A DNA stretch of 64,000 nt from Gammaproteobacteria bacterium (GCA_028289815.1 JAPYNQ010000037.1:3953-67952); one strand, 5' to 3'. Shown: positions 1 through 64,000, numbered from the stretch's first letter. Notes: a model not told the origin generated them from the sequence alone. Numbers and translations are program-made.

Positions 1-145
1 CTGCTTGTCCACAAACAGCTTCAGGAGCTGTAAGAAGATACTTTTTCCTGTCGCCTGTGGTCCGACGAATATCGTCAGGTCTTCAAATTTAACATCGGCC
101 TCTTCAATGGGTCCAATCCGGTTGGTTCGTATTCGTGAAATCATG
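1..145 (-). CDS. AAA-family ATPase, N-terminal fragment (gene runs off the window start)
   Basis: Minus-strand ATG at 143-145 opens MISRIRTNRIGPIEEADVKFEDLTIFVGPQATGKSIFLQLLKLFVDKQ..., with a Walker A-like GPQATGKS. Only 48 codons are visible. The start lies 5 nt downstream of the stop of the 151-1038 gene, which is an operon-like arrangement. Confidence 0.4.
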
Positions 146-150
146 CTTTT

Positions 151-1038
151 CTATCCCGCTGGTGAACTGACAACACATTCTTCATAACGATGCCTACGCG
201 TAATAAGGTTGCTGTGCAGAAATACTTCCAGCAGATTTTCATAGGATTCATGGCTGATTTCAACTGCCGGTTCCCAGCAGCCCAACTGCTTGTAAAACGA
301 TATGGTGTCGGTTAGTACGTCTGCATCAATCTGAGGAAAGTATTCGCCTATCAGTTTCGCTGAATCTTCTGCCGATGCCTCAATGACAAACTGTCTTGCC
401 TGACGATAGGTGTGCATAAACGCAGCGGCCATTTCAGTTTCAAGCCATTCCGGAGTGGCTGCAATGGAGCTGAATGCGACCGGGCCAACTGCATCACCGA
501 CCGTCGCCACGACAAATCCTATCCCGTCTTTTTCCAGTTGTTGTGGGGCCGGTCCCTGTTGGTGTACATACTCACCCAAGCCGTCGCGAAATGCTCTATC
601 TATTTGATCGACATCGCCCGCATCAATCGCATGGATTGAATCGTAATCAACGCCTTGTTTGTAAAGGCCATATTTTAACATTGCCAGTGGTTGAAAAAAA
701 TGATCTATCAGTATGTCTTTACCGGCGAGACTGTTCCAGGTAAATGCCTTGTCTTCATGTCTGCCGGTGAGGATAAAGCCGTCACGTGCGTTAATCTGGG
801 CAAAGTGCATTATACGGCTTTCGTTACCGGCTTCCAGGTCAGTAAAGTTTACAGCCACCGCCGATTGCGTGACATCGCAGCGACCTTGTGTGATGGCATC
901 GGCGACGGTATTGTCTGACGTCTGTGGTGTATAGACCGGTTCCAGTCCGGCTTTTTCCAGATATCCGCCACTGATGGTCATTAAGTAGGGTGTATAAAAT
1001 GCAGAGTGGCGCAGGGCCATCATTTTGATTTTAGCCAT
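151..1038 (-). CDS. NMT1/THI5-like (periplasmic-binding-protein fold) protein lacking an obvious signal peptide
   Basis: 295-aa ORF. The N-terminus MAKIKMMALRHSAFYTPYLMTISGGYLEKAGLEPVYTPQ... and overall layout resemble NMT1/THI5 and SsuA-type substrate-binding-like proteins. It lies directly downstream of the TRAP operon on the same strand. Confidence 0.5.
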   Translation of the reverse strand: MAKIKMMALRHSAFYTPYLMTISGGYLEKAGLEPVYTPQTSDNTVADAITQGRCDVTQSAVAVNFTDLEAGNESRIMHFAQINARDGFILTGRHEDKAFTWNSLAGKDILIDHFFQPLAMLKYGLYKQGVDYDSIHAIDAGDVDQIDRAFRDGLGEYVHQQGPAPQQLEKDGIGFVVATVGDAVGPVAFSSIAATPEWLETEMAAAFMHTYRQARQFVIEASAEDSAKLIGEYFPQIDADVLTDTISFYKQLGCWEPAVEISHESYENLLEVFLHSNLITRRHRYEECVVSSPAG

Positions 1039-1072
1039 GAGTTTCGATTACGCTGTTAATTTTGATATGGGG

Positions 1073-2437
1073 TTATCCATACACCTGACGAGGCAGCCAT
1101 AGGACCACTTCCGGGAATATAATACATATGGCCAAGCCGGTAGCCTGCAGGAACAAAAAGGGTATTGATGACCGATAGATCTGTGCCATGGTCACATTGC
1201 TCGGTGCCACGCTTTTCAGGTAGAACAGGGCGTAGCCAAACGGCGGGCTTAGAAAGGACATCTGCATGTTCACCATATATACGACGCCAAACCACAGGGC
1301 CAAGTCTTCTGGTGCCACACCCGGCAGGCCGAACACGCCGTCAAAGCTCAGGGTTTTCATTAACGGTACAAAAATCGGAACAGCCAGTAACAGTATCCCC
1401 ACCCAGTCGAGGAACATGCCCAGCACAACCAGGATAATCATCATCAGGATTAGAATGCCATAAGGACCCAGTCCCGTGCCCGCTATGGTGTCATTAACAA
1501 ATGCCTGCCCGCCGTTCACTACGTAGAAGCCGACAAACAACGTTGCACCGAAAATAATCCATAGTACCATACCGGTAACTTTCAGCGTCGTCATGGCGGC
1601 GGAGCGCATGTTTTTCCAGTTCAGTTTTCTGTGCATGGCCGAAACCACAATGGCACCAAAGGTGCCGACGCCTGCTGCCTCAACCGGCGTGGCGATTCCG
1701 GCAAAGATAATCCCAAGTACCAGCACCACCAGCGCAATCGGCGCAAACATGTTTTTTAACAGCCTTATTTTTTCCCGGACATCGACCCGGTCCTCAACGG
1801 GTAGCGGAGGTCCGGCTTCCGGTTTGATCGTGGTTACAGCAATGATATAAATGATGTACATGCTTGATAAAATAAAGCCGGGAACCACCGCGCCGATAAA
1901 CAGCTCGCCCACCGATTGTTGTGCCACGACTGCGAAAAGAATAGCGAGAATTGACGGAGGAATCAGAATACCGAGGGTGCCGCCTGCGAGGATTGAACCA
2001 CAAGCGATGGTTGGGTGATAGTTTCTGCGCATCATGGCCGGTAGTGCGATCAGCCCCATAGTAACCTCGGTTGCGCCGATGACTCCGCACATGGCCGCCA
2101 GCAGGGTGGAGGCGATGATGGTGGAGATTGCAAGCCCGCCTCTTAAGCCACCGAGTATCTTGTATACCATGTCAAACAATTCTTCTATGATGCCCGCCCG
2201 CTCCAGCATGGAGGCCATGAATATAAAGAGGGGTATCGCTGAAAGCTGGTAATCGGTCATCAGCGGAAAAATGCGTGACGGCAGGATGTTAAGCATGGCT
2301 GCATCACCAAATACAAACAGAAAGATGCAGGCCAGACCTCCGGTGACAAATGCCAATGGCAGTCCTGCCATTAACAGCAGGGCCAGCGAGCCAAACATCA
2401 GGACAGTCAGCCAGCCGATACTGATTTCAATTCCCAT
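1073..2437 (-). CDS. TRAP transporter large permease (DctM family)
   Basis: Long polytopic membrane protein with DctM-like segments (GLPLAFVTGGLACIF, GTLGILIPPSILAILFAV). The likely start is the internal Met MGIEIS at 2437; the ORF track extends it to 2530. Confidence 0.85.
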   Translation of the reverse strand: MGIEISIGWLTVLMFGSLALLLMAGLPLAFVTGGLACIFLFVFGDAAMLNILPSRIFPLMTDYQLSAIPLFIFMASMLERAGIIEELFDMVYKILGGLRGGLAISTIIASTLLAAMCGVIGATEVTMGLIALPAMMRRNYHPTIACGSILAGGTLGILIPPSILAILFAVVAQQSVGELFIGAVVPGFILSSMYIIYIIAVTTIKPEAGPPLPVEDRVDVREKIRLLKNMFAPIALVVLVLGIIFAGIATPVEAAGVGTFGAIVVSAMHRKLNWKNMRSAAMTTLKVTGMVLWIIFGATLFVGFYVVNGGQAFVNDTIAGTGLGPYGILILMMIILVVLGMFLDWVGILLLAVPIFVPLMKTLSFDGVFGLPGVAPEDLALWFGVVYMVNMQMSFLSPPFGYALFYLKSVAPSNVTMAQIYRSSIPFLFLQATGLAICIIFPEVVLWLPRQVYG

Positions 2438-3686
2438 GAGTATCCCGGTTCGGTGAGGCTGTTGGTGAATCGGTAATGACTGGATCGGATTGGCCTGACA
2501 AGGTATGAATATCTTCCGCCAGCCGAGCAATTCCCTGTAGCAAAATCAAGAGTGCCCCCAGCGGCAGCGCAAACTTGATCGGATAGTATTGAATGCCCCA
2601 TTCGGTAAAGGAGACTTCCTTAATGCTGAAAGAGTCATAAAAAAAGATCCAGCCGCTAATCAGAAAGGTTAGTACAAAAATAAAGAAAAACACCGAGGTG
2701 ACCAGATCCGCAATGACCTTGCCTCTGGCGGAGAAGTGCATATAAATGACATCGACACGGACATGGGCACGTTCATGGAGGCAGAAACCTCCGGCCAGTA
2801 GATACTGCATACCAAACATCAGAAACATTCCCTCGTGTGCCCAGTTTGTCGGCGAATTAAAGACATAACGCACCATCACTTCGTAGTAATAGACAAAAAC
2901 TGCGATGATTGACCAATAGGCTACAAATTCGCCGATGGTCATATTCAATTTTGCAATCCAGCGGCTAAAGGCAAATTTCTCGCGACCGCGACTGGCCGCT
3001 GTGTCAGTCCCACGCGCAGGACACTCGAAAACTCTAGTCAGGGCATCACCTTCTTGTGCCCGGCATCGCCTGACCATTCCGGGCAATAAAAGCGCATCTA
3101 CCAATATCATCAGGAGTAGCAAACCGCCCATAATGGAGGCCGTCTGATTCCATCGGGTATAATTTTGCCGGGCTTCCACGGCCTCTTGAAGCAAGTTGTT
3201 CTTGTTCGAACTGAGCTCTGCTACCTGCTGCTGCGCCTGCCCATACCTGTTTCTGTTTCTTTCATTATCATGTCGGGAGAGGCGCTCTTTGGCGTTCGCT
3301 GATTTCTTTACCGCACGCTGGATTTTACTTTCTTGCAGGCTTACGGCGTTTTCTGCTCCGGATAATTTATCTCTAGCAGTGCGTATCTCCACATTGACTG
3401 TAAGTATGCCCACAAATACTGCTATAAAAGCCAGTGCCCAGGTGCTGCGGACATACATGCGGTGTACGCCGACAAAGCCGCCCAGCAACAATAAAAAATA
3501 GGCCAGTGGCAGTGATAACAGGTTGCTGGATGCCGAACACTGGGCACGGCGGAAGAAATACATCGAAGTCAGCGGAAAAAAGACCAGACCTGACCAATAC
3601 AGCCAGTGAGGTAAAACGAAGGTAATTTCAGGCATTACAGCGCCCCTGTTCCCGTCATAAAGGCGGGAACAGGGGCAAGCAGACAA
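2427..3686 (-). CDS. TRAP small permease (DctQ family) fused to a ~235-aa N-terminal extension (2 TM helices + coiled-coil + TM)
   Basis: The C-terminal ~180 aa (MTIGEFVAYWSIIAVFVYYYEVMVRYVFNSPTNWAHE...GIARL) is a typical DctQ. It is in frame, with no intervening stop, with an N-terminal region that has hydrophobic helices and a Q/N/R/K-rich predicted coiled coil. The likely start is MPEITF near 3635. Confidence 0.65.
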   Translation of the reverse strand: MSACPCSRLYDGNRGAVMPEITFVLPHWLYWSGLVFFPLTSMYFFRRAQCSASSNLLSLPLAYFLLLLGGFVGVHRMYVRSTWALAFIAVFVGILTVNVEIRTARDKLSGAENAVSLQESKIQRAVKKSANAKERLSRHDNERNRNRYGQAQQQVAELSSNKNNLLQEAVEARQNYTRWNQTASIMGGLLLLMILVDALLLPGMVRRCRAQEGDALTRVFECPARGTDTAASRGREKFAFSRWIAKLNMTIGEFVAYWSIIAVFVYYYEVMVRYVFNSPTNWAHEGMFLMFGMQYLLAGGFCLHERAHVRVDVIYMHFSARGKVIADLVTSVFFFIFVLTFLISGWIFFYDSFSIKEVSFTEWGIQYYPIKFALPLGALLILLQGIARLAEDIHTLSGQSDPVITDSPTASPNRDTHGN

Positions 3687-4808
3687 TTATACGTTCAGAC
3701 TTTGGCCTCTGATCATGCCGGGAGTGACATAACCGAGAGAACCAGACATCATGTAATCCAGTTGAATCTTGAACGCGCGTGCAGCCCCGCTATCCTTGTT
3801 GGCCCATTTGTACCACAGCGGTACGGCGAGCTCTGTAAATGCCTCAACATCATCTTGTGACAGGCGGGTTACCTCCGTACCGGCTTCGGTAAATTTCTTC
3901 CAGGCTTCCTGGTCGGCCTTCTGGATGGCAGCATGATGGAGGTCGGAATAGACATGTGTTTCCATTTCGACAAATCTCCGCATCTTGTCCGACAGCGCAT
4001 TCCATGACTTTTGGGATACCGTCAGATCCATCAGATCAACCGGCTGATAAATAGACATAAATCCGGGTGGACCCATGGAGATATACTTGGTGACCTGATG
4101 GAATCCCAAGGCATAATTGATGGCTGGTCCCACATAGTCCGCAACGTCAATGGTGCCTTTTTCCAGGGCTGGAAAGATTTCTGACCCGGGTAGCAGGGTT
4201 GTCTTTGCACCGGCCGCCTGGAACAGTTCGGCAACCATACCGCCCGGCAGACGCATCTTTCTGCCCCTGAAGTCGTCAACGGAGCGAATCGGTGCTTTGG
4301 AGTGAATAATATTCGGTCCGTGGTGGATAGGGCCGACATAATGCATACCGAATTTACCGAATAACTCACGTGCCAGTTCCAGCCCGCCGAGAGCATAATA
4401 AAACACATCCCATTCATGAGGGTTACGCAGACTCATCGGATACGAGCTGAGAAATACAGCTGCCGGCATCCTGCCCGCCCAGTAAAGCGTGAAAGGATTC
4501 ATTGCATCAAGCACGCCGTTCTTCACCGCATCGAACAGCTGAAACTCGCCGACAACATCTTTAGCGCCGAATGGCTGAAAGGCCAGTTCGCCGTCAGTTT
4601 TTTCCACAATGCTGTTACACCAGTTCCTGAATATGTCCAGACCTATTCCTCCGGGCCAAGATGTCTGCACCTTCCAAGTGGTTGTTGCCGATGTTTGGGC
4701 ATTGCTTATAAACGGGGCGCCAATGGCTGCTGCGCCTGCCGAGGCGATAAATTTGCGCCGGCTACTGTCTGTTTTATCGGGCTGTTCCCGCTTAATTTTA
4801 TCTTTCAT
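3687..4808 (-). CDS. TRAP transporter solute-binding protein (DctP family) with twin-arginine signal
   Basis: The N-terminus has SRRKFIASAGAAAIGAPF (Tat motif). The body has DctP-family features. It is adjacent to and co-oriented with the DctQ/DctM genes. Confidence 0.85.
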   Translation of the reverse strand: MKDKIKREQPDKTDSSRRKFIASAGAAAIGAPFISNAQTSATTTWKVQTSWPGGIGLDIFRNWCNSIVEKTDGELAFQPFGAKDVVGEFQLFDAVKNGVLDAMNPFTLYWAGRMPAAVFLSSYPMSLRNPHEWDVFYYALGGLELARELFGKFGMHYVGPIHHGPNIIHSKAPIRSVDDFRGRKMRLPGGMVAELFQAAGAKTTLLPGSEIFPALEKGTIDVADYVGPAINYALGFHQVTKYISMGPPGFMSIYQPVDLMDLTVSQKSWNALSDKMRRFVEMETHVYSDLHHAAIQKADQEAWKKFTEAGTEVTRLSQDDVEAFTELAVPLWYKWANKDSGAARAFKIQLDYMMSGSLGYVTPGMIRGQSLNV

Positions 4809-5187
4809 CTTTAATCCTCAATATGCGTAGTGGTGGTTAGTACGATGCGATTTCTGTCGTAGCTTGGAAACCTTAGTCCTTTATCGACGGAAAAACAATA
4901 GATTGTTCCATTTTTAATATCACTAAAAAAGCGCTGACTTGATGCTACCCTGATATAGCCTGATATCTATGGGATAGTACCCAAATATTGAAATATTGAT
5001 TGGTGACCACGGGGGACGATCCTTTAGTATCCACTCTCCCATTTGCGTTGGAGGTAGTGCCTCGGTATTTTTCGTGCGGTCGGGCAGGCACTATGCAGGT
5101 TTGACTGTCAGGTGCCCCGGCATGGGTTCACGACAGAAAAAAATAGATCAGCTTCAACGTTGCCGCCCTGTTCGTAGGAAATTATCA

Positions 5188-5732
5188 ATGGTTGAATTGA
5201 GAACCCATGTATTCATTGATTCGCTACAGCCACAGTTGGCGGGATTAATGGCTTCGGTGTCTCAGGGTTTCCCGCCCGTTCCGGGTGATTCCTGTCTCTG
5301 GGTTGAGGTGGCACCGGGGATGGCAGTACATCGGGTAACGGATATTGCGTTGAAGGCAACCCGGGTAAAATTGACTCAGCAGTTGGTGGAGCGCACTTTC
5401 GGTTCCATGGTGGTCCATTCACGTTCGCAGGCCGATGTACGTCAGGCCGGTGAGATTTTGCTTTACAGCATGGACTCTCAGCTGGATGGACGCGACAAAT
5501 GTCAAGTGGTTCCATGATGATTCCGGGGGAAAGCATGTTCATTCTGGAGACCCAGCCCGCAGGCTATATCGTTTATGCCGCCAACCAGGCGGAAAAGGCA
5601 GCCTTAATCAAATTGGTTAACTGTTGGGCGGTAGGCGCTTACGGGCGCCTGACACTTTCAGGCAAAGAAGCCGATATCGAAGAAGCAGCAGTGGCGGCTA
5701 TAGCTGCTGTACAAAATCCGGCAGGAACCTGA
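5188..5732 (+). pseudogene. csoS1D: csoS1D-like tandem-BMC-domain carboxysome shell protein, interrupted by a frameshift/small deletion near 5500-5517
   Basis: Frame 1 (5188-5517) gives MVELRTHVFIDSLQPQLAGLMASVSQGFPPVPGDSCLWVEVAPGMAVHRVTDIALKATRVKLTQQLVERTFGSMVVH..., which matches BMC domain 1 of CsoS1D, and then stops (QVVP*). Frame 3 (5499-5732) continues with [69 protein letters not shown], which matches domain 2. An AGGA sits 9 nt before the ATG at 5188. Confidence 0.6.
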
Positions 5733-5742
5733 CGGGGAAATC

Positions 5743-6323
5743 ATGCATCGCCAGGATCTGCTGAATTATCTGCACAGTCACCGTACTCGCTTTATGGATG
5801 AAGTAGCCTATGTGTGCTGTGCTATCGAATATACTGGAAATAACCCGGACTGTTTCGAGCGAGAGCATACACCTGTTCACATCACAGGTTCTGCCTAGGT
5901 GGTAAATCCGCATCGTAGTTGTGTATTATTGGTGTATTACGGTGCGCTGCACGAATGGTATCAGCTTGGAAGTCATGCTGATGGTGACCCGGATGTGTTG
6001 CGGGTGGCTATGCGCGAAGCGGCTGAAGAGAGTGGCATTGATGATGCGCATATCCGCTTGGTCAGTCCCGAAGTGTTTGATGTTGATAAGTGTTTGATGT
6101 TGATATGTATATGATTCCGGTCTTACCGACAGCGCCGGCCCATGGCCACATTGACATACGGTTTTTGCTGTAGGTTAGTAATGTGTACGATGTTCCGGGT
6201 AGCCATGAATCTCATGCAGTGAAATGGGTGGGGCTGCACAGGGTATTATCCTATAATAACAGCCGCTCAACTTACCGAATGGTTGAAAAGACTCGGCAAA
6301 TGCGCTGCTGGACAGCGGCGTAA
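5743..6323 (+). pseudogene. Nudix hydrolase homologue with in-frame amber stop, 17-bp tandem duplication and further frame breaks
   Basis: ATG at 5743 reads MHRQDLLNYLHSHRTRFMDEVAYVCCAIEYTGNNPDCFEREHTPVHITGSA, then TAG at 5896-5898. The same frame continues VVNPHRSCVLLVYYGALHEWYQLGSHADGDPDVLRVAMREAAEESGI (a Nudix-box-like GX5[D/E]X7-8REAAEESGI). A perfect tandem duplication aagtgtttgatgttgat x2 lies at 6071-6104. A downstream piece is in another frame (...SHESHAVKWVGLHRV...). Confidence 0.5.
6071..6104 (+). repeat. Perfect 17-bp tandem duplication (aagtgtttgatgttgat x2) inside the decayed Nudix gene
   Basis: Read directly from the sequence. The duplication shifts the reading frame. Confidence 0.9.
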
Positions 6324-6400
6324 GTAAATTAACGTAACAGCACTGATACAGAATACAAAATTGATTGATAGATATGTCCCTATGAGTTGATTTAAAAAAA

Positions 6401-6416
6401 TTGATTAGTTAATCAA
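6401..6416 (+). promoter_or_regulatory. 7-2-7 palindrome TTGATTA-GT-TAATCAA in the cbbL upstream region, among several TTGAT(T) direct repeats; candidate operator
   Basis: ttgattagttaatcaa at 6401-6416 is a perfect inverted repeat. TTGATTGAT and TTGATTT copies lie at 6361-6395, about 160-210 bp upstream of the cbbL ATG. Confidence 0.3.
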
Positions 6417-6573
6417 GTGGATTCCAATGTATGCTTATGTTCAGTTGATACAAGTACCTCTGAAGTAAGGTTAACTGACGGATGTTCGGTTGGTCACAGG
6501 CCGTAAAGCCTGGTTTAATCCGGGGCATGTAAAATTTTAAGTCTTGAATAAACTTAAGCAGGAGTAATTAAAG

Positions 6574-7989
6574 ATGGCATCATCGAAAGACTATCAGGCG
6601 GGAGTGAAAGAGTACCGCGAAATGTACTGGACACCAGATTACGTGCCTCTGGATACGGACCTGTTAGCCTGTTTCAAGTGTACCGGTCAGCCTAGCGTAC
6701 CTCGTGAAGAGGTTGCGGCAGCGGTCGCAGCTGAATCCTCGACAGGTACCTGGTCAACTGTATGGTCTGAGCTGTTGACTGATCTGGAGTACTACAAGGG
6801 GCGCGCCTATCGCATTGAAGATGTACCGGGTGATTCTGAGTCTTTCTATGCTTTTGTTGCTTACCCGATTGATCTGTTTGAGGAAGGTTCGGTAGTTAAT
6901 GTACTGACCTCGCTGGTAGGTAATGTATTCGGCTTCAAGGCGCTCAAGCACCTGCGCTTGGAAGATATCCGCTTTCCCATCGCCTATATCAAGACCTGCG
7001 GTGGCCCGCCCGCGGGTATTCAGGTTGAGCGTGATCGCCTGAACAAGTACGGTCGCCCGATGTTGGGCTGTACGATCAAGCCGAAGCTGGGACTGTCTGC
7101 CAAGAACTATGGTCGTGCAGTATATGAATGTTTGCGTGGTGGCCTGGACCTGACCAAGGATGATGAAAATGTGAACTCCCAGCCTTTTATGCGTTGGCGT
7201 GATCGTTTTGAGTTTGTTGCTGAGGCAATTCAGAAGGCCGAGCAGGAAACCGGTGAGCGCAAGGGCCACTATCTGAACGTGACCTCTCCCACCCCGGAAC
7301 AGATGTATAGGCGCGCCGAATTTGCCAAGGAGTTGAACATGCCAATCATTATGCACGACTTCCTGACCGGTGGTTTTACCGCTAATACCGGTCTGGCCAA
7401 CTGGTGTCGTGACAACGGTATGTTGCTGCACATCCATCGTGCCATGCATGCGGTAATTGACCGTCATCCAAAGCATGGTATCCACTTTCGGGTATTGGCA
7501 AAATGTTTGCGCTTGTCAGGTGGTGACCATCTACATACCGGTACTGTTGTCGGCAAGTTGGAAGGTGACCGCGCATCCACTCTTGGGTTCGTGGACCAGC
7601 TTCGTGAGTCTTTTGTGCCGGAAGATCGGTCACGCGGCGTGTTTTTTGATCAGGACTGGGGTTCAATGCCCGGCATATTCGCGGTTGCTTCCGGTGGTAT
7701 TCATGTATGGCACATGCCAGCGCTGGTTACTATCTTCGGCGATGATTCCGTATTACAGTTCGGCGGCGGTACACAGGGCCACCCATGGGGTAACGCTGCT
7801 GGTGCAGCTGCCAACCGTGTTGCCTTAGAGGCTTCTGTTAAGGCACGCAACGAAGGTCGCGAGATTGAAAAGGAAGCTCGCGACATTCTGACCGAGGCTG
7901 CCAAGAGCAGTCCGGAGCTGGTCGTTGCTATGGAAACCTGGAAAGAGATCAAATTTGAATTTGAAACCGTTGACAAGTTGGACGTATGA
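6574..7989 (+). CDS. cbbL: RuBisCO large subunit, form I (IA, carboxysomal type)
   Basis: 471 aa with hallmark RuBisCO motifs ([24 protein letters not shown], active-site region [17 protein letters not shown]). AGGAGT RBS lies before the ATG. It is followed by cbbS and cso genes. Confidence 0.97.
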
Positions 7990-8047
7990 CTCATGTCTGC
8001 CGATAGATTAAAGCCTGTTTACGGGACTACTTAAAGAGGATGAAACA

Positions 8048-8389
8048 ATGACAATATCAAATACGGGCAACTATGAAACTGCCAATACGCTGGAAACCTT
8101 TGGTTTTCTACCTAGGATGAGTGCTACTGAAGTACAGGCACAGGTCGCCTATATCATAGCAAGTGGCTGGACGCCGGCGATTGAGCACGAGCATCCGGAC
8201 AATGCTTTCGATCACTACTGGACGATGTGGAAACTGCCTTTTTTCGGTGAGGGAAACATGGATAACGTGCTGACTGAACTGGAAGCCTGTCATCGTGCAT
8301 TCCCTGGCCATCATGTTCGTCTGACGGGCTACGATAACTATACTCAATCCCAGGGTTCCTGTTTCGTGGTTTATGAGGGTCGTGCATAG
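8048..8389 (+). CDS. cbbS: RuBisCO small subunit
   Basis: 113 aa with the RbcS-like motifs ETFGFLPRMSATEVQAQVAYIIASGWTPAIEHEH...YWTMWKLPFFG. It is immediately downstream of cbbL. Confidence 0.95.
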   Translation: MTISNTGNYETANTLETFGFLPRMSATEVQAQVAYIIASGWTPAIEHEHPDNAFDHYWTMWKLPFFGEGNMDNVLTELEACHRAFPGHHVRLTGYDNYTQSQGSCFVVYEGRA

Positions 8390-8466
8390 GCAGCGATCAG
8401 ATATTGCCCGATTGGGGTCGGAATCTATACGAGGACGACCGTTTAATTCAGTCACCGGGGTTAATT

Positions 8467-10572
8467 ATGACACAAACAACGCGCGAGCTTGTTCTGGCAA
8501 GACGCAAGGCAATATCCACAACGGGCAAAGCTGGACTGCCCGGCGGTGAACGCCCTGCGCCGATATGCGCCTCTGTGCGTCCGGCAGACGATCAGCCGGC
8601 TGCTATGGCATCTGCAACTATCGAAACAGCGGGCGTACATTCGTCTTCAAGTACCGGTCGGGTAGCCTCCCTGGCTCGTCGTCGGGCAATGTCTTCGCAT
8701 GGCAAAGCCGGTTTGCAGAGCAAGGATCGTATGCGCAGCGCAGACATGAACGCCGTGGCCATCCCGGATTCCACTACGACGACCGTGGACAAACAGCTTG
8801 GCTGTGATGATGATGACGCGATACACAGCTCACAGACCACACTACCTTTATCCGGCGGCTTGTCTGTAAACAGGCCCAGAGCATCCATGTCTGCAGCTCG
8901 CGCCGCGTCGCGTGCTCGCCGTCAGTTAACATCATCACGAGGTAAAGCGGGTATTAGCAGCAATGGGATGTCTCCTGCACAGGCAGTGTGTATGGGTAGC
9001 TCAGGTATGTCTGGTCGTGACATGTCGAAGGCCGTCCGCGAACAACGCAGCAAAAGTGGTAACCCGGTTGGCAGGCAATCGCGTCCGTGTGGTCGTGTTC
9101 GCCCTTTGAAGAATTCCACAGCCAGTATGGCGCGGGATGCTCTCTGGAAAGTTGGTGCCAGCGAGACCGCCAGAGGGCGGACAGTAACTGGTACCATGGT
9201 AGGCTATAGTCCGGATGTAACTGGTAGCGAAGCAGGTACCTGCCGCAACATTACTGGTACGAAATACTTGGGAGCAGATATGTTCCGTGATTTTTGTCAG
9301 ACCGGTACCATGCCCCATAAGACTGCTAGGGTTATGGCCAAGACGTCTCAAGGCAGCTCCATATCAGCAAACCGAATGGGGCATGGTGAAAATGCCACCA
9401 TGAAAGTTACTGGCGATAACATTGGTCGATCTGCGAGGGTTATAGGCGATAAATCGGGCATGGCCCGTGAACTTACCGGCACCCGGTACATGACCCCGGT
9501 AAATATCGGTAATGCGCCTGCCAAGGTTGGTATGAGCGCGACGCTGCGCCATAGCGGTGTGACCGGCACCATGATCGGTCGTCGCGATAATATGACTGGC
9601 GATGAAGTCGGAAGCTGTCACAACATTACCGGTGACGATTACATTGGTCAGGAGCAGTTCACTGATTTCTGCAAGGCTGTGCCAGCGCCACAGGATCAAA
9701 AAGCAGGTGTTTCCTCCACTGGCAGGGGAAACGCAGCGACCGGTACCATGACAGGCCGCTTTGGCAGGGTGACCGGCAACGAGCCGGGCACCTGTAAGGT
9801 GGTTACGGGCACGTCCTATGCTGGCCCAGAGCAGGTAACCGCACACTGTGAGGCGCCTGTGGTAGCGGCGGTCAAGGGGCGTACACACCCTCCGACCGAT
9901 ACACCTGGTCCGGCCATGAGTGGTCGGCAGTCAGGAGTCAATGGTATTGTGACCGGTGCGGATAAAGGTGTCTGCGAGTCGGTTACAGGCACGCCGTACA
10001 TAGGTGCGGATCAGTTCGCCAATGCTTGTCCAGCGACACCTGCAGATGTCACGAGCCCGGACCTTTCTCAGAAGCCTGAGAGTGTATCATGGGGGCGTTT
10101 CAGTGTCACGCCGCCTTCCGGTGGTGCCGCTCATGCCAAAGGTTCTACTGGTGTCGCAGGTAATCGTTTTGAAGCTAGGCGCGATATTACCGGCCCCTTT
10201 GGTATGGCGAATGGCAAGGTGACCGGTACCGAAGAGATGCGCTCTGGTGGTGGGATACAATCCGGCAAACCTCATCCGGTAGCGGCAAAAAAGTTCGAGG
10301 GTCGTACCAAGGCACGTATTACCGGTGAAGGTCAAGATGCGGGTTTGAGGATTACCGGCAATGACTGGGTGCGTAACCACCATGTTACTGGTACGGAAGG
10401 TCGTTCCGCGGCGCTTCGCAATCCAACCATACGCATGGGCATGGTCGCTACTATGGCGGTCGAGCAGAAGCGCAATGAAGCACTGCCTGTTCCAAATAGT
10501 AGAGTAACCGGTGGCAGCGGTAACACGGCTAAAGGCTCATTGATTACCTATTCGGGCGGAGCACGCGGTTAA
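8467..10572 (+). CDS. csoS2: Carboxysome scaffold protein CsoS2
   Basis: Likely start MTQTTRELVLARRKAISTTGKAGL at 8467 (N-terminal RuBisCO-binding-peptide-like repeats RRxAxSxxGKAG x3-4). Highly repetitive G/T-rich [VI]TG[TN] motifs with interspersed Cys are typical of the CsoS2 middle region. Position between cbbS and csoSCA matches. Confidence 0.9.
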   Translation: MTQTTRELVLARRKAISTTGKAGLPGGERPAPICASVRPADDQPAAMASATIETAGVHSSSSTGRVASLARRRAMSSHGKAGLQSKDRMRSADMNAVAIPDSTTTTVDKQLGCDDDDAIHSSQTTLPLSGGLSVNRPRASMSAARAASRARRQLTSSRGKAGISSNGMSPAQAVCMGSSGMSGRDMSKAVREQRSKSGNPVGRQSRPCGRVRPLKNSTASMARDALWKVGASETARGRTVTGTMVGYSPDVTGSEAGTCRNITGTKYLGADMFRDFCQTGTMPHKTARVMAKTSQGSSISANRMGHGENATMKVTGDNIGRSARVIGDKSGMARELTGTRYMTPVNIGNAPAKVGMSATLRHSGVTGTMIGRRDNMTGDEVGSCHNITGDDYIGQEQFTDFCKAVPAPQDQKAGVSSTGRGNAATGTMTGRFGRVTGNEPGTCKVVTGTSYAGPEQVTAHCEAPVVAAVKGRTHPPTDTPGPAMSGRQSGVNGIVTGADKGVCESVTGTPYIGADQFANACPATPADVTSPDLSQKPESVSWGRFSVTPPSGGAAHAKGSTGVAGNRFEARRDITGPFGMANGKVTGTEEMRSGGGIQSGKPHPVAAKKFEGRTKARITGEGQDAGLRITGNDWVRNHHVTGTEGRSAALRNPTIRMGMVATMAVEQKRNEALPVPNSRVTGGSGNTAKGSLITYSGGARG
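10287..10293 (+). other. In-frame A_AAA_AAG slippery heptamer inside csoS2 (candidate -1 programmed ribosomal frameshift site)
   Basis: Zero-frame codons are GCA AAA AAG (..VAAKKF..). A -1 shift would read KKVRGSYQGTYYR and stop at TGA 10326-10328, removing roughly the last 94 residues. Confidence 0.4.
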
Positions 10573-10603
10573 TTTTCTATTGGCATATGCTCATTTAGTC
10601 AAT

Positions 10604-12133
10604 ATGTTAAACGCACGTCAAAAGTCAACACGCAGCAGGGCAGGTCGCACTATGCACCGCCGCCCTGCGGTCAGTACCCTGCGCCCGGGCGGTCGTGTTG
10701 GTGAAGGTCGACCCGATACTGCTTGGAGCGGCTGCCATGCGTTGGTGCACGCCCAGGAAAATGCCCGTTTACATACCTATGAAAATCGTGTTAAGGAGTC
10801 GTTTGATGCCATCGTTCCGGTACTGAAGCAGATATCCGCGATTCAGCACGATGCTGATTTTGCGATCAGAGCACAGCGCATGGCGCGTGAGCGCTTGGGG
10901 TTTGCACTGCCGGAGGTGTTGTTGGACGATGCCTGGATCGAGCAGCTTGATATGCGCAACCTGTTTGCCTGGAGCGTCTTTGAGACTTATCGCCGCTTCT
11001 GCGATGAGGCAATTATGCATGCTCCTCTGGGCAATAATGATGGCATGGAATTCCAGGAATTTCTGCGGCAATGTGGCTTCCATAAGCTGGATGTTTCGCC
11101 ATGTTCAGACGGTCGTCTGGCTCATGTCATTCGTTATGTTCTACGTCTGCCGTACCGGTTTGTGCGTCGCCGTTCCTATGCGGGTGCGATGTTTGATGTT
11201 GAAGACAGCCTCGAAAAGTGGGTGCGTACCGAACTGATCCGTTTTCGTGAGGGTAGGCCTAATACGGCTGATGAACCGACGCGTTATCTGAAAACGGTAG
11301 TTTATCATTACAGTTCCGTGGATCCCGATCATCAGGGTTGTGCGGCGCATGGCTCCGATACTGTCAGAGCGATGCAGTGCGGAGTGGATCGTTTGCGTGG
11401 TTTTCAGCAGGCTGTTGAGAATACCTACTGCTGTGGTGCATCAATTGACAAGCTGCTGCTGGGCATGGACACGGATACAGACTCCATCCGAATTCATATG
11501 CCGGACGATAATGGCGGCGTCAGTCCAGAGAACTATATTGACAGCTTGGAGCTTTATGATGCGACCTTGCATATGAGCGCAACCGCGGCCGAGCGCTGGA
11601 TTGTTGACCGGGTGAATGAAAAAGGTGGTACTGTGTTACCGGCTGGCATGGCCCGTTTCATGGTTTATCTGCTGACGAATAACCTATCTCAGCTTGAGTA
11701 TGTCCGTCGGTATCACGGCGGTCATTATGAGGATATCGGACACAGTGAACGCTTTATTGGTGCTGGCATCGGTTTTGAGGAAGTTCAGCTGCGTAATCTG
11801 ACGTTCTTTTCCTACATGAATACCGTTGAAGAGGCTGCAGCTGACCTAGATGTCGGTATCAGGATATTTACCAGCCTGAATGTATCGCATGGTCTGCCGA
11901 TACCGGTTGTTGTTCGCTTTGATTATCACGGCGATGTGCCGGGTGCGCGTGAACGGGCTGGACAGCGTTGTGGTCGCGTGACAGATGCCCTGCATGGTCG
12001 TTACCGTGAGCTAACTGATCGAGGCTTGTTGCACACCCTGCGGGTCATTCGCAATATTGATGCTGCCGACTCGATTGAGATTCTCGGTTCTTCGGTAAAG
12101 ACAACGGCAACTATGATGGGGGTGCATGGATGA
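10604..12133 (+). CDS. csoSCA: Carboxysomal carbonic anhydrase CsoSCA (CsoS3)
   Basis: About 510 aa, sitting between csoS2 and csoS4A. Blocks such as CGFHKLDVSPCSDGRLAHVIRYVLRLP and YAGAMFDVEDSLEKWVRTELIRFREG match what I recall of CsoSCA. The start is ambiguous (TTG 10580 or ATG 10604). Confidence 0.85.
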   Translation: MLNARQKSTRSRAGRTMHRRPAVSTLRPGGRVGEGRPDTAWSGCHALVHAQENARLHTYENRVKESFDAIVPVLKQISAIQHDADFAIRAQRMARERLGFALPEVLLDDAWIEQLDMRNLFAWSVFETYRRFCDEAIMHAPLGNNDGMEFQEFLRQCGFHKLDVSPCSDGRLAHVIRYVLRLPYRFVRRRSYAGAMFDVEDSLEKWVRTELIRFREGRPNTADEPTRYLKTVVYHYSSVDPDHQGCAAHGSDTVRAMQCGVDRLRGFQQAVENTYCCGASIDKLLLGMDTDTDSIRIHMPDDNGGVSPENYIDSLELYDATLHMSATAAERWIVDRVNEKGGTVLPAGMARFMVYLLTNNLSQLEYVRRYHGGHYEDIGHSERFIGAGIGFEEVQLRNLTFFSYMNTVEEAAADLDVGIRIFTSLNVSHGLPIPVVVRFDYHGDVPGARERAGQRCGRVTDALHGRYRELTDRGLLHTLRVIRNIDAADSIEILGSSVKTTATMMGVHG

Positions 12134-12393
12134 AAATTTGCCAAGTGGAGAAGCCATTGGTAGCTACCAATCGTATTTCGGCCATGGAGCATAAACACCT
12201 TCAGGTAGTGAAAGATGGCAGTGTACGTCTGGTTGCGGTTGATGCCGTGGGTTGCATACCAGGAGATTGGGTGATTTGCGTGGGCAGTTCCGCAGCGCGC
12301 GAAGCAGCGGGCAGTAAAGGATATCCTAGCGATCTGACAATAGTCGGAATTATTGATCACTGGGATGCAGGCCAGAGTGAAGGTGGTCGGTAG
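12130..12393 (+). CDS. csoS4A: Carboxysome vertex pentamer protein CsoS4A (EutN/CcmL family)
   Basis: 87 aa, MKICQVEKPLVATNRISAME... matches the BMC-P fold pattern. Its start overlaps the csoSCA stop (ATGA). Confidence 0.85.
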   Translation: MKICQVEKPLVATNRISAMEHKHLQVVKDGSVRLVAVDAVGCIPGDWVICVGSSAAREAAGSKGYPSDLTIVGIIDHWDAGQSEGGR

Positions 12394-12647
12394 TGGAAAT
12401 TATGCAGGTTGATCAGCCGCTGGTCTGCACTCGTCGCGTACAAGGCTTACACGACACCAGCCTCCGTGTATTGCGTGACTGCAATAATGCAGTTCACGTA
12501 GCGGTTGATCCTGTCGGGTGTCGTAAAGGGCATTGGGTGTTTACATCAAGCGGTTCGGCGGCCCGTTATGCAGCGGGAAATTTCGGAATTCTTGCCGATC
12601 TGACAATTTGCGGCATTATTGATTTTTGGGAGCCTGATGAGAGTTAG
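12393..12647 (+). CDS. csoS4B: Carboxysome vertex pentamer protein CsoS4B
   Basis: 84-aa paralogue of CsoS4A (MEIMQVDQPLVCTRRVQGLHD...), abutting it. Confidence 0.85.
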   Translation: MEIMQVDQPLVCTRRVQGLHDTSLRVLRDCNNAVHVAVDPVGCRKGHWVFTSSGSAARYAAGNFGILADLTICGIIDFWEPDES

Positions 12648-12739
12648 GTGACCGGGAAGGCTGTGACCTAACGAACTGATCGATGTTGTGGCACAGCCTA
12701 GTTTTACAAACCAAAACTATATTGTTAGGAGATATAAAA

Positions 12740-13039
12740 ATGGCAAATGATAATTACGGCATTGCATTGGGCATGATTGAAACACGTGGGCTGGTTCCGG
12801 CTATTGAAGCCGCGGATGCAATGACTAAGGCCGCGGAAGTCCGCTTGATCGGTCGAGAGTTCGTTGGTGGTGGTTACGTTACCGTTCTGGTTCGCGGTGA
12901 AACCGGTGCGGTCAATGCTGCGGTTCGCGCTGGTGCGGATGCTTGTGAACGTGTTGGTGACGGTCTGGTTGCTGCGCACATCATTGCGCGTCCTCACCGT
13001 GAGGTTGAGCCGGTATTGCCGACGGGTGCGGACGCCTGA
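12740..13039 (+). CDS. csoS1: Major carboxysome shell hexamer protein CsoS1 (BMC-H)
   Basis: MANDNYGIALGMIETRGLVPAIEAADAMTKAAEVRLIGREFVGGGYVTVLVRGETGAVNAAVRAGADA is a canonical BMC domain. AGGAGA RBS at 12727-12732 before the ATG at 12740. Only one csoS1 copy is present. Confidence 0.9.
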   Translation: MANDNYGIALGMIETRGLVPAIEAADAMTKAAEVRLIGREFVGGGYVTVLVRGETGAVNAAVRAGADACERVGDGLVAAHIIARPHREVEPVLPTGADA

Positions 13040-13658
13040 TAAATGGTAATTGTTTATTTGGGCTAATTTGACAGAACGGATAAGCTATGGCGGATGGCAC
13101 AAATAATACTGTATTTGGCATGACTGGAACACATAGGCCGTTCCCCAACATTGACCTGTTATCATGCTGATGGTAAAAATGGACTAGCACACACTCGGAT
13201 ATCTTTGTCGGGTACTAGGCTTGGAGCTATCTGCTGCGCACTTGTACATCACGTAGCCCAGACTTACAGCAGCTTGGGATTTGGATGAGGCGGTTGGAAA
13301 GTTTAGCACTGAAGCCGAACAGGAATTGGGGCATGCCAAGCGGAGGATCATCAGCCGTATGTTCCCGGTTGGTGCCGCCTCTGATGCTTCACAGCTACGG
13401 TCGGTGAAACTTGGGTAAACTTCCAGCAGCAGCTCAAATATGATTACGAATTTGAGGTGGAACTGGTGTCGCTCTACGAAGATGTGGTACGACACTGTTC
13501 CGTAATTGCAGGCCAAGGCAATCGTTATTATTTGAGACTCTGCTTGAAGAAGAGAAAGAATGTGGATGGTCGCTGGTAAACTGGCTGCAGCAAATTTCCT
13601 GATCGAATAATATTTCGGCTGTGATGCGCCGGTTTCCCCGTGTCTTTGGAGCATAGCA

Positions 13659-13919
13659 ATGGTACAAGAGTGGCGAGAGTGTGCCCGACCGATGCGGTTG
13701 GAAAAGCGCTATGAATTTCCGGACTATAGGACCCTGCGCGACTTTCTTGATCTTGTCGCTGACCTGTCGGAACAGCAAGGGTTATATCCCGATATGGGTT
13801 TTGCCAAAAGCTATGTGAATATCACTATCCACCTTAACGAGGGTAGCCAGGTTATTAGTGAAGACCAGCGCTGCTTTGCACGGCAACTTGACAGGCTCGC
13901 CGGCGAATTGAGAGGTTAA
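13659..13919 (+). CDS. Pterin-4a-carbinolamine-dehydratase-like protein (alpha-carboxysome RuBisCO assembly factor, acRAF-like)
   Basis: 86 aa, PCD/DCoH-like size and pattern (RLEKRYEFPDYRTLRDFLDLVADLSEQQGLYPDMGF...NITIHLNE). Conserved position downstream of cso shell genes. Confidence 0.65.
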   Translation: MVQEWRECARPMRLEKRYEFPDYRTLRDFLDLVADLSEQQGLYPDMGFAKSYVNITIHLNEGSQVISEDQRCFARQLDRLAGELRG

Positions 13920-13927
13920 TCCCTGCT

Positions 13928-14554
13928 ATGTCCGTATTTGCAATAGCCGGTAACAAGGGAGGCGCAGGCAAAACAACGTTAAGCGTTCATTTGGCTACCG
14001 CGTTGCATCGGGACACACCAACGGCGCTGATTGATGCTGATCCACAGGGTTCATCTCTGCAGTGGCACGCCATATCCGGTAATGACAGTACCGTCTCAGT
14101 TTTTCGGGCGGAGCAAGACCTGCAGCGACAGGTCCATAATCTGTGTAAGAAATTCGACTATATTTTTGTAGACTGCCCGCCGTCAGTGCATGCGCCCCAG
14201 ACCGATGCGATTCTCAGAATCTGTAATGTTGTTCTGGTACCTGTGCAGCCGTCGCCCATGGATCTGTGGGCGACCGTACATATTGAGCGGGCGATAACAA
14301 ACGCACTCGAGGTAAATCCGTTACTCAAGTCGATGATCGTTATCAATCAGGCAGAAGCAAGGACAACCATGTCAAGGCTTGTAAGAGAAGCGCTTCGGCA
14401 AATTAAATTTCCGGTTGCCGATACCGCGATAACACGCCGAGCGGTATACCGGCACAGTATTTTGTATGGTAGAACTGTATTTGAAATGGGCAGCCTAGGA
14501 CGAATCGCTATGCAAGAAATGCAACAACTAACTAAGGAGATCAAGTCATTATGA
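13928..14554 (+). CDS. ParA/MinD-family ATPase, McdA-like (maintenance of carboxysome distribution)
   Basis: Deviant Walker A AIAGNKGGAGKTTLS at the N-terminus. 208 aa. Located in the cso locus directly after the acRAF-like gene. Confidence 0.75.
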   Translation: MSVFAIAGNKGGAGKTTLSVHLATALHRDTPTALIDADPQGSSLQWHAISGNDSTVSVFRAEQDLQRQVHNLCKKFDYIFVDCPPSVHAPQTDAILRICNVVLVPVQPSPMDLWATVHIERAITNALEVNPLLKSMIVINQAEARTTMSRLVREALRQIKFPVADTAITRRAVYRHSILYGRTVFEMGSLGRIAMQEMQQLTKEIKSL

Positions 14555-14799
14555 GTGATACAGATAAAACTCGTCGAATGTTGATGAATTCTATAGCAAA
14601 AACCAGAGCTGGTGTCCACACAAATCCAGTACCAGCTGAACCGGCCTCACCAAAACCGACTACCAGAAAAAAAACCGTTCGCAAAAAGTCATCCATGGAA
14701 AAAGCATCTGCCCAGAAAGCCTTGATAAATAAATCAATGGCCAGACTGCAACCGGTTATAGACTCATACCAAAGCAAGGGTCGTATCTGGCCAGATTAG
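14551..14799 (+). CDS. Small basic, low-complexity protein, McdB-like partner of the ParA ATPase
   Basis: 82 aa, K/R/P/S/T-rich (PKPTTRKKTVRKKSSMEKASAQK), ending ...SKGRIWPD with Trp near the C-terminus. Start overlaps the ParA stop (ATGA). Confidence 0.5.
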   Translation: MSDTDKTRRMLMNSIAKTRAGVHTNPVPAEPASPKPTTRKKTVRKKSSMEKASAQKALINKSMARLQPVIDSYQSKGRIWPD

Positions 14800-15143
14800 C
14801 TATGTAAACGGAGCTGAATGCAGATCTTGCATGAAGGATGGCCACATTAAATTTTACAGATTGGCCTGAGCTGCTGTCTCGGACGCTATTATGGATTTCA
14901 TAGCATTGCCTGTGTTCAGGCTGGTTTTGCCGGTTTTCAACCCGCTCTGATCTTTAGCTCCGGCCCCATGCCCGGATATTTGATTTGTGTACAGGTGCCT
15001 AGTTAGCAGATTGTTGGTTTCGGTTTGGATAGAGAGGTTGAAAAGGCTTTCTGAGGGCAGCAATGATGTGGTTGCCCTTTTTCAAAATCAAGGACCCGGA
15101 GGGCATTGATTTTGATTCAGGGTGTAGCTGATCTTTCTCTTTA

Positions 15144-15220
15144 TGGCGCGCCTGGCGGGAGTCGAACCCACGACCTTTGGCTTCGGAGGCCAACACTCTA
15201 TCCATCTGAGCTACAGGCGC
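15144..15220 (-). tRNA. tRNA-Arg (anticodon CCG)
   Basis: The reverse complement GCGCCTGTAGCTCAGATGGATAGAGTGTTGGCCTCCGAAGCCAAAGGTCGTGGGTTCGACTCCCGCCAGGCGCGCCA folds as a cloverleaf. Anticodon loop CTCCGAA, encoded CCA end. Confidence 0.9.
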
Positions 15221-16364
15221 TTTTTTGCTTTTTCAAGGCAAGTTCTGAATGGTGTATTCCTAGCATAAAGTGCCACCTTGCGATTTTTTATTGCCATTGT
15301 TCTCGGTGAGATATCGCTGGCCTCACCGAAAGCCTCGGGATTAATCAGGATTCTCTTATGTAATGTACTTTTTACGCTAGGAAAGTGGGGAGGAGTATAA
15401 TGGCATATGGTCGTGGCGTTCAATATATTTCTGAACTTATAGCTATAGCTATTTGGTTGGTGATGTATGTGTATAAACTCAGAAACATATTACACTAATG
15501 AGGAGGTTAAAGGTGAGAGCAATGTCAGTAAATTGCTTACTAGCATGAAAGGCTTCGATTCCATTAGTCGCTATGTCACGAAAAACCGATACTCATAATG
15601 AAGTCATCGCCCATCGTCTAAGAATGCCTGAGTTTTAAAACAAACATGGATTGCAGGTGACCATAGACCACAGCAGTCAAAGTGTTGCACCTTGGCATGT
15701 ATGGAAGCAGGGGTATCGTGAGCAGGGAGTGACCGGCTTGATGCTACAATTCAGGCCTCTACTTTCCCGGGGGAAAGCGTTCTCGTTGTTGGATGAGTGT
15801 GGTGTTGACTCGGATTCGTTCCTCGCGCTAGGATTTTTCCAAGTCTTTAGCATGAGAATAAGTTTGTGTCCTGCCCAAGTTCTGAAGGTCAGCCCCAAGA
15901 CTCGGCCTGTTCCAACGCGTTTACCATGCCCTGACCGGTATTGATGAGGTTAGTAGTTATGCCTTGATCATGGTCATGCCCAAACTCAACAGCCAAGCTG
16001 CCAAGGTGTTGCTTTGAAAAGGATTCCGATTAGCTCCCTTCAGCATTCGGCTGAGCTGCTTCTAGGCCTCCCAGGATGAATGCTATCTGTGAGAAAGTTT
16101 TACTGCGCCGCCCAAGAACAGTTTGTGGACTTCCATGAGGACTTGCTGCTTGTCAACCTGGGTTCGTTTAACAAAAAACTGGCGTACTGGTCAAATTATA
16201 GCGGCGTTTGGCCATGCAAAGGGCTGGGATTACGAACCTTCGTGCAGTATATTATCAACCATAATCAAAAGCACAGTTTGTGGTGGACCCGTACAGGCTG
16301 TTGTTTTCTGGTGCGTCTTTCATTACACTCACCGGCTGGTTTATCTAGATATGAGGATTTGTAG

Positions 16365-16607
16365 ATGAGCGCTCAGGATGATTTCACTCAGGTATTTTTG
16401 TGGATATTAGGCCTGCTGGTGTTGTTCACGATTGTGGTTGCTTTGATTGCCCGTTCTATCGGGTTGGATGAAAACAGCGGTCCCATGAGTGATAAGGATA
16501 TCGATAGGCGTACCATGCCTTATGGTAATGTGAAGGTTGCTGAGAAAAAGGGCGGGAGTGGGCCTGATGTAACGGTACCTGTGGTGCTTCCCGCTCCAGC
16601 TGAATGA
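16365..16607 (+). CDS. Possible small single-TM membrane protein (hypothetical)
   Basis: 80 aa with one strong hydrophobic helix (VFLWILGLLVLFTIVVALIA). GAGGA lies 6 nt before the ATG. It sits in an otherwise ORF-poor region, so confidence is low. Confidence 0.3.
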   Translation: MSAQDDFTQVFLWILGLLVLFTIVVALIARSIGLDENSGPMSDKDIDRRTMPYGNVKVAEKKGGSGPDVTVPVVLPAPAE

Positions 16608-16758
16608 TGGTAGATTTGAGGCGGACTTGATACCTGATTCGCGCTTGAAGTTTCGATAAGCTGTCCTTAGAATACGTGATTTTATTATATTTGCACTCTG
16701 CTGCAAGCGCCACAGGTTTCTGGGTGGCTGGTGTGGCATTTTCGGGGAGGACTGTAAT

Positions 16759-17274
16759 ATCGCAGCAAAAGAGAACCGCCTGAATGGGGATATTACTGCC
16801 CCGGAGGTCAGATTGATTCAGGCCGATGGAAGTCAGGTAGGTATCGTCGGTACCCAACAGGCTTTGAGTGCCGCTGAAGAGGTTGGCTTGGATTTAGTGG
16901 AGATTGTTCCTAATGCGGAGCCGCCTGTGTGCCGAGTGATGGATTTCGGCAAGTTCAAGTATGAGCGGAGTAAGAAGGCGCAGCAGGCTAAGAAAAGGCA
17001 GAAGCATACGACAGTTAAGGAAATAAAGTTCCGACCTGGTACAGAGGAAGCTGATTATCAGGTAAAGTTGAAAAATCTGATGAGGTTTTTGTCCGATGGC
17101 GATAAAACCAAGGTGACGCTGCGCTTCCGAGGTCGGGAGATGGCGCATCAGGAACTGGGTACGAAATTGCTGGAGCGAGTTGAACAGGACCTGCTGGAGT
17201 ATGGAAAAGTGGAGCAATATCCCAAGATGGAGGGCCGCCAGATGGTTATGGTGATGGGCCCGCGCAAGAAGTAA
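16759..17274 (+). CDS. infC: Translation initiation factor IF-3, probable non-AUG (AUC/AUU) start
   Basis: The C-terminal 150 aa match IF-3 ([20 protein letters not shown]...[15 protein letters not shown]). The conserved N-terminal ...[15 protein letters not shown] lies upstream of the first ATG/TTG in frame. In-frame ATC at 16759 is preceded by GGGGAGG (16744-16750); ATT at 16738 is an alternative. Confidence 0.85.
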
Positions 17275-17309
17275 GGCTTGGGGGGTTTTTGTTTTTTAGG
17301 AATGTCATT

Positions 17310-17507
17310 ATGCCCAAGATGAAGTCAAATAGCGGTGCCGCCAAGCGATTCAGAAAAGCTACATCCGGTAGGTTTAGGCGCAATAAGTCACATCGTCGTC
17401 ATATTTTGACGAAAAAATCAAGTAAGCGTATGCGTCATCTGCGTGAGGACGCTTATGTTCATAAGGCGGATGAGGGTCTGGTTAGGCAGATGCTCCCCTA
17501 TGCTTGA
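17310..17507 (+). CDS. rpmI: 50S ribosomal protein L35
   Basis: [36 protein letters not shown]... is a classic L35 sequence. Confidence 0.9.
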
Positions 17508-17531
17508 CGCAGTTGTTTCAGGAGAAGTGCC

Positions 17532-17891
17532 GTGGCAAGAGTGAGACGTGGTGTGGTCGCGCACGCCAGACACAAGAAGGTGTTGAAGAAAGCCAAGGGC
17601 TATTATGGTGCCCGTAGTCGGGTATATCGGGTTGCCAAACAGGCCGTTATCAAGGCGGGGCAGTATGCTTATCGTGATCGCCGTCAAAAGAAGCGTCAAT
17701 TTCGTTCTTTGTGGATCGTGCGCATTAGCGCGGCGGCCCGTGAGTGTGGTTTGTCTTACAGCCGGTTTATGGGTGGTTTGCATAAGGCGGGGATTGAAGT
17801 GGATCGCAAAATTCTGGCGGAACTGGCGGTTGATGATAAGGCTGGTTTTGCAGCACTGGTCGAGAAAGCGAAAGCAACGCTGGCGACTTGA
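17532..17891 (+). CDS. rplT: 50S ribosomal protein L20
   Basis: [39 protein letters not shown]... is a classic L20 sequence. Confidence 0.95.
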
Positions 17892-17934
17892 TGTATGGAG
17901 CACATCGTTCGGCTGGGACCGGGCGTGAGGTTAG

Positions 17935-19062
<1,128 letters not shown>

Positions 19063-19074
19063 CCGGGGCATGTG

Positions 19075-21450
19075 ATGAGGGTTAGTGAGCAATGGTTGCG
19101 TGAGTGGATTAATCCGGACATTGATACTGCCATGCTGGCCGAACAGCTTACGACTGCTGGCCTTGAGGTTGATAGTGTATTGCCTGCTGCTGGAGAGTTC
19201 AGCGGTGTGGTGGTTGGTGAAATCACGGAAGTTCGACCGCATCCGCATGCGGACAGACTAAGGGTTTGTCAGGTGAACGATGGTCGGGAACAGATTCAGG
19301 TTATCTGTGGTGCGGCCAATGTCGAGATTGGAATGAAAGCACCATTTGCCCGAGTGAATGCAAAACTGCCGGGAGACCTGAAAGTCAGTAAAGCCCGAAT
19401 CAGAGGTGTGGAGTCTTGTGGCATGCTGTGTTCCGAGCAGGAGCTGCGCATGGCGGACAGCGCTGGAGGGGTGATGGTTTTGCCGTCGGAGGCACCGACA
19501 GGTATGGCGGTGGAAGATTATCTGGCGCTGGATGATCGGATCATTAAGCTGGACTTAACCCCGAATCGAGGTGACTGCTTGGGAATGTTGGGCATCGCCC
19601 GTGAGGTCGCGGCTATCAATAATATGGATTTACGAGAGCCCGATGTCATGAGTGTGAGGGCATTGGTCGAAGACAGGTTTCCTGTCGAGCTTCATACCCC
19701 TCGGTATTGCCCCATATATGTCGGGCGGGTTGTAAGAGGTATCAACCCTGCTGCGGAAACTCCCGTATGGATGCGAGAGAGGTTGAGACGCGCCGGTTTG
19801 CGTGCGATCAGTCCGGTGGTTGATATTACCAACTATGTGTTACTTGAGTCAGGACAGCCTATGCACGCCTTTGATCTGCATAAGTTGAAGGGCAGCATTC
19901 GGGTACGTATGGCGCGTCCCTCCGAGAAGCTCGTCTTGTTGGGTGGCAGGGAGGTTGTGCTGGATGATGATGTGCTGGTTATTGCGGATGAAGCACAGGT
20001 GTTGGCTATGGCTGGGATTATGGGAGGCGAGGACTCTGCCGTTGACGCTCAGACGCGGGATGTGTTTTTTGAGGCCGCCTATTTCAGTCCGTTGATCATC
20101 GCGGGTAGGGCGCGTCGGTATGATATGTACACTGACTCATCGCATCGTTTTGAGCGTGGTGTTGACCCCAAGCTTCAGGTGAAGGCTATAGAACGGGCCA
20201 CCGGCTTGCTACTGGAGATATGCGGTGGTTCGCCAGGACCGGTAGTTCAGGTTGTCAGCGACCCTCATTTGCCTGTAAAGAACAAGATATTTCTAAGAAG
20301 TGAAAAAATTTCGAGACTGCTGGGGATTGAGATCCCGGCAGAGCAGATTGAGATGTATCTGGACAGGTTACAGATAAGTCGCAGCGGCGATAATGGGAAG
20401 TGGTCCGTTTTTGCTCCGTCGCACCGGTTTGATCTGAATATTGAGGCTGACCTGATTGAGGAAATTGCACGCCTTTACGGTTATGACAAAATCCCCCGAA
20501 CGTTGCCCAAGGTACCGCAAGCCATGATAACTCAACCTGAGTACCGTATAGCACTGGACAGTTTGAAAGACATTATGGCGGAACGGGGATGGCAGGAAGT
20601 AGTAACCTATTCTTTCGTTGATCCTGAGCTACAGGGGATACTGTCACCGGACAGGCCGGCTGTGAATTTGAGCAATCCGCTGTCGAGCGAGCTGTCGCAG
20701 ATGCGCACCAGCCACTGGACCGGGTTATTAACGACACTGAGGCGTAACCAGAACAGGCAGCAAAAACAAATCCGGTTGTTTGAAACCGGCTTGAGTTTTA
20801 TAGATACGGATAACGATATTGATCAGCAATCATGGTTTTCCGGTATCGCGAGTGGGTTTTATGCGGCAGAGCATTGGTCTCGAGTACCTCGCCTGATTGA
20901 TTTCTATGATGTGAAGGGGGATGTTGAGGCGCTATTTGCGCACATACGGACCCAAAATAGTCTGGTTTTCAGGGCCGATAAACATGCAGCTCTGCATCCC
21001 GGACAAACTGCCAGGATATACCGAGATGGGAGCCCAATAGGCTGGTTGGGTGTTTTGCGCCCTGATGTGGAAAAGAGCCTGTCGCTTGAAGGCCCGATTA
21101 TTTTATTTGAGATACAGGGGAGTGCCTTGCTTGACGCAGTTCCCCGCCGGTTTGTTTCAATATCCAAATTTCCCAGTATCCGGCGCGATTTGGCGATCAT
21201 TGTGGATGAGGAGACTACATCTGATGACATTTTGGGCGTCATTCGTCAAATACCAGATAAAACTATACAGAAATCATGGGTTTTTGATGTTTATCAGGGT
21301 AAGGAGATAGGGACATCAAGAAAAAGTGTGGCTTTGGGCTTGATTTTCTCGGATCCTTCAAGCACCCTTACAGATGAGGATGTAGGATCGACTATCAACA
21401 AGATTATTAGTAACTTAGCTGATAAAATTAATGCAACACTAAGAAGTTAG
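19075..21450 (+). CDS. pheT: Phenylalanine--tRNA ligase beta subunit
   Basis: About 790 aa. The N-terminus MRVSEQWLREWINP and conserved blocks are present throughout. It follows pheS. Confidence 0.95.
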   Translation: MRVSEQWLREWINPDIDTAMLAEQLTTAGLEVDSVLPAAGEFSGVVVGEITEVRPHPHADRLRVCQVNDGREQIQVICGAANVEIGMKAPFARVNAKLPGDLKVSKARIRGVESCGMLCSEQELRMADSAGGVMVLPSEAPTGMAVEDYLALDDRIIKLDLTPNRGDCLGMLGIAREVAAINNMDLREPDVMSVRALVEDRFPVELHTPRYCPIYVGRVVRGINPAAETPVWMRERLRRAGLRAISPVVDITNYVLLESGQPMHAFDLHKLKGSIRVRMARPSEKLVLLGGREVVLDDDVLVIADEAQVLAMAGIMGGEDSAVDAQTRDVFFEAAYFSPLIIAGRARRYDMYTDSSHRFERGVDPKLQVKAIERATGLLLEICGGSPGPVVQVVSDPHLPVKNKIFLRSEKISRLLGIEIPAEQIEMYLDRLQISRSGDNGKWSVFAPSHRFDLNIEADLIEEIARLYGYDKIPRTLPKVPQAMITQPEYRIALDSLKDIMAERGWQEVVTYSFVDPELQGILSPDRPAVNLSNPLSSELSQMRTSHWTGLLTTLRRNQNRQQKQIRLFETGLSFIDTDNDIDQQSWFSGIASGFYAAEHWSRVPRLIDFYDVKGDVEALFAHIRTQNSLVFRADKHAALHPGQTARIYRDGSPIGWLGVLRPDVEKSLSLEGPIILFEIQGSALLDAVPRRFVSISKFPSIRRDLAIIVDEETTSDDILGVIRQIPDKTIQKSWVFDVYQGKEIGTSRKSVALGLIFSDPSSTLTDEDVGSTINKIISNLADKINATLRS

Positions 21451-21465
21451 ATATTTTAGGGTAAT

Positions 21466-21762
21466 ATGGCGCTGACCAAGGCAGACATTGCAGAAAAGCT
21501 GTTTGAGGAACTGGGCCTGAATAAGCGTGAGGCCAAGGAATTGGTGAATTATTTTTTTAAGGAAATTCGTGATTCATTGGCCAATGGTCATCAGGTAAAG
21601 CTATCTGGTTTTGGTAATTTTGACCTGAGAGATAAGAACCAGCGGCCGGGGCGCAATCCAAAAACGGGAGAGGAAATTCCTATTACTGCTCGCCGTGTAG
21701 TGACTTTCCGTCCGGGACATAAATTAAAAACGAGAGTAGAGGCGTATGCTAGATCCAAGTGA
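21466..21762 (+). CDS. ihfA: Integration host factor alpha subunit
   Basis: 98 aa: [73 protein letters not shown]. Confidence 0.9.
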
Positions 21763-22102
21763 TACACGTGACTTGCCCCCAATTCCGGGGAAGCGCTACT
21801 TTACTATCGGTGAAGTCAGTGGATTGTGTGCGGTGAAATCACATGTTCTGCGCTACTGGGAGCAAGAATTTCCACAGCTAAAGCCTGTTAAGCGTCGCGG
21901 GAATCGCCGATACTATCAACGCCATGACGTAATCACAATCCGCCAGATCCGGAATTTACTATATGAGCAGGGATTTACGATTGGTGGTGCGCGACAAAGG
22001 CTTTCTGGCGAAGATGCTAAAGACGATGCCAATCAGAGCCAGCAGATCATTCGCCAGCTTCGTATTGAGCTTGAAGAGGTACTGCAAATTCTGAGGCGCT
22101 GA
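21746..22102 (+). CDS. MerR-family transcriptional regulator (the conserved one following ihfA)
   Basis: Helix-turn-helix [25 protein letters not shown]...RRYYQRHDV. Conserved pheST-ihfA-merR-tRNA-Pro synteny as in pseudomonads. Confidence 0.8.
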
Positions 22103-22193
22103 TTTTTAGATCATTTCCCGACCTGAACCTTAAGAAAACTCGGATAGTTTTACTTTTTGAATAGACTGTTTACTGTACAATAGTTTTGTGTTT

Positions 22194-22270
22194 CGGGGTG
22201 TGGCGCAGTTTGGTAGCGTACCTGCATGGGGTGCAGGTGGTCAGAGGTTCAAATCCTCTCACCCCGACCA
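22194..22270 (+). tRNA. tRNA-Pro (anticodon GGG)
   Basis: CGGGGTGTGGCGCAGTTTGGTAGCGTACCTGCATGGGGTGCAGGTGGTCAGAGGTTCAAATCCTCTCACCCCGACCA. Acceptor stem CGGGGTG/CACCCCG, anticodon loop ATGGGGT, encoded CCA. Confidence 0.9.
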
Positions 22271-22451
22271 TTTTGGCTTATAAGCGTGGTAGATGGTTAC
22301 AGGTATTAAGGGTCTGGCGATAGGCCAAGCCTATCATGTTCTGGGTGCTTAATATATTAAGGGTCAATTTTTCCCTTGCACTACGAGAAGGATGGAAGTG
22401 AGTGCAATATCAATATTTAGGTGCTCAGTTCCCGAGGCTAAACACTTGATT

Positions 22452-23117
22452 CTATACGGCGTAGGCGCGTCGAATAAGCGGATTGAGTATACGACTGAAG
22501 AATCCGGTCAGCTGTACCGGTCCCTCGGTTACCGCCAGACAGATACATTCACAGTCACGGGTTGCAACGGGTGTGTGTCGATCATTCTGGTCGCGTAGTA
22601 AGAAGTCGCCTCGCTGGTAAAGGCCCTTTTCGTCAGAGAAGCTGCCTTCTAGGACAACGGTATATTCATCACCCTGATGGGTATGCGTTGCTGCTGCGCC
22701 ACCGGGTCTGATTTTAAGCAGCTCTACCTTGGCACCGTTATTGTCGCGCCACAGCTCGACACGAGATATGTCTGCCGATACTCGTTTCCAGCCAAGGTTA
22801 TCACAGCTGCAGTTAATGAATTGGCGCAGGCAGCGTGGGAGCGAAGAATTGACTTCGGATGTTGTTTCCACTTGTTTTTCGGGCAGGCTATCAAGTTGTT
22901 CTAGAGTGCGTACTTTCAGTTCGGCTGATGCTGGTGATGGCTTGAGCTTCTGCATGAGTGTGCTACCGATTCGATCCAGGTACCGTAGTTTGTGACCACA
23001 GGCATCACAATACTCCAGATGGGTCGATACACACAGAGCTTGGCTCAGTGGCAGGCTGCCGGCCGAGTAAAGGGCCAATAGTTCGTCGGTGGGGTGATGG
23101 TTTGTGACAGTCATCAT
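22452..23117 (-). CDS. chrR: ChrR-type anti-sigma factor (zinc anti-sigma domain + cupin domain)
   Basis: N-terminal HLEYCDACGH (HxxxCxxC zinc motif) and a C-terminal cupin-like fold. Its start overlaps the ECF sigma stop (ATGA). Confidence 0.8.
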   Translation of the reverse strand: MMTVTNHHPTDELLALYSAGSLPLSQALCVSTHLEYCDACGHKLRYLDRIGSTLMQKLKPSPASAELKVRTLEQLDSLPEKQVETTSEVNSSLPRCLRQFINCSCDNLGWKRVSADISRVELWRDNNGAKVELLKIRPGGAAATHTHQGDEYTVVLEGSFSDEKGLYQRGDFLLRDQNDRHTPVATRDCECICLAVTEGPVQLTGFFSRILNPLIRRAYAV

Positions 23118-23704
23118 TACCTTGTGACCAGTACTTTGAGTTTCTTCATCGCTAGGCGCACCCTCGATTTGACGGTACCTAGTGGCAGTTTCAGTTCTGC
23201 GCTGATTTGCTGATGGCTTTTTCCCTCCAGATAGACCCTGGTTAATACTTCAAACTGTTCTTGCGGCAGTTTTTCAAGACCTGCCTTTATGCTTTCTTCA
23301 ATACGACTGATCTGCGCCTGCTGAAATGGCCCGGGGCTGTCATCTTCGATTTGGCTAAATATATCGGTCGGGTTGATTGTGTTGGCATGTCGATTACTGC
23401 GGCGCATAAGATCAATACGACAATTCCGTGCCAAGGTAAAAATCCAGGTGTTCAGATTCGACAGTCTGGCGTTATATTTGCCCGCCTTCAGCCAGACCCG
23501 TATCATAACTTCCTGTACCAGCTCGTCGGCTATTGGATCGGCGCCAGGTTCACGCGCTAGGCTGTAGGCGCGCAGCTGCGGTGCATAGTGGTCGAATAGC
23601 TTCGCGAATGCATGCTTGTCACGGTCTTCGGCAACCCGGCGCATACACACGCCCAGAGATGCCAGCTTGTCGCTGGTTGCCTGGTTTTCAGCCATTTTGC
23701 CCAT
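23117..23704 (-). CDS. rpoE: ECF (group IV) sigma-70 factor, RpoE/SigE-ChrR type
   Basis: 195 aa with sigma region 2 (ELVQEVMIRVWLKAGKY) and region 4 HTH (QQISAELKLPLGTVKSRVRLAMKKL). Cotranscribed with the anti-sigma gene. Confidence 0.85.
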   Translation of the reverse strand: MGKMAENQATSDKLASLGVCMRRVAEDRDKHAFAKLFDHYAPQLRAYSLAREPGADPIADELVQEVMIRVWLKAGKYNARLSNLNTWIFTLARNCRIDLMRRSNRHANTINPTDIFSQIEDDSPGPFQQAQISRIEESIKAGLEKLPQEQFEVLTRVYLEGKSHQQISAELKLPLGTVKSRVRLAMKKLKVLVTR

Positions 23705-23736
23705 TTGCCGGGTTTAGTTTGAATGAACGGAATATC

Positions 23737-23794
23737 ATACGTGCTTCGCACGGTTGCGGATCACTGTTGATCCGATTTTACCAGGGTATCGTAT
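23737..23794. promoter_or_regulatory. Divergent pair of ECF-type promoters: TGATCC-N16-CGTAT on both strands, the two -35 elements forming the palindrome CGGATCA-ctgt-TGATCCG
   Basis: Plus strand: TGATCC 23768-23773, 16-nt spacer, CGTATAAGG 23790-23798, pointing into the cfa-like gene. Minus strand: TGATCC (complement of 23758-23763), 16-nt spacer, CGTAT (complement of 23737-23741), pointing into rpoE-chrR. Confidence 0.5.
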
Positions 23795-23887
23795 AAGGTG
23801 GCAGAATGGGCGTAGGGCGGAGCAGGTTTTTTTGAGAATCAATACAATCAGCACGGGGTGTGTTGTTAAAGTAAGTATGAGGGATGG

Positions 23888-24934
23888 GTGGTGAGCATCG
23901 CCGGTGCTCGTGCAATTGGATGGGTGGAGCAGGGTTTGGTGCCGGATCGCGTGGTTCGCGCAGCTATCCGCCGGTTGTTGCAGCAACGTATTGACGAGCT
24001 CAATCCGACCGATAGCGAAGCTACTGCCGAGCGGTTGGAAGCCTTTATACAGATGATGAATGCGTCGCCGGTTGCGCCGATCCCAGAAAGGGTTAATGAG
24101 CAGCACTATGAAGTTTCGACTGATTTTTTTTCCGAGGTGTTGGGTGAAAAGCTCAAATACAGCAGTTGCTATTGGCGGCAACAGCGGCAATCGCTGCAGC
24201 AGGCAGAGAAGGATGCGCTGCAAATTACCTGTGAGCGTGCTGGTGTCAGGGACGGCATGCGCATTCTTGAGCTTGGTTGCGGCTGGGGTTCATTGACGTT
24301 GTGGATTGCGCAGCACTATCCTCAATCAAGTATTACCGGGGTATCCAACTCTATTGCTCAGAGAGAATATATTGAGGCCCGGGCGCACTGTGAAGGTCTC
24401 AGTAATGTGCGTGCGATTACCGCCGATATGAACGACTTTGCGATTGACCGGCGATTTGACCGGATATTGTCACTGGAAATGTTCGAGCACATGCGTAACT
24501 ACCGTAAATTGTTCCGGCGTATTTATCACTGGCTTGCGCCGAATGGCAGGTTTTTTATGCACATTTTCTGTCACCGTCTGGTGCCATATGAGTTTGTTGA
24601 TCGTGATGCCAGTGACTGGATGAGCCGGTATTTTTTCAGTGGCGGCATTATGCCGAGTGATGCCTTGCCGCTTCGTTTTCAGGATCATTTGAAGCTCTGC
24701 CGGCAGTGGCGCTGGAATGGTTGTCATTATGAGCGTACCCTTAACGCATGGCTGGCGCAAATGGATAAGCGCAAGTCGAGGATTATGCCGGTTTTGCATC
24801 GTACCTATGGTGACGATGCTGATATCTGGTGGATGCGCTGGCGCCTGTTTTTTATGGCGTGTGCTGAATTGTTTGGCTTTAATAACGGTCAAGAGTGGTG
24901 GGTTAGTCACTATCTGTTTGAGCGACGGCTATAA
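23888..24934 (+). CDS. Cyclopropane-fatty-acyl-phospholipid-synthase-family SAM-dependent methyltransferase
   Basis: SAM-binding motif ILELGCGWGSLTLWIAQH, Cfa-like C-terminus. GTG start called by the ORF track. Confidence 0.8.
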   Translation: MVSIAGARAIGWVEQGLVPDRVVRAAIRRLLQQRIDELNPTDSEATAERLEAFIQMMNASPVAPIPERVNEQHYEVSTDFFSEVLGEKLKYSSCYWRQQRQSLQQAEKDALQITCERAGVRDGMRILELGCGWGSLTLWIAQHYPQSSITGVSNSIAQREYIEARAHCEGLSNVRAITADMNDFAIDRRFDRILSLEMFEHMRNYRKLFRRIYHWLAPNGRFFMHIFCHRLVPYEFVDRDASDWMSRYFFSGGIMPSDALPLRFQDHLKLCRQWRWNGCHYERTLNAWLAQMDKRKSRIMPVLHRTYGDDADIWWMRWRLFFMACAELFGFNNGQEWWVSHYLFERRL

Positions 24935-25001
24935 GGAAATGCTGAGTGTTTTCTGTGAACCTTGTGTCGGAGCCGCTCGTTCGGCTTTTCGAGATTTACC
25001 A

Positions 25002-25559
25002 ATGAAAATTGTGATCAATGTGGTGATCTATCAAATCTGCTGGCTTGGGTGTGTTTTCGGCGCAGCCAATATGGTGCCATTGCTCGGTATTGTACTGGTC
25101 GCTGCTGCGCTTGCCTGGCACTTGTACATGGCGCCTCGCGTCGGGGCCGAACTTGGCCTGATTATTATTGTCGCTGTTATCGGTGCAGCTTGGGATAGCG
25201 TGCTGGTCACCGCCGGCTGGTTGGTTTATCCCTCCGGTACTCTGATTCAGGGTGCTGCGCCCTATTGGATTGTGGCACTTTGGATCAGTTTTGCTACCAC
25301 CTTTAACGTCAGTCTGCGCTGGTTTAAGCGTCATCTACTGTGGGCCAGCCTGCTTGGTGCAATCGGCGGGCCGCTCGCATTTCTTGCCGGTGAGCAGATT
25401 GGCGGCGTGGTATTTACTGATCACTTTATTGGTGTTGCCATGCTGGCACTGGGCTGGGCCCTGTTAATGCCGTTAATGATGATCATTGCCAACCGATGGG
25501 ACGGTTTTCGTGAACTTGAGACGCCGCAGGAAACGGTAATGGCCGGTAATCGGGGATAG
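25002..25559 (+). CDS. Small polytopic membrane protein (hypothetical)
   Basis: Likely start is the internal Met MKIVINVVIYQICWLG at 25002. The upstream part of the ORF-track call overlaps the cfa-like gene. 4-5 hydrophobic helices. Confidence 0.4.
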   Translation: MKIVINVVIYQICWLGCVFGAANMVPLLGIVLVAAALAWHLYMAPRVGAELGLIIIVAVIGAAWDSVLVTAGWLVYPSGTLIQGAAPYWIVALWISFATTFNVSLRWFKRHLLWASLLGAIGGPLAFLAGEQIGGVVFTDHFIGVAMLALGWALLMPLMMIIANRWDGFRELETPQETVMAGNRG

Positions 25560-25561
25560 GC

Positions 25562-26371
25562 GTGTTCGACCTGCAAAGCTATTTAATCGGCTTGGTTGTG
25601 GTTATATTGGTTGCTGTCGCTTCGTGGGTAGTCAGTGTGATCAGACGCGATGTCAGTATCGTTGATAGTATGTGGTCGCTGATGTTTTTGTCTGCTGCGA
25701 TGGCTTATGCCATGAACCTGCAGGCACCCGGTCCCCGCTTGGAACTGGTACTGTTGCTGGTTACAATCTGGGCATTGCGCCTGTTTATCTACATCACTTG
25801 GCGCAACTGGGGGGCTCAAGAAGATCGGCGCTATCAAGCCATCCGAACCAATAACGAGCCCCATTTTGTACTCAAAAGTCTGTATAGCGTGTTCGGTTTG
25901 CAGGCGCTAATCGCTTGGATAATATCACTGCCATTGTTGGTGGCAATCGCGAGTCCGGTCGGTTTTGGTTATCTTGATCTGGTCGGTGTTCTGCTCTGGA
26001 CTTTGGGGATGATATTTGAAGCAGGTGGTGATTATCAGCTGATCAAATTCAGGTCAGACCCGCAAAACCATAACAGAGTTATGGACCGCGGCTTGTGGCG
26101 CTATACACGCCATCCTAATTATTTTGGTGATGCCTGTATCTGGTGGGGATTTGGTTTGCTTGGTGTCGCCGCCGGCGTATGGTGGGTACTCTTGTCGCCG
26201 GTGTTGATGACGTTTTTGCTGCTCAAGGTTTCGGGGGTTTCGTTGCTGGAGCAGGACATTGGTGAGCGTCGTCCGGCATACGCTGACTATATTGCACGTA
26301 CCAATGCGTTTTTGCCGGGACCGCCAAGAAGGTATAAACCCGGAAGACAACAGAGTGAGGGCCATGACTAG
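25562..26371 (+). CDS. DUF1295 / ICMT-like membrane protein (steroid-5-alpha-reductase/isoprenylcysteine-methyltransferase fold)
   Basis: Polytopic membrane protein with the characteristic C-terminal YTRHPNYFGD motif. Confidence 0.6.
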   Translation: MFDLQSYLIGLVVVILVAVASWVVSVIRRDVSIVDSMWSLMFLSAAMAYAMNLQAPGPRLELVLLLVTIWALRLFIYITWRNWGAQEDRRYQAIRTNNEPHFVLKSLYSVFGLQALIAWIISLPLLVAIASPVGFGYLDLVGVLLWTLGMIFEAGGDYQLIKFRSDPQNHNRVMDRGLWRYTRHPNYFGDACIWWGFGLLGVAAGVWWVLLSPVLMTFLLLKVSGVSLLEQDIGERRPAYADYIARTNAFLPGPPRRYKPGRQQSEGHD

Positions 26372-27029
26372 GCCGAGTCTTTTATTAGCTGGGATAGCCG
26401 CATTATTGTTACACAATCTGCCGGTTTTCGCTTTGCAGGCGGCCAGTCAACGTCAGGAACTCATATTCCAGGTTTGGCTTGACGACGAACCAATCGGCAT
26501 GCACAGCTTTCGCTTTACTACACATGCCAGTCATGAAACAGTGGATATCCGCGCCGATTTCGACGTGACATTTCTTACAATTCCTGTCTATAGCTATGAC
26601 CACCGCAATCGTGAAACCTGGAGCAATGGCTGCCTGGAGATGATTGAGGCCTATACCGATAATAATGGTGATGAATATCGGGTTCATGGTCAGCGCAGCG
26701 GTGCTGTGTTTGAGCTCATAACCCTTGGCGAGACTACTGAATTGCAAAATGACTGTGTGATGAGTTTTGCCTATTGGGACCAGCGTATTTTACGCCAGAA
26801 CAAACTACTGAACGCACAAAACGGTGACTATCTACCAGTTGAAACTAAAGCAGCCGGTACAGAGCAGCTGCAGCTCGGCCATACGCAGGTCAGTGCGCGG
26901 CGCTACGACTTGCGGAACCAGGACAAGGGTATCGATATCAGTATTTGGTATGGCATTGAATCAGGCCACTGGCTATCGCTCGAATCGCGTGTGGATGGCC
27001 GGGTGATTCGTTACCTGCCGACGCAATAA
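26364..27029 (+). CDS. Exported hypothetical protein (signal peptide)
   Basis: MTRPSLLLAGIAALLLHNLPVFALQAASQ is a signal-peptide-like N-terminus. No recognised motifs. Overlaps the previous gene by 8 nt. Confidence 0.4.
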   Translation: MTRPSLLLAGIAALLLHNLPVFALQAASQRQELIFQVWLDDEPIGMHSFRFTTHASHETVDIRADFDVTFLTIPVYSYDHRNRETWSNGCLEMIEAYTDNNGDEYRVHGQRSGAVFELITLGETTELQNDCVMSFAYWDQRILRQNKLLNAQNGDYLPVETKAAGTEQLQLGHTQVSARRYDLRNQDKGIDISIWYGIESGHWLSLESRVDGRVIRYLPTQ

Positions 27030-27095
27030 TGGCAGTCGGGTAAATTCTGATTGGTTGTGCGAAATGGAGAGACCTGTTACAGGGAGTAAAACATC

Positions 27096-27617
27096 ATGTT
27101 TGGCCGAATTTGTAGCACTTTGTTGGTAGTGATGAGCTTGGCTGCCTGCGCTTCGCCATCGTCTATTCACACGGTGGATTATGTCGATCTGGAGCGCTTC
27201 ATGGGGGATTGGTATGTCATCGCTAATATCCCGACTTTTGTTGAAAAGGGTGCGCATAATGCAGTGGAGTCCTATTCAATGAATGCGGATGGCACGATCA
27301 ATACCCGCTTTACTTTCCGACAGGATGGTTTCGATGGTGAACTCAAGGAATATAACCCGCAGGGATTCGTGCGCCGACAATCCGGTAATGCCGTCTGGGG
27401 GATGCAGTTCATCTGGCCATTTAAGGCCGAATACCGGGTCGTCCACTTAAAAGACGATTATTCACAAACCATTATCGGGCGTAGTAAGCGCGACTATGTC
27501 TGGATTATGGCGCGCACACCGACTATAGAAGAATCGGAATTGCAAGTGATGAAGTCATTTCTGGAGGAACAGGGGTACGATACCTCTCAAATACGCAAAG
27601 TACCACAGCATTGGTAA
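27096..27617 (+). CDS. blc: Bacterial lipocalin (Blc-like) lipoprotein
   Basis: Lipobox LAACAS, then VDLERFMGDWYVIANIPTFVEKG and YVWIMARTP, the lipocalin signature blocks. Confidence 0.8.
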   Translation: MFGRICSTLLVVMSLAACASPSSIHTVDYVDLERFMGDWYVIANIPTFVEKGAHNAVESYSMNADGTINTRFTFRQDGFDGELKEYNPQGFVRRQSGNAVWGMQFIWPFKAEYRVVHLKDDYSQTIIGRSKRDYVWIMARTPTIEESELQVMKSFLEEQGYDTSQIRKVPQHW

Positions 27618-27637
27618 CCAAGCCGGCAGATTAGCAG

Positions 27638-28927
27638 ATGAATATCGCGATAATCGGTGCTGGTGTTTCCGGCCTGACGGCGGCTTTCTACCTGCAAGAT
27701 AAACATCGAATTACGCTTTATGAATCGCAACCGTATATCGGTGGGCACACCGCCACCATTGATGTGCATTATATGGGGCGCGACTACGCCATCGACACCG
27801 GATTTATCGTTTATAATGACTGGACTTACCCGAATTTCATTAAGTTGATTGCTGGATTGGGTGTTGCTACTCAGCCGACGCAAATGAGTTTTAGTGTGCG
27901 CTGTGACAGCAGCGGCCTTGAGTATGGCGGCAGCAGTTTGAACGCCCTGTTCGCGCAGCGGCGCAATTTGCTACGACCGTCATTCCATCGAATGTTACGC
28001 GATATTCTACGTTTTAATCGTGAGGCAGTCGACGATCTGGAAAGCGGCCGGATTGCAAATACGGCGACGTTGGGCGAATATCTGTACGATAATCATTACA
28101 GTGACAGTTTTATCCACCGATATTTACTGCCTATGGGGTGCGCTATCTGGTCCGCCTCGACCATGCGTATGATGGACTTTCCGCTGTTGTTTTTTATCCG
28201 TTTCTTCAAAAATCATGGCTTGCTCAGTGTTAACAATCGCCCGCAGTGGCGTGCAATCAAAGGTGGATCACGCAATTATCTGAAACCCTTGGCGGCAGGC
28301 TTCAAGGATGCCATCCGGGTCAATGCCCGGATTTTATCGGTGCATCGCTACCCGGACAGAGTTGAACTGGTCATGGCCCACGGCCAAAAGCGCGAGTATG
28401 ATCAGGTGATATTCGGTTGCCACACCGACCAAGCGTTAGCGTTGTTGACCGATGCCACCCGCATGGAACGCGATAGCTTGGTCGCGATTCCGTATCAATC
28501 GAATGAAGTTGTGCTGCATATAGACGAAAGCCTGCTACCAAAGCGGCGGGCAGCCTGGTCCAGTTGGAATTACTGGTTGCGTGAGCACCTCCAGGAGCAT
28601 GCGGTGCTCACTTACAATATGAACATCCTGCAATCAATCGAATCGAATACGACCTTTTGTGTTACGTTGAATGCGACTGATATGATTGCGACCGATAAAA
28701 TTATTCATCGATTTAATTATAGTCATCCGGTATTTTCGCTGGACTCTCTTGCCGCAGTAAAACGGATAGCAGATTTTAACGGCCTGAATCGCACTTGGTT
28801 TGTGGGTGCTTATCTGGGTAATGGCTTCCATGAAGACGGCGTGGTCAGTGCCCGTCGAGCTGCTGATGCCATTAATGCACTGTCGGTATCGCCGGCGATA
28901 ACCACGAGCGCGGTGGCCCATGTATAG
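27638..28927 (+). CDS. FAD/NAD(P)-binding amine-oxidase-family oxidoreductase
   Basis: N-terminal Rossmann motif MNIAIIGAGVSGLTAAFYL. 429 aa. Confidence 0.8.
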   Translation: MNIAIIGAGVSGLTAAFYLQDKHRITLYESQPYIGGHTATIDVHYMGRDYAIDTGFIVYNDWTYPNFIKLIAGLGVATQPTQMSFSVRCDSSGLEYGGSSLNALFAQRRNLLRPSFHRMLRDILRFNREAVDDLESGRIANTATLGEYLYDNHYSDSFIHRYLLPMGCAIWSASTMRMMDFPLLFFIRFFKNHGLLSVNNRPQWRAIKGGSRNYLKPLAAGFKDAIRVNARILSVHRYPDRVELVMAHGQKREYDQVIFGCHTDQALALLTDATRMERDSLVAIPYQSNEVVLHIDESLLPKRRAAWSSWNYWLREHLQEHAVLTYNMNILQSIESNTTFCVTLNATDMIATDKIIHRFNYSHPVFSLDSLAAVKRIADFNGLNRTWFVGAYLGNGFHEDGVVSARRAADAINALSVSPAITTSAVAHV

Positions 28928-29765
28928 CGCTATCTACGAGGGTTTCGTGCGCCACCGGCGCTTTTATCCGCGAACACACAAGTTTGTTTATCGGATATTT
29001 ATGATGTATCTGGATCTTGATGAATTGCCCACAGTGTTTGCCATGTCACCCTGGTGGTCGGAAAAACCTTGGCGACCTGCCCGATTTGTGCGTGGTGACT
29101 ATCTTGGTGATTCCAACGTACCGTTGGAGCAAGCGGTACGCATGTGCATTCAGGAAGCTGGCGGATGTTGGCATGAGGGACCGATTCGACTGCTGGTTAA
29201 TCTACGCTACTACGGTTACATCATTAACCCCCTTGCCTGCTATTATTGTTTCGATGCCAGCGAAAAATTGCGCACAATTATCGCCGAAGTTACCAATACT
29301 CCTTGGGGAGAACGCCGCAGTTATGTGCTCGAATGTGATCCGCAAACACATATCCAACGTATTCTATTTCAAAAACAAATGCATGTTTCACCATTTAATC
29401 CGATGCAGATGACATACCACTGGTGCAGTAATAATCCGGGCAGGAGACTAAGCATCAATCTGGAGGCTGAGCATGACAACCGAATTCATGTCGATGCTAC
29501 AATAGCGCTTAGGCGGCATGAAATAAATGCTGATAGTCTCGCCCGAATCCTTGTGGTTCACCCGTGGATGACGGTCAAGGTGGCTGCTGCTATTTACTGG
29601 CAGGCTCTAAGGTTATGGCTCAAACGAACCCCCTTTTACGATCACCCCGCGAGTTGTTCAGGGAATGATTATTCTGAAAATACAGGTAATTCAGGGGAAC
29701 CTCGAAAAGTCGTCATGGGTAGCACCGGAGCAGGGCATAAGAAACGCAGAAATAGCGATGTATAA
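28920..29765 (+). CDS. DUF1365 family protein
   Basis: N-terminus MYSAIYEGFVRHRRFYPRTHKFVYRIFMMYLDLDEL is the typical DUF1365 opening. Overlaps the upstream oxidoreductase gene. Confidence 0.7.
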   Translation: MYSAIYEGFVRHRRFYPRTHKFVYRIFMMYLDLDELPTVFAMSPWWSEKPWRPARFVRGDYLGDSNVPLEQAVRMCIQEAGGCWHEGPIRLLVNLRYYGYIINPLACYYCFDASEKLRTIIAEVTNTPWGERRSYVLECDPQTHIQRILFQKQMHVSPFNPMQMTYHWCSNNPGRRLSINLEAEHDNRIHVDATIALRRHEINADSLARILVVHPWMTVKVAAAIYWQALRLWLKRTPFYDHPASCSGNDYSENTGNSGEPRKVVMGSTGAGHKKRRNSDV

Positions 29766-29851
29766 TCAATACACGAGGATCCCTCGGTACTGTGCGACGC
29801 TGCTACGGTGTTGCATAGTAGATTTTTATAGTTTCTCTCAAATACCAAGCC

Positions 29852-31114
29852 ATGACGACGATACAGCAATCTGAGGTGCGCAGCCCTGGCAAAGCGGGAC
29901 GGTTTGAGAACTTTGCTCGCCGCCAGGTACTAAAGTATATGACCCATATCGGGAAGGGCAGCCTAGTGATTGAGGACGGTAACGCAATCATCGAGCTGGG
30001 CCAGGCACCGGGTGAGTCGGATATTAATGCACGTATCGTTATTTATGACCGCAGCGCCTACTATGATTTTATTCTGCGTGGTTCAATCGGCGGGGCTGAA
30101 GCCTATATGTCCGGTAAATGGTCATCGCCCGACCTGCTTGACGTGATGCGGGTTATGGCTGCCAATATTGATGTACTCAATGGCATGGATGATTCGCGAT
30201 TTTTTGGCTGGCGCATCATCGACAGAATCGGCCATTGGCTCAACCGAAATACTGCCGGACAGGTACGTGCGAATATTTCAAGTCACTATGATTTAAGCAA
30301 TGATTTCTTTGCGCTGTTTTTGGATCCGGCGATGATGTATTCGGCAGCCATCTTTCCACACGAAAGAGCCAGTCTTGACGAAGCCGCACTCCACAAACTC
30401 GACGTGATCTGCCAAAAGCTAGAGCTGAATCCCGGTGATCACCTGCTCGAAATCGGTACCGGATGGGGGGGACTTGCGATCCATGCAGTTACACACTATG
30501 GCTGTCAAGTAACCACTACAACAATTTCCAAACAACAATTCGAGGCGGCAAATGAGCGTGTACGTGAGGCTGGTCTCGCAGATCGGATAACGGTATTATT
30601 TGAAGATTATCGGGAGCTGTGCGGCGAATTTGACAAGCTCGTATCGGTGGAAATGATTGAGGCGGTCGGGCATGAATATTACCCGCAATATTTCAGTGGT
30701 TGTGCTTCACTGTTAAAGAAAAATGGCCTGATGTTGCTACAGGCAATTACGGTGCCTGATCAGCGCTTTCGACATGCGCAGAAATCAGTCGATTTTATCC
30801 AGAAATATATCTTCCCTGGTGGTTCGCTACCAAGCCATGAAACTATCATTGCCACAGTAAAAAATCATACCGACATGGTTATGGTAGGAATGCAGGAAAT
30901 CGGCATTGACTATGCCAAGACACTGGCCGCTTGGCGCCAACGTTTTACTGAAAAGCTTGAACAAGTGCGCGCCCTCGGATTTGACGAATATTTCATCCGC
31001 ATGTGGGAGTATTACCTGTGCTACTGCCAAGGTGGCTTCCAGGAGCGCAGCCTCGGCACCGCACAGATTATGCTGGCCAGACCGGACTGGCGTCCAACCA
31101 GAGTTGTACTATAA
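29852..31114 (+). CDS. cfa: Cyclopropane-fatty-acyl-phospholipid synthase
   Basis: 420 aa. Full-length Cfa architecture with SAM motif LLEIGTGWGGLAIHAVTHYG and the C-terminal YYLCYCQGGFQERSLGTAQIMLAR. Confidence 0.9.
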   Translation: MTTIQQSEVRSPGKAGRFENFARRQVLKYMTHIGKGSLVIEDGNAIIELGQAPGESDINARIVIYDRSAYYDFILRGSIGGAEAYMSGKWSSPDLLDVMRVMAANIDVLNGMDDSRFFGWRIIDRIGHWLNRNTAGQVRANISSHYDLSNDFFALFLDPAMMYSAAIFPHERASLDEAALHKLDVICQKLELNPGDHLLEIGTGWGGLAIHAVTHYGCQVTTTTISKQQFEAANERVREAGLADRITVLFEDYRELCGEFDKLVSVEMIEAVGHEYYPQYFSGCASLLKKNGLMLLQAITVPDQRFRHAQKSVDFIQKYIFPGGSLPSHETIIATVKNHTDMVMVGMQEIGIDYAKTLAAWRQRFTEKLEQVRALGFDEYFIRMWEYYLCYCQGGFQERSLGTAQIMLARPDWRPTRVVL

Positions 31115-31555
31115 AAAGCGCACGGCTCTTCTGCCCTGATTACAGGGCGTAGCGCTTTTATGGGCTTTGTGTATAGGCCATAAACTCAGAAATATGTTGC
31201 CGTCGCCAAAATGCCATCGGCGTGCGCCACCAGCGACTTGATCCAGCCCAGTGCCGGGCCGGCTGCCCGTTGTCATCCGCATAGTCTGTTTGATGTTCGT
31301 AGTCTATTGGCATATCCACGCCGGCGACTGCGGCCATACTGGCGGCCACCACGGCTGCGGCATCCGACAGCCGCTAGGTGCGTCCGTCACGGGCGGTAAT
31401 ATCGCCCGTGGCCATCAAACTTGATCAGGGATTGCTGCGCCCGCCGGGTTAAGCTCCTGGGCGCAACAGGCTGTATGTGTGCTGCTCATGGCGCAGCACC
31501 CTAGCGCAGGATTTGTGACAGCGCACCACAAGTGTGTCACTATTTTTTCAGCGCA

Positions 31556-31584
31556 AGAAAAACCGCCCGAAGACGGTTTTTGTT
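31556..31584. terminator. Bidirectional hairpin terminator candidate between the cfa operon and the minus-strand membrane-protein pair
   Basis: aaaaaccgcccgaagacggtttttgtt: stem AAAACCG/CGGTTTT with T/A-runs on both sides. Confidence 0.4.
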
Positions 31585-31684
31585 AAAATTTACGATTATC
31601 GGGGAGGCTGCTTGCGTTTGTCAGTTTCCCTTCCTCGTTGCCGGCTGAATTTATCCAGCCGAAACGATTAACTTCTTCTTGACC

Positions 31685-32275
31685 CTATGCCGCGTTGCGA
31701 GGGCCGCGATGGAAGTGTCCGGCAGGGCGCAAGCTCGACGACGCGATAATGGTATCCGTCATCCCCGCGCTTCGACTGATTAAGCCCAGCATCTTACGCT
31801 GTCCGTTGCGCCAGAAACTGAGCAAAGCAATGCATGGTGTCAGAACCATTGCAAAGGCCAGCATAAGTGGGTTGCGCAAAACCATGACACTGATCACGGT
31901 TAAACAGACGCGCAACATGTCTCCAAGGAGGCGATCACGCAGGGCGATGTCTTCGATTTCCAAGATGGATTTAACCACAGATGACCGTGACTGACGGCGG
32001 TCAACCTGGGTGCCCATCAACGAAAATAGCCACACCCGCCCCCAACAAAAGTATTCCAAGTATCGGTTAATCATGTTGATTTCCGAGCGCATATCGCGGT
32101 ACAGCGGATCATCAAAGCCAAACCCCTGAACCTTACCGGATGAGGCCAGCAAAAAAAGACTATCCCTGACCTCGAATAGGGCTTGACGCCCCCAGTCCAC
32201 CATCAAATTCGGCCACTTGCAACTGAAAAACCAGAATAACAACCCCAAACCGACGAAAAATTCGATGTTATTCAT
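31685..32275 (-). CDS. Hypothetical membrane protein (N- and C-terminal TM segments)
   Basis: 196-aa ORF with hydrophobic helices FFVGLGLLFWFF and LTVISVMVL...AFAMVLTPCIALLSFW. Start overlaps the stop of the upstream small gene (ATGA). Confidence 0.4.
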   Translation of the reverse strand: MNNIEFFVGLGLLFWFFSCKWPNLMVDWGRQALFEVRDSLFLLASSGKVQGFGFDDPLYRDMRSEINMINRYLEYFCWGRVWLFSLMGTQVDRRQSRSSVVKSILEIEDIALRDRLLGDMLRVCLTVISVMVLRNPLMLAFAMVLTPCIALLSFWRNGQRKMLGLISRSAGMTDTIIASSSLRPAGHFHRGPRNAA

Positions 32276-32637
32276 AACTTATCCTCCGGATTAGTCTGCC
32301 CATCGGGCAGGAGATTGCTGGATGTCCTGTTTGGGTCCAGCCGTGATTCCAGTTTTTTGATGTGTTCCTGCATACTGGAGACTTTGCGCAATCTCAGTTC
32401 ATGTTCCCCCAAAGCCCAAATACCAGCAAAAAAAGCTAAGACCCAAGGTATGCCATAATCGGTGTCGCCTAACGCAATGGATACGCCCGTCTCGCTTCCG
32501 GCCAGCGCTTCTACGGAGCAATAGAGATAATAGGCTATAATACAATAGACAGTACCCTTGATTAACAATCCCACAACATTATATGCACGCTCAATAATCA
32601 GCAAGCGAACAGTGTAACGATTTTCCTCATCGCTCAT
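32272..32637 (-). CDS. Hypothetical small 2-TM membrane protein
   Basis: 121-aa ORF with helices VVGLLIKGTVYCIIAYYLY and IPWVLAFFAGIWAL. Coupled to the downstream 196-aa gene. Confidence 0.4.
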   Translation of the reverse strand: MSDEENRYTVRLLIIERAYNVVGLLIKGTVYCIIAYYLYCSVEALAGSETGVSIALGDTDYGIPWVLAFFAGIWALGEHELRLRKVSSMQEHIKKLESRLDPNRTSSNLLPDGQTNPEDKL

Positions 32638-32834
32638 GGTAGCTCATATCGTTTACCCTTGTCTTTAAGGTAAGCGTAATATGCCTACATTGCAAGCGAT
32701 TTTTGTGATTATTTGATTAACTTAGGCTATTTTTTATGAGGGTTCCACCTGTTCAAAGCAGGCATCACCAAAATATTAACCAAGTTACTTGCTATGGATC
32801 ATTCCTAGTATCGCCGAAAATACCCAGCATCATT

Positions 32835-33041
32835 TCACCCAAGCGATACTTTGACGCGCACCCCATCTCGCACAGCCCCGGAATCCACCGAAAGGATAAG
32901 ATATTCCCCATATAAACGGGTTTCCATCGGCTCAGAGCGAGGTCGCTTTATCAGACGCTTAGCATCAAAACCATCTGCGATAGGCATATCCTGAATATAC
33001 ATCTGATCTTGTTCTTGCATCCCTCTGGCAAGTTGCTCCAT
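32835..33041 (-). CDS. Hypothetical 68-aa ORF (possibly a fragment)
   Basis: ORF only. No recognisable motif and no convincing RBS. Confidence 0.15.
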   Translation of the reverse strand: MEQLARGMQEQDQMYIQDMPIADGFDAKRLIKRPRSEPMETRLYGEYLILSVDSGAVRDGVRVKVSLG

Positions 33042-33073
33042 AATCCGCCCTTAATTCTCAATAAGTTTCGTTA

Positions 33074-34324
33074 ATGAATGGTACTCCCTACGTTGTAAAA
33101 TTTTCAGGTGGTCGGTCATCCGGGATGATGCTGATGGAACTACTGAAAGAGGGGAGGTTATCACCAGAACGGGGTGATGTGATTGTGTTTAACAACACCT
33201 CTGCCGAGCACCCGGCGACCTATGATTTTACTCGAACACTCAAGCATCTGGCTGAGGAGCAGCATAACGTTCCTTTCTTCTGGATTGAGTACCAAACCTA
33301 CGAAGATGCTGGCAGATACGGTTGGCAGCGCTACTCTACGTATCGGCTGGTCAATGAATTTCCCTGGAGTGAGGGCAACTTGCAAGGTTATCGCTGGAGA
33401 GGAGAAGTATTTGAAGAAATGATCTCGCAAGCTGGATTTTTGCCCAACATGCAGGCCCGCATTTGCACCCAGAAATTGAAAATCCGCATAACGAATGAGT
33501 TTTTAGCAGACTGGTTGGCACAAAAAGACGGGATAGAACGGCTTGGACACACGGGCGATACGTCCCGAATGAGCGATGACGACGTCGTTCGATGTCACCA
33601 AGCCTGCGGTGGAACAACACCGAATGCTATTTTGTTGGCCAAGAAGTCATTTTTAAGAAAACAACCTTTTGTCAGGGAATCGGTGAGATGGCAGGACTTT
33701 ACGAAAAGCCGGTTATGTATGAGTAATGAGTCGTTCAAGAGCTCAATTCGAGGTGGCAAATGTCAGTTGTTTGGTGAACACGCCGTTGATTATGTTTCCT
33801 GTCTGGGGATACGCAAAGATGAGGAAATTCGGGCTGACAAGATCAGGTCCCGGGTTGATCACGCTAAAGGTCAAAAAACACGTTCTTCTACTGGTCAGCC
33901 CCCAGGGGAACATATTTTTGTGCCATTAGTGGATCATAATATTGTCAAGCGGGATGTCATTGACTTCTGGAAAAAACAACCGTTTGATCTGGAATTGCCT
34001 GATAATGGGCTTTTCTCAAACTGTGTCTATTGTCCCTTAAAGGGCAAGAAGAAACTGACAGCGATAGCGCAAAGTGCGTTATCTTCGTCTATGTCTTCGG
34101 ATGGTCCTGCCTCCATTGACTGGTGGATTGAGATGGAGCGTAAATATCGTCGGGACTTGAGGGCCGAGAAGCGTGCTATCACGTCGAAAAAGAAAGCGGC
34201 GTATATCAGTTTTTTTGGAGCATCCGATGATTGTGTCTATGACAACATCAAAGGTCGAAAAGGCAAGTTAGCAGCAGACTATCTTGAAGAAGATAGCCAT
34301 ATCCCATGTAACTGTACCGATTAA
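33074..34324 (+). CDS. PAPS-reductase-family (PP-loop ATP pyrophosphatase) protein with Cys-rich C-terminal half; not a canonical CysH
   Basis: N-terminal YVVKFSGGRSSGMM (variant of the SGGxDS PP-loop) and VIVFNNTSAEHPATYDF (matches the family block vvFvDTG.eFpET.eF). It lacks the CysH C-terminal ECGLH motif. Cys-rich blocks are present (RCHQAC, CQLFGEH, NCVYCPLKG, CNCTD). First gene of an AT-richer coupled cassette. Confidence 0.7.
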   Translation: MNGTPYVVKFSGGRSSGMMLMELLKEGRLSPERGDVIVFNNTSAEHPATYDFTRTLKHLAEEQHNVPFFWIEYQTYEDAGRYGWQRYSTYRLVNEFPWSEGNLQGYRWRGEVFEEMISQAGFLPNMQARICTQKLKIRITNEFLADWLAQKDGIERLGHTGDTSRMSDDDVVRCHQACGGTTPNAILLAKKSFLRKQPFVRESVRWQDFTKSRLCMSNESFKSSIRGGKCQLFGEHAVDYVSCLGIRKDEEIRADKIRSRVDHAKGQKTRSSTGQPPGEHIFVPLVDHNIVKRDVIDFWKKQPFDLELPDNGLFSNCVYCPLKGKKKLTAIAQSALSSSMSSDGPASIDWWIEMERKYRRDLRAEKRAITSKKKAAYISFFGASDDCVYDNIKGRKGKLAADYLEEDSHIPCNCTD

Positions 34325-34336
34325 TCAGGAGAAGAT

Positions 34337-36211
34337 ATGTCAGAACTTTATTTCAGAACCGGTGAAATGAAGGGATTCACCTCTATTGAACTGGAGCATA
34401 CAAAAAAAGGCTATACGAATCCAATCAGAGAGCTGTTGCAGAATGCCTTGGATGCCTCCCGTGAAGGCGGTAATCGGGTATGCAAGGTGAATATATACAT
34501 TGAGAAAATCCGTATAGGTCAAGTTCCACACATAAAAAAATATAAAGAAGTGCTAAAAAAAGCTATTGATACAGCAAAAGAACAGGGTAGTTATAATGAA
34601 AACTCAAAGCAAAGGGTTGCGCCCATTGAAAAGACCTTGCAGCAAAAAGAGCTAGAGGTGTTGGTGTTCGTCGATGATGGCATAGGGATAAAACAAAAGG
34701 ATCGGGATGCCATACTAACGGGAGGCGTTAGTAATAAGGGCAGTGAAGAATCGGGAGGTTCCTTTGGTGTGGGTCATTTGTCCAGTTATTCACTTTCATC
34801 GCTTCGCTATGTGCTCTACGCCGCTAGGCATAAAGACAATGGTACTACAAAAACACTATATACCGGCTCACCAATTTTAGCTGGGTATAGAGATAAAGAT
34901 GCACAGCGAGGCAACCGGGGCTGGATTGTCGTGAAGAGCCCTGAGAATGAAAAGGATCCAGAGTTTACCTATCCTGAAGAACCCCCCGATTTTATTAAAT
35001 CCAAAATGGATAAACTTGATACAGGTACAGCCATTGCTGTTTTGGGCTTGTCGGAAGCTTGGGGTGGGAGTGCCGAATATGCCATCGTCAGTAATTTTTT
35101 TCATGCTATCAATCATGAAAGTTTAAAGATTACTATCCATAAAAATAGTCGTTCAGAGGAAATCTCTGATGACCGAGTTAAACAGCTGGTCACCGAAAGG
35201 AAAGGTAAGAAACGAGCAAGAGGAGACGAGATACTATCCGGGGCGATGGTTTTTCAAGCATGGCAAGCGATTCAAGAGGAGGGCTCGCAAAAGACCATTG
35301 AGCTCAGTAATTCCGATAAGATTTGTGTCTTCATTAGAAGCGACAAAAGCATCAGTCCTGCTATTATTCTGGTCAGGAATGGGATGGTCGTTGCCCGCCA
35401 TGATTCTATGCTATCCCCAGACATAGACGGACTAAGAAAAGATCCAGGTTTTGAACCTTTTACTGTAATTATTGATGTCGATGGACAAGGTGCCCCGGAA
35501 TTGTTTAGGCTAGTAAAAGGTGCCGAAGGACCCCATCATAATGAATTGCAGAAAGGCCTCCTGAATAGAAATAATGATGAGGAAAAGCTGAAGAAACTAT
35601 TAAAAGAACTAAGCGAGAAGATAAAGGCAGATCATCTGAAAAAAATAGAACGAGATTCTTTTAATTTGCCTTTATTCACCGTGTCCAATAAGGACATGGG
35701 AAAAGCCATCGGTATCAACAAATCAGATGGACAAAGCAAGACAGGGACTCCCACCCGTCCACCAAAAAAACCGCCTGCGTCCAATAATGGAGGGCCGGGA
35801 GAAGGTGGCGGACGCCCTCCACCAACGGTTACTTCCAGATTACTGAAGTCAAAGACTGCTGCTCGATATGTAGAAAAGAGCGACAAATGGGAGGTACGAC
35901 TAAGAATTAATCCTGAAGATCTAAATAATGACAAGGATGATACATACTTGTTAATGGGTTTGGCGGAAGATAATGATAATGATAAGGAACAATGTACTTA
36001 CCTTGATTTCATAACAGCTGAATTGAATGGCGAAGTAGTAGAAATTTCCGATGATAATAAAAGGTCAATTAAACTGGGCCCATTAAATGAAAAAGAGCAA
36101 TATGACCTGATCGCCGAGATTGAAAAACCAGATGATATCGGAAATATGAAAGCGGCTCTCCTGCCAGTATTAGGTTTGAAACGACGTAAAAAATCTGAGG
36201 GGAAACCATAA
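34337..36211 (+). CDS. GHKL (Bergerat-fold, Hsp90/MORC/histidine-kinase-like) ATPase with Pro/Gly-rich linker and C-terminal domain
   Basis: N-box IRELLQNALDAS (ExxxNAxD), G1 box VFVDDGIGI, G2 box GGSFGVGHLSSYS. A low-complexity linker TGTPTRPPKKPPASNNGGPGEGGGRPPP follows, then a charged C-terminal domain. AGGAGAAG RBS at 34327-34334, 12 nt after the gene A stop. Confidence 0.7.
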   Translation: MSELYFRTGEMKGFTSIELEHTKKGYTNPIRELLQNALDASREGGNRVCKVNIYIEKIRIGQVPHIKKYKEVLKKAIDTAKEQGSYNENSKQRVAPIEKTLQQKELEVLVFVDDGIGIKQKDRDAILTGGVSNKGSEESGGSFGVGHLSSYSLSSLRYVLYAARHKDNGTTKTLYTGSPILAGYRDKDAQRGNRGWIVVKSPENEKDPEFTYPEEPPDFIKSKMDKLDTGTAIAVLGLSEAWGGSAEYAIVSNFFHAINHESLKITIHKNSRSEEISDDRVKQLVTERKGKKRARGDEILSGAMVFQAWQAIQEEGSQKTIELSNSDKICVFIRSDKSISPAIILVRNGMVVARHDSMLSPDIDGLRKDPGFEPFTVIIDVDGQGAPELFRLVKGAEGPHHNELQKGLLNRNNDEEKLKKLLKELSEKIKADHLKKIERDSFNLPLFTVSNKDMGKAIGINKSDGQSKTGTPTRPPKKPPASNNGGPGEGGGRPPPTVTSRLLKSKTAARYVEKSDKWEVRLRINPEDLNNDKDDTYLLMGLAEDNDNDKEQCTYLDFITAELNGEVVEISDDNKRSIKLGPLNEKEQYDLIAEIEKPDDIGNMKAALLPVLGLKRRKKSEGKP

Positions 36212-37080
36212 TGCCAGATAATCTAACGCTTGATTTTCCAATCTTAAGAGAAGATAGCGGTGACTTTTCAGAAAAAATCGCTTATGAAGTCGAAGCTAAA
36301 CAGGATGATGGAAAGCTACACATAGAACATAGACTTAAGGGCTGTTCGTTCATTTCAAATATGATTGAAAGGGGCAAGGCTAAATTTTCTGTCAGATTGC
36401 TCTACAAGGATAGTTCCGAGCGACAACATCACCTGTATAACGCAAGCAATCCGTCCATGCAAAACGGAGTCATCGCTATTACGCAGACTATAACCATGGA
36501 TTTTTCTTATGCTCCGGAAATTATGCCTAGTATTATTGCTTTGAAAAAAGAGAAAATCACAGTGAATGATTCATCGGGGCTGACAGACTTCTGGAGATCG
36601 GGCGAATCCTTTTCCATACCTGGATACGCTCGCATTGCTATAGGTCCAAAAATAAAATTCTCCGAGGGAGATGTATCTCATTTGATGAGACTGATTAATG
36701 ACGAAAGCCTTAAAGATGGTGAAATGAAAGTTGAGGTCAATGAATATGCCGGAGAAGGTGAAACCCCTGTTACATTGGTTTGCGGCAGCGATGTCTACGA
36801 TCAGCTGGCCAAACTAAGTCAAGCAGAACCAGTCAATCCCAATAAATCAATGGGTTGGGCTATTGTTACCCAAGCGTTGTGTGCCACCTATGCATATATG
36901 CAGAGTTTAGAGCAAGGCAAGAAAGAAAATGTAGGTGGTGTGCTCTTGCACCACTTGCAAATGCTCGCAGATAAAACAGGAAAGGACTGGAAGGATGATG
37001 ACTTCGAACCTAGCTTGGCTGCTACAAAAATGCATCCCTATGTCCTGAGTGTGTTCAAAGCAGGAGTTGATGATGAGTGA
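36211..37080 (+). CDS. Hypothetical protein (cassette gene C, no recognised motif)
   Basis: 289-aa ORF. Its ATG overlaps the gene B stop by 1 nt (TAATG). Same AT-rich composition. Confidence 0.5.
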   Translation: MPDNLTLDFPILREDSGDFSEKIAYEVEAKQDDGKLHIEHRLKGCSFISNMIERGKAKFSVRLLYKDSSERQHHLYNASNPSMQNGVIAITQTITMDFSYAPEIMPSIIALKKEKITVNDSSGLTDFWRSGESFSIPGYARIAIGPKIKFSEGDVSHLMRLINDESLKDGEMKVEVNEYAGEGETPVTLVCGSDVYDQLAKLSQAEPVNPNKSMGWAIVTQALCATYAYMQSLEQGKKENVGGVLLHHLQMLADKTGKDWKDDDFEPSLAATKMHPYVLSVFKAGVDDE

Positions 37081-37927
37081 ATACAAAAGATTTGATGAAA
37101 AAGTCTGGGCGAGCTTCGGTAAGAAGCTGTTGCCTAAAGATAAAGGTTCCGAGAGATGTCTGGAAGAACAAAGAAAATTCCTTGCTGCTTGTCAATCGGG
37201 AAAAGATGATTTTCTAAAGTATCTTGAGCACAAGGGCCTTCTGGATAATGCTGTCGGTGATGACACGGTACATTTTACTTACCAATTTACCGAGAAAGAA
37301 TTCATTTATCCACCTGATGATACTCAGAAAAAAATCTGGGAGGCTTTTGAGATATTACCTGACGAAATAACGTGCAAGTGTGGCTTCTGGGCTTATGTAA
37401 TCATCGAAATGGTTAAATCTGGTCAGATCCGGCCGTTTTTTTTGGCATCCGAATTAAACGGTGCTGATAACACAGGTAGTTATATGATTGACAATGCCCT
37501 AAAATCCAGCGATGCAAGCAAAATAGATAGTTGTGTTAGAAGGATTTTACGTTCTATGTGCAATCCGGAACCGAGAGGTAAAAGAATTGTATTTAATGAT
37601 TTTCATCTCGGAAAAGCCTACTGGCGATGGCAGTGGGCAGACAAAATGTCTAGTATTATGAAGCGCGATCTTATACTGAAAGTTCTAAATGAAAAATATT
37701 ATGCTGAGTTTTCTGCACGGATGCATACTGGGAAAACCTATATAGGTTCGGAAAATATATTCGGCGGATTATTGTTGTTTCTCGAGAAAAATAGAAAAAT
37801 TGGTTCTCCGAAGCTACAGCAAATCATTGAACGAATTAAATACCTGAGTGTATGGAAAGCGATTGAAGCGCAAACCCCAAAATTAAATCAAAAAGAAATA
37901 CAAGAAATAGCAGACTCACTCGGATAG
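37070..37927 (+). CDS. Hypothetical protein (cassette gene D, no recognised motif)
   Basis: About 286-aa ORF. The ATGATG start overlaps the end of gene C (ATGATGAGTGA). Last gene of the cassette. Confidence 0.5.
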   Translation: MMSEYKRFDEKVWASFGKKLLPKDKGSERCLEEQRKFLAACQSGKDDFLKYLEHKGLLDNAVGDDTVHFTYQFTEKEFIYPPDDTQKKIWEAFEILPDEITCKCGFWAYVIIEMVKSGQIRPFFLASELNGADNTGSYMIDNALKSSDASKIDSCVRRILRSMCNPEPRGKRIVFNDFHLGKAYWRWQWADKMSSIMKRDLILKVLNEKYYAEFSARMHTGKTYIGSENIFGGLLLFLEKNRKIGSPKLQQIIERIKYLSVWKAIEAQTPKLNQKEIQEIADSLG

Positions 37928-38043
37928 TATCCAAGTCAGCCATATTCCACATCAATCCGGGTAGTAAATAGTTTCTTCCAAGAAAGGAATGTTGGGGGCT
38001 GTTTAATCAACAAGACGAGCAGGTGGGGTGTCTTGCCAGAAAA

Positions 38044-38296
38044 TTCACCCCCTTCCCTCCGGATGGAATGCGTTCTCTGCCGGCACGTTTGTATCGCCAT
38101 TAGGCCCGGCCGTTTTTCGCACCTCATAGATAAAGCTCAATACATTTGGCAGAAACAGCGCGACCAAAAAAGCTGTGATATTGGCGTGGTCGTAATTCGG
38201 TGTCACTTCGACAAATTCAATACTGACGATATTGCCTGTTCTCGCCGGTTCCTGAAACAGTTCCGGCTCTTCATAATGGAGAAGGCTGTCGGTTAA
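38044..38296 (-). pseudogene. speB: 3' remnant of an agmatinase/arginase-family (ureohydrolase) gene, missing the first ~220 codons
   Basis: The minus-strand frame reads ...ARTGNIVSIEFVEVTPNYDHANITAFLVALFLPNVLSFIYE...*, which aligns with the SpeB C-terminus ([32 protein letters not shown]). There is no start codon. An in-frame stop sits immediately upstream, about 30 nt from the ftsX stop. Confidence 0.5.
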
Positions 38297-38324
38297 TTAT
38301 ACGTCCATGCTCGCCGCCGGGCTG

Positions 38325-39287
38325 CTATTCAGGTTCTATCTTGTACAGATGCTGACTAACGGCGCTCCATGCGCCGAGATAGCCGAGCAGGGTGCCGAAC
38401 AATGTCAGAGTTACAATGAAGGATATGTCCGGATAGATGGGCTGGAAGCTGCTGTTGTAAAGTTCTATCAGCCTTACGACCGGCGCATCTAATGCCCACA
38501 GTGCGGTATAAATCAGGATACAGGCCAGCAGGCCGCCCAGAAGGCCGAACCATATACCATCGTAGAGAAAGGGACGGCGGATGAATGCATGGGTGGCGCC
38601 AAACAGGCGTGTGACGACTATTTCGTCTCGACGATTTTCAATTTCGAGGCGAATGGTATTGCCTACAACCAGAATAACAGCAATGGCCAACAGGCCGACC
38701 ACAACCAGCAGGCTGCGTTGAATTATTCCCAAAATACCGTTCAGGCGTTTAATCCACTCAAGATCAAGTTGTGCCAGCTCTACCTGTGGTATCGCCGCCA
38801 GCTCTTCGATCAAGCGGGTCAATGCCTCAGCAGCTAAGTCGTTACGGGGATAAATCAGTATTACCGGGGGTAATGGATTATGTGCCAGCTTATCCAATGC
38901 TTCGTCGAAGTCCGTCATCTCTCTGAACTCATCCAGGGCTTGGTCTCGGCTCATAAACTGCACCCTCACTAGCCGTTTATCCTGTCGTAAATCCAGAGCG
39001 ATACTCTCTGCAGCCAAATCGCCTGAGTCTTCGTGCAGGTACAGGCTGATCTGTGTATCAGTTTGCCAATGGCCGCTCAGGGCAATCATATTCTGTGTCA
39101 GCATATACAGGCTACCGGGTAATGCCAGGGCCATGGCCAGTACTGCCATGGTCAGCAGGCTGGCGAGAGGGGTCTTAAGCAAGCGCGTCAGGCTCTCTTT
39201 GATACAGCTGATATGGTGGGATGTCCAGGAGCGTAGTCGTGCTACCCGGGATAGCCGGGAGGTGGCGGCCCCTGTCTGTCTAGCCAT
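38325..39287 (-). CDS. ftsX: Cell division ABC transporter permease FtsX
   Basis: 4-TM FtsX architecture following ftsE. The likely start is MARQTG, which removes the overlap with ftsE. Confidence 0.9.
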   Translation of the reverse strand: MARQTGAATSRLSRVARLRSWTSHHISCIKESLTRLLKTPLASLLTMAVLAMALALPGSLYMLTQNMIALSGHWQTDTQISLYLHEDSGDLAAESIALDLRQDKRLVRVQFMSRDQALDEFREMTDFDEALDKLAHNPLPPVILIYPRNDLAAEALTRLIEELAAIPQVELAQLDLEWIKRLNGILGIIQRSLLVVVGLLAIAVILVVGNTIRLEIENRRDEIVVTRLFGATHAFIRRPFLYDGIWFGLLGGLLACILIYTALWALDAPVVRLIELYNSSFQPIYPDISFIVTLTLFGTLLGYLGAWSAVSQHLYKIEPE

Positions 39288-39972
39288 GACCGGTCCCGGG
39301 GGCGGCATCCACTATACTGGTCTCAAGCAGTTTGCCCTGATGCAGTATGACTATACGGCGTCGCATCCTGCGTGCCAGCTGGATATCGTGGGTCGCAATA
39401 ATGGCGGTGACACCTACGGAATTAAATTCGCCCAGCAAATTCATGATTTCCTGTGACAGTTTCGGGTCCAGGTTGCCCGTGGGTTCGTCGGCCAACAAAA
39501 TGGGCGGGCGATTGACTACCGCTCTGGCAATGCCGACACGTTGTTGTTCACCGGTGGAAAGTGTTATCGGGTCATGGTTCTGCTTGTTGAGAAGCCCTAC
39601 CTTGTCGAGTGCCGCTTGGGCACGTTTACGGCATTCTCTATGGTCCATGCCTGATATTTCCAGCGGCAGCATGACGTTATTAATAACAGGCCGGTCAAAC
39701 AGCAGGTAGTGGTCCTGAAACACCATGCCGATATTTCGGCGCAGCAGCGGGATATAACGTTTTTTCATACGTACAATGTTGGCTCCGTCGAGGATGATGC
39801 TGCCCTGTGTCGGTCGCTCCAGGATGGGTATGAGTTTCAATAATGTACTTTTGCCGGCACCTGAATGCCCGGAAAGAAAGACAAGCTCTCCCCGTTTAAT
39901 GTTCAGGCTGACGTTGCGGAGCGCCTCGTGCCCATTGGTATAGCGTTTGCCGACATTAAGAAAGTGCAGCAT
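39280..39972 (-). CDS. ftsE: Cell division ABC transporter ATP-binding protein FtsE
   Basis: Walker A GHSGAGKST, signature LSTGEQQRV, Walker B ILLADEPTGNLD. Confidence 0.95.
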   Translation of the reverse strand: MLHFLNVGKRYTNGHEALRNVSLNIKRGELVFLSGHSGAGKSTLLKLIPILERPTQGSIILDGANIVRMKKRYIPLLRRNIGMVFQDHYLLFDRPVINNVMLPLEISGMDHRECRKRAQAALDKVGLLNKQNHDPITLSTGEQQRVGIARAVVNRPPILLADEPTGNLDPKLSQEIMNLLGEFNSVGVTAIIATHDIQLARRMRRRIVILHQGKLLETSIVDAAPGTGHG

Positions 39973-39983
39973 CGCTCCGTGGT

Positions 39984-40970
39984 TTATGCTTCGCCGGTTG
40001 CATCTTCAATGTCCAGCAGGGTGTCAGTAAATTCCGCTGCATTGAAATCACGCAGGTCCTCGGCCTGTTCGCCGATTCCAATGTAACGCACGGGAATGTC
40101 AAACTGGTGGGCGAGTGCGAAAAGTACGCCACCCTTTGCGGTACCGTCGAGTTTGGTCAGCGCCAGTCCGGTAATACCGATGGCATTGTGAAATTGCCGG
40201 ATTTGGGATATGGCATTCTGGCCAGTGCCGGCATCTACAATTAACAGGGTTTCATGGGGTGCACTCGTATCAATTTTTCCCAGCACACGTTTGATTTTTG
40301 CAAGCTCTTCCATCAGGTTTGACTGGTTGTGCAAGCGGCCTGCTGTATCGGCGATAAGGATGTCTACGTTGCGTGCGCGAGCGGCTTCGAAGGCGTCATA
40401 GATAACCGAGGCGGAATCTGCTCCGGTTGTCTGCGCTATGACGGGGATGCCATGACGCTCGCCCCAGGCTTGCAGTTGCTGCATGGCGGCTGCGCGAAAC
40501 GTGTCACCGGCGGCCAGCATTACTTTTTTACCTTGGGACTGAAAGCGGCGTGTGAGCTTGCCTATGGTCGTGGTTTTCCCTGCTCCGTTGACGCCGATGA
40601 CTAATATCACGGCAGGTGATGGCAGCATATCAATGTCAAGAGGCTTTTCATGTGCTTGCAGTCTGTCACTCAGGATTCGGTGCAATTCACTGATGAGATT
40701 TTCGGTGTTTTTGTTGCTTTCCCTGAGTTCATTGATGATTTCGCGGGTAGCCTCTATGCCAGCATCTGCCATTAATAATCTTATCTCCAGTTCTTCCAGA
40801 GCGATTTCCGGATTTCCGGAGTGCCTGAAGATCTCTGTAATATCAGCAAATAGTGCTTGGCGTGTTCGGCTGAGTCCTTTTTTAAGTCTTTCTCGGAAAG
40901 ATCTATCGGATGTGCCGGAGCTTGAATCACTGTAGCTATCTGTTTTACTTTTTTTGCCGAAACTGAACAT
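39984..40970 (-). CDS. ftsY: Signal recognition particle receptor FtsY
   Basis: SRP-GTPase NG domain: GVNGAGKTTTIGKL, DTAGR, TKLDGTAKGG. Confidence 0.9.
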   Translation of the reverse strand: MFSFGKKSKTDSYSDSSSGTSDRSFRERLKKGLSRTRQALFADITEIFRHSGNPEIALEELEIRLLMADAGIEATREIINELRESNKNTENLISELHRILSDRLQAHEKPLDIDMLPSPAVILVIGVNGAGKTTTIGKLTRRFQSQGKKVMLAAGDTFRAAAMQQLQAWGERHGIPVIAQTTGADSASVIYDAFEAARARNVDILIADTAGRLHNQSNLMEELAKIKRVLGKIDTSAPHETLLIVDAGTGQNAISQIRQFHNAIGITGLALTKLDGTAKGGVLFALAHQFDIPVRYIGIGEQAEDLRDFNAAEFTDTLLDIEDATGEA

Positions 40971-41066
40971 GATGCTGTAATTGGCACGGAGAAACTTTAG
41001 AGTGTATCAGTAGTCTGAATGGGGATGTATCCTACCATCACGCCGCACAGACACGGAAAAATATTT

Positions 41067-42446
41067 ATGAAGACTCATATAAAAATATCGCTCGGCTTTC
41101 TAGTGTTTCTGATTTTGTCGGGAGCGGTGCAGGCCAGAGTTTATGAGTACATGCTGGATAATGGTATGAAGGTGCTCGTTAAGCCGGACCATCGGTCACC
41201 GGTCGTGGTACAGCAGGTGTGGTATAAGGTGGGTTCAAGCTATGAGTATGGAGGGATTACCGGTATCTCGCATATGTTGGAGCATATGTTGTTCAAGGGC
41301 ACGGAAAAATATCCGGCAGGTGAGTTCTCCCGAATTATTGCGGCAAATGGCGGGCGTGAAAACGCCTTTACCGGTCCCGACTATACCGCCTATTTTCAGC
41401 GCCTGGAAAAATCTCGCCTTGAGATCGCTATGGAACTGGAGTCGGATCGCATGCGTAATGCCACGCTCCAGGTTGATGAGTTTCTGAAAGAACGTGATGT
41501 GGTCGCAGAGGAGCGCCGGCTTCGTACCGATGACAATCCCCAGTCGCTGGCCTATGAACAGCTTCGTGCGACAGCGTTTGTAAACAGTCCCTATAACCAT
41601 TCTGTCATAGGCTGGATGACGGACATACAAAACTACAGTATAGAAGATGTCCGCCGATGGTATGAAGACTGGTATGCGCCAAACAATGCCACTCTGGTTG
41701 TTGCCGGGGATGTTGAGCCTGAAGAAGTTCTGGCGCTGGCAAAGAAATACTATGGGTCGATCAAGTCACGGCAAATTGCAAAACAGAAGCCACGTACCGA
41801 AGTGGAGCAGCATGGAGAGCGTCGGGTGAATATCAAAGTTCCTGCGACCATTGAAAACATCATTCTAGGCTATAAGGTACCCACTATGAACACGGCTGAC
41901 AATCCGGATGACATCTATTCACTGGAGGTGCTGGCATGGATACTCGACGGAGGTGACAGTTCGCGTATAACCAGTGAGTTATTACGTGGTCGACAGCTAA
42001 TCGCCAGTGGTTTAGCGTCCTATGATCCCTATCCCCGATTACAGGCACTGTTCATCCTGTCAGCGATACCGACTGGAGGAGTAAGCGCGGAAGAAGTGGA
42101 GGCGGCTCTGCGTGAGCAGGTTAATCGGCTGCATAGTCAGCCGGTTTCTGAGGAAGAACTTAGTAGGGCCAAGACTCAGATACTGACAGAGCGTATCTAC
42201 CGGAAAGACTCGGTTTTCTATCAGGCCATGCAGCTTGGTATCTTGGAAACCGTTGGCGTCGGCTGGCAGACTGATGAGGTATTCGAAGAAAAGGTCAAAA
42301 GCGTGACGGCAGAACAGATTATGTATGTGGCAAAAGCATATCTGAATGAAGAGCGACTAACGGTAGCTTTACTTGAGCCTCGGCCCATACCAGACCCTGC
42401 CGGGCAAAAAATTTCTGCAATAATGCACATGCAGGCAGGTCAATAA
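41067..42446 (+). CDS. M16-family zinc peptidase (active subunit, HxxEH)
   Basis: Signal peptide, inverted zinc motif HMLEHMLFKGT. Start likely MKTHIKISL at 41067. Confidence 0.85.
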   Translation: MKTHIKISLGFLVFLILSGAVQARVYEYMLDNGMKVLVKPDHRSPVVVQQVWYKVGSSYEYGGITGISHMLEHMLFKGTEKYPAGEFSRIIAANGGRENAFTGPDYTAYFQRLEKSRLEIAMELESDRMRNATLQVDEFLKERDVVAEERRLRTDDNPQSLAYEQLRATAFVNSPYNHSVIGWMTDIQNYSIEDVRRWYEDWYAPNNATLVVAGDVEPEEVLALAKKYYGSIKSRQIAKQKPRTEVEQHGERRVNIKVPATIENIILGYKVPTMNTADNPDDIYSLEVLAWILDGGDSSRITSELLRGRQLIASGLASYDPYPRLQALFILSAIPTGGVSAEEVEAALREQVNRLHSQPVSEEELSRAKTQILTERIYRKDSVFYQAMQLGILETVGVGWQTDEVFEEKVKSVTAEQIMYVAKAYLNEERLTVALLEPRPIPDPAGQKISAIMHMQAGQ

Positions 42447-43823
42447 ATGAAAGTCATACTGCCTGCTGTCTGTTTACCATTTCTGCTGCTTGCGCCGTTG
42501 GTATATGCCATACCGACAATTCAGCACTGGCAAACAGCAAATGGTGCGCGTGTTTATTTTATCCCTGCCCCGGAAGTTCCAATTGTCGATATCAGGATCG
42601 TCTTTGACGCAGGCAGTGCACGGGATGGTGATAAATTTGGTCTGGCGTTCTTGACTAATGGATTGCTAAGCGAGGGAGCGGGTGATCTGGATGCCGACAT
42701 GATAGCCCGGCGGCTGGACAATATTGGTGCCCAACTGGGTAACGGATCTTTGCGTGATATGGCTTGGTTGGAGTTACGTGCCCTGTCGGAAGAGAAAACA
42801 CTTTGGGAGGCTATGGAGTTAATGTCCTTGGTTTTATCCGAGCCTGCTTTTCCTGAAGTTGCGTTTCGGCGTGATATGAAAAATATACTGGTCTCCCTGC
42901 AAGCAGATAGACAGAACCCCGATGCGCTGGCTGAAAAGGCTTTTATGAAGGCGGTGTACAACAATCATCCTTATGCGATGCCTTCGCAGGGGATGGAACA
43001 AAGCATTCAGTCCATGACACGCAAAGATGTACAGGCCTACTATGAAAAATTCTATGTGGCCCGCAATGCGACCATTGCGATAGTGGGTGATGTTTCACGG
43101 TCTGATGCCAAAGCATTGGCTGAATTATTAGCTGGTCGCATACAGGAAGGTAAGCCGGCTGCACGCCTGGAGGAAGTCAAGCCTTTACAAGAGGCAGTTA
43201 CCGTACATGTCGAACACCCTTCTTCGCAGACGCATATATGGATCGGTCAGCCTGGAATGAAACGGGGAGATGATGACTATCTGGCGCTTTATATCGGTAA
43301 TCATGCCTTCGGGGGAAGCGGCTTGGTTTCTTTGCTGAGTGGTGAAGTACGTGAAAAGCATGGTTATGCCTATAGTGCCTACAGCTACTTTGCTCCCATG
43401 CGGTCGCTCGGGCCCTTTACTATGGTAGCGCAAACAAAAAACGATAATGTTGTGGATGCCCTGAATGTCATGAACGATACCCTCAGGAAATTTATTGCAA
43501 TGGGTATTACCCCGGAACAGATCATGGCCTCCAAGCAAAATATTACCGGTGGTTTTGCGCTGCGTCTCGACAGCAACAGAAAGCTTGTGGAAAATCTGTC
43601 AGTCATCGGATTTTATGATCTCCCTCTTGACTATTTGCACACCTTCAGTGATCGGGTAAACATGGTAACACGGCAGCAAGTCAACAGTGCTCTTCTACAG
43701 CGACTCAATCCGGACCGCATGGTGCTGGTTCTTGTTGGTCCGAAAAATGTACGGTCCGGTAACAATAAGCCAGATGCCCATGAGTCGGTGGCAACGGGTA
43801 GTAGCGAGGCAGGCAGCCGTTGA
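42447..43823 (+). CDS. M16-family peptidase, non-catalytic-type partner subunit
   Basis: Signal peptide and M16 fold without an HxxEH motif. Paired with the upstream gene. Confidence 0.8.
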   Translation: MKVILPAVCLPFLLLAPLVYAIPTIQHWQTANGARVYFIPAPEVPIVDIRIVFDAGSARDGDKFGLAFLTNGLLSEGAGDLDADMIARRLDNIGAQLGNGSLRDMAWLELRALSEEKTLWEAMELMSLVLSEPAFPEVAFRRDMKNILVSLQADRQNPDALAEKAFMKAVYNNHPYAMPSQGMEQSIQSMTRKDVQAYYEKFYVARNATIAIVGDVSRSDAKALAELLAGRIQEGKPAARLEEVKPLQEAVTVHVEHPSSQTHIWIGQPGMKRGDDDYLALYIGNHAFGGSGLVSLLSGEVREKHGYAYSAYSYFAPMRSLGPFTMVAQTKNDNVVDALNVMNDTLRKFIAMGITPEQIMASKQNITGGFALRLDSNRKLVENLSVIGFYDLPLDYLHTFSDRVNMVTRQQVNSALLQRLNPDRMVLVLVGPKNVRSGNNKPDAHESVATGSSEAGSR

Positions 43824-43833
43824 CATTTTGGTT

Positions 43834-44382
43834 ATGACACGGTACCTGCGCATCATTGGTGGTAAGTATCGTGGTCGTCAACTGAATTTTGCGAATATAC
43901 CGGAAATACGACCAACGCCTGATCGAGTGCGGGAAACATTATTCAATTGGTTACAACACGTCATCTCTGGCGCACATTGCCTGGATTTATTTGCCGGCAG
44001 TGGTATTCTGGGAATTGAATCGGCATCACGCGGCGCAGCCCGGGTTGATCTGGTCGAATCAAACCTGCAAGCGGCTATGCAGATCCACTGTTGTGTCGAA
44101 GATACTGAGCTGGATGGCGTGCAGGTTCATAATCTCTCCGCTGGATGCTTTCTTGACAAAGTGCAGAGGAAATATAATGTTATTTTTCTCGATCCGCCCT
44201 ATGGTAAGGGGCTGCTGGAAAGTTCCTGCCGGATACTCGAAAAAAACGCATTGCTTGCCGACAATGCCCATATTTATCTGGAAAGTGAACAGCAGCTGAC
44301 GGATAAGGACATCCCGCACAACTGGAGGCTTGTCCGCGCAAAAAAGGCTGGACAGGTATTTTATCATCTCGCTCTCCGATAG
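43834..44382 (+). CDS. rsmD: 16S rRNA (guanine966-N2)-methyltransferase RsmD
   Basis: MTRYLRIIGGKYRGRQLNF and LDLFAGSGILGIESASRGA... LDPPYGKG motifs. Internal start chosen. Confidence 0.8.
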   Translation: MTRYLRIIGGKYRGRQLNFANIPEIRPTPDRVRETLFNWLQHVISGAHCLDLFAGSGILGIESASRGAARVDLVESNLQAAMQIHCCVEDTELDGVQVHNLSAGCFLDKVQRKYNVIFLDPPYGKGLLESSCRILEKNALLADNAHIYLESEQQLTDKDIPHNWRLVRAKKAGQVFYHLALR

Positions 44383-45130
<748 letters not shown>

Positions 45131-45170
45131 GAGAACCTCGAAAAGACATAGCGAATGTTGTCGAGACAAG

Positions 45171-46892
45171 ATGTCAAACGCAAAGCATCCAGAGCGCAAC
45201 GGGTTGGTGTGTGTGTTCCTATTGATACGCCATCTCGTTTATCTGTTAATCCTGTTTTTGTTTTCAGGTACATCATTTGCTGAGCTGGCCGGTTACCGGA
45301 ATGCGATTGCCAGCGCACATGCCAGTGCCTCTGAAGCCGGTATGCAGATACTACGAGACGGAGGTAATGCCTTTGATGCAGCTGTTACCGTGGCGGCGGT
45401 TTTAGCTGTGGTTGAGCCTTATAGTTCTGGAATTGGTGGCGGTGGCTTCTGGTTATTACAGCGCGCTAGTGATGGCAGTCAGGTTATGATTGATGGTCGG
45501 GAGCGCGCACCGCTGGCCGCACATCGTGATATGTATCTTGACACCAAAGGGCGGGTAATCCAGGGTGCTTCAATCAATGGGGCGCTTGCCGCCGGGATTC
45601 CTGGCCAGATAGCCGCACTCGTGCATATTCAAAAGAAATATGGTTCATTACCTCTGCCTCGATTGTTACAGCCCGCGATATTGCTTGCCCGCAATGGTTT
45701 TGTCATTGACGCAATCTATCAGCGCCTTGCCCGATTCAGACAAGATGCCATACTGCAATCAACAGAAGCTCGCCGTATATTTCTGGTTGATGGTCATATC
45801 CCGGCTACGGGCCATCTGTTGAAGCAGCCTGAGTTGGCGAACACCTTGGAACTTGTTGCCGAGCAGGGCAGGGACGGTTTCTATGCAGGAGAACTGGCGA
45901 AAAAGCTGGTGGCAAGTGTCAGGAGTGCCGGAGGTATATGGACTGACAGAGATCTGCGGGAGTATCAGATAGTCGAACGCGAACCTGTTCAATGGCAATG
46001 GCGGGGGCTGCATATTACCTCGGCTACGCTGCCTTCATCAGGTGGTATTGTGCTGGCGCAAATTATGAACATACTGGATGAGTTTGAGGATGTATCGCTA
46101 ACCGATATACAAAAAATCCATGTATTAATAGAAGCCATGCGTCGTGCTTATCGGGATAGAGCGATTTATATGGGAGATATTGACCATGTTAAAGTTAAAG
46201 TAGCGAAACTTATGAGCCAGCATTATGCTGGAAAAAAATCTATGGATATTGACATGCAGAAAGCTACACCAAGCACATTTTTTGATGAGATAAACAGAAA
46301 TGTGCAAGAAAGCGACAATACCACACACTACTCAATTCTTGATCGTCAGGGCAATCGGGTATCGGCTACCCTGAGTATTAATTATCCATTTGGCTCCGGT
46401 TTTGTTCCAGAGGGTACCGGGGTATTGCTGAATGATGAGATGGATGATTTTTCACTACGTCCGGGTACGCCCAATGCTTATGGTTTAATCGGTGGTGAAG
46501 CCAATGCCATAGCACCTGCAAAGCGCATGTTGTCCAGCATGTCGCCGACCTTTGTCGAAGATAGTAACAAGCTGCTGATTATCGGTACACCGGGAGGTAG
46601 CCGGATTATCACCATGGTATTCCAGGGTATTTTGGCCATGTATCAGGGCATGGACGCAGATGAAATCGTTGCCAGGCGGCGCATTCACCACCAATATTTG
46701 CCAGATGTTATTCAATTTGAACCCGATGCACTGACAGCTCAACAACAGGTTCAGCTAAAAGCGCTGGGACATCAGCTTCAGCCTCTTGACAGGCCATTCG
46801 GTAATATGCAGTTGATACTGCACGACAAGGTCACCGGTCGGACAAGTGCCGCCAGCGACCCCAGGGGAATTGGCCTGAGTATTGTCGATTAG
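45171..46892 (+). CDS. ggt: Gamma-glutamyltranspeptidase
   Basis: Signal peptide. Autoprocessing and active-site region TTHYSILDRQGNRVSATLSIN, and GSGFVPEGTGVLLNDEMDDF. Confidence 0.9.
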   Translation: MSNAKHPERNGLVCVFLLIRHLVYLLILFLFSGTSFAELAGYRNAIASAHASASEAGMQILRDGGNAFDAAVTVAAVLAVVEPYSSGIGGGGFWLLQRASDGSQVMIDGRERAPLAAHRDMYLDTKGRVIQGASINGALAAGIPGQIAALVHIQKKYGSLPLPRLLQPAILLARNGFVIDAIYQRLARFRQDAILQSTEARRIFLVDGHIPATGHLLKQPELANTLELVAEQGRDGFYAGELAKKLVASVRSAGGIWTDRDLREYQIVEREPVQWQWRGLHITSATLPSSGGIVLAQIMNILDEFEDVSLTDIQKIHVLIEAMRRAYRDRAIYMGDIDHVKVKVAKLMSQHYAGKKSMDIDMQKATPSTFFDEINRNVQESDNTTHYSILDRQGNRVSATLSINYPFGSGFVPEGTGVLLNDEMDDFSLRPGTPNAYGLIGGEANAIAPAKRMLSSMSPTFVEDSNKLLIIGTPGGSRIITMVFQGILAMYQGMDADEIVARRRIHHQYLPDVIQFEPDALTAQQQVQLKALGHQLQPLDRPFGNMQLILHDKVTGRTSAASDPRGIGLSIVD

Positions 46893-47073
46893 TTCACAAA
46901 ATTGAAGATGTCTTCTGGAATCCGCTGACGAATGGTATTAAATTAGGTAGTATGCCCGCGTACATACTGCTCATTGATATCCTCAATCCATATCCGGCGA
47001 CTTTTTGCCGTCAACCTAACGGTGTTTATGCCATTGGAAATCTGATGGCTGCTTCAGTCTTACAGTCATAAAA

Positions 47074-47415
47074 ATGATGACATTTGAACTCTTTTTCAAA
47101 ATGTTAATTGGGCATGTCGTCTGTGATTTTGTGCTGCAAAACGATGCTATGGGGGCCGGAAAAAATCGTAGTAGTGTGCTTGCGGAACAGAGAGGTCCAC
47201 AATTTCCCAAGTGGTATTACTGGATGACCGCACATGCGCTGGTACATGGCGGGGCAGTTTATCTCATCACGGCAAACCCTTTTTTGGGGTTGATAGAAAC
47301 CGCACTGCACTGGATTATAGATTTTGGCAAATGCGAAGGCCGGCTCAGTGTTGCCCAGGATCAGTCCCTGCATATTCTGTGTAAGATCGGCTACTGCTGG
47401 TGGGTGATTTACTAG
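47074..47415 (+). CDS. Small membrane protein (DUF3307-like, hypothetical)
   Basis: 113-aa ORF with 3 hydrophobic segments and no further motif. Confidence 0.35.
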   Translation: MMTFELFFKMLIGHVVCDFVLQNDAMGAGKNRSSVLAEQRGPQFPKWYYWMTAHALVHGGAVYLITANPFLGLIETALHWIIDFGKCEGRLSVAQDQSLHILCKIGYCWWVIY

Positions 47416-47466
47416 AGGTTCCTGTATATCCAAGTATTGACCCTGGCCTGTTAATACAACAGATCC

Positions 47467-48285
47467 TCAAAAGCGCTGGCATTTGCCGCAATAAAATGTT
47501 GAACGCTGTCCCAGCGCTATTTGTTTGATGGGTGAGCCGCACCTCCCACAGGATTGTCCTGTCTTGCCATATACCGAGAAATGATGCTGGAAATAGCCGG
47601 GCCGGCCATCTGGTTTAACGAAATCATTCAAGGTGGAGCCACCCGCTTTAATGGCCGACTGTAATACTTGTTTGATGGCAGCTAGCAATCTGTCATAGCG
47701 TGGTTTGGATACATGACCGGCACCTCGTGAAGGGTGGATACCGGCCACAAAAAGCGATTCGCAGGCATAGACATTGCCGATGCCAGCCACGATATGGCTA
47801 TTCATAATAAAATTTTTAATAGCGACTTTGCGATTTCGGGATTTTCGGTACAGATAATCGGTGCAGAAGGTGTCACTTAAAGGCTCGGGCCCCACTGATC
47901 TGAGCAGCCGGTGTCTTTCGCCTGGTGATGTGGTCCAATGTATACTACCAAAGCGCCTCGGGTCGTTAAGCCGTAGCAGCCTACTGTTTGTAAACTCAAG
48001 TTCGACATGGTCATGTTTGCTGATTTTATCGCCTGCCTCCGCGATGTGTAAGCTGCCCGACATGCCCAGATGCACAATCATGGTGCCTTTGCTGGTCTGG
48101 AACAGCAGATACTTGGCGCGTCGCCCGATACTTTCGATGGTTACTCCGGTTAAGGTTTTTTCAAGCGCCACCGGCACTGGCCAGCGTAACTGTTGATTCC
48201 TTACCAGAACCCGGATAATTTGCTGACCGCTGATATGGGGTTCTATGCCGCGGCGCGTGATCTCTACTTCAGGTAGCTCAGGCAT
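47467..48285 (-). CDS. mutM: Formamidopyrimidine-DNA glycosylase
   Basis: MPELPEVEITRRGI N-terminus and C-terminal zinc finger CGRCGSPIKQIALGQRSTFYCGKCQ. Confidence 0.95.
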   Translation of the reverse strand: MPELPEVEITRRGIEPHISGQQIIRVLVRNQQLRWPVPVALEKTLTGVTIESIGRRAKYLLFQTSKGTMIVHLGMSGSLHIAEAGDKISKHDHVELEFTNSRLLRLNDPRRFGSIHWTTSPGERHRLLRSVGPEPLSDTFCTDYLYRKSRNRKVAIKNFIMNSHIVAGIGNVYACESLFVAGIHPSRGAGHVSKPRYDRLLAAIKQVLQSAIKAGGSTLNDFVKPDGRPGYFQHHFSVYGKTGQSCGRCGSPIKQIALGQRSTFYCGKCQRF

Positions 48286-48318
48286 GAGGCTTGTCGGACC
48301 ACACTGGTGACCGGCCTG

Positions 48319-49143
48319 TTATGGGCTTCCAAAAGGCAGCCCCAACATGTCAATGGCATTATGGCCCAAATGATATTCGAGGCCATTTCTGATCAATACC
48401 AGTGCTGTCTCCCTTTTAATGGCCAGGTACTCAATGGCAGTGTCCTGGTTTTGTAGCTCGATTTGTACCGTTACTCCCTTTTCCGATGGTGCCTCAGCGT
48501 CAACATGGCTAATCCAGTTTGCTTTGATAAGTTGCCACTGGGTCCTGAGATTATCAGTCAGTTGCACGGGTTCGCCGTTAATCCGAATTTCCCGGATTAT
48601 ATTTCCTCCCGGAGTGAGATGGCGATCAACATAAGACACGCTGCCGGCATTTAACTGAGACATATGTTGGTCTGGCACCAGATAGATATTATCGTCGATC
48701 AGCAGATAGCGCAGTTCATTGACAGGCTGTAAACTCCCAAAATCAATTCGAGTATCATTAACAATCAGATTTGCTTGTGAAGGTTGCAGGCCGAAGTCCT
48801 CCAGGGTGGTTTCATTTTTCGGATGGTCGAGTTTGATCTGCGAAGCGATTTCCAACCCGGTAATGCTCAGCACACGCTGCATAACTGCATCATCCGCGCG
48901 GGCCTGGATAGGTGCCAGTATTTCCCAGTAATCGGACTGCCTGGCAAATTCAATAGCCTGTTTGCCGGGACGGATGATTTGTATTCGTGCTATTTCATCA
49001 GGCAAAAAGTCGCCGATAGTAGCTTTGTTGCCAGACGAATCGGAACCGTCAATCAAAAGTATCGCGAGTAAAATAATAACTACCCCGAAAAGGGCAAGAT
49101 TGACCAGCCAGCGGTCTTTTTCACGTCTGCCCATAAAGCACAA
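48319..49143 (-). CDS. Hypothetical protein, DUF4340-like accessory protein of the GldG-type ABC system
   Basis: 274-aa ORF with an N-terminal TM anchor, co-oriented and abutting the GldG-like gene. Confidence 0.45.
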   Translation of the reverse strand: MCFMGRREKDRWLVNLALFGVVIILLAILLIDGSDSSGNKATIGDFLPDEIARIQIIRPGKQAIEFARQSDYWEILAPIQARADDAVMQRVLSITGLEIASQIKLDHPKNETTLEDFGLQPSQANLIVNDTRIDFGSLQPVNELRYLLIDDNIYLVPDQHMSQLNAGSVSYVDRHLTPGGNIIREIRINGEPVQLTDNLRTQWQLIKANWISHVDAEAPSEKGVTVQIELQNQDTAIEYLAIKRETALVLIRNGLEYHLGHNAIDMLGLPFGSP

Positions 49144-50511
49144 CTACCGGCGTCGTCGTTTAAGCCAGATAACCACACCCATACCCAGCAGTGTCAGAGG
49201 CAACAGGATAATAAACACAAGTAACAGCGCCAAGGCACCCGGCGGAGTTATTTGCAGTTGTGCATCGGGCGCACTCACTATACCGATATCGATCTGGGCA
49301 TCGTTATGGCTGAGCCATTGCAGGATAGCTGTTCCCAAGTCCTGATTTTGGCCATTGCCAATGTAACTGTTTGAAAGAAAGTCACTGTCACCCATAACGA
49401 TAATACGCTGGGTTTGGCTGACCGTTTTTCCATCATCGATATTCTCAATAGGCCGTTCCAAGGCATAGCCGATATTGATAGGCCCGGCATGTTCCTCCGT
49501 TTCCGGGTCGAAAGTGATATTTTGTTGCCCACTGAGAAGAGCATCGGTCTCTGTCCAGCTTTTCGGCAGGGTTTGAATAAACGAAGTAGCGCGCCAGTCG
49601 CTTTCTTCGGCAGCGATCAAACCGCTTGCCCGTGGAAAAATCGTCTGACTGTGCAGGGACTCCGTAACAGGGTGCCGAGGATAATCAATCGCCAGCGCAA
49701 AAGTCGGATTAGAGATACCCAGCAATCGTGTGGTGGCATCTACCACTACACCCGGTAATCTCTGTATATCCAGCGCGGCTAGCAGCGGTTCTAGTGACTC
49801 GCCAGTATCCGGGTCCACCATGAGTAACAGATTGCTCCCCTTATCCACATACTGCGCTATCAATTTAAGCTCGCCGGGTAGATAGCCGGTGCGCGGTGAG
49901 GCGATTACAAGCACCTGGATGTTATCGGCTATGCCTTGCGTTGTTGCCAGGATCAATGGCTGTAGGTTAAATCCCTTATTATTCAGCTGTTGGCCAAATG
50001 TCCCGAAGTCGTGATTGGCCGTCCCTAGCAGGTCACGCTCACCATGTCCCTGAATAAATGCCACATAACGTGAAGTCTCAGTGGATAGCCTCATAAGGAG
50101 CTGTGTAATGGATTTTTCACTGATATTTTGTGTAGTCTCCTGGCGTTTGCCATACTGCACCAGCAGCTCGCCATCTACCGTAATGCCATGTTCACTGACC
50201 AGTTGCGGAACCAGGTCCGGATTCAAATATTCAACTTTCATATCAGATTTATGGCGCTGGTAACGCCCGATAATTTTTTCAATCAAATCACGGATAGATT
50301 TGTTATCGTCACGCGCGAACGCCGTGACCTTGACCGGCTTGTCCAGCTGTTGAACCAACCTGACAGAAGTCTCCGTCAACGAATTTCGATTACCCCAGGT
50401 TAGATCAAACTCATATGGATAGCGATTACTCAGCCAGGCGAGCAATCCCATGATGGTCATAAAAAGTACAACGAAAACCATATTTTGCAGACGCGACATG
50501 ATGGCTATCAT
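49144..50511 (-). CDS. GldG-like ABC-system auxiliary protein
   Basis: 455-aa protein with N- and C-terminal TM anchors. Overlaps the upstream permease gene (ATGA). Confidence 0.55.
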   Translation of the reverse strand: MIAIMSRLQNMVFVVLFMTIMGLLAWLSNRYPYEFDLTWGNRNSLTETSVRLVQQLDKPVKVTAFARDDNKSIRDLIEKIIGRYQRHKSDMKVEYLNPDLVPQLVSEHGITVDGELLVQYGKRQETTQNISEKSITQLLMRLSTETSRYVAFIQGHGERDLLGTANHDFGTFGQQLNNKGFNLQPLILATTQGIADNIQVLVIASPRTGYLPGELKLIAQYVDKGSNLLLMVDPDTGESLEPLLAALDIQRLPGVVVDATTRLLGISNPTFALAIDYPRHPVTESLHSQTIFPRASGLIAAEESDWRATSFIQTLPKSWTETDALLSGQQNITFDPETEEHAGPINIGYALERPIENIDDGKTVSQTQRIIVMGDSDFLSNSYIGNGQNQDLGTAILQWLSHNDAQIDIGIVSAPDAQLQITPPGALALLLVFIILLPLTLLGMGVVIWLKRRRR

Positions 50512-51260
50512 CCCTGTAAACGCCGGATGTCCAGCCTGCGAATGGTGAATACCAGAAAAGTTACGGCAAACAGTATAAAATATGTAACATTTGCAGTGTT
50601 GATACTACCCTGCAGCAGCGGTACAAAATGATTCAACAGCGAGATATAGGCAAGCACTTCGGCAAGCTCCTGCCCTCCACTGTTAATCCAAAACATCAAC
50701 CACAAGGCGAACAGCAGAAAAAATGAAGCCACCGCTGCTACTGCCGGCGAATTCGTCATACTCGAAACAAAAAGACCTGCGGCAGCAAAGGCCGCCAGCA
50801 TCAAAAATAAACCGCATGCCCCGGCAAATAATTTACCCATATCAAGGGAGGTGCCAAATACCAGTGAGATCGGCATTACACAAACCATGCTCACCATAAT
50901 CAGCAGAAAATAAAGCGTACCCACATACTTGCCCAGCACAATTTCAGTCATGGAAACCGGTGCCGACCATAGTAGGCTCATAGTTTTGTCCCGTTGTTCG
51001 GCACTCAGGCTGTGCATGGTAATGATCGGCACTACCATCAGCAGCATAAAGGCAACATCGGCAAACACTGGTGCTACAACCCAGTCACTCACGCCCGGTG
51101 GATTGTCATAATTTATCAGTCGCGGTTGATTCAGCATAAATTCCTCAACGCTGTTCAAAAACTGCAAAGCCGCCAGAAACTGGATCAGCGCCAGAATCAC
51201 CCAAGCCAGTGGTGACAGCATCAAGCGACGCAGTTCATGTGCGGCAATAGTGTGAATCAT
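50508..51260 (-). CDS. ABC-2 family transporter permease (GldF-like)
   Basis: 6-TM permease. Overlaps the ATPase gene stop. Confidence 0.6.
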   Translation of the reverse strand: MIHTIAAHELRRLMLSPLAWVILALIQFLAALQFLNSVEEFMLNQPRLINYDNPPGVSDWVVAPVFADVAFMLLMVVPIITMHSLSAEQRDKTMSLLWSAPVSMTEIVLGKYVGTLYFLLIMVSMVCVMPISLVFGTSLDMGKLFAGACGLFLMLAAFAAAGLFVSSMTNSPAVAAVASFFLLFALWLMFWINSGGQELAEVLAYISLLNHFVPLLQGSINTANVTYFILFAVTFLVFTIRRLDIRRLQG

Positions 51261-52219
51261 ATGGCATCTTCCTCTGACTCATTTACAAGAGGCTTGCCGC
51301 TATGGGTATCCTCACCCCGCGTCAACCCCAGAAATACCTGCTCTAATCCAGGTGTCACCGGTGTCAGCTCCAGCAATCCCCAATCCTGTTCTACTGCCAG
51401 CCTTGCGATTTCATCGGCGGGATTTGATCCGGCATCATGGATAACGCGATAAGCGTTATTTTCCAGACTCTGAACCTCAATGACTCCGTCCAGTCTGCCG
51501 AGGCCATCTGTCTCCGCCGAACGACCAAACCGTGTCAGGATTTCCGGTTTTACCTGCTGCTTGTTATTGGCATCATCATAGGCAATACGGCCCTCAAACA
51601 GAATAAGAATGCGGTTACACACCGTCTGTACCTCAGGCAGAATATGCGTCGAAAGGATCACCCCGTGGCGAGTTCCCAGGTCCCGGATGAGCTCCCGGAT
51701 TTCATGTATCTGCAGTGGGTCCAGGCCAACCGTCGGTTCATCCAGAATAATCACATCCGGTTCATGGATAATCGCTTGCGCGATCCCGACTCGTTGCTGA
51801 AAACCCTTCGACAGATTACCGATCAAGCGCCGCCCCATATTTGCCAGTCCGGTGCGCTCACATGCCCGCTCCACCGCCATTGCTACCTGTGCCCGCCGGA
51901 TACCGTGCAGGCGTGCGCAATACCGCAGATATTCATCCACGCTTAAGTCACGATAAACCGGCGGCTGCTCGGGTAGATAGCCAATGGACTGTTTTGCCCG
52001 CTTCGGTTCATCAAGCAGGTCAGCCTCTTTAATCTCAATATTCCCCGAAGACGGAGCCAGATTACCGGACAGCATGTCCATTGTCGTTGTCTTACCGGCC
52101 CCGTTCGGGCCCAGCAATCCCATAATGTCTCCTTGGTGCAGAGATATAGAGACATCTCTTACTGCCTGATAGCTGCCATAAAAGCGATTCAGGCCGGTTG
52201 CTTTTAGCAAGGTAGTCAT
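51257..52219 (-). CDS. ABC transporter ATP-binding protein (GldA-like)
   Basis: Walker A GPNGAGKTT, signature LSKGFQQRV, Walker B ILDEPTVGLD. Confidence 0.85.
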   Translation of the reverse strand: MTTLLKATGLNRFYGSYQAVRDVSISLHQGDIMGLLGPNGAGKTTTMDMLSGNLAPSSGNIEIKEADLLDEPKRAKQSIGYLPEQPPVYRDLSVDEYLRYCARLHGIRRAQVAMAVERACERTGLANMGRRLIGNLSKGFQQRVGIAQAIIHEPDVIILDEPTVGLDPLQIHEIRELIRDLGTRHGVILSTHILPEVQTVCNRILILFEGRIAYDDANNKQQVKPEILTRFGRSAETDGLGRLDGVIEVQSLENNAYRVIHDAGSNPADEIARLAVEQDWGLLELTPVTPGLEQVFLGLTRGEDTHSGKPLVNESEEDAI

Positions 52220-52980
52220 GGGCGCGGACCATACAGATTTTGTTGTATCGAATCAAGCAGAAATACAAAAGTCAAAGAAGCCTCAGAGAGAAGCTGCAGT
52301 ACAATAATTCCCTTATCCATCAGTAGAAAATCCAATCTGGACCTGTGCTAGCGGTAGAAGATGCAACTCCAGTGATTGAACCTGCCGAACTCAAATCGGT
52401 TCATATAGAACGCCGTCATTTTTGCGCAAACAGAAATCCATAGGGAGCCTGTCAGGACCATGAATGAAAAGCAGCGAGGGAGGAGGGAACGAGGCAGGTT
52501 AGCCTTATATCGCAACTCCGGATATTGGGGTCAGAAAGGAGAAGAAGGCTTTTGCTCCAGAGAATGGTGCTAACGGTATCTAGTATGCAGATTTATCATC
52601 AGCCGGTACCAGCGTGAACCGAACCTGGACTGGTCTCTGCTAGTTGGTTCTGAATACAGGGTTAGGCACTAAGGTTTTGCGTTGTTGAGTATTAACGAGG
52701 GTAAGGCAGCCCACGACACTGGAGCTACAGCTGTGCTTGCTTTGGCAGCTGCTTGGTGTACCTCCAAGCCGGATTTTCTCGTCTGATTATTATTCCTTAT
52801 TCAGCTCCGGTTCTCCGCCCGGAACTGTTTTCATTGGCTTTTACTGGTGCCAGCTTTGTTTTTGTCGCCCGCCTCTCCGCTTGTTGGTGTTATCATTCAT
52901 ATCTTGGCAGATCCAAGATTGGATTTCCCGGAACTCCTCTATAATCGCGCCGTATCGGTGCTAATCCGGATAAATGAAAT

Positions 52981-53730
52981 ATGTCAGGACATAGTAAATG
53001 GGCCAATATTAAGCATAAAAAGGCGGCCAACGATAAAAAACGGGGCAAACTCTGGAGCAAGCTAATCCGTGAAATTACCGTGGCTGCTAGGGAAGGTGCA
53101 ACTTCTGATCCCGGCGTGTATCCCCGGTTGCGTCTGGCAGTGGACAAAGGGCTCGCCGCTAACATGCCAAAAGATACCATTGAAAAGGCATGTAGGCGTG
53201 GTGCGGGTGAGACAGAAGGCGTGAACTACGAGGAGGTCCGTTATGAGGGCTATGGCCCTGGGGGTATTGCGGTCATGGTCGACTGCTTGACAGATAATCA
53301 TAAGCGTACGGTAGCTGAGATCCGCCACGCCTTTGCCAAAGCAGGGGGCAATCTGGGAACGGATGGTTCGGTATCCTATATGTTCAGTAAAGTCGGTATC
53401 CTGAGTTATGCGCCGGGAGCAGACGAAGACACGCTTATGGAGGCGGCACTGGAGGCCGGGGCCGATGATGTCGTCACTAATGACGACGGTTCCACTGATA
53501 TTTTGACCACGCCTGAGGAGTATCAGGCGGCCGTTGATGCTATGAGTGCAGTCGGGCTTGCGCCGGCTGCCTCGGCGGTGACCATGCGTGCCGGAACACT
53601 GACGAGGGTGGATGTGGAAATTGGAGAGAGGCTGGTGCGATTGATTGATGCCCTGGAGGAGCTGGATGACGTATCAGAGGTTTACTCAAATGCCGATATT
53701 CCGGATGAGTCTCTGGAGGCAATGGCTTAG
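52981..53730 (+). CDS. yebC: YebC/PmpR-family transcriptional regulator
   Basis: MSGHSKWANIKHKKAANDKKRGKLWSKLIRE is the canonical YebC N-terminus. Confidence 0.9.
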   Translation: MSGHSKWANIKHKKAANDKKRGKLWSKLIREITVAAREGATSDPGVYPRLRLAVDKGLAANMPKDTIEKACRRGAGETEGVNYEEVRYEGYGPGGIAVMVDCLTDNHKRTVAEIRHAFAKAGGNLGTDGSVSYMFSKVGILSYAPGADEDTLMEAALEAGADDVVTNDDGSTDILTTPEEYQAAVDAMSAVGLAPAASAVTMRAGTLTRVDVEIGERLVRLIDALEELDDVSEVYSNADIPDESLEAMA

Positions 53731-53844
53731 GGTCGCCTGTTTTATGCACGGCCCATTGTTTGTGCGGTGCATCCGATCCGGAAAACCTTGAATCGGATGG
53801 TGTTTACCTTGCCGGGTTTTGCCTTGCTGCGGAGATAGTTCTGT

Positions 53845-54399
53845 ATGGTTTTGCCTTTGAAGAGCGGTAGGTTGAAAACCAGAATACTGGGGATTGATCC
53901 CGGTTCTCTGGTGACCGGTTACGGGATTATTGATTCGGATGGTACGTACAGTGTGTATGTTGCCAGCAAGCCGCTAAGGGTGCGGGCAGAGACCTTGCCG
54001 CAGAGGCTTAAACTGATTTTTGAGGGTGTCACGGCGGTCATTCAGGAGCATCAGCCGGAGGTGGTTGCTATTGAAAAGGTGTTTATGAACCGTAACGCGG
54101 ATTCGGCGTTAAAGCTGGGTCAGGCGCGTGGTGCGGCGATAGTCGCGGCGGTTATGCAGGGTTTGCCGATATCGGAATATACCCCGCGCCATGTCAAGCA
54201 GGCCGTAGTAGGCAAGGGAAATGCTTCCAAGGAGCAGGTTCAGCACATGGTCGGAGTGTTGTTGAATTATCAGGGCAGCCTGCAATCCGACGAGGCGGAT
54301 GCCTTGGCGGTGGCGCTGTCCCATGGTCATATTGGCGGTACACTGGGACGTATTACCGAATTTTCGCGTCCCACGGCGTATAAAAGAAGACGCAGATGA
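53845..54399 (+). CDS. ruvC: Holliday junction resolvase RuvC
   Basis: ILGIDPGSLVTGYGII catalytic Asp motif. The true start may be TTG at 53872 (MKTRILGIDPGS). Confidence 0.85.
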   Translation: MVLPLKSGRLKTRILGIDPGSLVTGYGIIDSDGTYSVYVASKPLRVRAETLPQRLKLIFEGVTAVIQEHQPEVVAIEKVFMNRNADSALKLGQARGAAIVAAVMQGLPISEYTPRHVKQAVVGKGNASKEQVQHMVGVLLNYQGSLQSDEADALAVALSHGHIGGTLGRITEFSRPTAYKRRRR

Positions 54400-54992
54400 T
54401 TGCTCGCCTTTGTGGAAAATTGATTATCAAGCGACCGCCGTTGTTGCTTATTGACGTGGGTGGTGTGGGCTACGAGATAGAGGCACCGATGTCCACCTTT
54501 TTCCAGCTGCCTGAACCGGGGGAGGTAGTATCGGTTCTGACGCATCTGACGATCAGGGATGATGCCCATATTTTGTTTGGTTTTGCTACTGAAGGTGAGC
54601 GGTCGCTATTTCGCAACCTGATTAAGGTCAGTGGAGTCGGGCCAAAAATGGCATTGACTATTTTATCTGGTATATCAGCAACCGACTTTGCCTTTTATGT
54701 ACGGGACCGTGATGCCACGGCACTGACCCGCTTGCCGGGTATCGGCAAAAAGACCGCTGAGCGCCTGATAGTCGAGATGCAGGACCGCTTGGATGAGGCT
54801 GATGGCGCGATTATTATCGGAGGTGAGTTGCCCGATGCGGCAGCAAATCCGTTAAATGACGCTGTCAGCGCACTGGCAGCCTTGGGTTATAAACGAGCTG
54901 ATGCCGGTAAAATGGTAAAGGCTGTGGCGAGCGAGGATATGAGTAGTGAGGAATTGATCCGCGAAGCCCTGAGGGCCCAGCTGAGGCAATGA
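54396..54992 (+). CDS. ruvA: Holliday junction branch migration protein RuvA
   Basis: MIARLCGKLIIKRPPLLLIDVGGVGYEI N-terminus, HhH motifs. Overlaps the ruvC stop. Confidence 0.9.
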   Translation: MIARLCGKLIIKRPPLLLIDVGGVGYEIEAPMSTFFQLPEPGEVVSVLTHLTIRDDAHILFGFATEGERSLFRNLIKVSGVGPKMALTILSGISATDFAFYVRDRDATALTRLPGIGKKTAERLIVEMQDRLDEADGAIIIGGELPDAAANPLNDAVSALAALGYKRADAGKMVKAVASEDMSSEELIREALRAQLRQ

Positions 54993-55007
54993 AACCGGGC
55001 AGATAAT

Positions 55008-56327
55008 ATGCGACTTATCCGATTATTAAAACATGATCTGGCCCGCGAAGTTTCAGGTTGGCGACACAGGGATATTATCGACGAGCGGCAGGCCGAACGG
55101 ATCTGTGCCGAATACGGTATTGACTATCATCACCAGACACGGCATTCCTACGGTTATTATGCGTTGGCTGGCCTAGGTTATCTGTTCCTTGGTCTTTCGG
55201 TTCTGGTGGTGGTTGGTGAAAACTGGCAGGATATACCCCGTTCCGCCCGCATGATCGGTCTGATTATCTTAACGCTGTTGACCAATCTGGCAGGTGTTTA
55301 CCGCTATACGCAGGGGCGGCAGAACGAAGCCGTCGCGCTGTTGGCACTTGGCGGTATCTTCTATGGTGCTTCAATCATGCTGATTGCTCAGATATACCAC
55401 CTTGGCGAACATTACCCGGATGGTATTTTATGGTGGGCCATCGGCGTGCTTCCTGTGGCAATCATCATTCGCAGCAGTGTGCTGATGTCACTGACCATGG
55501 GATTGGCGATGTTCTGGTTTTTTGTTGAGACTTCACTGGATTACTATCCATTGCTCTATCCGCTGTTTCTGATAGCCAGTGCCTGGTTTTTATTGCGAAT
55601 CGGGTCCAGCTTGATGCTTTTCGCCTTACTGGTTGTCGGCATCGGCCTGATGGGGATATATACTGTATTCTGGGTAACCGGTGGTTTTTATCGATTTGAT
55701 TTTGTTCCTGAAGGTGTCATTTTTGTCTCGGGATATTTTCTGGTCCTGCATGGTCTCGCAAAGTGGTTGGCGGCCCGTACGGATCATGGTCAGGTCGATT
55801 ATGATGTAACGCTGTCTCTATGGGTGATGCGCTTCTTTATCCTGTTGTTGCTTGTGATGAGTTTTGAGGGGCCGTGGCGCGGTCTGCTGGATGCACAATG
55901 GCAGTCACCGGAGGCGGTCATGTTGATGCTCATTAGCCTGTGCGCTGCCGGGATAGTGCTGGCCACCCGCTCCGGTAAAGCCGGTTCAATCAGTACCCTG
56001 GTATTGGCTGTGGTGCTAATTGTAGTGACTGCGCTGGTTATCGGCACAAGCGACAGAACCTATGCCGTTTTTTTCCAGTTTATGGATAATCTGGTATTGG
56101 CTGTTACCGGTATATGGTTGATCGTTCGTGGTATCCGTTCAGGTATCAGCCATTATTTCTATATGGGCGTGTTCACTATCATGCTGACCGGTCTTTTGCG
56201 TTATGTTGATTTAATTGGCGATTATATCGGTGCTGCTATACTTTTTGCCGTTTTTGCCCTGATGTTGTTTGCTGCAGCAAGATACTGGAAATCGCATTAT
56301 GGTACCGGGCGGCGAGAGGCGGCATGA
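55008..56327 (+). CDS. DUF2157-like polytopic membrane protein
   Basis: 439 aa with about 10 hydrophobic helices. Precedes and overlaps the GDYXXLXY gene. Confidence 0.45.
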   Translation: MRLIRLLKHDLAREVSGWRHRDIIDERQAERICAEYGIDYHHQTRHSYGYYALAGLGYLFLGLSVLVVVGENWQDIPRSARMIGLIILTLLTNLAGVYRYTQGRQNEAVALLALGGIFYGASIMLIAQIYHLGEHYPDGILWWAIGVLPVAIIIRSSVLMSLTMGLAMFWFFVETSLDYYPLLYPLFLIASAWFLLRIGSSLMLFALLVVGIGLMGIYTVFWVTGGFYRFDFVPEGVIFVSGYFLVLHGLAKWLAARTDHGQVDYDVTLSLWVMRFFILLLLVMSFEGPWRGLLDAQWQSPEAVMLMLISLCAAGIVLATRSGKAGSISTLVLAVVLIVVTALVIGTSDRTYAVFFQFMDNLVLAVTGIWLIVRGIRSGISHYFYMGVFTIMLTGLLRYVDLIGDYIGAAILFAVFALMLFAAARYWKSHYGTGRREAA

Positions 56328-56839
56328 AGCCTGATAAGACGGTGTATGCCCTGCTGGCAGCCTGCTTGTTACAAGTCAGTGTGCTGGTCGCAGGGTATCT
56401 GAGTGCGGTGGCACCGCACTGGAGCGGCAGTATGGTGAAATTAAAGACTGTGCCGGCTGACCCGCGAATTCTGTTTCCCGGCAATTATGTACGGTTGAAT
56501 TATGATATCGGTATTCTGCCCGGAAAGTTTTATCAGGGAGGGCGTGCGCTGCGTGAAAACGAACCCGTCTATGTATTGCTTGAGCGGGACGATCAAGGGA
56601 TATCGACGGCTAGCCGGGTTGTTTTGCAGGAACCCAAAGAAGGTCAATTTATCCGTGGTCGGATCAAAGATCGGCATTTGCAGACAGATAAGCTGACTAT
56701 CAGGTATGGTATTGAGGCCTATTTTGCTCCCCGGCATGAGATCAGATCTCTGGAAAGGCACCTGCGTGCTGTTGCCATAGCACAGGTCAGTCTTGCCGAT
56801 AATGGTCGGGCGGCGTTGAAGGCATTGATTACCGATTGA
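56324..56839 (+). CDS. GDYXXLXY-domain (DUF4401-like) protein
   Basis: 171 aa with an N-terminal TM helix, and FPGNYVRLNYDI resembling the GDYxxLxY signature. Confidence 0.45.
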   Translation: MKPDKTVYALLAACLLQVSVLVAGYLSAVAPHWSGSMVKLKTVPADPRILFPGNYVRLNYDIGILPGKFYQGGRALRENEPVYVLLERDDQGISTASRVVLQEPKEGQFIRGRIKDRHLQTDKLTIRYGIEAYFAPRHEIRSLERHLRAVAIAQVSLADNGRAALKALITD

Positions 56840-57040
56840 AGTGGCCGTGCATAATCTGTTGTATCCTGCGTTACCGGGCAGTCGTACCTCTGTCAGGTTT
56901 TGTTCAACCGGCACCAGGCAATCATTTATGGAAACCTCGAAAAACCGTGACAAGCTATAGCAAAGCAAGGTGCCGGCAGCATATGGACCAGTGCATGAGG
57001 ATTCCCGAGCATCGTGCATTAGATTTTCAGGAGTCACCTG

Positions 57041-58096
57041 ATGATAGACCGACTGGTCAGTGCCGATAGCAAGCCTCTTGATGAGGAAGTGGTGGACCGT
57101 GCTATTCGCCCCAAAAGGCTGGCAGAGTACACGGGTCAGCCTGCTGTGAGTGAGCAGATGGGCATTTTTATCCAAGCGGCCCGGCAGCGGGCCGAAGCAT
57201 TGGATCATGTATTGATTTTTGGTCCTCCCGGACTGGGCAAAACAACTCTGGCGCATATTGTCGCCAATGAAATGGGTGTGAGTATGCGCCAGACCTCAGG
57301 GCCGATTCTGGAACGAGCGGGTGATCTGGCGGCCTTGTTGACAAATCTGGAACCTAATGATGTGTTGTTTGTGGATGAGATCCATCGCCTGAGTCCTGTC
57401 GTTGAGGAAATACTGTACCCGGCTATGGAGGATTATCAGCTTGATATTATGATTGGGGATGGGCCGGCGGCACGCTCAATCAAACTTGATATTCCCCCAT
57501 TTACACTGGTTGGCGCGACCACAAGGGCGGGCTTGCTGACTTCTCCTCTGCGTGATCGTTTCGGGATCGTGCAACGACTGGAGTTTTATGGCGTTGAAGA
57601 TCTGGCGTCGATTGTAAGGCGTTCCGGTGGAATACTCGGGCTGCAAGTTGATCAGGCCGGTGCCCATGAGATTGCCAGAAGATCACGTGGTACACCACGC
57701 GTTGCCAATCGGCTGTTGCGCCGGGTCAGGGATTATGCTCAGGTGAGGTCGGATGGTCGCATCATATCGGATACAGCCGATGCCGCGCTGGATATGCTGG
57801 ATGTTGATGCGAATGGCTTTGATATGATGGACCGCAAGCTGCTTGAAACCATTGTGCGCAAATTCGATGGTGGTCCTGTCGGGGTAGAAAGTCTGGCGGC
57901 GGCTATTGGAGAAGAGCGCGGTACCATAGAGGATGTTCTCGAGCCTTACTTGATCCAACAAGGCTTTTTGATGCGTACCTCGCGCGGCCGTATGGCAACC
58001 AGCAGCGCATGGCAGTACCTGGGGCTGCAGCCCCCAAATCACATTGAGGCTGTGCAGCCGGCGTTGGATGGTTTGCACGAACCTCCCTTGTTATAA
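57041..58096 (+). CDS. ruvB: Holliday junction ATPase RuvB
   Basis: AAA+ motifs [15 protein letters not shown] and [10 protein letters not shown]. Canonical RuvB length. Confidence 0.95.
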
Positions 58097-58118
58097 GCAT
58101 TACGGGCTCACTGATCGA

Positions 58119-58532
58119 ATGGAATTTTCTTTAGCTGTGCGCGTCTATTACGAGGACACCGATGCCGGCGGCGTGGTGTATTACGCGAACTATCTGAAAT
58201 TTTTTGAGCGGGGGCGCACCGAGGCCCTGAGGGAGCTGGGTTTCGAGCAAAGCGGGCTAGGTGCTCAGCAGGATACGATTTTTGCTGTACGTGCGATTCA
58301 TGTGGAGTATTTGTTGCCAGCCCAGCTTGATGATACCTTGAGTGTGGTTACCCGTATCCGGCTACCCGGAAAAGCCAGTCTTGAGTTTGAGCAGCTTGTC
58401 GTCTTGGAAAATGGATATAAGATTTTGACGACGGCAACCGTGAAAGTTGTCTGCCTGCGGGCATCTACGCTAAAGCCCCGGGCAATACCCGAAGATATAT
58501 TGCAGGCCGTAGAGGTTTATAGTGCAGGCTGA
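58119..58532 (+). CDS. ybgC: Tol-Pal-associated acyl-CoA thioesterase YbgC
   Basis: Hotdog-fold N-terminus MEFSLAVRVYYEDTDAGGVVYYANYLKFFERGRTE. Directly upstream of tolQ. Confidence 0.85.
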   Translation: MEFSLAVRVYYEDTDAGGVVYYANYLKFFERGRTEALRELGFEQSGLGAQQDTIFAVRAIHVEYLLPAQLDDTLSVVTRIRLPGKASLEFEQLVVLENGYKILTTATVKVVCLRASTLKPRAIPEDILQAVEVYSAG

Positions 58533-59193
58533 TTTGTCTCTGTTGCATCTGGTGTCCAATGCGAGTTTGCTGGTACAGCTTGTGATGTTGTTATTACTAG
58601 CCATGTCCGTGGTTTCCTGGACCATGATTTTCAGGAAAAGGGGTGACCTGCGGACTGCTGTCAGGCAGGCTAATGTCTTTGAGAAGCAGTTCTGGGAAGA
58701 CGATGATCTGAACCTGCTGTACGAGAAAGTACACCGGCGCCGTTATCGGGCGACCGGACTGATCGGAATATTCGAGGCTGGATTTGGTGAATTTATCCGC
58801 CTGAAAGAGCGGGGACATCAGGCAGAGATGGCCATGGCGGGCACGGAACGTGCCATGCGTGTTGCACTGTCAAGGGAGATAGATGTCCTCGAAACCCACC
58901 TTTCGTTTTTGGCAACAGTTGGTTCTACCAGTCCTTATATCGGTCTGTTCGGCACGGTGTGGGGTATTATGAATTCATTTCGCTCGCTCGCCGGTATGCA
59001 CACGGCGACCCTCGCCAATGTTGCGCCGGGGATTGCCGAGGCTCTGATCGCGACAGCCATGGGGTTGTTTGCGGCGATTCCGGCTGTAGTTGCCTATAAT
59101 CGTTTTTCCAATGACGTCGAACGCCTGACCAACCGCTATCACACGTTTATGGAAGAGTTATCCACCCTGTTACAACGTCATGCGTCCAATTAG
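58522..59193 (+). CDS. tolQ: Tol-Pal system protein TolQ
   Basis: MotA/TolQ/ExbB 3-TM pattern, ...IGLFGTVWGIMNSF. Confidence 0.9.
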   Translation: MQADLSLLHLVSNASLLVQLVMLLLLAMSVVSWTMIFRKRGDLRTAVRQANVFEKQFWEDDDLNLLYEKVHRRRYRATGLIGIFEAGFGEFIRLKERGHQAEMAMAGTERAMRVALSREIDVLETHLSFLATVGSTSPYIGLFGTVWGIMNSFRSLAGMHTATLANVAPGIAEALIATAMGLFAAIPAVVAYNRFSNDVERLTNRYHTFMEELSTLLQRHASN

Positions 59194-59198
59194 ACACC

Positions 59199-59624
59199 AT
59201 GAGAATTCATCGGCATATTCGAAAGCGTCCTATTTCGGAAATTAATGTCGTCCCTTATATTGACGTGATGCTGGTGCTGTTGATTATTTTCATGGTGACT
59301 GCGCCACTGTTACAGCATGGCGTCGAGGTTGATCTGCCTGAGGCTGATTCGGTTGCTGTCAGTCATACGGATGGCGAACCGCTGGTTATTAACGTCAATA
59401 AGGCCGGAGAAATATTTTCTACGGCTGGCGAGGATCCTAGAAAACCAATCAGTATCGACAAATTGCGGGAGCAAGTCAAGGTTTTTCAGCGTGTTAATCC
59501 GATGTTGCCTATTTACGTCGGTGGCGACACAGATGCCGGTTACGGTGATGTGCTGTCGGTATTCGTGGTATTACAGGCAGTTGGTAAAGATAAAGTATTT
59601 CTTATGACTGAAAGCAAAAACTGA
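59199..59624 (+). CDS. tolR: Tol-Pal system protein TolR
   Basis: ISEINVVPYIDVMLVLLIIFMVTAPL, the ExbD/TolR signature. Confidence 0.9.
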   Translation: MRIHRHIRKRPISEINVVPYIDVMLVLLIIFMVTAPLLQHGVEVDLPEADSVAVSHTDGEPLVINVNKAGEIFSTAGEDPRKPISIDKLREQVKVFQRVNPMLPIYVGGDTDAGYGDVLSVFVVLQAVGKDKVFLMTESKN

Positions 59625-59655
59625 TAAGTCAGCAGTAATCAGATTATACGAATCC

Positions 59656-60513
59656 ATGAAGGAGTTGTTCTGGAAAATTTTTACCAACGTGCGCGCCATA
59701 GTGCTTGCTGTTATCGTGCATGTGATTGTTCTGGGAGTGCTTGTTGTCAATATGAACTGGATCAATATCAAGCCGGCGACGACTTCCGAGCCGACACCTG
59801 TAAAGGCACGGGTGGTGGAAAAAGACCGGATTGAGGAAGAGCTGGATCGCATGGCGGAAGATAAAAAGATCCAAGAGGAAGAGAAAAAACGACAGCAGCA
59901 AGCGCAGCGCAAGATGGAGGAAGAAAAGCGTCGCAAGCGGCAACAGGAGGAGAAAGTGGCGGCGGAGAAAAAACGCCAACAGGAGGAGAGTCGTAAACGC
60001 AGATTGGCTGAAGAAGTGGAGAAAAAGCGTAAGCAGGAGGAGGCCCGTAAACGCAGGCTGGCTGAGGAAGCTGAGAAGAAACGTAAGCAAAAGCTGGCTG
60101 AAGAAGCAGAGAAAAAAAGGCTTGTTGAGGAACGCAAGCGGTTGGCTTTGCTTGAAGAGCGGCGCCGGCAAAAGGCTATGGAAGAAGAGTTGCGGCAGGC
60201 TATGCATGACGAAGAAAACGAATCAAAGGCACGGGAACTTATCGCCCTGATTAAGGCGGATGTCCAGAATAACTGGAAAATACCACCTACATTCCGAAAA
60301 GGAATGGAATGTTTGCTGCTGGTTCGCCTGTTGCCGAGTGGTGAGGTGCAGAATGTACGGATTACCCGTTCCAGCGGTGACGCCGTGTTTGACCGGTCCG
60401 TGGAGGATGCGATTTATAAGGCATCGCCTTTGCCTGTATCGCTTTCCAGCGCGGGGGGTCGCTTGTTCCGAACGACTTTTCGTGAGTTTAATTTTTTGTT
60501 TAAGCCGGGCTAA
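59656..60513 (+). CDS. tolA: Tol-Pal system protein TolA (Lys/Glu/Arg-rich repetitive helical domain)
   Basis: N-terminal TM anchor, long EEKKRQQ/AEEAEKKRKQ repeats, then the C-terminal TolA III-like domain. The repeats create large antisense shadow ORFs. Confidence 0.8.
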   Translation: MKELFWKIFTNVRAIVLAVIVHVIVLGVLVVNMNWINIKPATTSEPTPVKARVVEKDRIEEELDRMAEDKKIQEEEKKRQQQAQRKMEEEKRRKRQQEEKVAAEKKRQQEESRKRRLAEEVEKKRKQEEARKRRLAEEAEKKRKQKLAEEAEKKRLVEERKRLALLEERRRQKAMEEELRQAMHDEENESKARELIALIKADVQNNWKIPPTFRKGMECLLLVRLLPSGEVQNVRITRSSGDAVFDRSVEDAIYKASPLPVSLSSAGGRLFRTTFREFNFLFKPG

Positions 60514-60580
60514 TTTATAGTGAAGCCCGATCTTAATCAGAGTTTCGGCAAGTCAGATTAATAAGGGGGATGTACCCAAG

Positions 60581-61879
60581 ATGAAAAAATTTATTGCCAT
60601 ATTGGTGTCGGGGATGTTGTTGATGGTCAGCTTTACATCCATTGCTTCGCGCTTGACCATTGAAATCACTCAGGGAGAGCAGACCACTACACCGGTTGCG
60701 ATTGTTCCATTTGGATGGCAGGGAACGGAGCTGGAACCGCCACATGACATCAGCCGGATTATTGAGGCGAACTTAAAGCGCAGCGGACGTTTTACCGCGC
60801 TCAATCGTCAGGATATGCTAACCCGACCGACCTCCGGGGCGGGTGTCAATTTCAGGAACTGGAGATTGCTCAATGTCGACTATCTGGTTGTCGGCAAGGT
60901 TCGGGAAACCGCACAGGATGAGTATGTGGTGCAGGTACAGCTGATTAACATCTTGAGTGAAAAGCAGCTTGTCGGTTTCAGCTATCCTGCAAACGGGAAA
61001 ATCCTTCGGCGTCTGGCTAATCACATCACGGACTTAATATACGAGAAGCTGACCGGTGAGCGTGGTACTTTTAATACCCGTATTGCCTACGTAACCTCAA
61101 CGGATGGCAAGGAACCAGCCTACCATTTATACGTTGCTGATGCGGATGGTTACAATGCCCAGTCGATTGTCAGATCCGCGGAACCGATCATGTCGCCGGC
61201 ATGGTCGCCTGATGGGCAAAGGCTGGCTTATGTTTCTTTCGAGAATCGGCGCTCGCGGATTTACATCCAGAGCATTCTGACGGGCCAGCGTGAGAGCATC
61301 AGCAGTTTCAAGGGTATTAACGGTGCACCTTCATGGTCGCCCGATGGCCGTAAACTGGCACTGACTCTGTCACATGAGGGTAACCCTGATATATACATTT
61401 TTGATATCAATGCCCGAAAATTCAGCCAATTGACGAACAGCGCAGCTATTGATACTGAACCAGAGTGGTCGCCGGATGGCAAGCATGTATTGTTTACCTC
61501 GGACCGCGGCGGTAAACCGCAGCTCTATAAAATTCCACTGTTCGGAGGGCAGGCTGTGCGCATAACCTATGAAGGTGATTACAATGCCGGGGGTGTATAT
61601 TCACCGGATGGCAGATATATTGCTATGGTGCATGGTCGTGATAAACGTTATCGTATTGCACTGCTTGAGGCGGATACGGGACGTTTGCAAATTCTGACAG
61701 ATGGTTTTTTGGACGAGGCCCCCAGTTTTGCTCCCAATGGCCGAATATTGCTATATGCTACCGCCGGGGGAAATAACGGTGTATTATCCGCCGTGTCGGT
61801 GGATGGACGATACCAGCAAAGGTTGGCTTCCCAGGATGGCGATGTGAGAGAACCCGCGTGGTCACCGTATAACCAGTAA
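60581..61879 (+). CDS. tolB: Tol-Pal system beta-propeller protein TolB
   Basis: Signal peptide, and repeated SPAWSPDG / APSWSPDG / EPEWSPDG WD-like blades. Confidence 0.95.
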   Translation: MKKFIAILVSGMLLMVSFTSIASRLTIEITQGEQTTTPVAIVPFGWQGTELEPPHDISRIIEANLKRSGRFTALNRQDMLTRPTSGAGVNFRNWRLLNVDYLVVGKVRETAQDEYVVQVQLINILSEKQLVGFSYPANGKILRRLANHITDLIYEKLTGERGTFNTRIAYVTSTDGKEPAYHLYVADADGYNAQSIVRSAEPIMSPAWSPDGQRLAYVSFENRRSRIYIQSILTGQRESISSFKGINGAPSWSPDGRKLALTLSHEGNPDIYIFDINARKFSQLTNSAAIDTEPEWSPDGKHVLFTSDRGGKPQLYKIPLFGGQAVRITYEGDYNAGGVYSPDGRYIAMVHGRDKRYRIALLEADTGRLQILTDGFLDEAPSFAPNGRILLYATAGGNNGVLSAVSVDGRYQQRLASQDGDVREPAWSPYNQ

Positions 61880-61899
61880 TTTTTATGCAAGGAGTAATT

Positions 61900-62442
61900 A
61901 TGAACTCACCAACTAATTATTTGACAATGTGTGTACTGGCGCTGATGCTCAGTGCTTGTGCGGGCTTTGGCAGCAGCAGGCAGGAAACTGCCAGCACTCA
62001 AGCCGATGAATCTCCCGCGGCATCTTCCGCGGATAGTGGCGATGCCGAAACCTCGGCGGTGGACATTCCCGGTCTCATCAATGGCGTGCGGATAGATCAG
62101 GAAAGCAGCCCTGAGAATGTCCGCACGGTCTATTTTGAGTACGACAGCAGCGAAGTCAGATCTGAATTTATCTCCATTATAGCAGCTCATGGCGAACTGT
62201 TGTCTGTGGATCGGGGCAGACGTGTGGTACTGGAGGGCCATGCGGACGAACGCGGTTCGCGTGAATACAATATTGCCTTGGGAGAGCGTCGCGCCCTGTC
62301 CGTCCGTCGCCTATTGCTCAGCAGCGGTGGGAGCAGTAGTCAGGTACAGGTCATCAGTTACGGTGAAGAGCGTCCCGCCGTGGTCGGCCAGAATGAGGCT
62401 GCTTGGTCACAGAACCGGCGAGTGAAAATACGTTATGAGTAA
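61900..62442 (+). CDS. pal: Peptidoglycan-associated lipoprotein Pal
   Basis: Lipobox LSACAG, and OmpA-like domain VYFEYDSSEVRSE...LEGHADERGSREYNIALGERRA. AAGGAGT RBS. Confidence 0.9.
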   Translation: MNSPTNYLTMCVLALMLSACAGFGSSRQETASTQADESPAASSADSGDAETSAVDIPGLINGVRIDQESSPENVRTVYFEYDSSEVRSEFISIIAAHGELLSVDRGRRVVLEGHADERGSREYNIALGERRALSVRRLLLSSGGSSSQVQVISYGEERPAVVGQNEAAWSQNRRVKIRYE

Positions 62443-62444
62443 GC

Positions 62445-63542
62445 ATGAATAATGCCGTTTTAGCGATTTTCATGGCGGTAGCATTGCTGTTGCCGGTTGC
62501 AGCTGGTGCGCAGTCGCAGATGCTGGAGCTGATGCAGCAGCTGACTCAGCTTGAAAACGAGATGCGCCAGTTAAGAGGTGAAGTCGAGAAATTATCATAT
62601 GAAAGCAACCGCCTCAGGACTCAGCAGAATGATCTGTACCTTGATATGGAGCAGAGAATCAGCACACTCGAGGCTGCCGGTTCCGCCAACAATCCGGTCA
62701 ATTTGCCGACCGTGGGTTCATTGTCGGTTCCCGCGCCGGCGGCAGGCATCGTAACTGCTGTGCCACAAACGGTACAGCCGGGAGTGCCAGCGGTGGGTTC
62801 GCCGGTGACTCCCGCGCCGGCGGCAGGCATCGTCGCTGCTGTGCCACAAACGGTACAGCCGGGAGTGCCAGCGGTGGGTTCGCCGGTGACTCCCGCGCCG
62901 GCGGCGGGCATCGTCGCTGCTGTGCCACAAACGGTACAGCCGGGAGTGCCAGCGGCGGGTTCACCGGTGATTTCCTCGTCTGCGACAGGCATCACGACTG
63001 CAATACCACAAACGGCACGACCAAGGGCACCGACTGTGGGTTCACCGGTGACTCCCGCAACGGCGGCGGGCATTACAACTGCTGTGCCGCAAACAATACA
63101 ACCGGTAGCGCCGATTCCGTCGGCAGGCGTTATCCCGACCATACCAGTGGACCCGGCCCGCGAACAGGCTGACTACAAAGCGGCTTTTGATTTGCTGAAG
63201 TCCGGTAAATATGATGAGGCTATCAGTTTATATACTGATTTTCTGCTTCGCTACCCTAGTGGCCGATATGCGGCAAATGCACAATATTGGCTCGGTGAGG
63301 CAAACTATGTGACACGCCGCTTCCCTCAGGCCCTTGGCGAATTTCAAAAGGTGGTTAAGAACTATCCCGACTCCAGAAAGCTGCCGGATGCCATGCTTAA
63401 AGTCGGTTATATTCATTATGAGCTACAGCAATTAGAACAGGCCCGCGAGATTTTGACCGGGCTAAAACAGCAATATCCGGGCACAACTGCCTCGCGTCTG
63501 GCTGACAATCGACTGCAGAGAATGAAGCTTGAAGGTCGATAA
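62445..63542 (+). CDS. cpoB: Cell division coordinator CpoB (YbgF): coiled-coil + repetitive linker + TPR domain
   Basis: Signal peptide, coiled coil (LELMQQLTQLENEMRQLRGEVEKL), and C-terminal TPR (YAANAQYWLGEANYVTRRFPQALGEFQKVVKNYPDS). Confidence 0.85.
   Translation: MNNAVLAIFMAVALLLPVAAGAQSQMLELMQQLTQLENEMRQLRGEVEKLSYESNRLRTQQNDLYLDMEQRISTLEAAGSANNPVNLPTVGSLSVPAPAAGIVTAVPQTVQPGVPAVGSPVTPAPAAGIVAAVPQTVQPGVPAVGSPVTPAPAAGIVAAVPQTVQPGVPAAGSPVISSSATGITTAIPQTARPRAPTVGSPVTPATAAGITTAVPQTIQPVAPIPSAGVIPTIPVDPAREQADYKAAFDLLKSGKYDEAISLYTDFLLRYPSGRYAANAQYWLGEANYVTRRFPQALGEFQKVVKNYPDSRKLPDAMLKVGYIHYELQQLEQAREILTGLKQQYPGTTASRLADNRLQRMKLEGR
62730..63134 (+). repeat. 81-bp (27-codon) tandem repeat, about 5 copies (3 near-identical, 2 diverged), inside cpoB
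   Basis: Unit cccgcgccggcggcaggcatcgt..ctgctgtgccacaaacggtacagccgggagtgccagcggtgggttcgccggtgact at 62730, 62811 and 62892, then two degenerate copies. It encodes PAPAAGIVAAVPQTVQPGVPAVGSPVT. Confidence 0.85.
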
Positions 63543-63579
63543 CAGGGGTACCCTCAGGCTGTCCCGTCTGCAATGCTCC

Positions 63580-64000
63580 ATGTTGTCTGCATCACTTAAG
63601 ATTACTGAAATTTTCTACTCGGTTCAGGGTGAGGCCAGAACAATGGGTTTGCCAACGGCTTTTATCCGCCTTACCGGTTGTCCGCTTCGTTGTCGATACT
63701 GTGACACCGAATATGCTTTTGCCGGTGGTAAGAAAATGAGCCTGGAGCAGATCATTGAGAAGGTAGAATCCTACCGTCCCCGTTATGTCTGCGTTACCGG
63801 TGGCGAGCCTCTGGTACAAAAGCACTGCCGGCAGCTGCTGGCCTGCTTGTGTGATGCAGGTTACGAGGTATCACTGGAAACAAGTGGCGCCATAGATATA
63901 GCGAATATTGACAAGCGGGTGTCAAGGATAATGGATATCAAGACACCGGATTCACTGGAGAGTAGCAGGAATCGGCTTAAGAATATCAACTTACTCAGTG
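63580..64000 (+). CDS. queE: 7-carboxy-7-deazaguanine synthase QueE (5' part; continues past the window end)
   Basis: ATG at 63580 gives MLSASLKITEIFYSVQGEARTMGLPTAFIRLTGCPLRCRYCDTEYAF... (radical-SAM CxxxCxxC and QueE N-terminal pattern). It was not called in the ORF track because no stop falls inside the window. Confidence 0.85.
   Translation, partial: MLSASLKITEIFYSVQGEARTMGLPTAFIRLTGCPLRCRYCDTEYAFAGGKKMSLEQIIEKVESYRPRYVCVTGGEPLVQKHCRQLLACLCDAGYEVSLETSGAIDIANIDKRVSRIMDIKTPDSLESSRNRLKNINLLS

Follow-up and report, generated by a model that had tools for sequence, protein, structure and literature searches.

An acquired four-gene cassette pairing a PP-loop enzyme with a GHKL ATPase is a candidate phosphorothioate-type DNA-modification system

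Three gene contexts are known for the insertion of sulfur into the DNA backbone, namely Dnd, Ssp and BREX type 4, all of which contain P-loop or ABC ATPases (PMC10853773, PMC12839542). A cassette of four co-directional genes (genes A–D) in a gammaproteobacterial genome combines a PP-loop enzyme with a GHKL ATPase and raises the question of what kind of system such a combination encodes. The cassette lies in a 64-kb stretch of DNA that was analyzed as a whole (the window). A first-pass annotation had named it a candidate defense or DNA-modification-like system. This proposal is supported, as gene A has no housekeeping assignment, the four genes recur together in other genomes, their composition deviates from the surroundings and the cassette is not conserved at this site. 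The cassette probably represents a DNA-marking immune system of an undescribed type that is spreading among marine symbiotic bacteria. No description of this system was found in the literature searched, and a GHKL partner is not mentioned in two surveys by Aravind/Krishnan (PMC10853773, PMC12839542).

The four genes are intact and translationally coupled (positions 33074–37927; Table 1). The single operon proposed from their spacing was confirmed by direct reading of each junction. Genes A and B are separated by a 12-nt gap that contains a Shine-Dalgarno sequence (gatTAA tcAGGAGAAGat ATG). Genes B and C overlap by 1 nt (TAATG), and genes C and D overlap by 11 nt (ATGATGAGTGA). The true start of gene A is the ATG at 33074, and public gene calls begin 17–20 codons downstream, thereby losing the PP-loop. 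The longest open reading frame (ORF) of gene D begins at a GTG at position 37049; its homologues start at ATG instead. A consensus scan of the plus strand of the AT-rich stretch upstream of gene A detected no promoter-like site.

Table 1. Features of the cassette and its surroundings in the window
Feature	Position	Strand	Length	Assignment
Gene A	33074-34324	+	416 aa	Putative sulfur-inserting DNA modification enzyme (PP-loop ATP-pyrophosphatase, PAPS-reductase-like superfamily)
Gene B	34337-36211	+	624 aa	GHKL (Bergerat-fold) ATPase; distant homologue of PDC-M33A
Gene C	36211-37080	+	289 aa	Ig/FN3-like β-sandwich region and helical bundle; distant homologue of PDC-M33B
Gene D	37070-37927	+	285 aa	All-α protein, probable DUF6339 superfamily; distant homologue of PDC-M33C
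AT-rich stretch 5' of gene A	32638-33073			Presumed location of the operon promoter; sole content is a minus-strand ORF (68 aa, family unknown)
Disturbed/acquired region between cfa and ftsX, likely extent	31115-38324			In order: Mu-like prophage protease fragment, two small membrane ORFs, cassette, arginase-family remnant

The cassette differs from its surroundings in composition, as had been judged by eye. Its GC content of 42.6% is the lowest of any stretch in the 64 kb, compared with a mean of 50.3% (sd 1.4; z = -5.5) for same-size windows that do not overlap the cassette. The GC3 values of the cassette genes (0.37–0.48) are also lower than those of cfa and ftsYEX (0.51–0.60). In a relative with conserved M16-ftsYEX synteny, ftsX is followed by rpoH and the cassette is absent, and synteny with L090 ends at the 3' end of ftsX. 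The cassette is thus not vertically conserved at this site. Based on its foreign composition, its absence from the syntenic relative and the adjacent arginase-family remnant, the cassette is assigned as horizontally acquired. The flanks contain no direct or inverted repeats, tRNA gene or Rfam feature that would represent a mobile-element signature. A PF10123 fragment is located at 31158–31370 on the minus strand. The truncated speB remnant reported beside the cassette is real and occupies positions 38050–38297 of the minus strand (PF00491 match at 8e-5). The two small membrane ORFs on the minus strand (31685–32637) were considered as cassette parts and rejected because they are not conserved with the cassette. 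A viral or plasmid-borne cassette was also rejected, as no relative of gene A was found in IMG/VR and no full-length match in the phage and plasmid collections.

Gene A is a member of the PP-loop ATP pyrophosphatase superfamily by the SGGxxS motif near its N-terminus. The PP-loop (SGGRSS, residues 12–17) is kept in every homologue whose gene call reaches the N-terminus, and it can be aligned with the corresponding loops of BrxP and TtcA. The DTG..FPET-like block noted alongside the PP-loop in the first-pass annotation was verified by alignment of FNNTSAEHPATY in gene A with LTDTGYLFPETY in Escherichia coli CysH. The PP-loop and FNNTSAEHPATY are invariant in the family, as are R129-x-C131-T..K136, C317xxC320 and C412xC414. 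The ECGLH tail of CysH is absent, and the protein ends in IPCNCTD.

Profile searches related gene A to phosphorothioation enzymes at low scores. The PADLOC matches of gene A were limited to SspD (7e-7), BrxP (5e-4) and DndC (7.5e-4), all below the family thresholds. The match to the SspD model (PDLC02782) is partial, with 27 bits over residues 119–152 (3e-9 in the best relative), and no full-length SspD match or DUF4007 (SspB) or BrxC-like (SspC) gene was found in the cassette. The BrxP match (16.5 bits) involves the PP-loop stretch alone, and the DndC match (TIGR03183) covers only residues 115–163 with 17.8 bits against a cut-off of 290.4. Among 37 relatives of gene A, SspD was matched by 35, BrxP by 29 and DndC by 11. 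Gene A did not match PF01507 (PAPS_reduct) at E<=1, and its relatives scored 16.7–21.4 bits (cut-off 22.5). No CysH or PAPS_reduct model reached threshold, and gene A has no housekeeping assignment. Gene A had no Pfam match, and PDB sequence and profile searches gave no meaningful match. In hhalign, only the DTG..FPETY block was aligned with E. coli CysH (E 0.18), and the alignment with TtcA was confined to the PP-loop; these comparisons of the A profile with single E. coli sequences are motif-level alignments that do not rank PP-loop clades. At E<=1e-30, the A family accounts for 146 clusters in a set of 1.84 billion representatives, and phage proteins named 'PAPS reductase' were matched by tblastn. 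By these sequence comparisons, gene A founds a small, strongly conserved and new PP-loop family, whose kinship to phosphorothioation enzymes is suggested by the partial, sub-threshold matches and the gene context. In P0300, P0302 and P0297, a full-length A domain is joined in one fusion protein with a C5-cytosine DNA methylase (Dcm; PF00145 at 3.9e-70). This fusion indicates that A acts on DNA and is equally compatible with base modification and backbone modification.

Gene B is assigned to the GHKL ATPase superfamily by its motifs. The protein contains the ELLQNALDA, DDGIGI and GGSFGVG sequences, followed by a Pro/Gly-rich linker, and also has a conserved middle domain (CRNGMW and AEGPxHN) and a variable C-terminal domain. 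The Bergerat ATP-binding motifs and the linker had been recognized before, and the N-box (ExxxNxxD), G1 (DxGxG) and G2 (GxxGxG) motifs proved invariant over 29 B sequences from all clades. The invariant residues are R31, E32, Q35, N36, D113, G115, G117, G141, G144, G146, R347, G349, M350, E397, H401 and D547. Two Pfam models narrowly miss their cut-offs, HATPase_c_3 with 22.6 bits against 25 and HATPase_c with 21.4 bits against 26.4, and the PADLOC model PDC-M33A is matched at 9.5e-27. In the PDB, the B family profile weakly matches Hsp90, MORC2/3/4, TopoVI-B and MutL/PMS2 (E 1e-4 to 1e-2). Gene B shares the three GHKL motifs with these ATPases, but the matches are confined to the ATP-binding lid region, with no match for its middle and C-terminal domains. 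Designed repeat proteins, the sole PDB matches in a single-sequence search, were dismissed as relatives of B because they reflect a composition artifact.

Genes C and D had been described as lacking any recognizable motif. This description holds for catalytic motifs in gene C, but the B-C-D trio is distantly related to the PADLOC candidate PDC-M33, and gene D probably belongs to the DUF6339 superfamily. Gene C, the most divergent of the four, is always located between B and D in related loci. Its AlphaFold model (pLDDT 81.5) consists of an N-terminal Ig/FN3-like β-sandwich region and a C-terminal helical bundle, and searches of Pfam, PADLOC and PDB sequences returned nothing for the window protein, nor did PDB profile searches give a meaningful match. 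Gene D is predicted to be all-α (pLDDT 93.6, pTM 0.90) and contains a conserved basic stretch, RRILRS..NPxPRGKR; PDB sequence and profile searches gave no meaningful match and no solved structural relative. C and D were rejected as paralogues, since their joint clustering arose from fused ORF calls and no direct C-D matches exist.

For genes C and D, the relationship to PDC-M33 emerges through homologues in another locus. The window proteins C and D do not match the PADLOC models PDC-M33B and PDC-M33C, and window protein D does not match DUF6339 (PF19866, cut-off 23.2 bits). DUF6339 is matched weakly by 6 of 58 close D relatives, and above the cut-off by the D homologue of locus L068 (1.9e-9, 38 bits). 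The syntenic B, C and D homologues of this locus match PDC-M33A (6e-43), PDC-M33B (5.9e-6) and PDC-M33C (0.005), compared with 1.5e-108, 4.5e-37 and 9e-24 in genuine PDC-M33 trios. NCBI uses the name 'DUF6339 family protein' for the third gene in PDC-M33 trios on plasmids. PDC-M33 has the same gene order: its GHKL ATPase (~630 aa) is followed by a ~290-aa protein and then by a DUF6339 protein (~250–290 aa). Unlike the cassette, PDC-M33 as defined lacks a gene of the PAPS-reductase-like type, and it occurs on plasmids of Bacillota, Actinomycetota, Deinococcota and haloarchaea. On sequence grounds, B-C-D is a distant, divergent relative of PDC-M33 and a non-member by its models, and gene D is probably a distant relative within the DUF6339 superfamily. 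PDC-M33 is an untested phage-defense candidate proposed through guilt by embedding (Payne et al., bioRxiv 10.1101/2024.01.29.577857).

The four genes recur as a unit in other genomes, in variable contexts and several gene orders, a check that the first-pass annotation had called for. Of 80 related genome loci, 58 yielded all four genes, and a further 11 yielded A accompanied by at least one of B, C and D. The 80 loci represent at least 12 lineages at the phylum level and belong mostly to symbionts of sponges and bivalves. Gene A of this gammaproteobacterium-like window shares 63% identity with its counterpart in Nitrospirales. The recurrence of the same genes in dozens of unrelated genomes indicates that their linkage is not due to chance. 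Three orders are observed: A-B-C-D, A-desulfurase-(DUF262)-B-C-D and B-C-D-A. An IscS/DndA-like cysteine desulfurase (IscS 2e-135, DndA 2e-117, Pfam Aminotran_5 2e-78) is present in 31 of the 80 loci, nearly always directly after A. DUF262/GmrSD_N proteins are found in 20 loci, and in L002 and L021 a GmrSD_N protein with an HNH domain directly follows D. Some loci contain DGQHR/DndB-like genes (TIGR03187 4e-31, DndB 1.8e-14), and TIGR04096, 'DNA phosphorothioation-associated putative methyltransferase', is also represented (8e-175). These neighbors of A point specifically to sulfur-based, phosphorothioate-type DNA modification. Genes for a cysteine desulfurase, a DUF262 protein or a DndB-like protein are absent from the 64-kb window itself.

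The cassette family shares parts with each of the three established contexts. Like the family, SspABCD(-SspE) contains a PAPS-reductase-like PP-loop enzyme, SspD, which is the best PADLOC match of A, an ATPase partner for this enzyme and a dedicated cysteine desulfurase in some loci only, and it is frequently coupled to a DUF262 protein. Xiong et al. 2020 reportedly assigned the N-terminal domain of SspE to DUF262. This domain assignment is supported by PMC8092258. However, the single-strand Ssp system uses a P-loop rather than a GHKL ATPase, has no counterparts of C and D and contains SspB (DUF4007) and SspC (BrxC/DUF499), which the cassette lacks. The double-strand DndABCDE(-FGH) system resembles the family in its cysteine desulfurase, PP-loop/Fe-S sulfurtransferase, ATPase and accessory proteins, and its DndB-like DGQHR genes and TIGR04096 recur in some related loci. 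In contrast, the ABC/SMC-type ATPase DndD, the double ribbon-helix-helix protein DndE and DndFGH are absent from the cassette, and no DndD or DndE match was found for B, C or D in PADLOC, NCBIfam or Pfam. In BREX type 4, the modification enzyme BrxP likewise belongs to the PAPS-reductase family and is rich in cysteine in its C-terminal region, and the cysteine desulfurase is sporadic (56% of taxa; PMC12839542), but the BrxC, PglZ, BrxL and DUF4007 components of this system are missing from the cassette; no BrxC, PglZ or BrxL gene was found in the flanks either.

We tentatively favor the reading that the cassette is an acquired minimal ('orphan') module of an undescribed phosphorothioate-type DNA-modification/defense system, and infer the following chemistry, substrate and subunit roles. 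A cysteine desulfurase would form a persulfide, and here the housekeeping IscS would have to serve. IscS is documented in place of DndA in Dnd (PMC10853773), and its substitution has been proposed for BREX type 4 (PMC12839542). Gene A, with an APS-reductase/DndC-like cysteine set (C131, CxxC and CxC) that probably holds an Fe-S cluster, would activate the DNA target with ATP and insert sulfur, most likely as a backbone phosphorothioate. B, C and D would assemble into a DNA-binding and DNA-scanning complex of the PDC-M33 type, in which B may act as an ATP-driven GHKL clamp, C as an Ig-like/helical subunit and D as a basic all-α subunit. This complex would bring A to its sites and replace DndD-DndE of Dnd or SspB-SspC of Ssp. 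In fuller versions, the DUF262 (GmrSD_N) protein would probably recognize the mark and act as the restriction arm. Defense genes in related loci and the kinship of B-C-D to PDC-M33 fit this reading. Counting against it are the sub-threshold scores of A, the absence of desulfurase, DUF262 and DndB-like genes from the window, the existence of PDC-M33 trios that have no A-type gene, the ambiguity of the methylase fusion and the finding that B, C and D contain no recognized DNA-binding or nuclease domain. A divergent sulfurtransferase with a GHKL clamp and two unknown-fold proteins would constitute a new, independent targeting route for phosphorothioation chemistry, could help explain how a non-specific PP-loop enzyme is guided to DNA sites and would provide the first functional lead for PDC-M33 and DUF6339. 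The concentration of the cassette among symbionts of sponges and bivalves and its transfer between phyla would bear on phage pressure in these holobionts, and the methylase-A fusion offers a one-protein system for testing the chemistry.

The roles within the cassette may instead be reversed, a less probable arrangement that nevertheless deserves weight. B-C-D would then be an autonomous PDC-M33 effector or sensor, and the sulfur mark made by A with IscS would merely protect or license self DNA, as in a restriction-modification or BREX-like system with one core that is combined with interchangeable modification enzymes. Genuine PDC-M33 trios without an A-type gene occur in defense islands of Deinococcus, Arthrobacter, Ligilactobacillus and Lactococcus plasmids, which suggests that B-C-D may be autonomous rather than a delivery device for A, and PDC-M33 was proposed as a defense candidate in its own right. 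A would also be able to function without B-C-D when fused to the methylase. Some plasmid trios adjoin Dcm-Vsr or type I R-M genes and two lie beside a Dcm methylase; their relation to the A-linked trios parallels the BREX swap of a methylase for a sulfur enzyme. Against this arrangement, no nuclease or other effector domain was detected in B, C or D in the searches, the separate DUF262 protein of many A-linked loci (with HNH in two) looks like the restriction arm, and A alone has no recognizable DNA-targeting domain. DndC and SspD likewise need partners. The precedent for the reversed roles is the replacement of PglX by the PAPS reductase BrxP in BREX (PMC12839542).

The phosphorothioate reading also has to be weighed against other sulfur chemistry. 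By analogy with PP-loop/Fe-S tRNA thiolases such as TtcA, A might make a sulfur-containing DNA base rather than a backbone phosphorothioate, for example by thiolating cytosine or 5-methylcytosine. This is improbable, although the fused C5-cytosine methylase is complete and flips out cytosine, A combines a PP-loop with CxxC and CxC cysteines, related loci have a dedicated desulfurase and A is too distant from DndC, SspD and BrxP to ensure an identical reaction. The profile matches are only to phosphorothioation enzymes and to the PAPS-reductase-specific DTG..FPETY block, TtcA aligns at the PP-loop alone, and the neighbors belong to phosphorothioation-associated families (DndB-like, TIGR04096 and DUF262). 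On the same slim chance, A would found a family of enzymes that thiolate DNA nucleobases, acting on cytosine or 5-methylcytosine, and sulfur-modified bases would form a new class of epigenetic self-mark that the GHKL clamp complex would help to read or write. A role outside DNA, in tRNA or RNA thiolation, in a sulfur-metabolite pathway on mobile DNA or as an ordinary sulfate-assimilation CysH, is very unlikely. In its favor, the combination of a PP-loop enzyme with a cysteine desulfurase is characteristic of tRNA thiolation, and JGI annotators named relatives of A 'PAPS reductase/FAD synthetase'. However, the similarity to CysH and TtcA is confined to short motifs and lacks the CysH tail, a DNA methylase is fused to A, a syntenic relative does without the cassette, and the distribution is patchy across phyla, as the Nitrospirales identity illustrates. 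The related loci lie in defense islands; they also hold type I/IIG R-M genes, a PD-Lambda-5-like gene and DUF4007 with BrxC.

The cassette is built from four open reading frames, A to D, which lie exactly where the first-pass annotation had placed them, and every motif that it had listed for the PP-loop protein A and the GHKL ATPase B was found. On direct reading, the junctions are also identical to those reported: A and B are separated by a 12-nt gap containing AGGAGAAG, B and C overlap in TAATG, and C and D overlap in ATGATGAGTGA. The cassette has a GC content of 42.6%, the lowest of the whole 64-kb window, against 50.3 ± 1.4% for same-size non-overlapping windows (z = -5.5). Its GC3 values of 0.37-0.48 are below those of the cfa and ftsYEX flanks (0.51-0.60), and the AT enrichment over these flanks described earlier thus holds on measurement.

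Features of the cassette, its surroundings and related loci
Feature	Sequence	Position	Strand	Description
Gene A	window	33074-34324	+	416-aa ORF
Gene B	window	34337-36211	+	624-aa ORF
Gene C	window	36211-37080	+	289-aa ORF
Gene D	window	37070-37927	+	285-aa ORF
Mu-like prophage I protease fragment	window	31158-31370	-	PF10123, 7.7e-7, profile 29-62 of 330
Two overlapping small membrane ORFs	window	31685-32637	-	196 and 121 aa; ATGA junction; hydrophobic segments
Arginase/agmatinase-family C-terminal remnant	window	38050-38297	-	PF00491, 8.2e-5, profile 240-274 of 280
rpoH-like sigma-32 gene	L090	6505-7377		follows ftsX
Methylase-A fusion (P0300 type)	L102 (ERZ25072740 contig)	10001-12472		823 aa
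Small ORF before PDC-M33 GHKL gene	L098	6666-6896		Deinococcus plasmid
Small ORF before PDC-M33 GHKL gene	L105	6521-6763		Ligilactobacillus plasmid
Small ORF before PDC-M33 GHKL gene	L106	6777-7004		Arthrobacter plasmid

The interval between cfa and ftsX (31.1-38.3 kb) contains a prophage protease fragment, two membrane ORFs, the cassette and an arginase-family remnant. The protease fragment lies in a GC-rich patch directly past cfa, on the left margin of the disturbed region, and resembles a relic of a prophage. The two membrane ORFs match no family and are not kept beside the cassette in other loci. The arginase/agmatinase-family piece lacks its N-terminal part, is positioned between D and the ftsX stop codon and corresponds to the truncated speB remnant previously noted beside the cassette. 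Flanking repeats, tRNA genes and Rfam features were not found around the cassette. In a syntenic relative (L090), the M16-ftsY-ftsE-ftsX order is retained with identities of 65% (FtsX), 84% (FtsE) and 70% (FtsY), and ftsX is followed by an rpoH-like gene in the classical ftsYEX-rpoH arrangement. The cassette is absent from this locus despite the M16-ftsYEX synteny and is not conserved at this site. Seven L090 ORFs downstream of ftsX (6505-16044), including the rpoH-like gene, have no match within the 64-kb window.

An A-profile scan of 185,579 species genomes yielded 154 relatives, and 80 loci were kept. In tblastn and HMM censuses, all four genes were detected in 58 of the 80 loci, and in 11 further loci A is accompanied by one or more of B, C and D; ten loci contain A only, approximately half of them contig ends. 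The clade of the window has the gene order A-B-C-D, a more distant clade of greater size has A-X3-(X4)-B-C-D, with one or two extra genes, and nine loci have B-C-D-A. The flanks differ nearly everywhere, and the expected recurrence of the four genes as a unit in variable contexts is thereby observed. A is the most conserved gene, followed by B and D at similar levels and then by C. Nearly all carriers are MAGs from marine invertebrate symbionts or marine bacteria, and they span Gamma- and Alphaproteobacteria, Nitrospirota, Nitrospinota, Gemmatimonadota, Chloroflexota, Spirochaetota, Campylobacterota, Bacteroidota, Latescibacterota, Acidobacteriota, Binatia and Entotheonella. The A protein of the window shares 63% identity with Nitrospirales copies, against only 42-54% with the majority of gammaproteobacterial ones, and this sequence relationship indicates lateral transfer. 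Confidence is high that the four genes form a genuine, conserved unit that moves laterally.

Public gene calls for A (396 or 399 aa) begin 17-20 codons 3' of the real ATG (window 33074-33134) and therefore remove the PP-loop. The upstream VKFSGGRSS residues are conserved in homologues whose gene calls extend that far, which identifies 33074 as the real start. Several A homologues (405-aa entries) share the same N-terminal truncation, and miscalled starts may partly explain why the family has escaped annotation. Searches of Pfam and of PDB sequences gave no match for A, even with the family profile. The sole families that A matches in PADLOC are SspD, BrxP and DndC, the PP-loop enzymes of Ssp, BREX type 4 and Dnd, the three contexts in which phosphorothioation is known. 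Among 37 A relatives, 35 match SspD, 29 BrxP and 11 DndC, and none matches another family. The matches of A are partial and collinear and fall far under the curated thresholds (17.8 bits for DndC, with a model cut-off of 290 bits). The FNNTSAEHPATY block of A aligns with the CysH block DTGYLFPETY, and phage 'PAPS reductase' proteins share 30%-identical stretches with A in tblastn. The family is small and tight: a search of 1.84 billion representatives gave 146 clusters at E<=1e-30. R129-x-C131-T, C317xxC320 and C412xC414 are among its invariant positions, and this cysteine pattern resembles the sets of Fe-S ligands in APS reductases and DndC.

In B, the GHKL motifs are invariant, CRNGMW and AEGPxHN are also conserved, a linker of low complexity is present, and the C-terminal domain is variable; the family profile weakly matches Hsp90, MORC, TopoVI-B and MutL. 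The predicted structure of C contains Ig/FN3-like sandwiches and a helical bundle (pLDDT 81.5). D is predicted with high confidence to be all-alpha (pLDDT 93.6) and has no solved structural relative. Homology between C and D was ruled out by direct comparison. The B protein of the window matches PDC-M33A, from a PADLOC candidate defence trio, at 9.5e-27, and the syntenic homologues of B, C and D in locus L068 match PDC-M33A (6e-43), PDC-M33B (5.9e-6) and PDC-M33C (0.005), respectively. The L068 D protein also exceeds the threshold for DUF6339, and the third gene of genuine PDC-M33 trios bears the NCBI name 'DUF6339 family protein'. Judged by these profile matches, B-C-D is a distant relative of PDC-M33. 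PDC-M33 (cassette CAS_00129, 98 occurrences) is one of 145 'guilt-by-embedding' candidates, and the text of that paper assigns it no function. Genuine trios, which unlike the cassette lack any A-type gene, occupy R-M or Shedu islands on plasmids of Deinococcus, Arthrobacter, Ligilactobacillus and Lactococcus. A small hypothetical ORF (∼75-80 aa) lies immediately 5' of the GHKL gene in three annotated plasmid loci and may be a fourth PDC-M33 component; the window contains no equivalent.

The neighbouring genes of related loci point to the probable function of the cassette. X3, mostly located directly after A and present in 31 of the 80 loci, is an IscS/DndA-like cysteine desulfurase (IscS 2e-135, DndA 2e-117, Pfam Aminotran_5 2e-78). 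X4, a GmrSD_N/DUF262 protein of 570-610 aa, occurs in 20 of the 80, and a GmrSD_N+HNH gene lies immediately 3' of D in two loci (L002 and L021). A DGQHR/DndB-like gene is found in six loci, and a TIGR04096 'DNA phosphorothioation-associated putative methyltransferase' (8e-175) in four, in each case followed by a protein with a sigma-70 region-4 domain. In Thiodubiliella-type loci (L003, L006 and L007), the genes downstream of D are, in order, a PD-Lambda-5_A-like gene, an unknown gene of 317 aa, DUF4007 and a BrxC/PglY_N ATPase. The last two form an Ssp or BREX type 4 core, for which the sequence examined shows no PAPS reductase. A type I/IIG R-M system precedes one of these loci.

In P0300, P0302 and P0297, a C5-cytosine DNA methylase is fused to a complete A domain with all A motifs kept; the methylase part of P0300 matches PF00145 at 3.9e-70 and contains the PCQ and ENV motifs. 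At the level of sequence, this fusion indicates that A acts on DNA. The P0300-type fusion stands alone, with no B, C or D found in its region, in plasmid/ICE-like surroundings (ParA, Rep3_C, pRha, topoisomerase, SSB, secretin, T2SSE and pilins), and may serve the mobile element for self-protection or against restriction.

The cassette fits a modification-based self-marking system in which a cysteine desulfurase would supply A, A would put sulfur into DNA, and B-C-D would form a DNA-handling complex. The mark is most probably a phosphorothioate, although it may instead be a thiolated base. B-C-D may alternatively be an autonomous PDC-M33 effector against which A protects. We prefer the reading in which B-C-D delivers A to its sites, given that A has no targeting domain of its own and is in some proteins joined to a methylase instead. 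Membership in Dnd, Ssp or BREX type 4 was rejected since the defining partners of these systems are absent; we infer that the cassette works like them, and a phosphorothioate-type modification and defence mechanism is proposed with moderate confidence. Genes for a cysteine desulfurase, a DUF262 protein or a DndB-like protein are absent from the 64-kb window, and its copy would represent a minimal form that lacks both the desulfurase and the DUF262 arm. Desulfurase-less loci are common in dnd and BREX type 4, with substitution by the housekeeping IscS documented for Dnd (PMC10853773) and proposed for BREX type 4 (PMC12839542). A GHKL partner is mentioned in neither of these two recent comparative surveys, which treat phosphorothioation and BREX systems. 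No description of the A-B-C-D combination was found in the literature searched. Tandem multiplication is observed in two loci, one with a single A amid three B-C-D sets (L060, OZ244031.1) and one with a complete set followed by a second A-B pair (L071, OZ241864.1), and may reflect diversified specificities.
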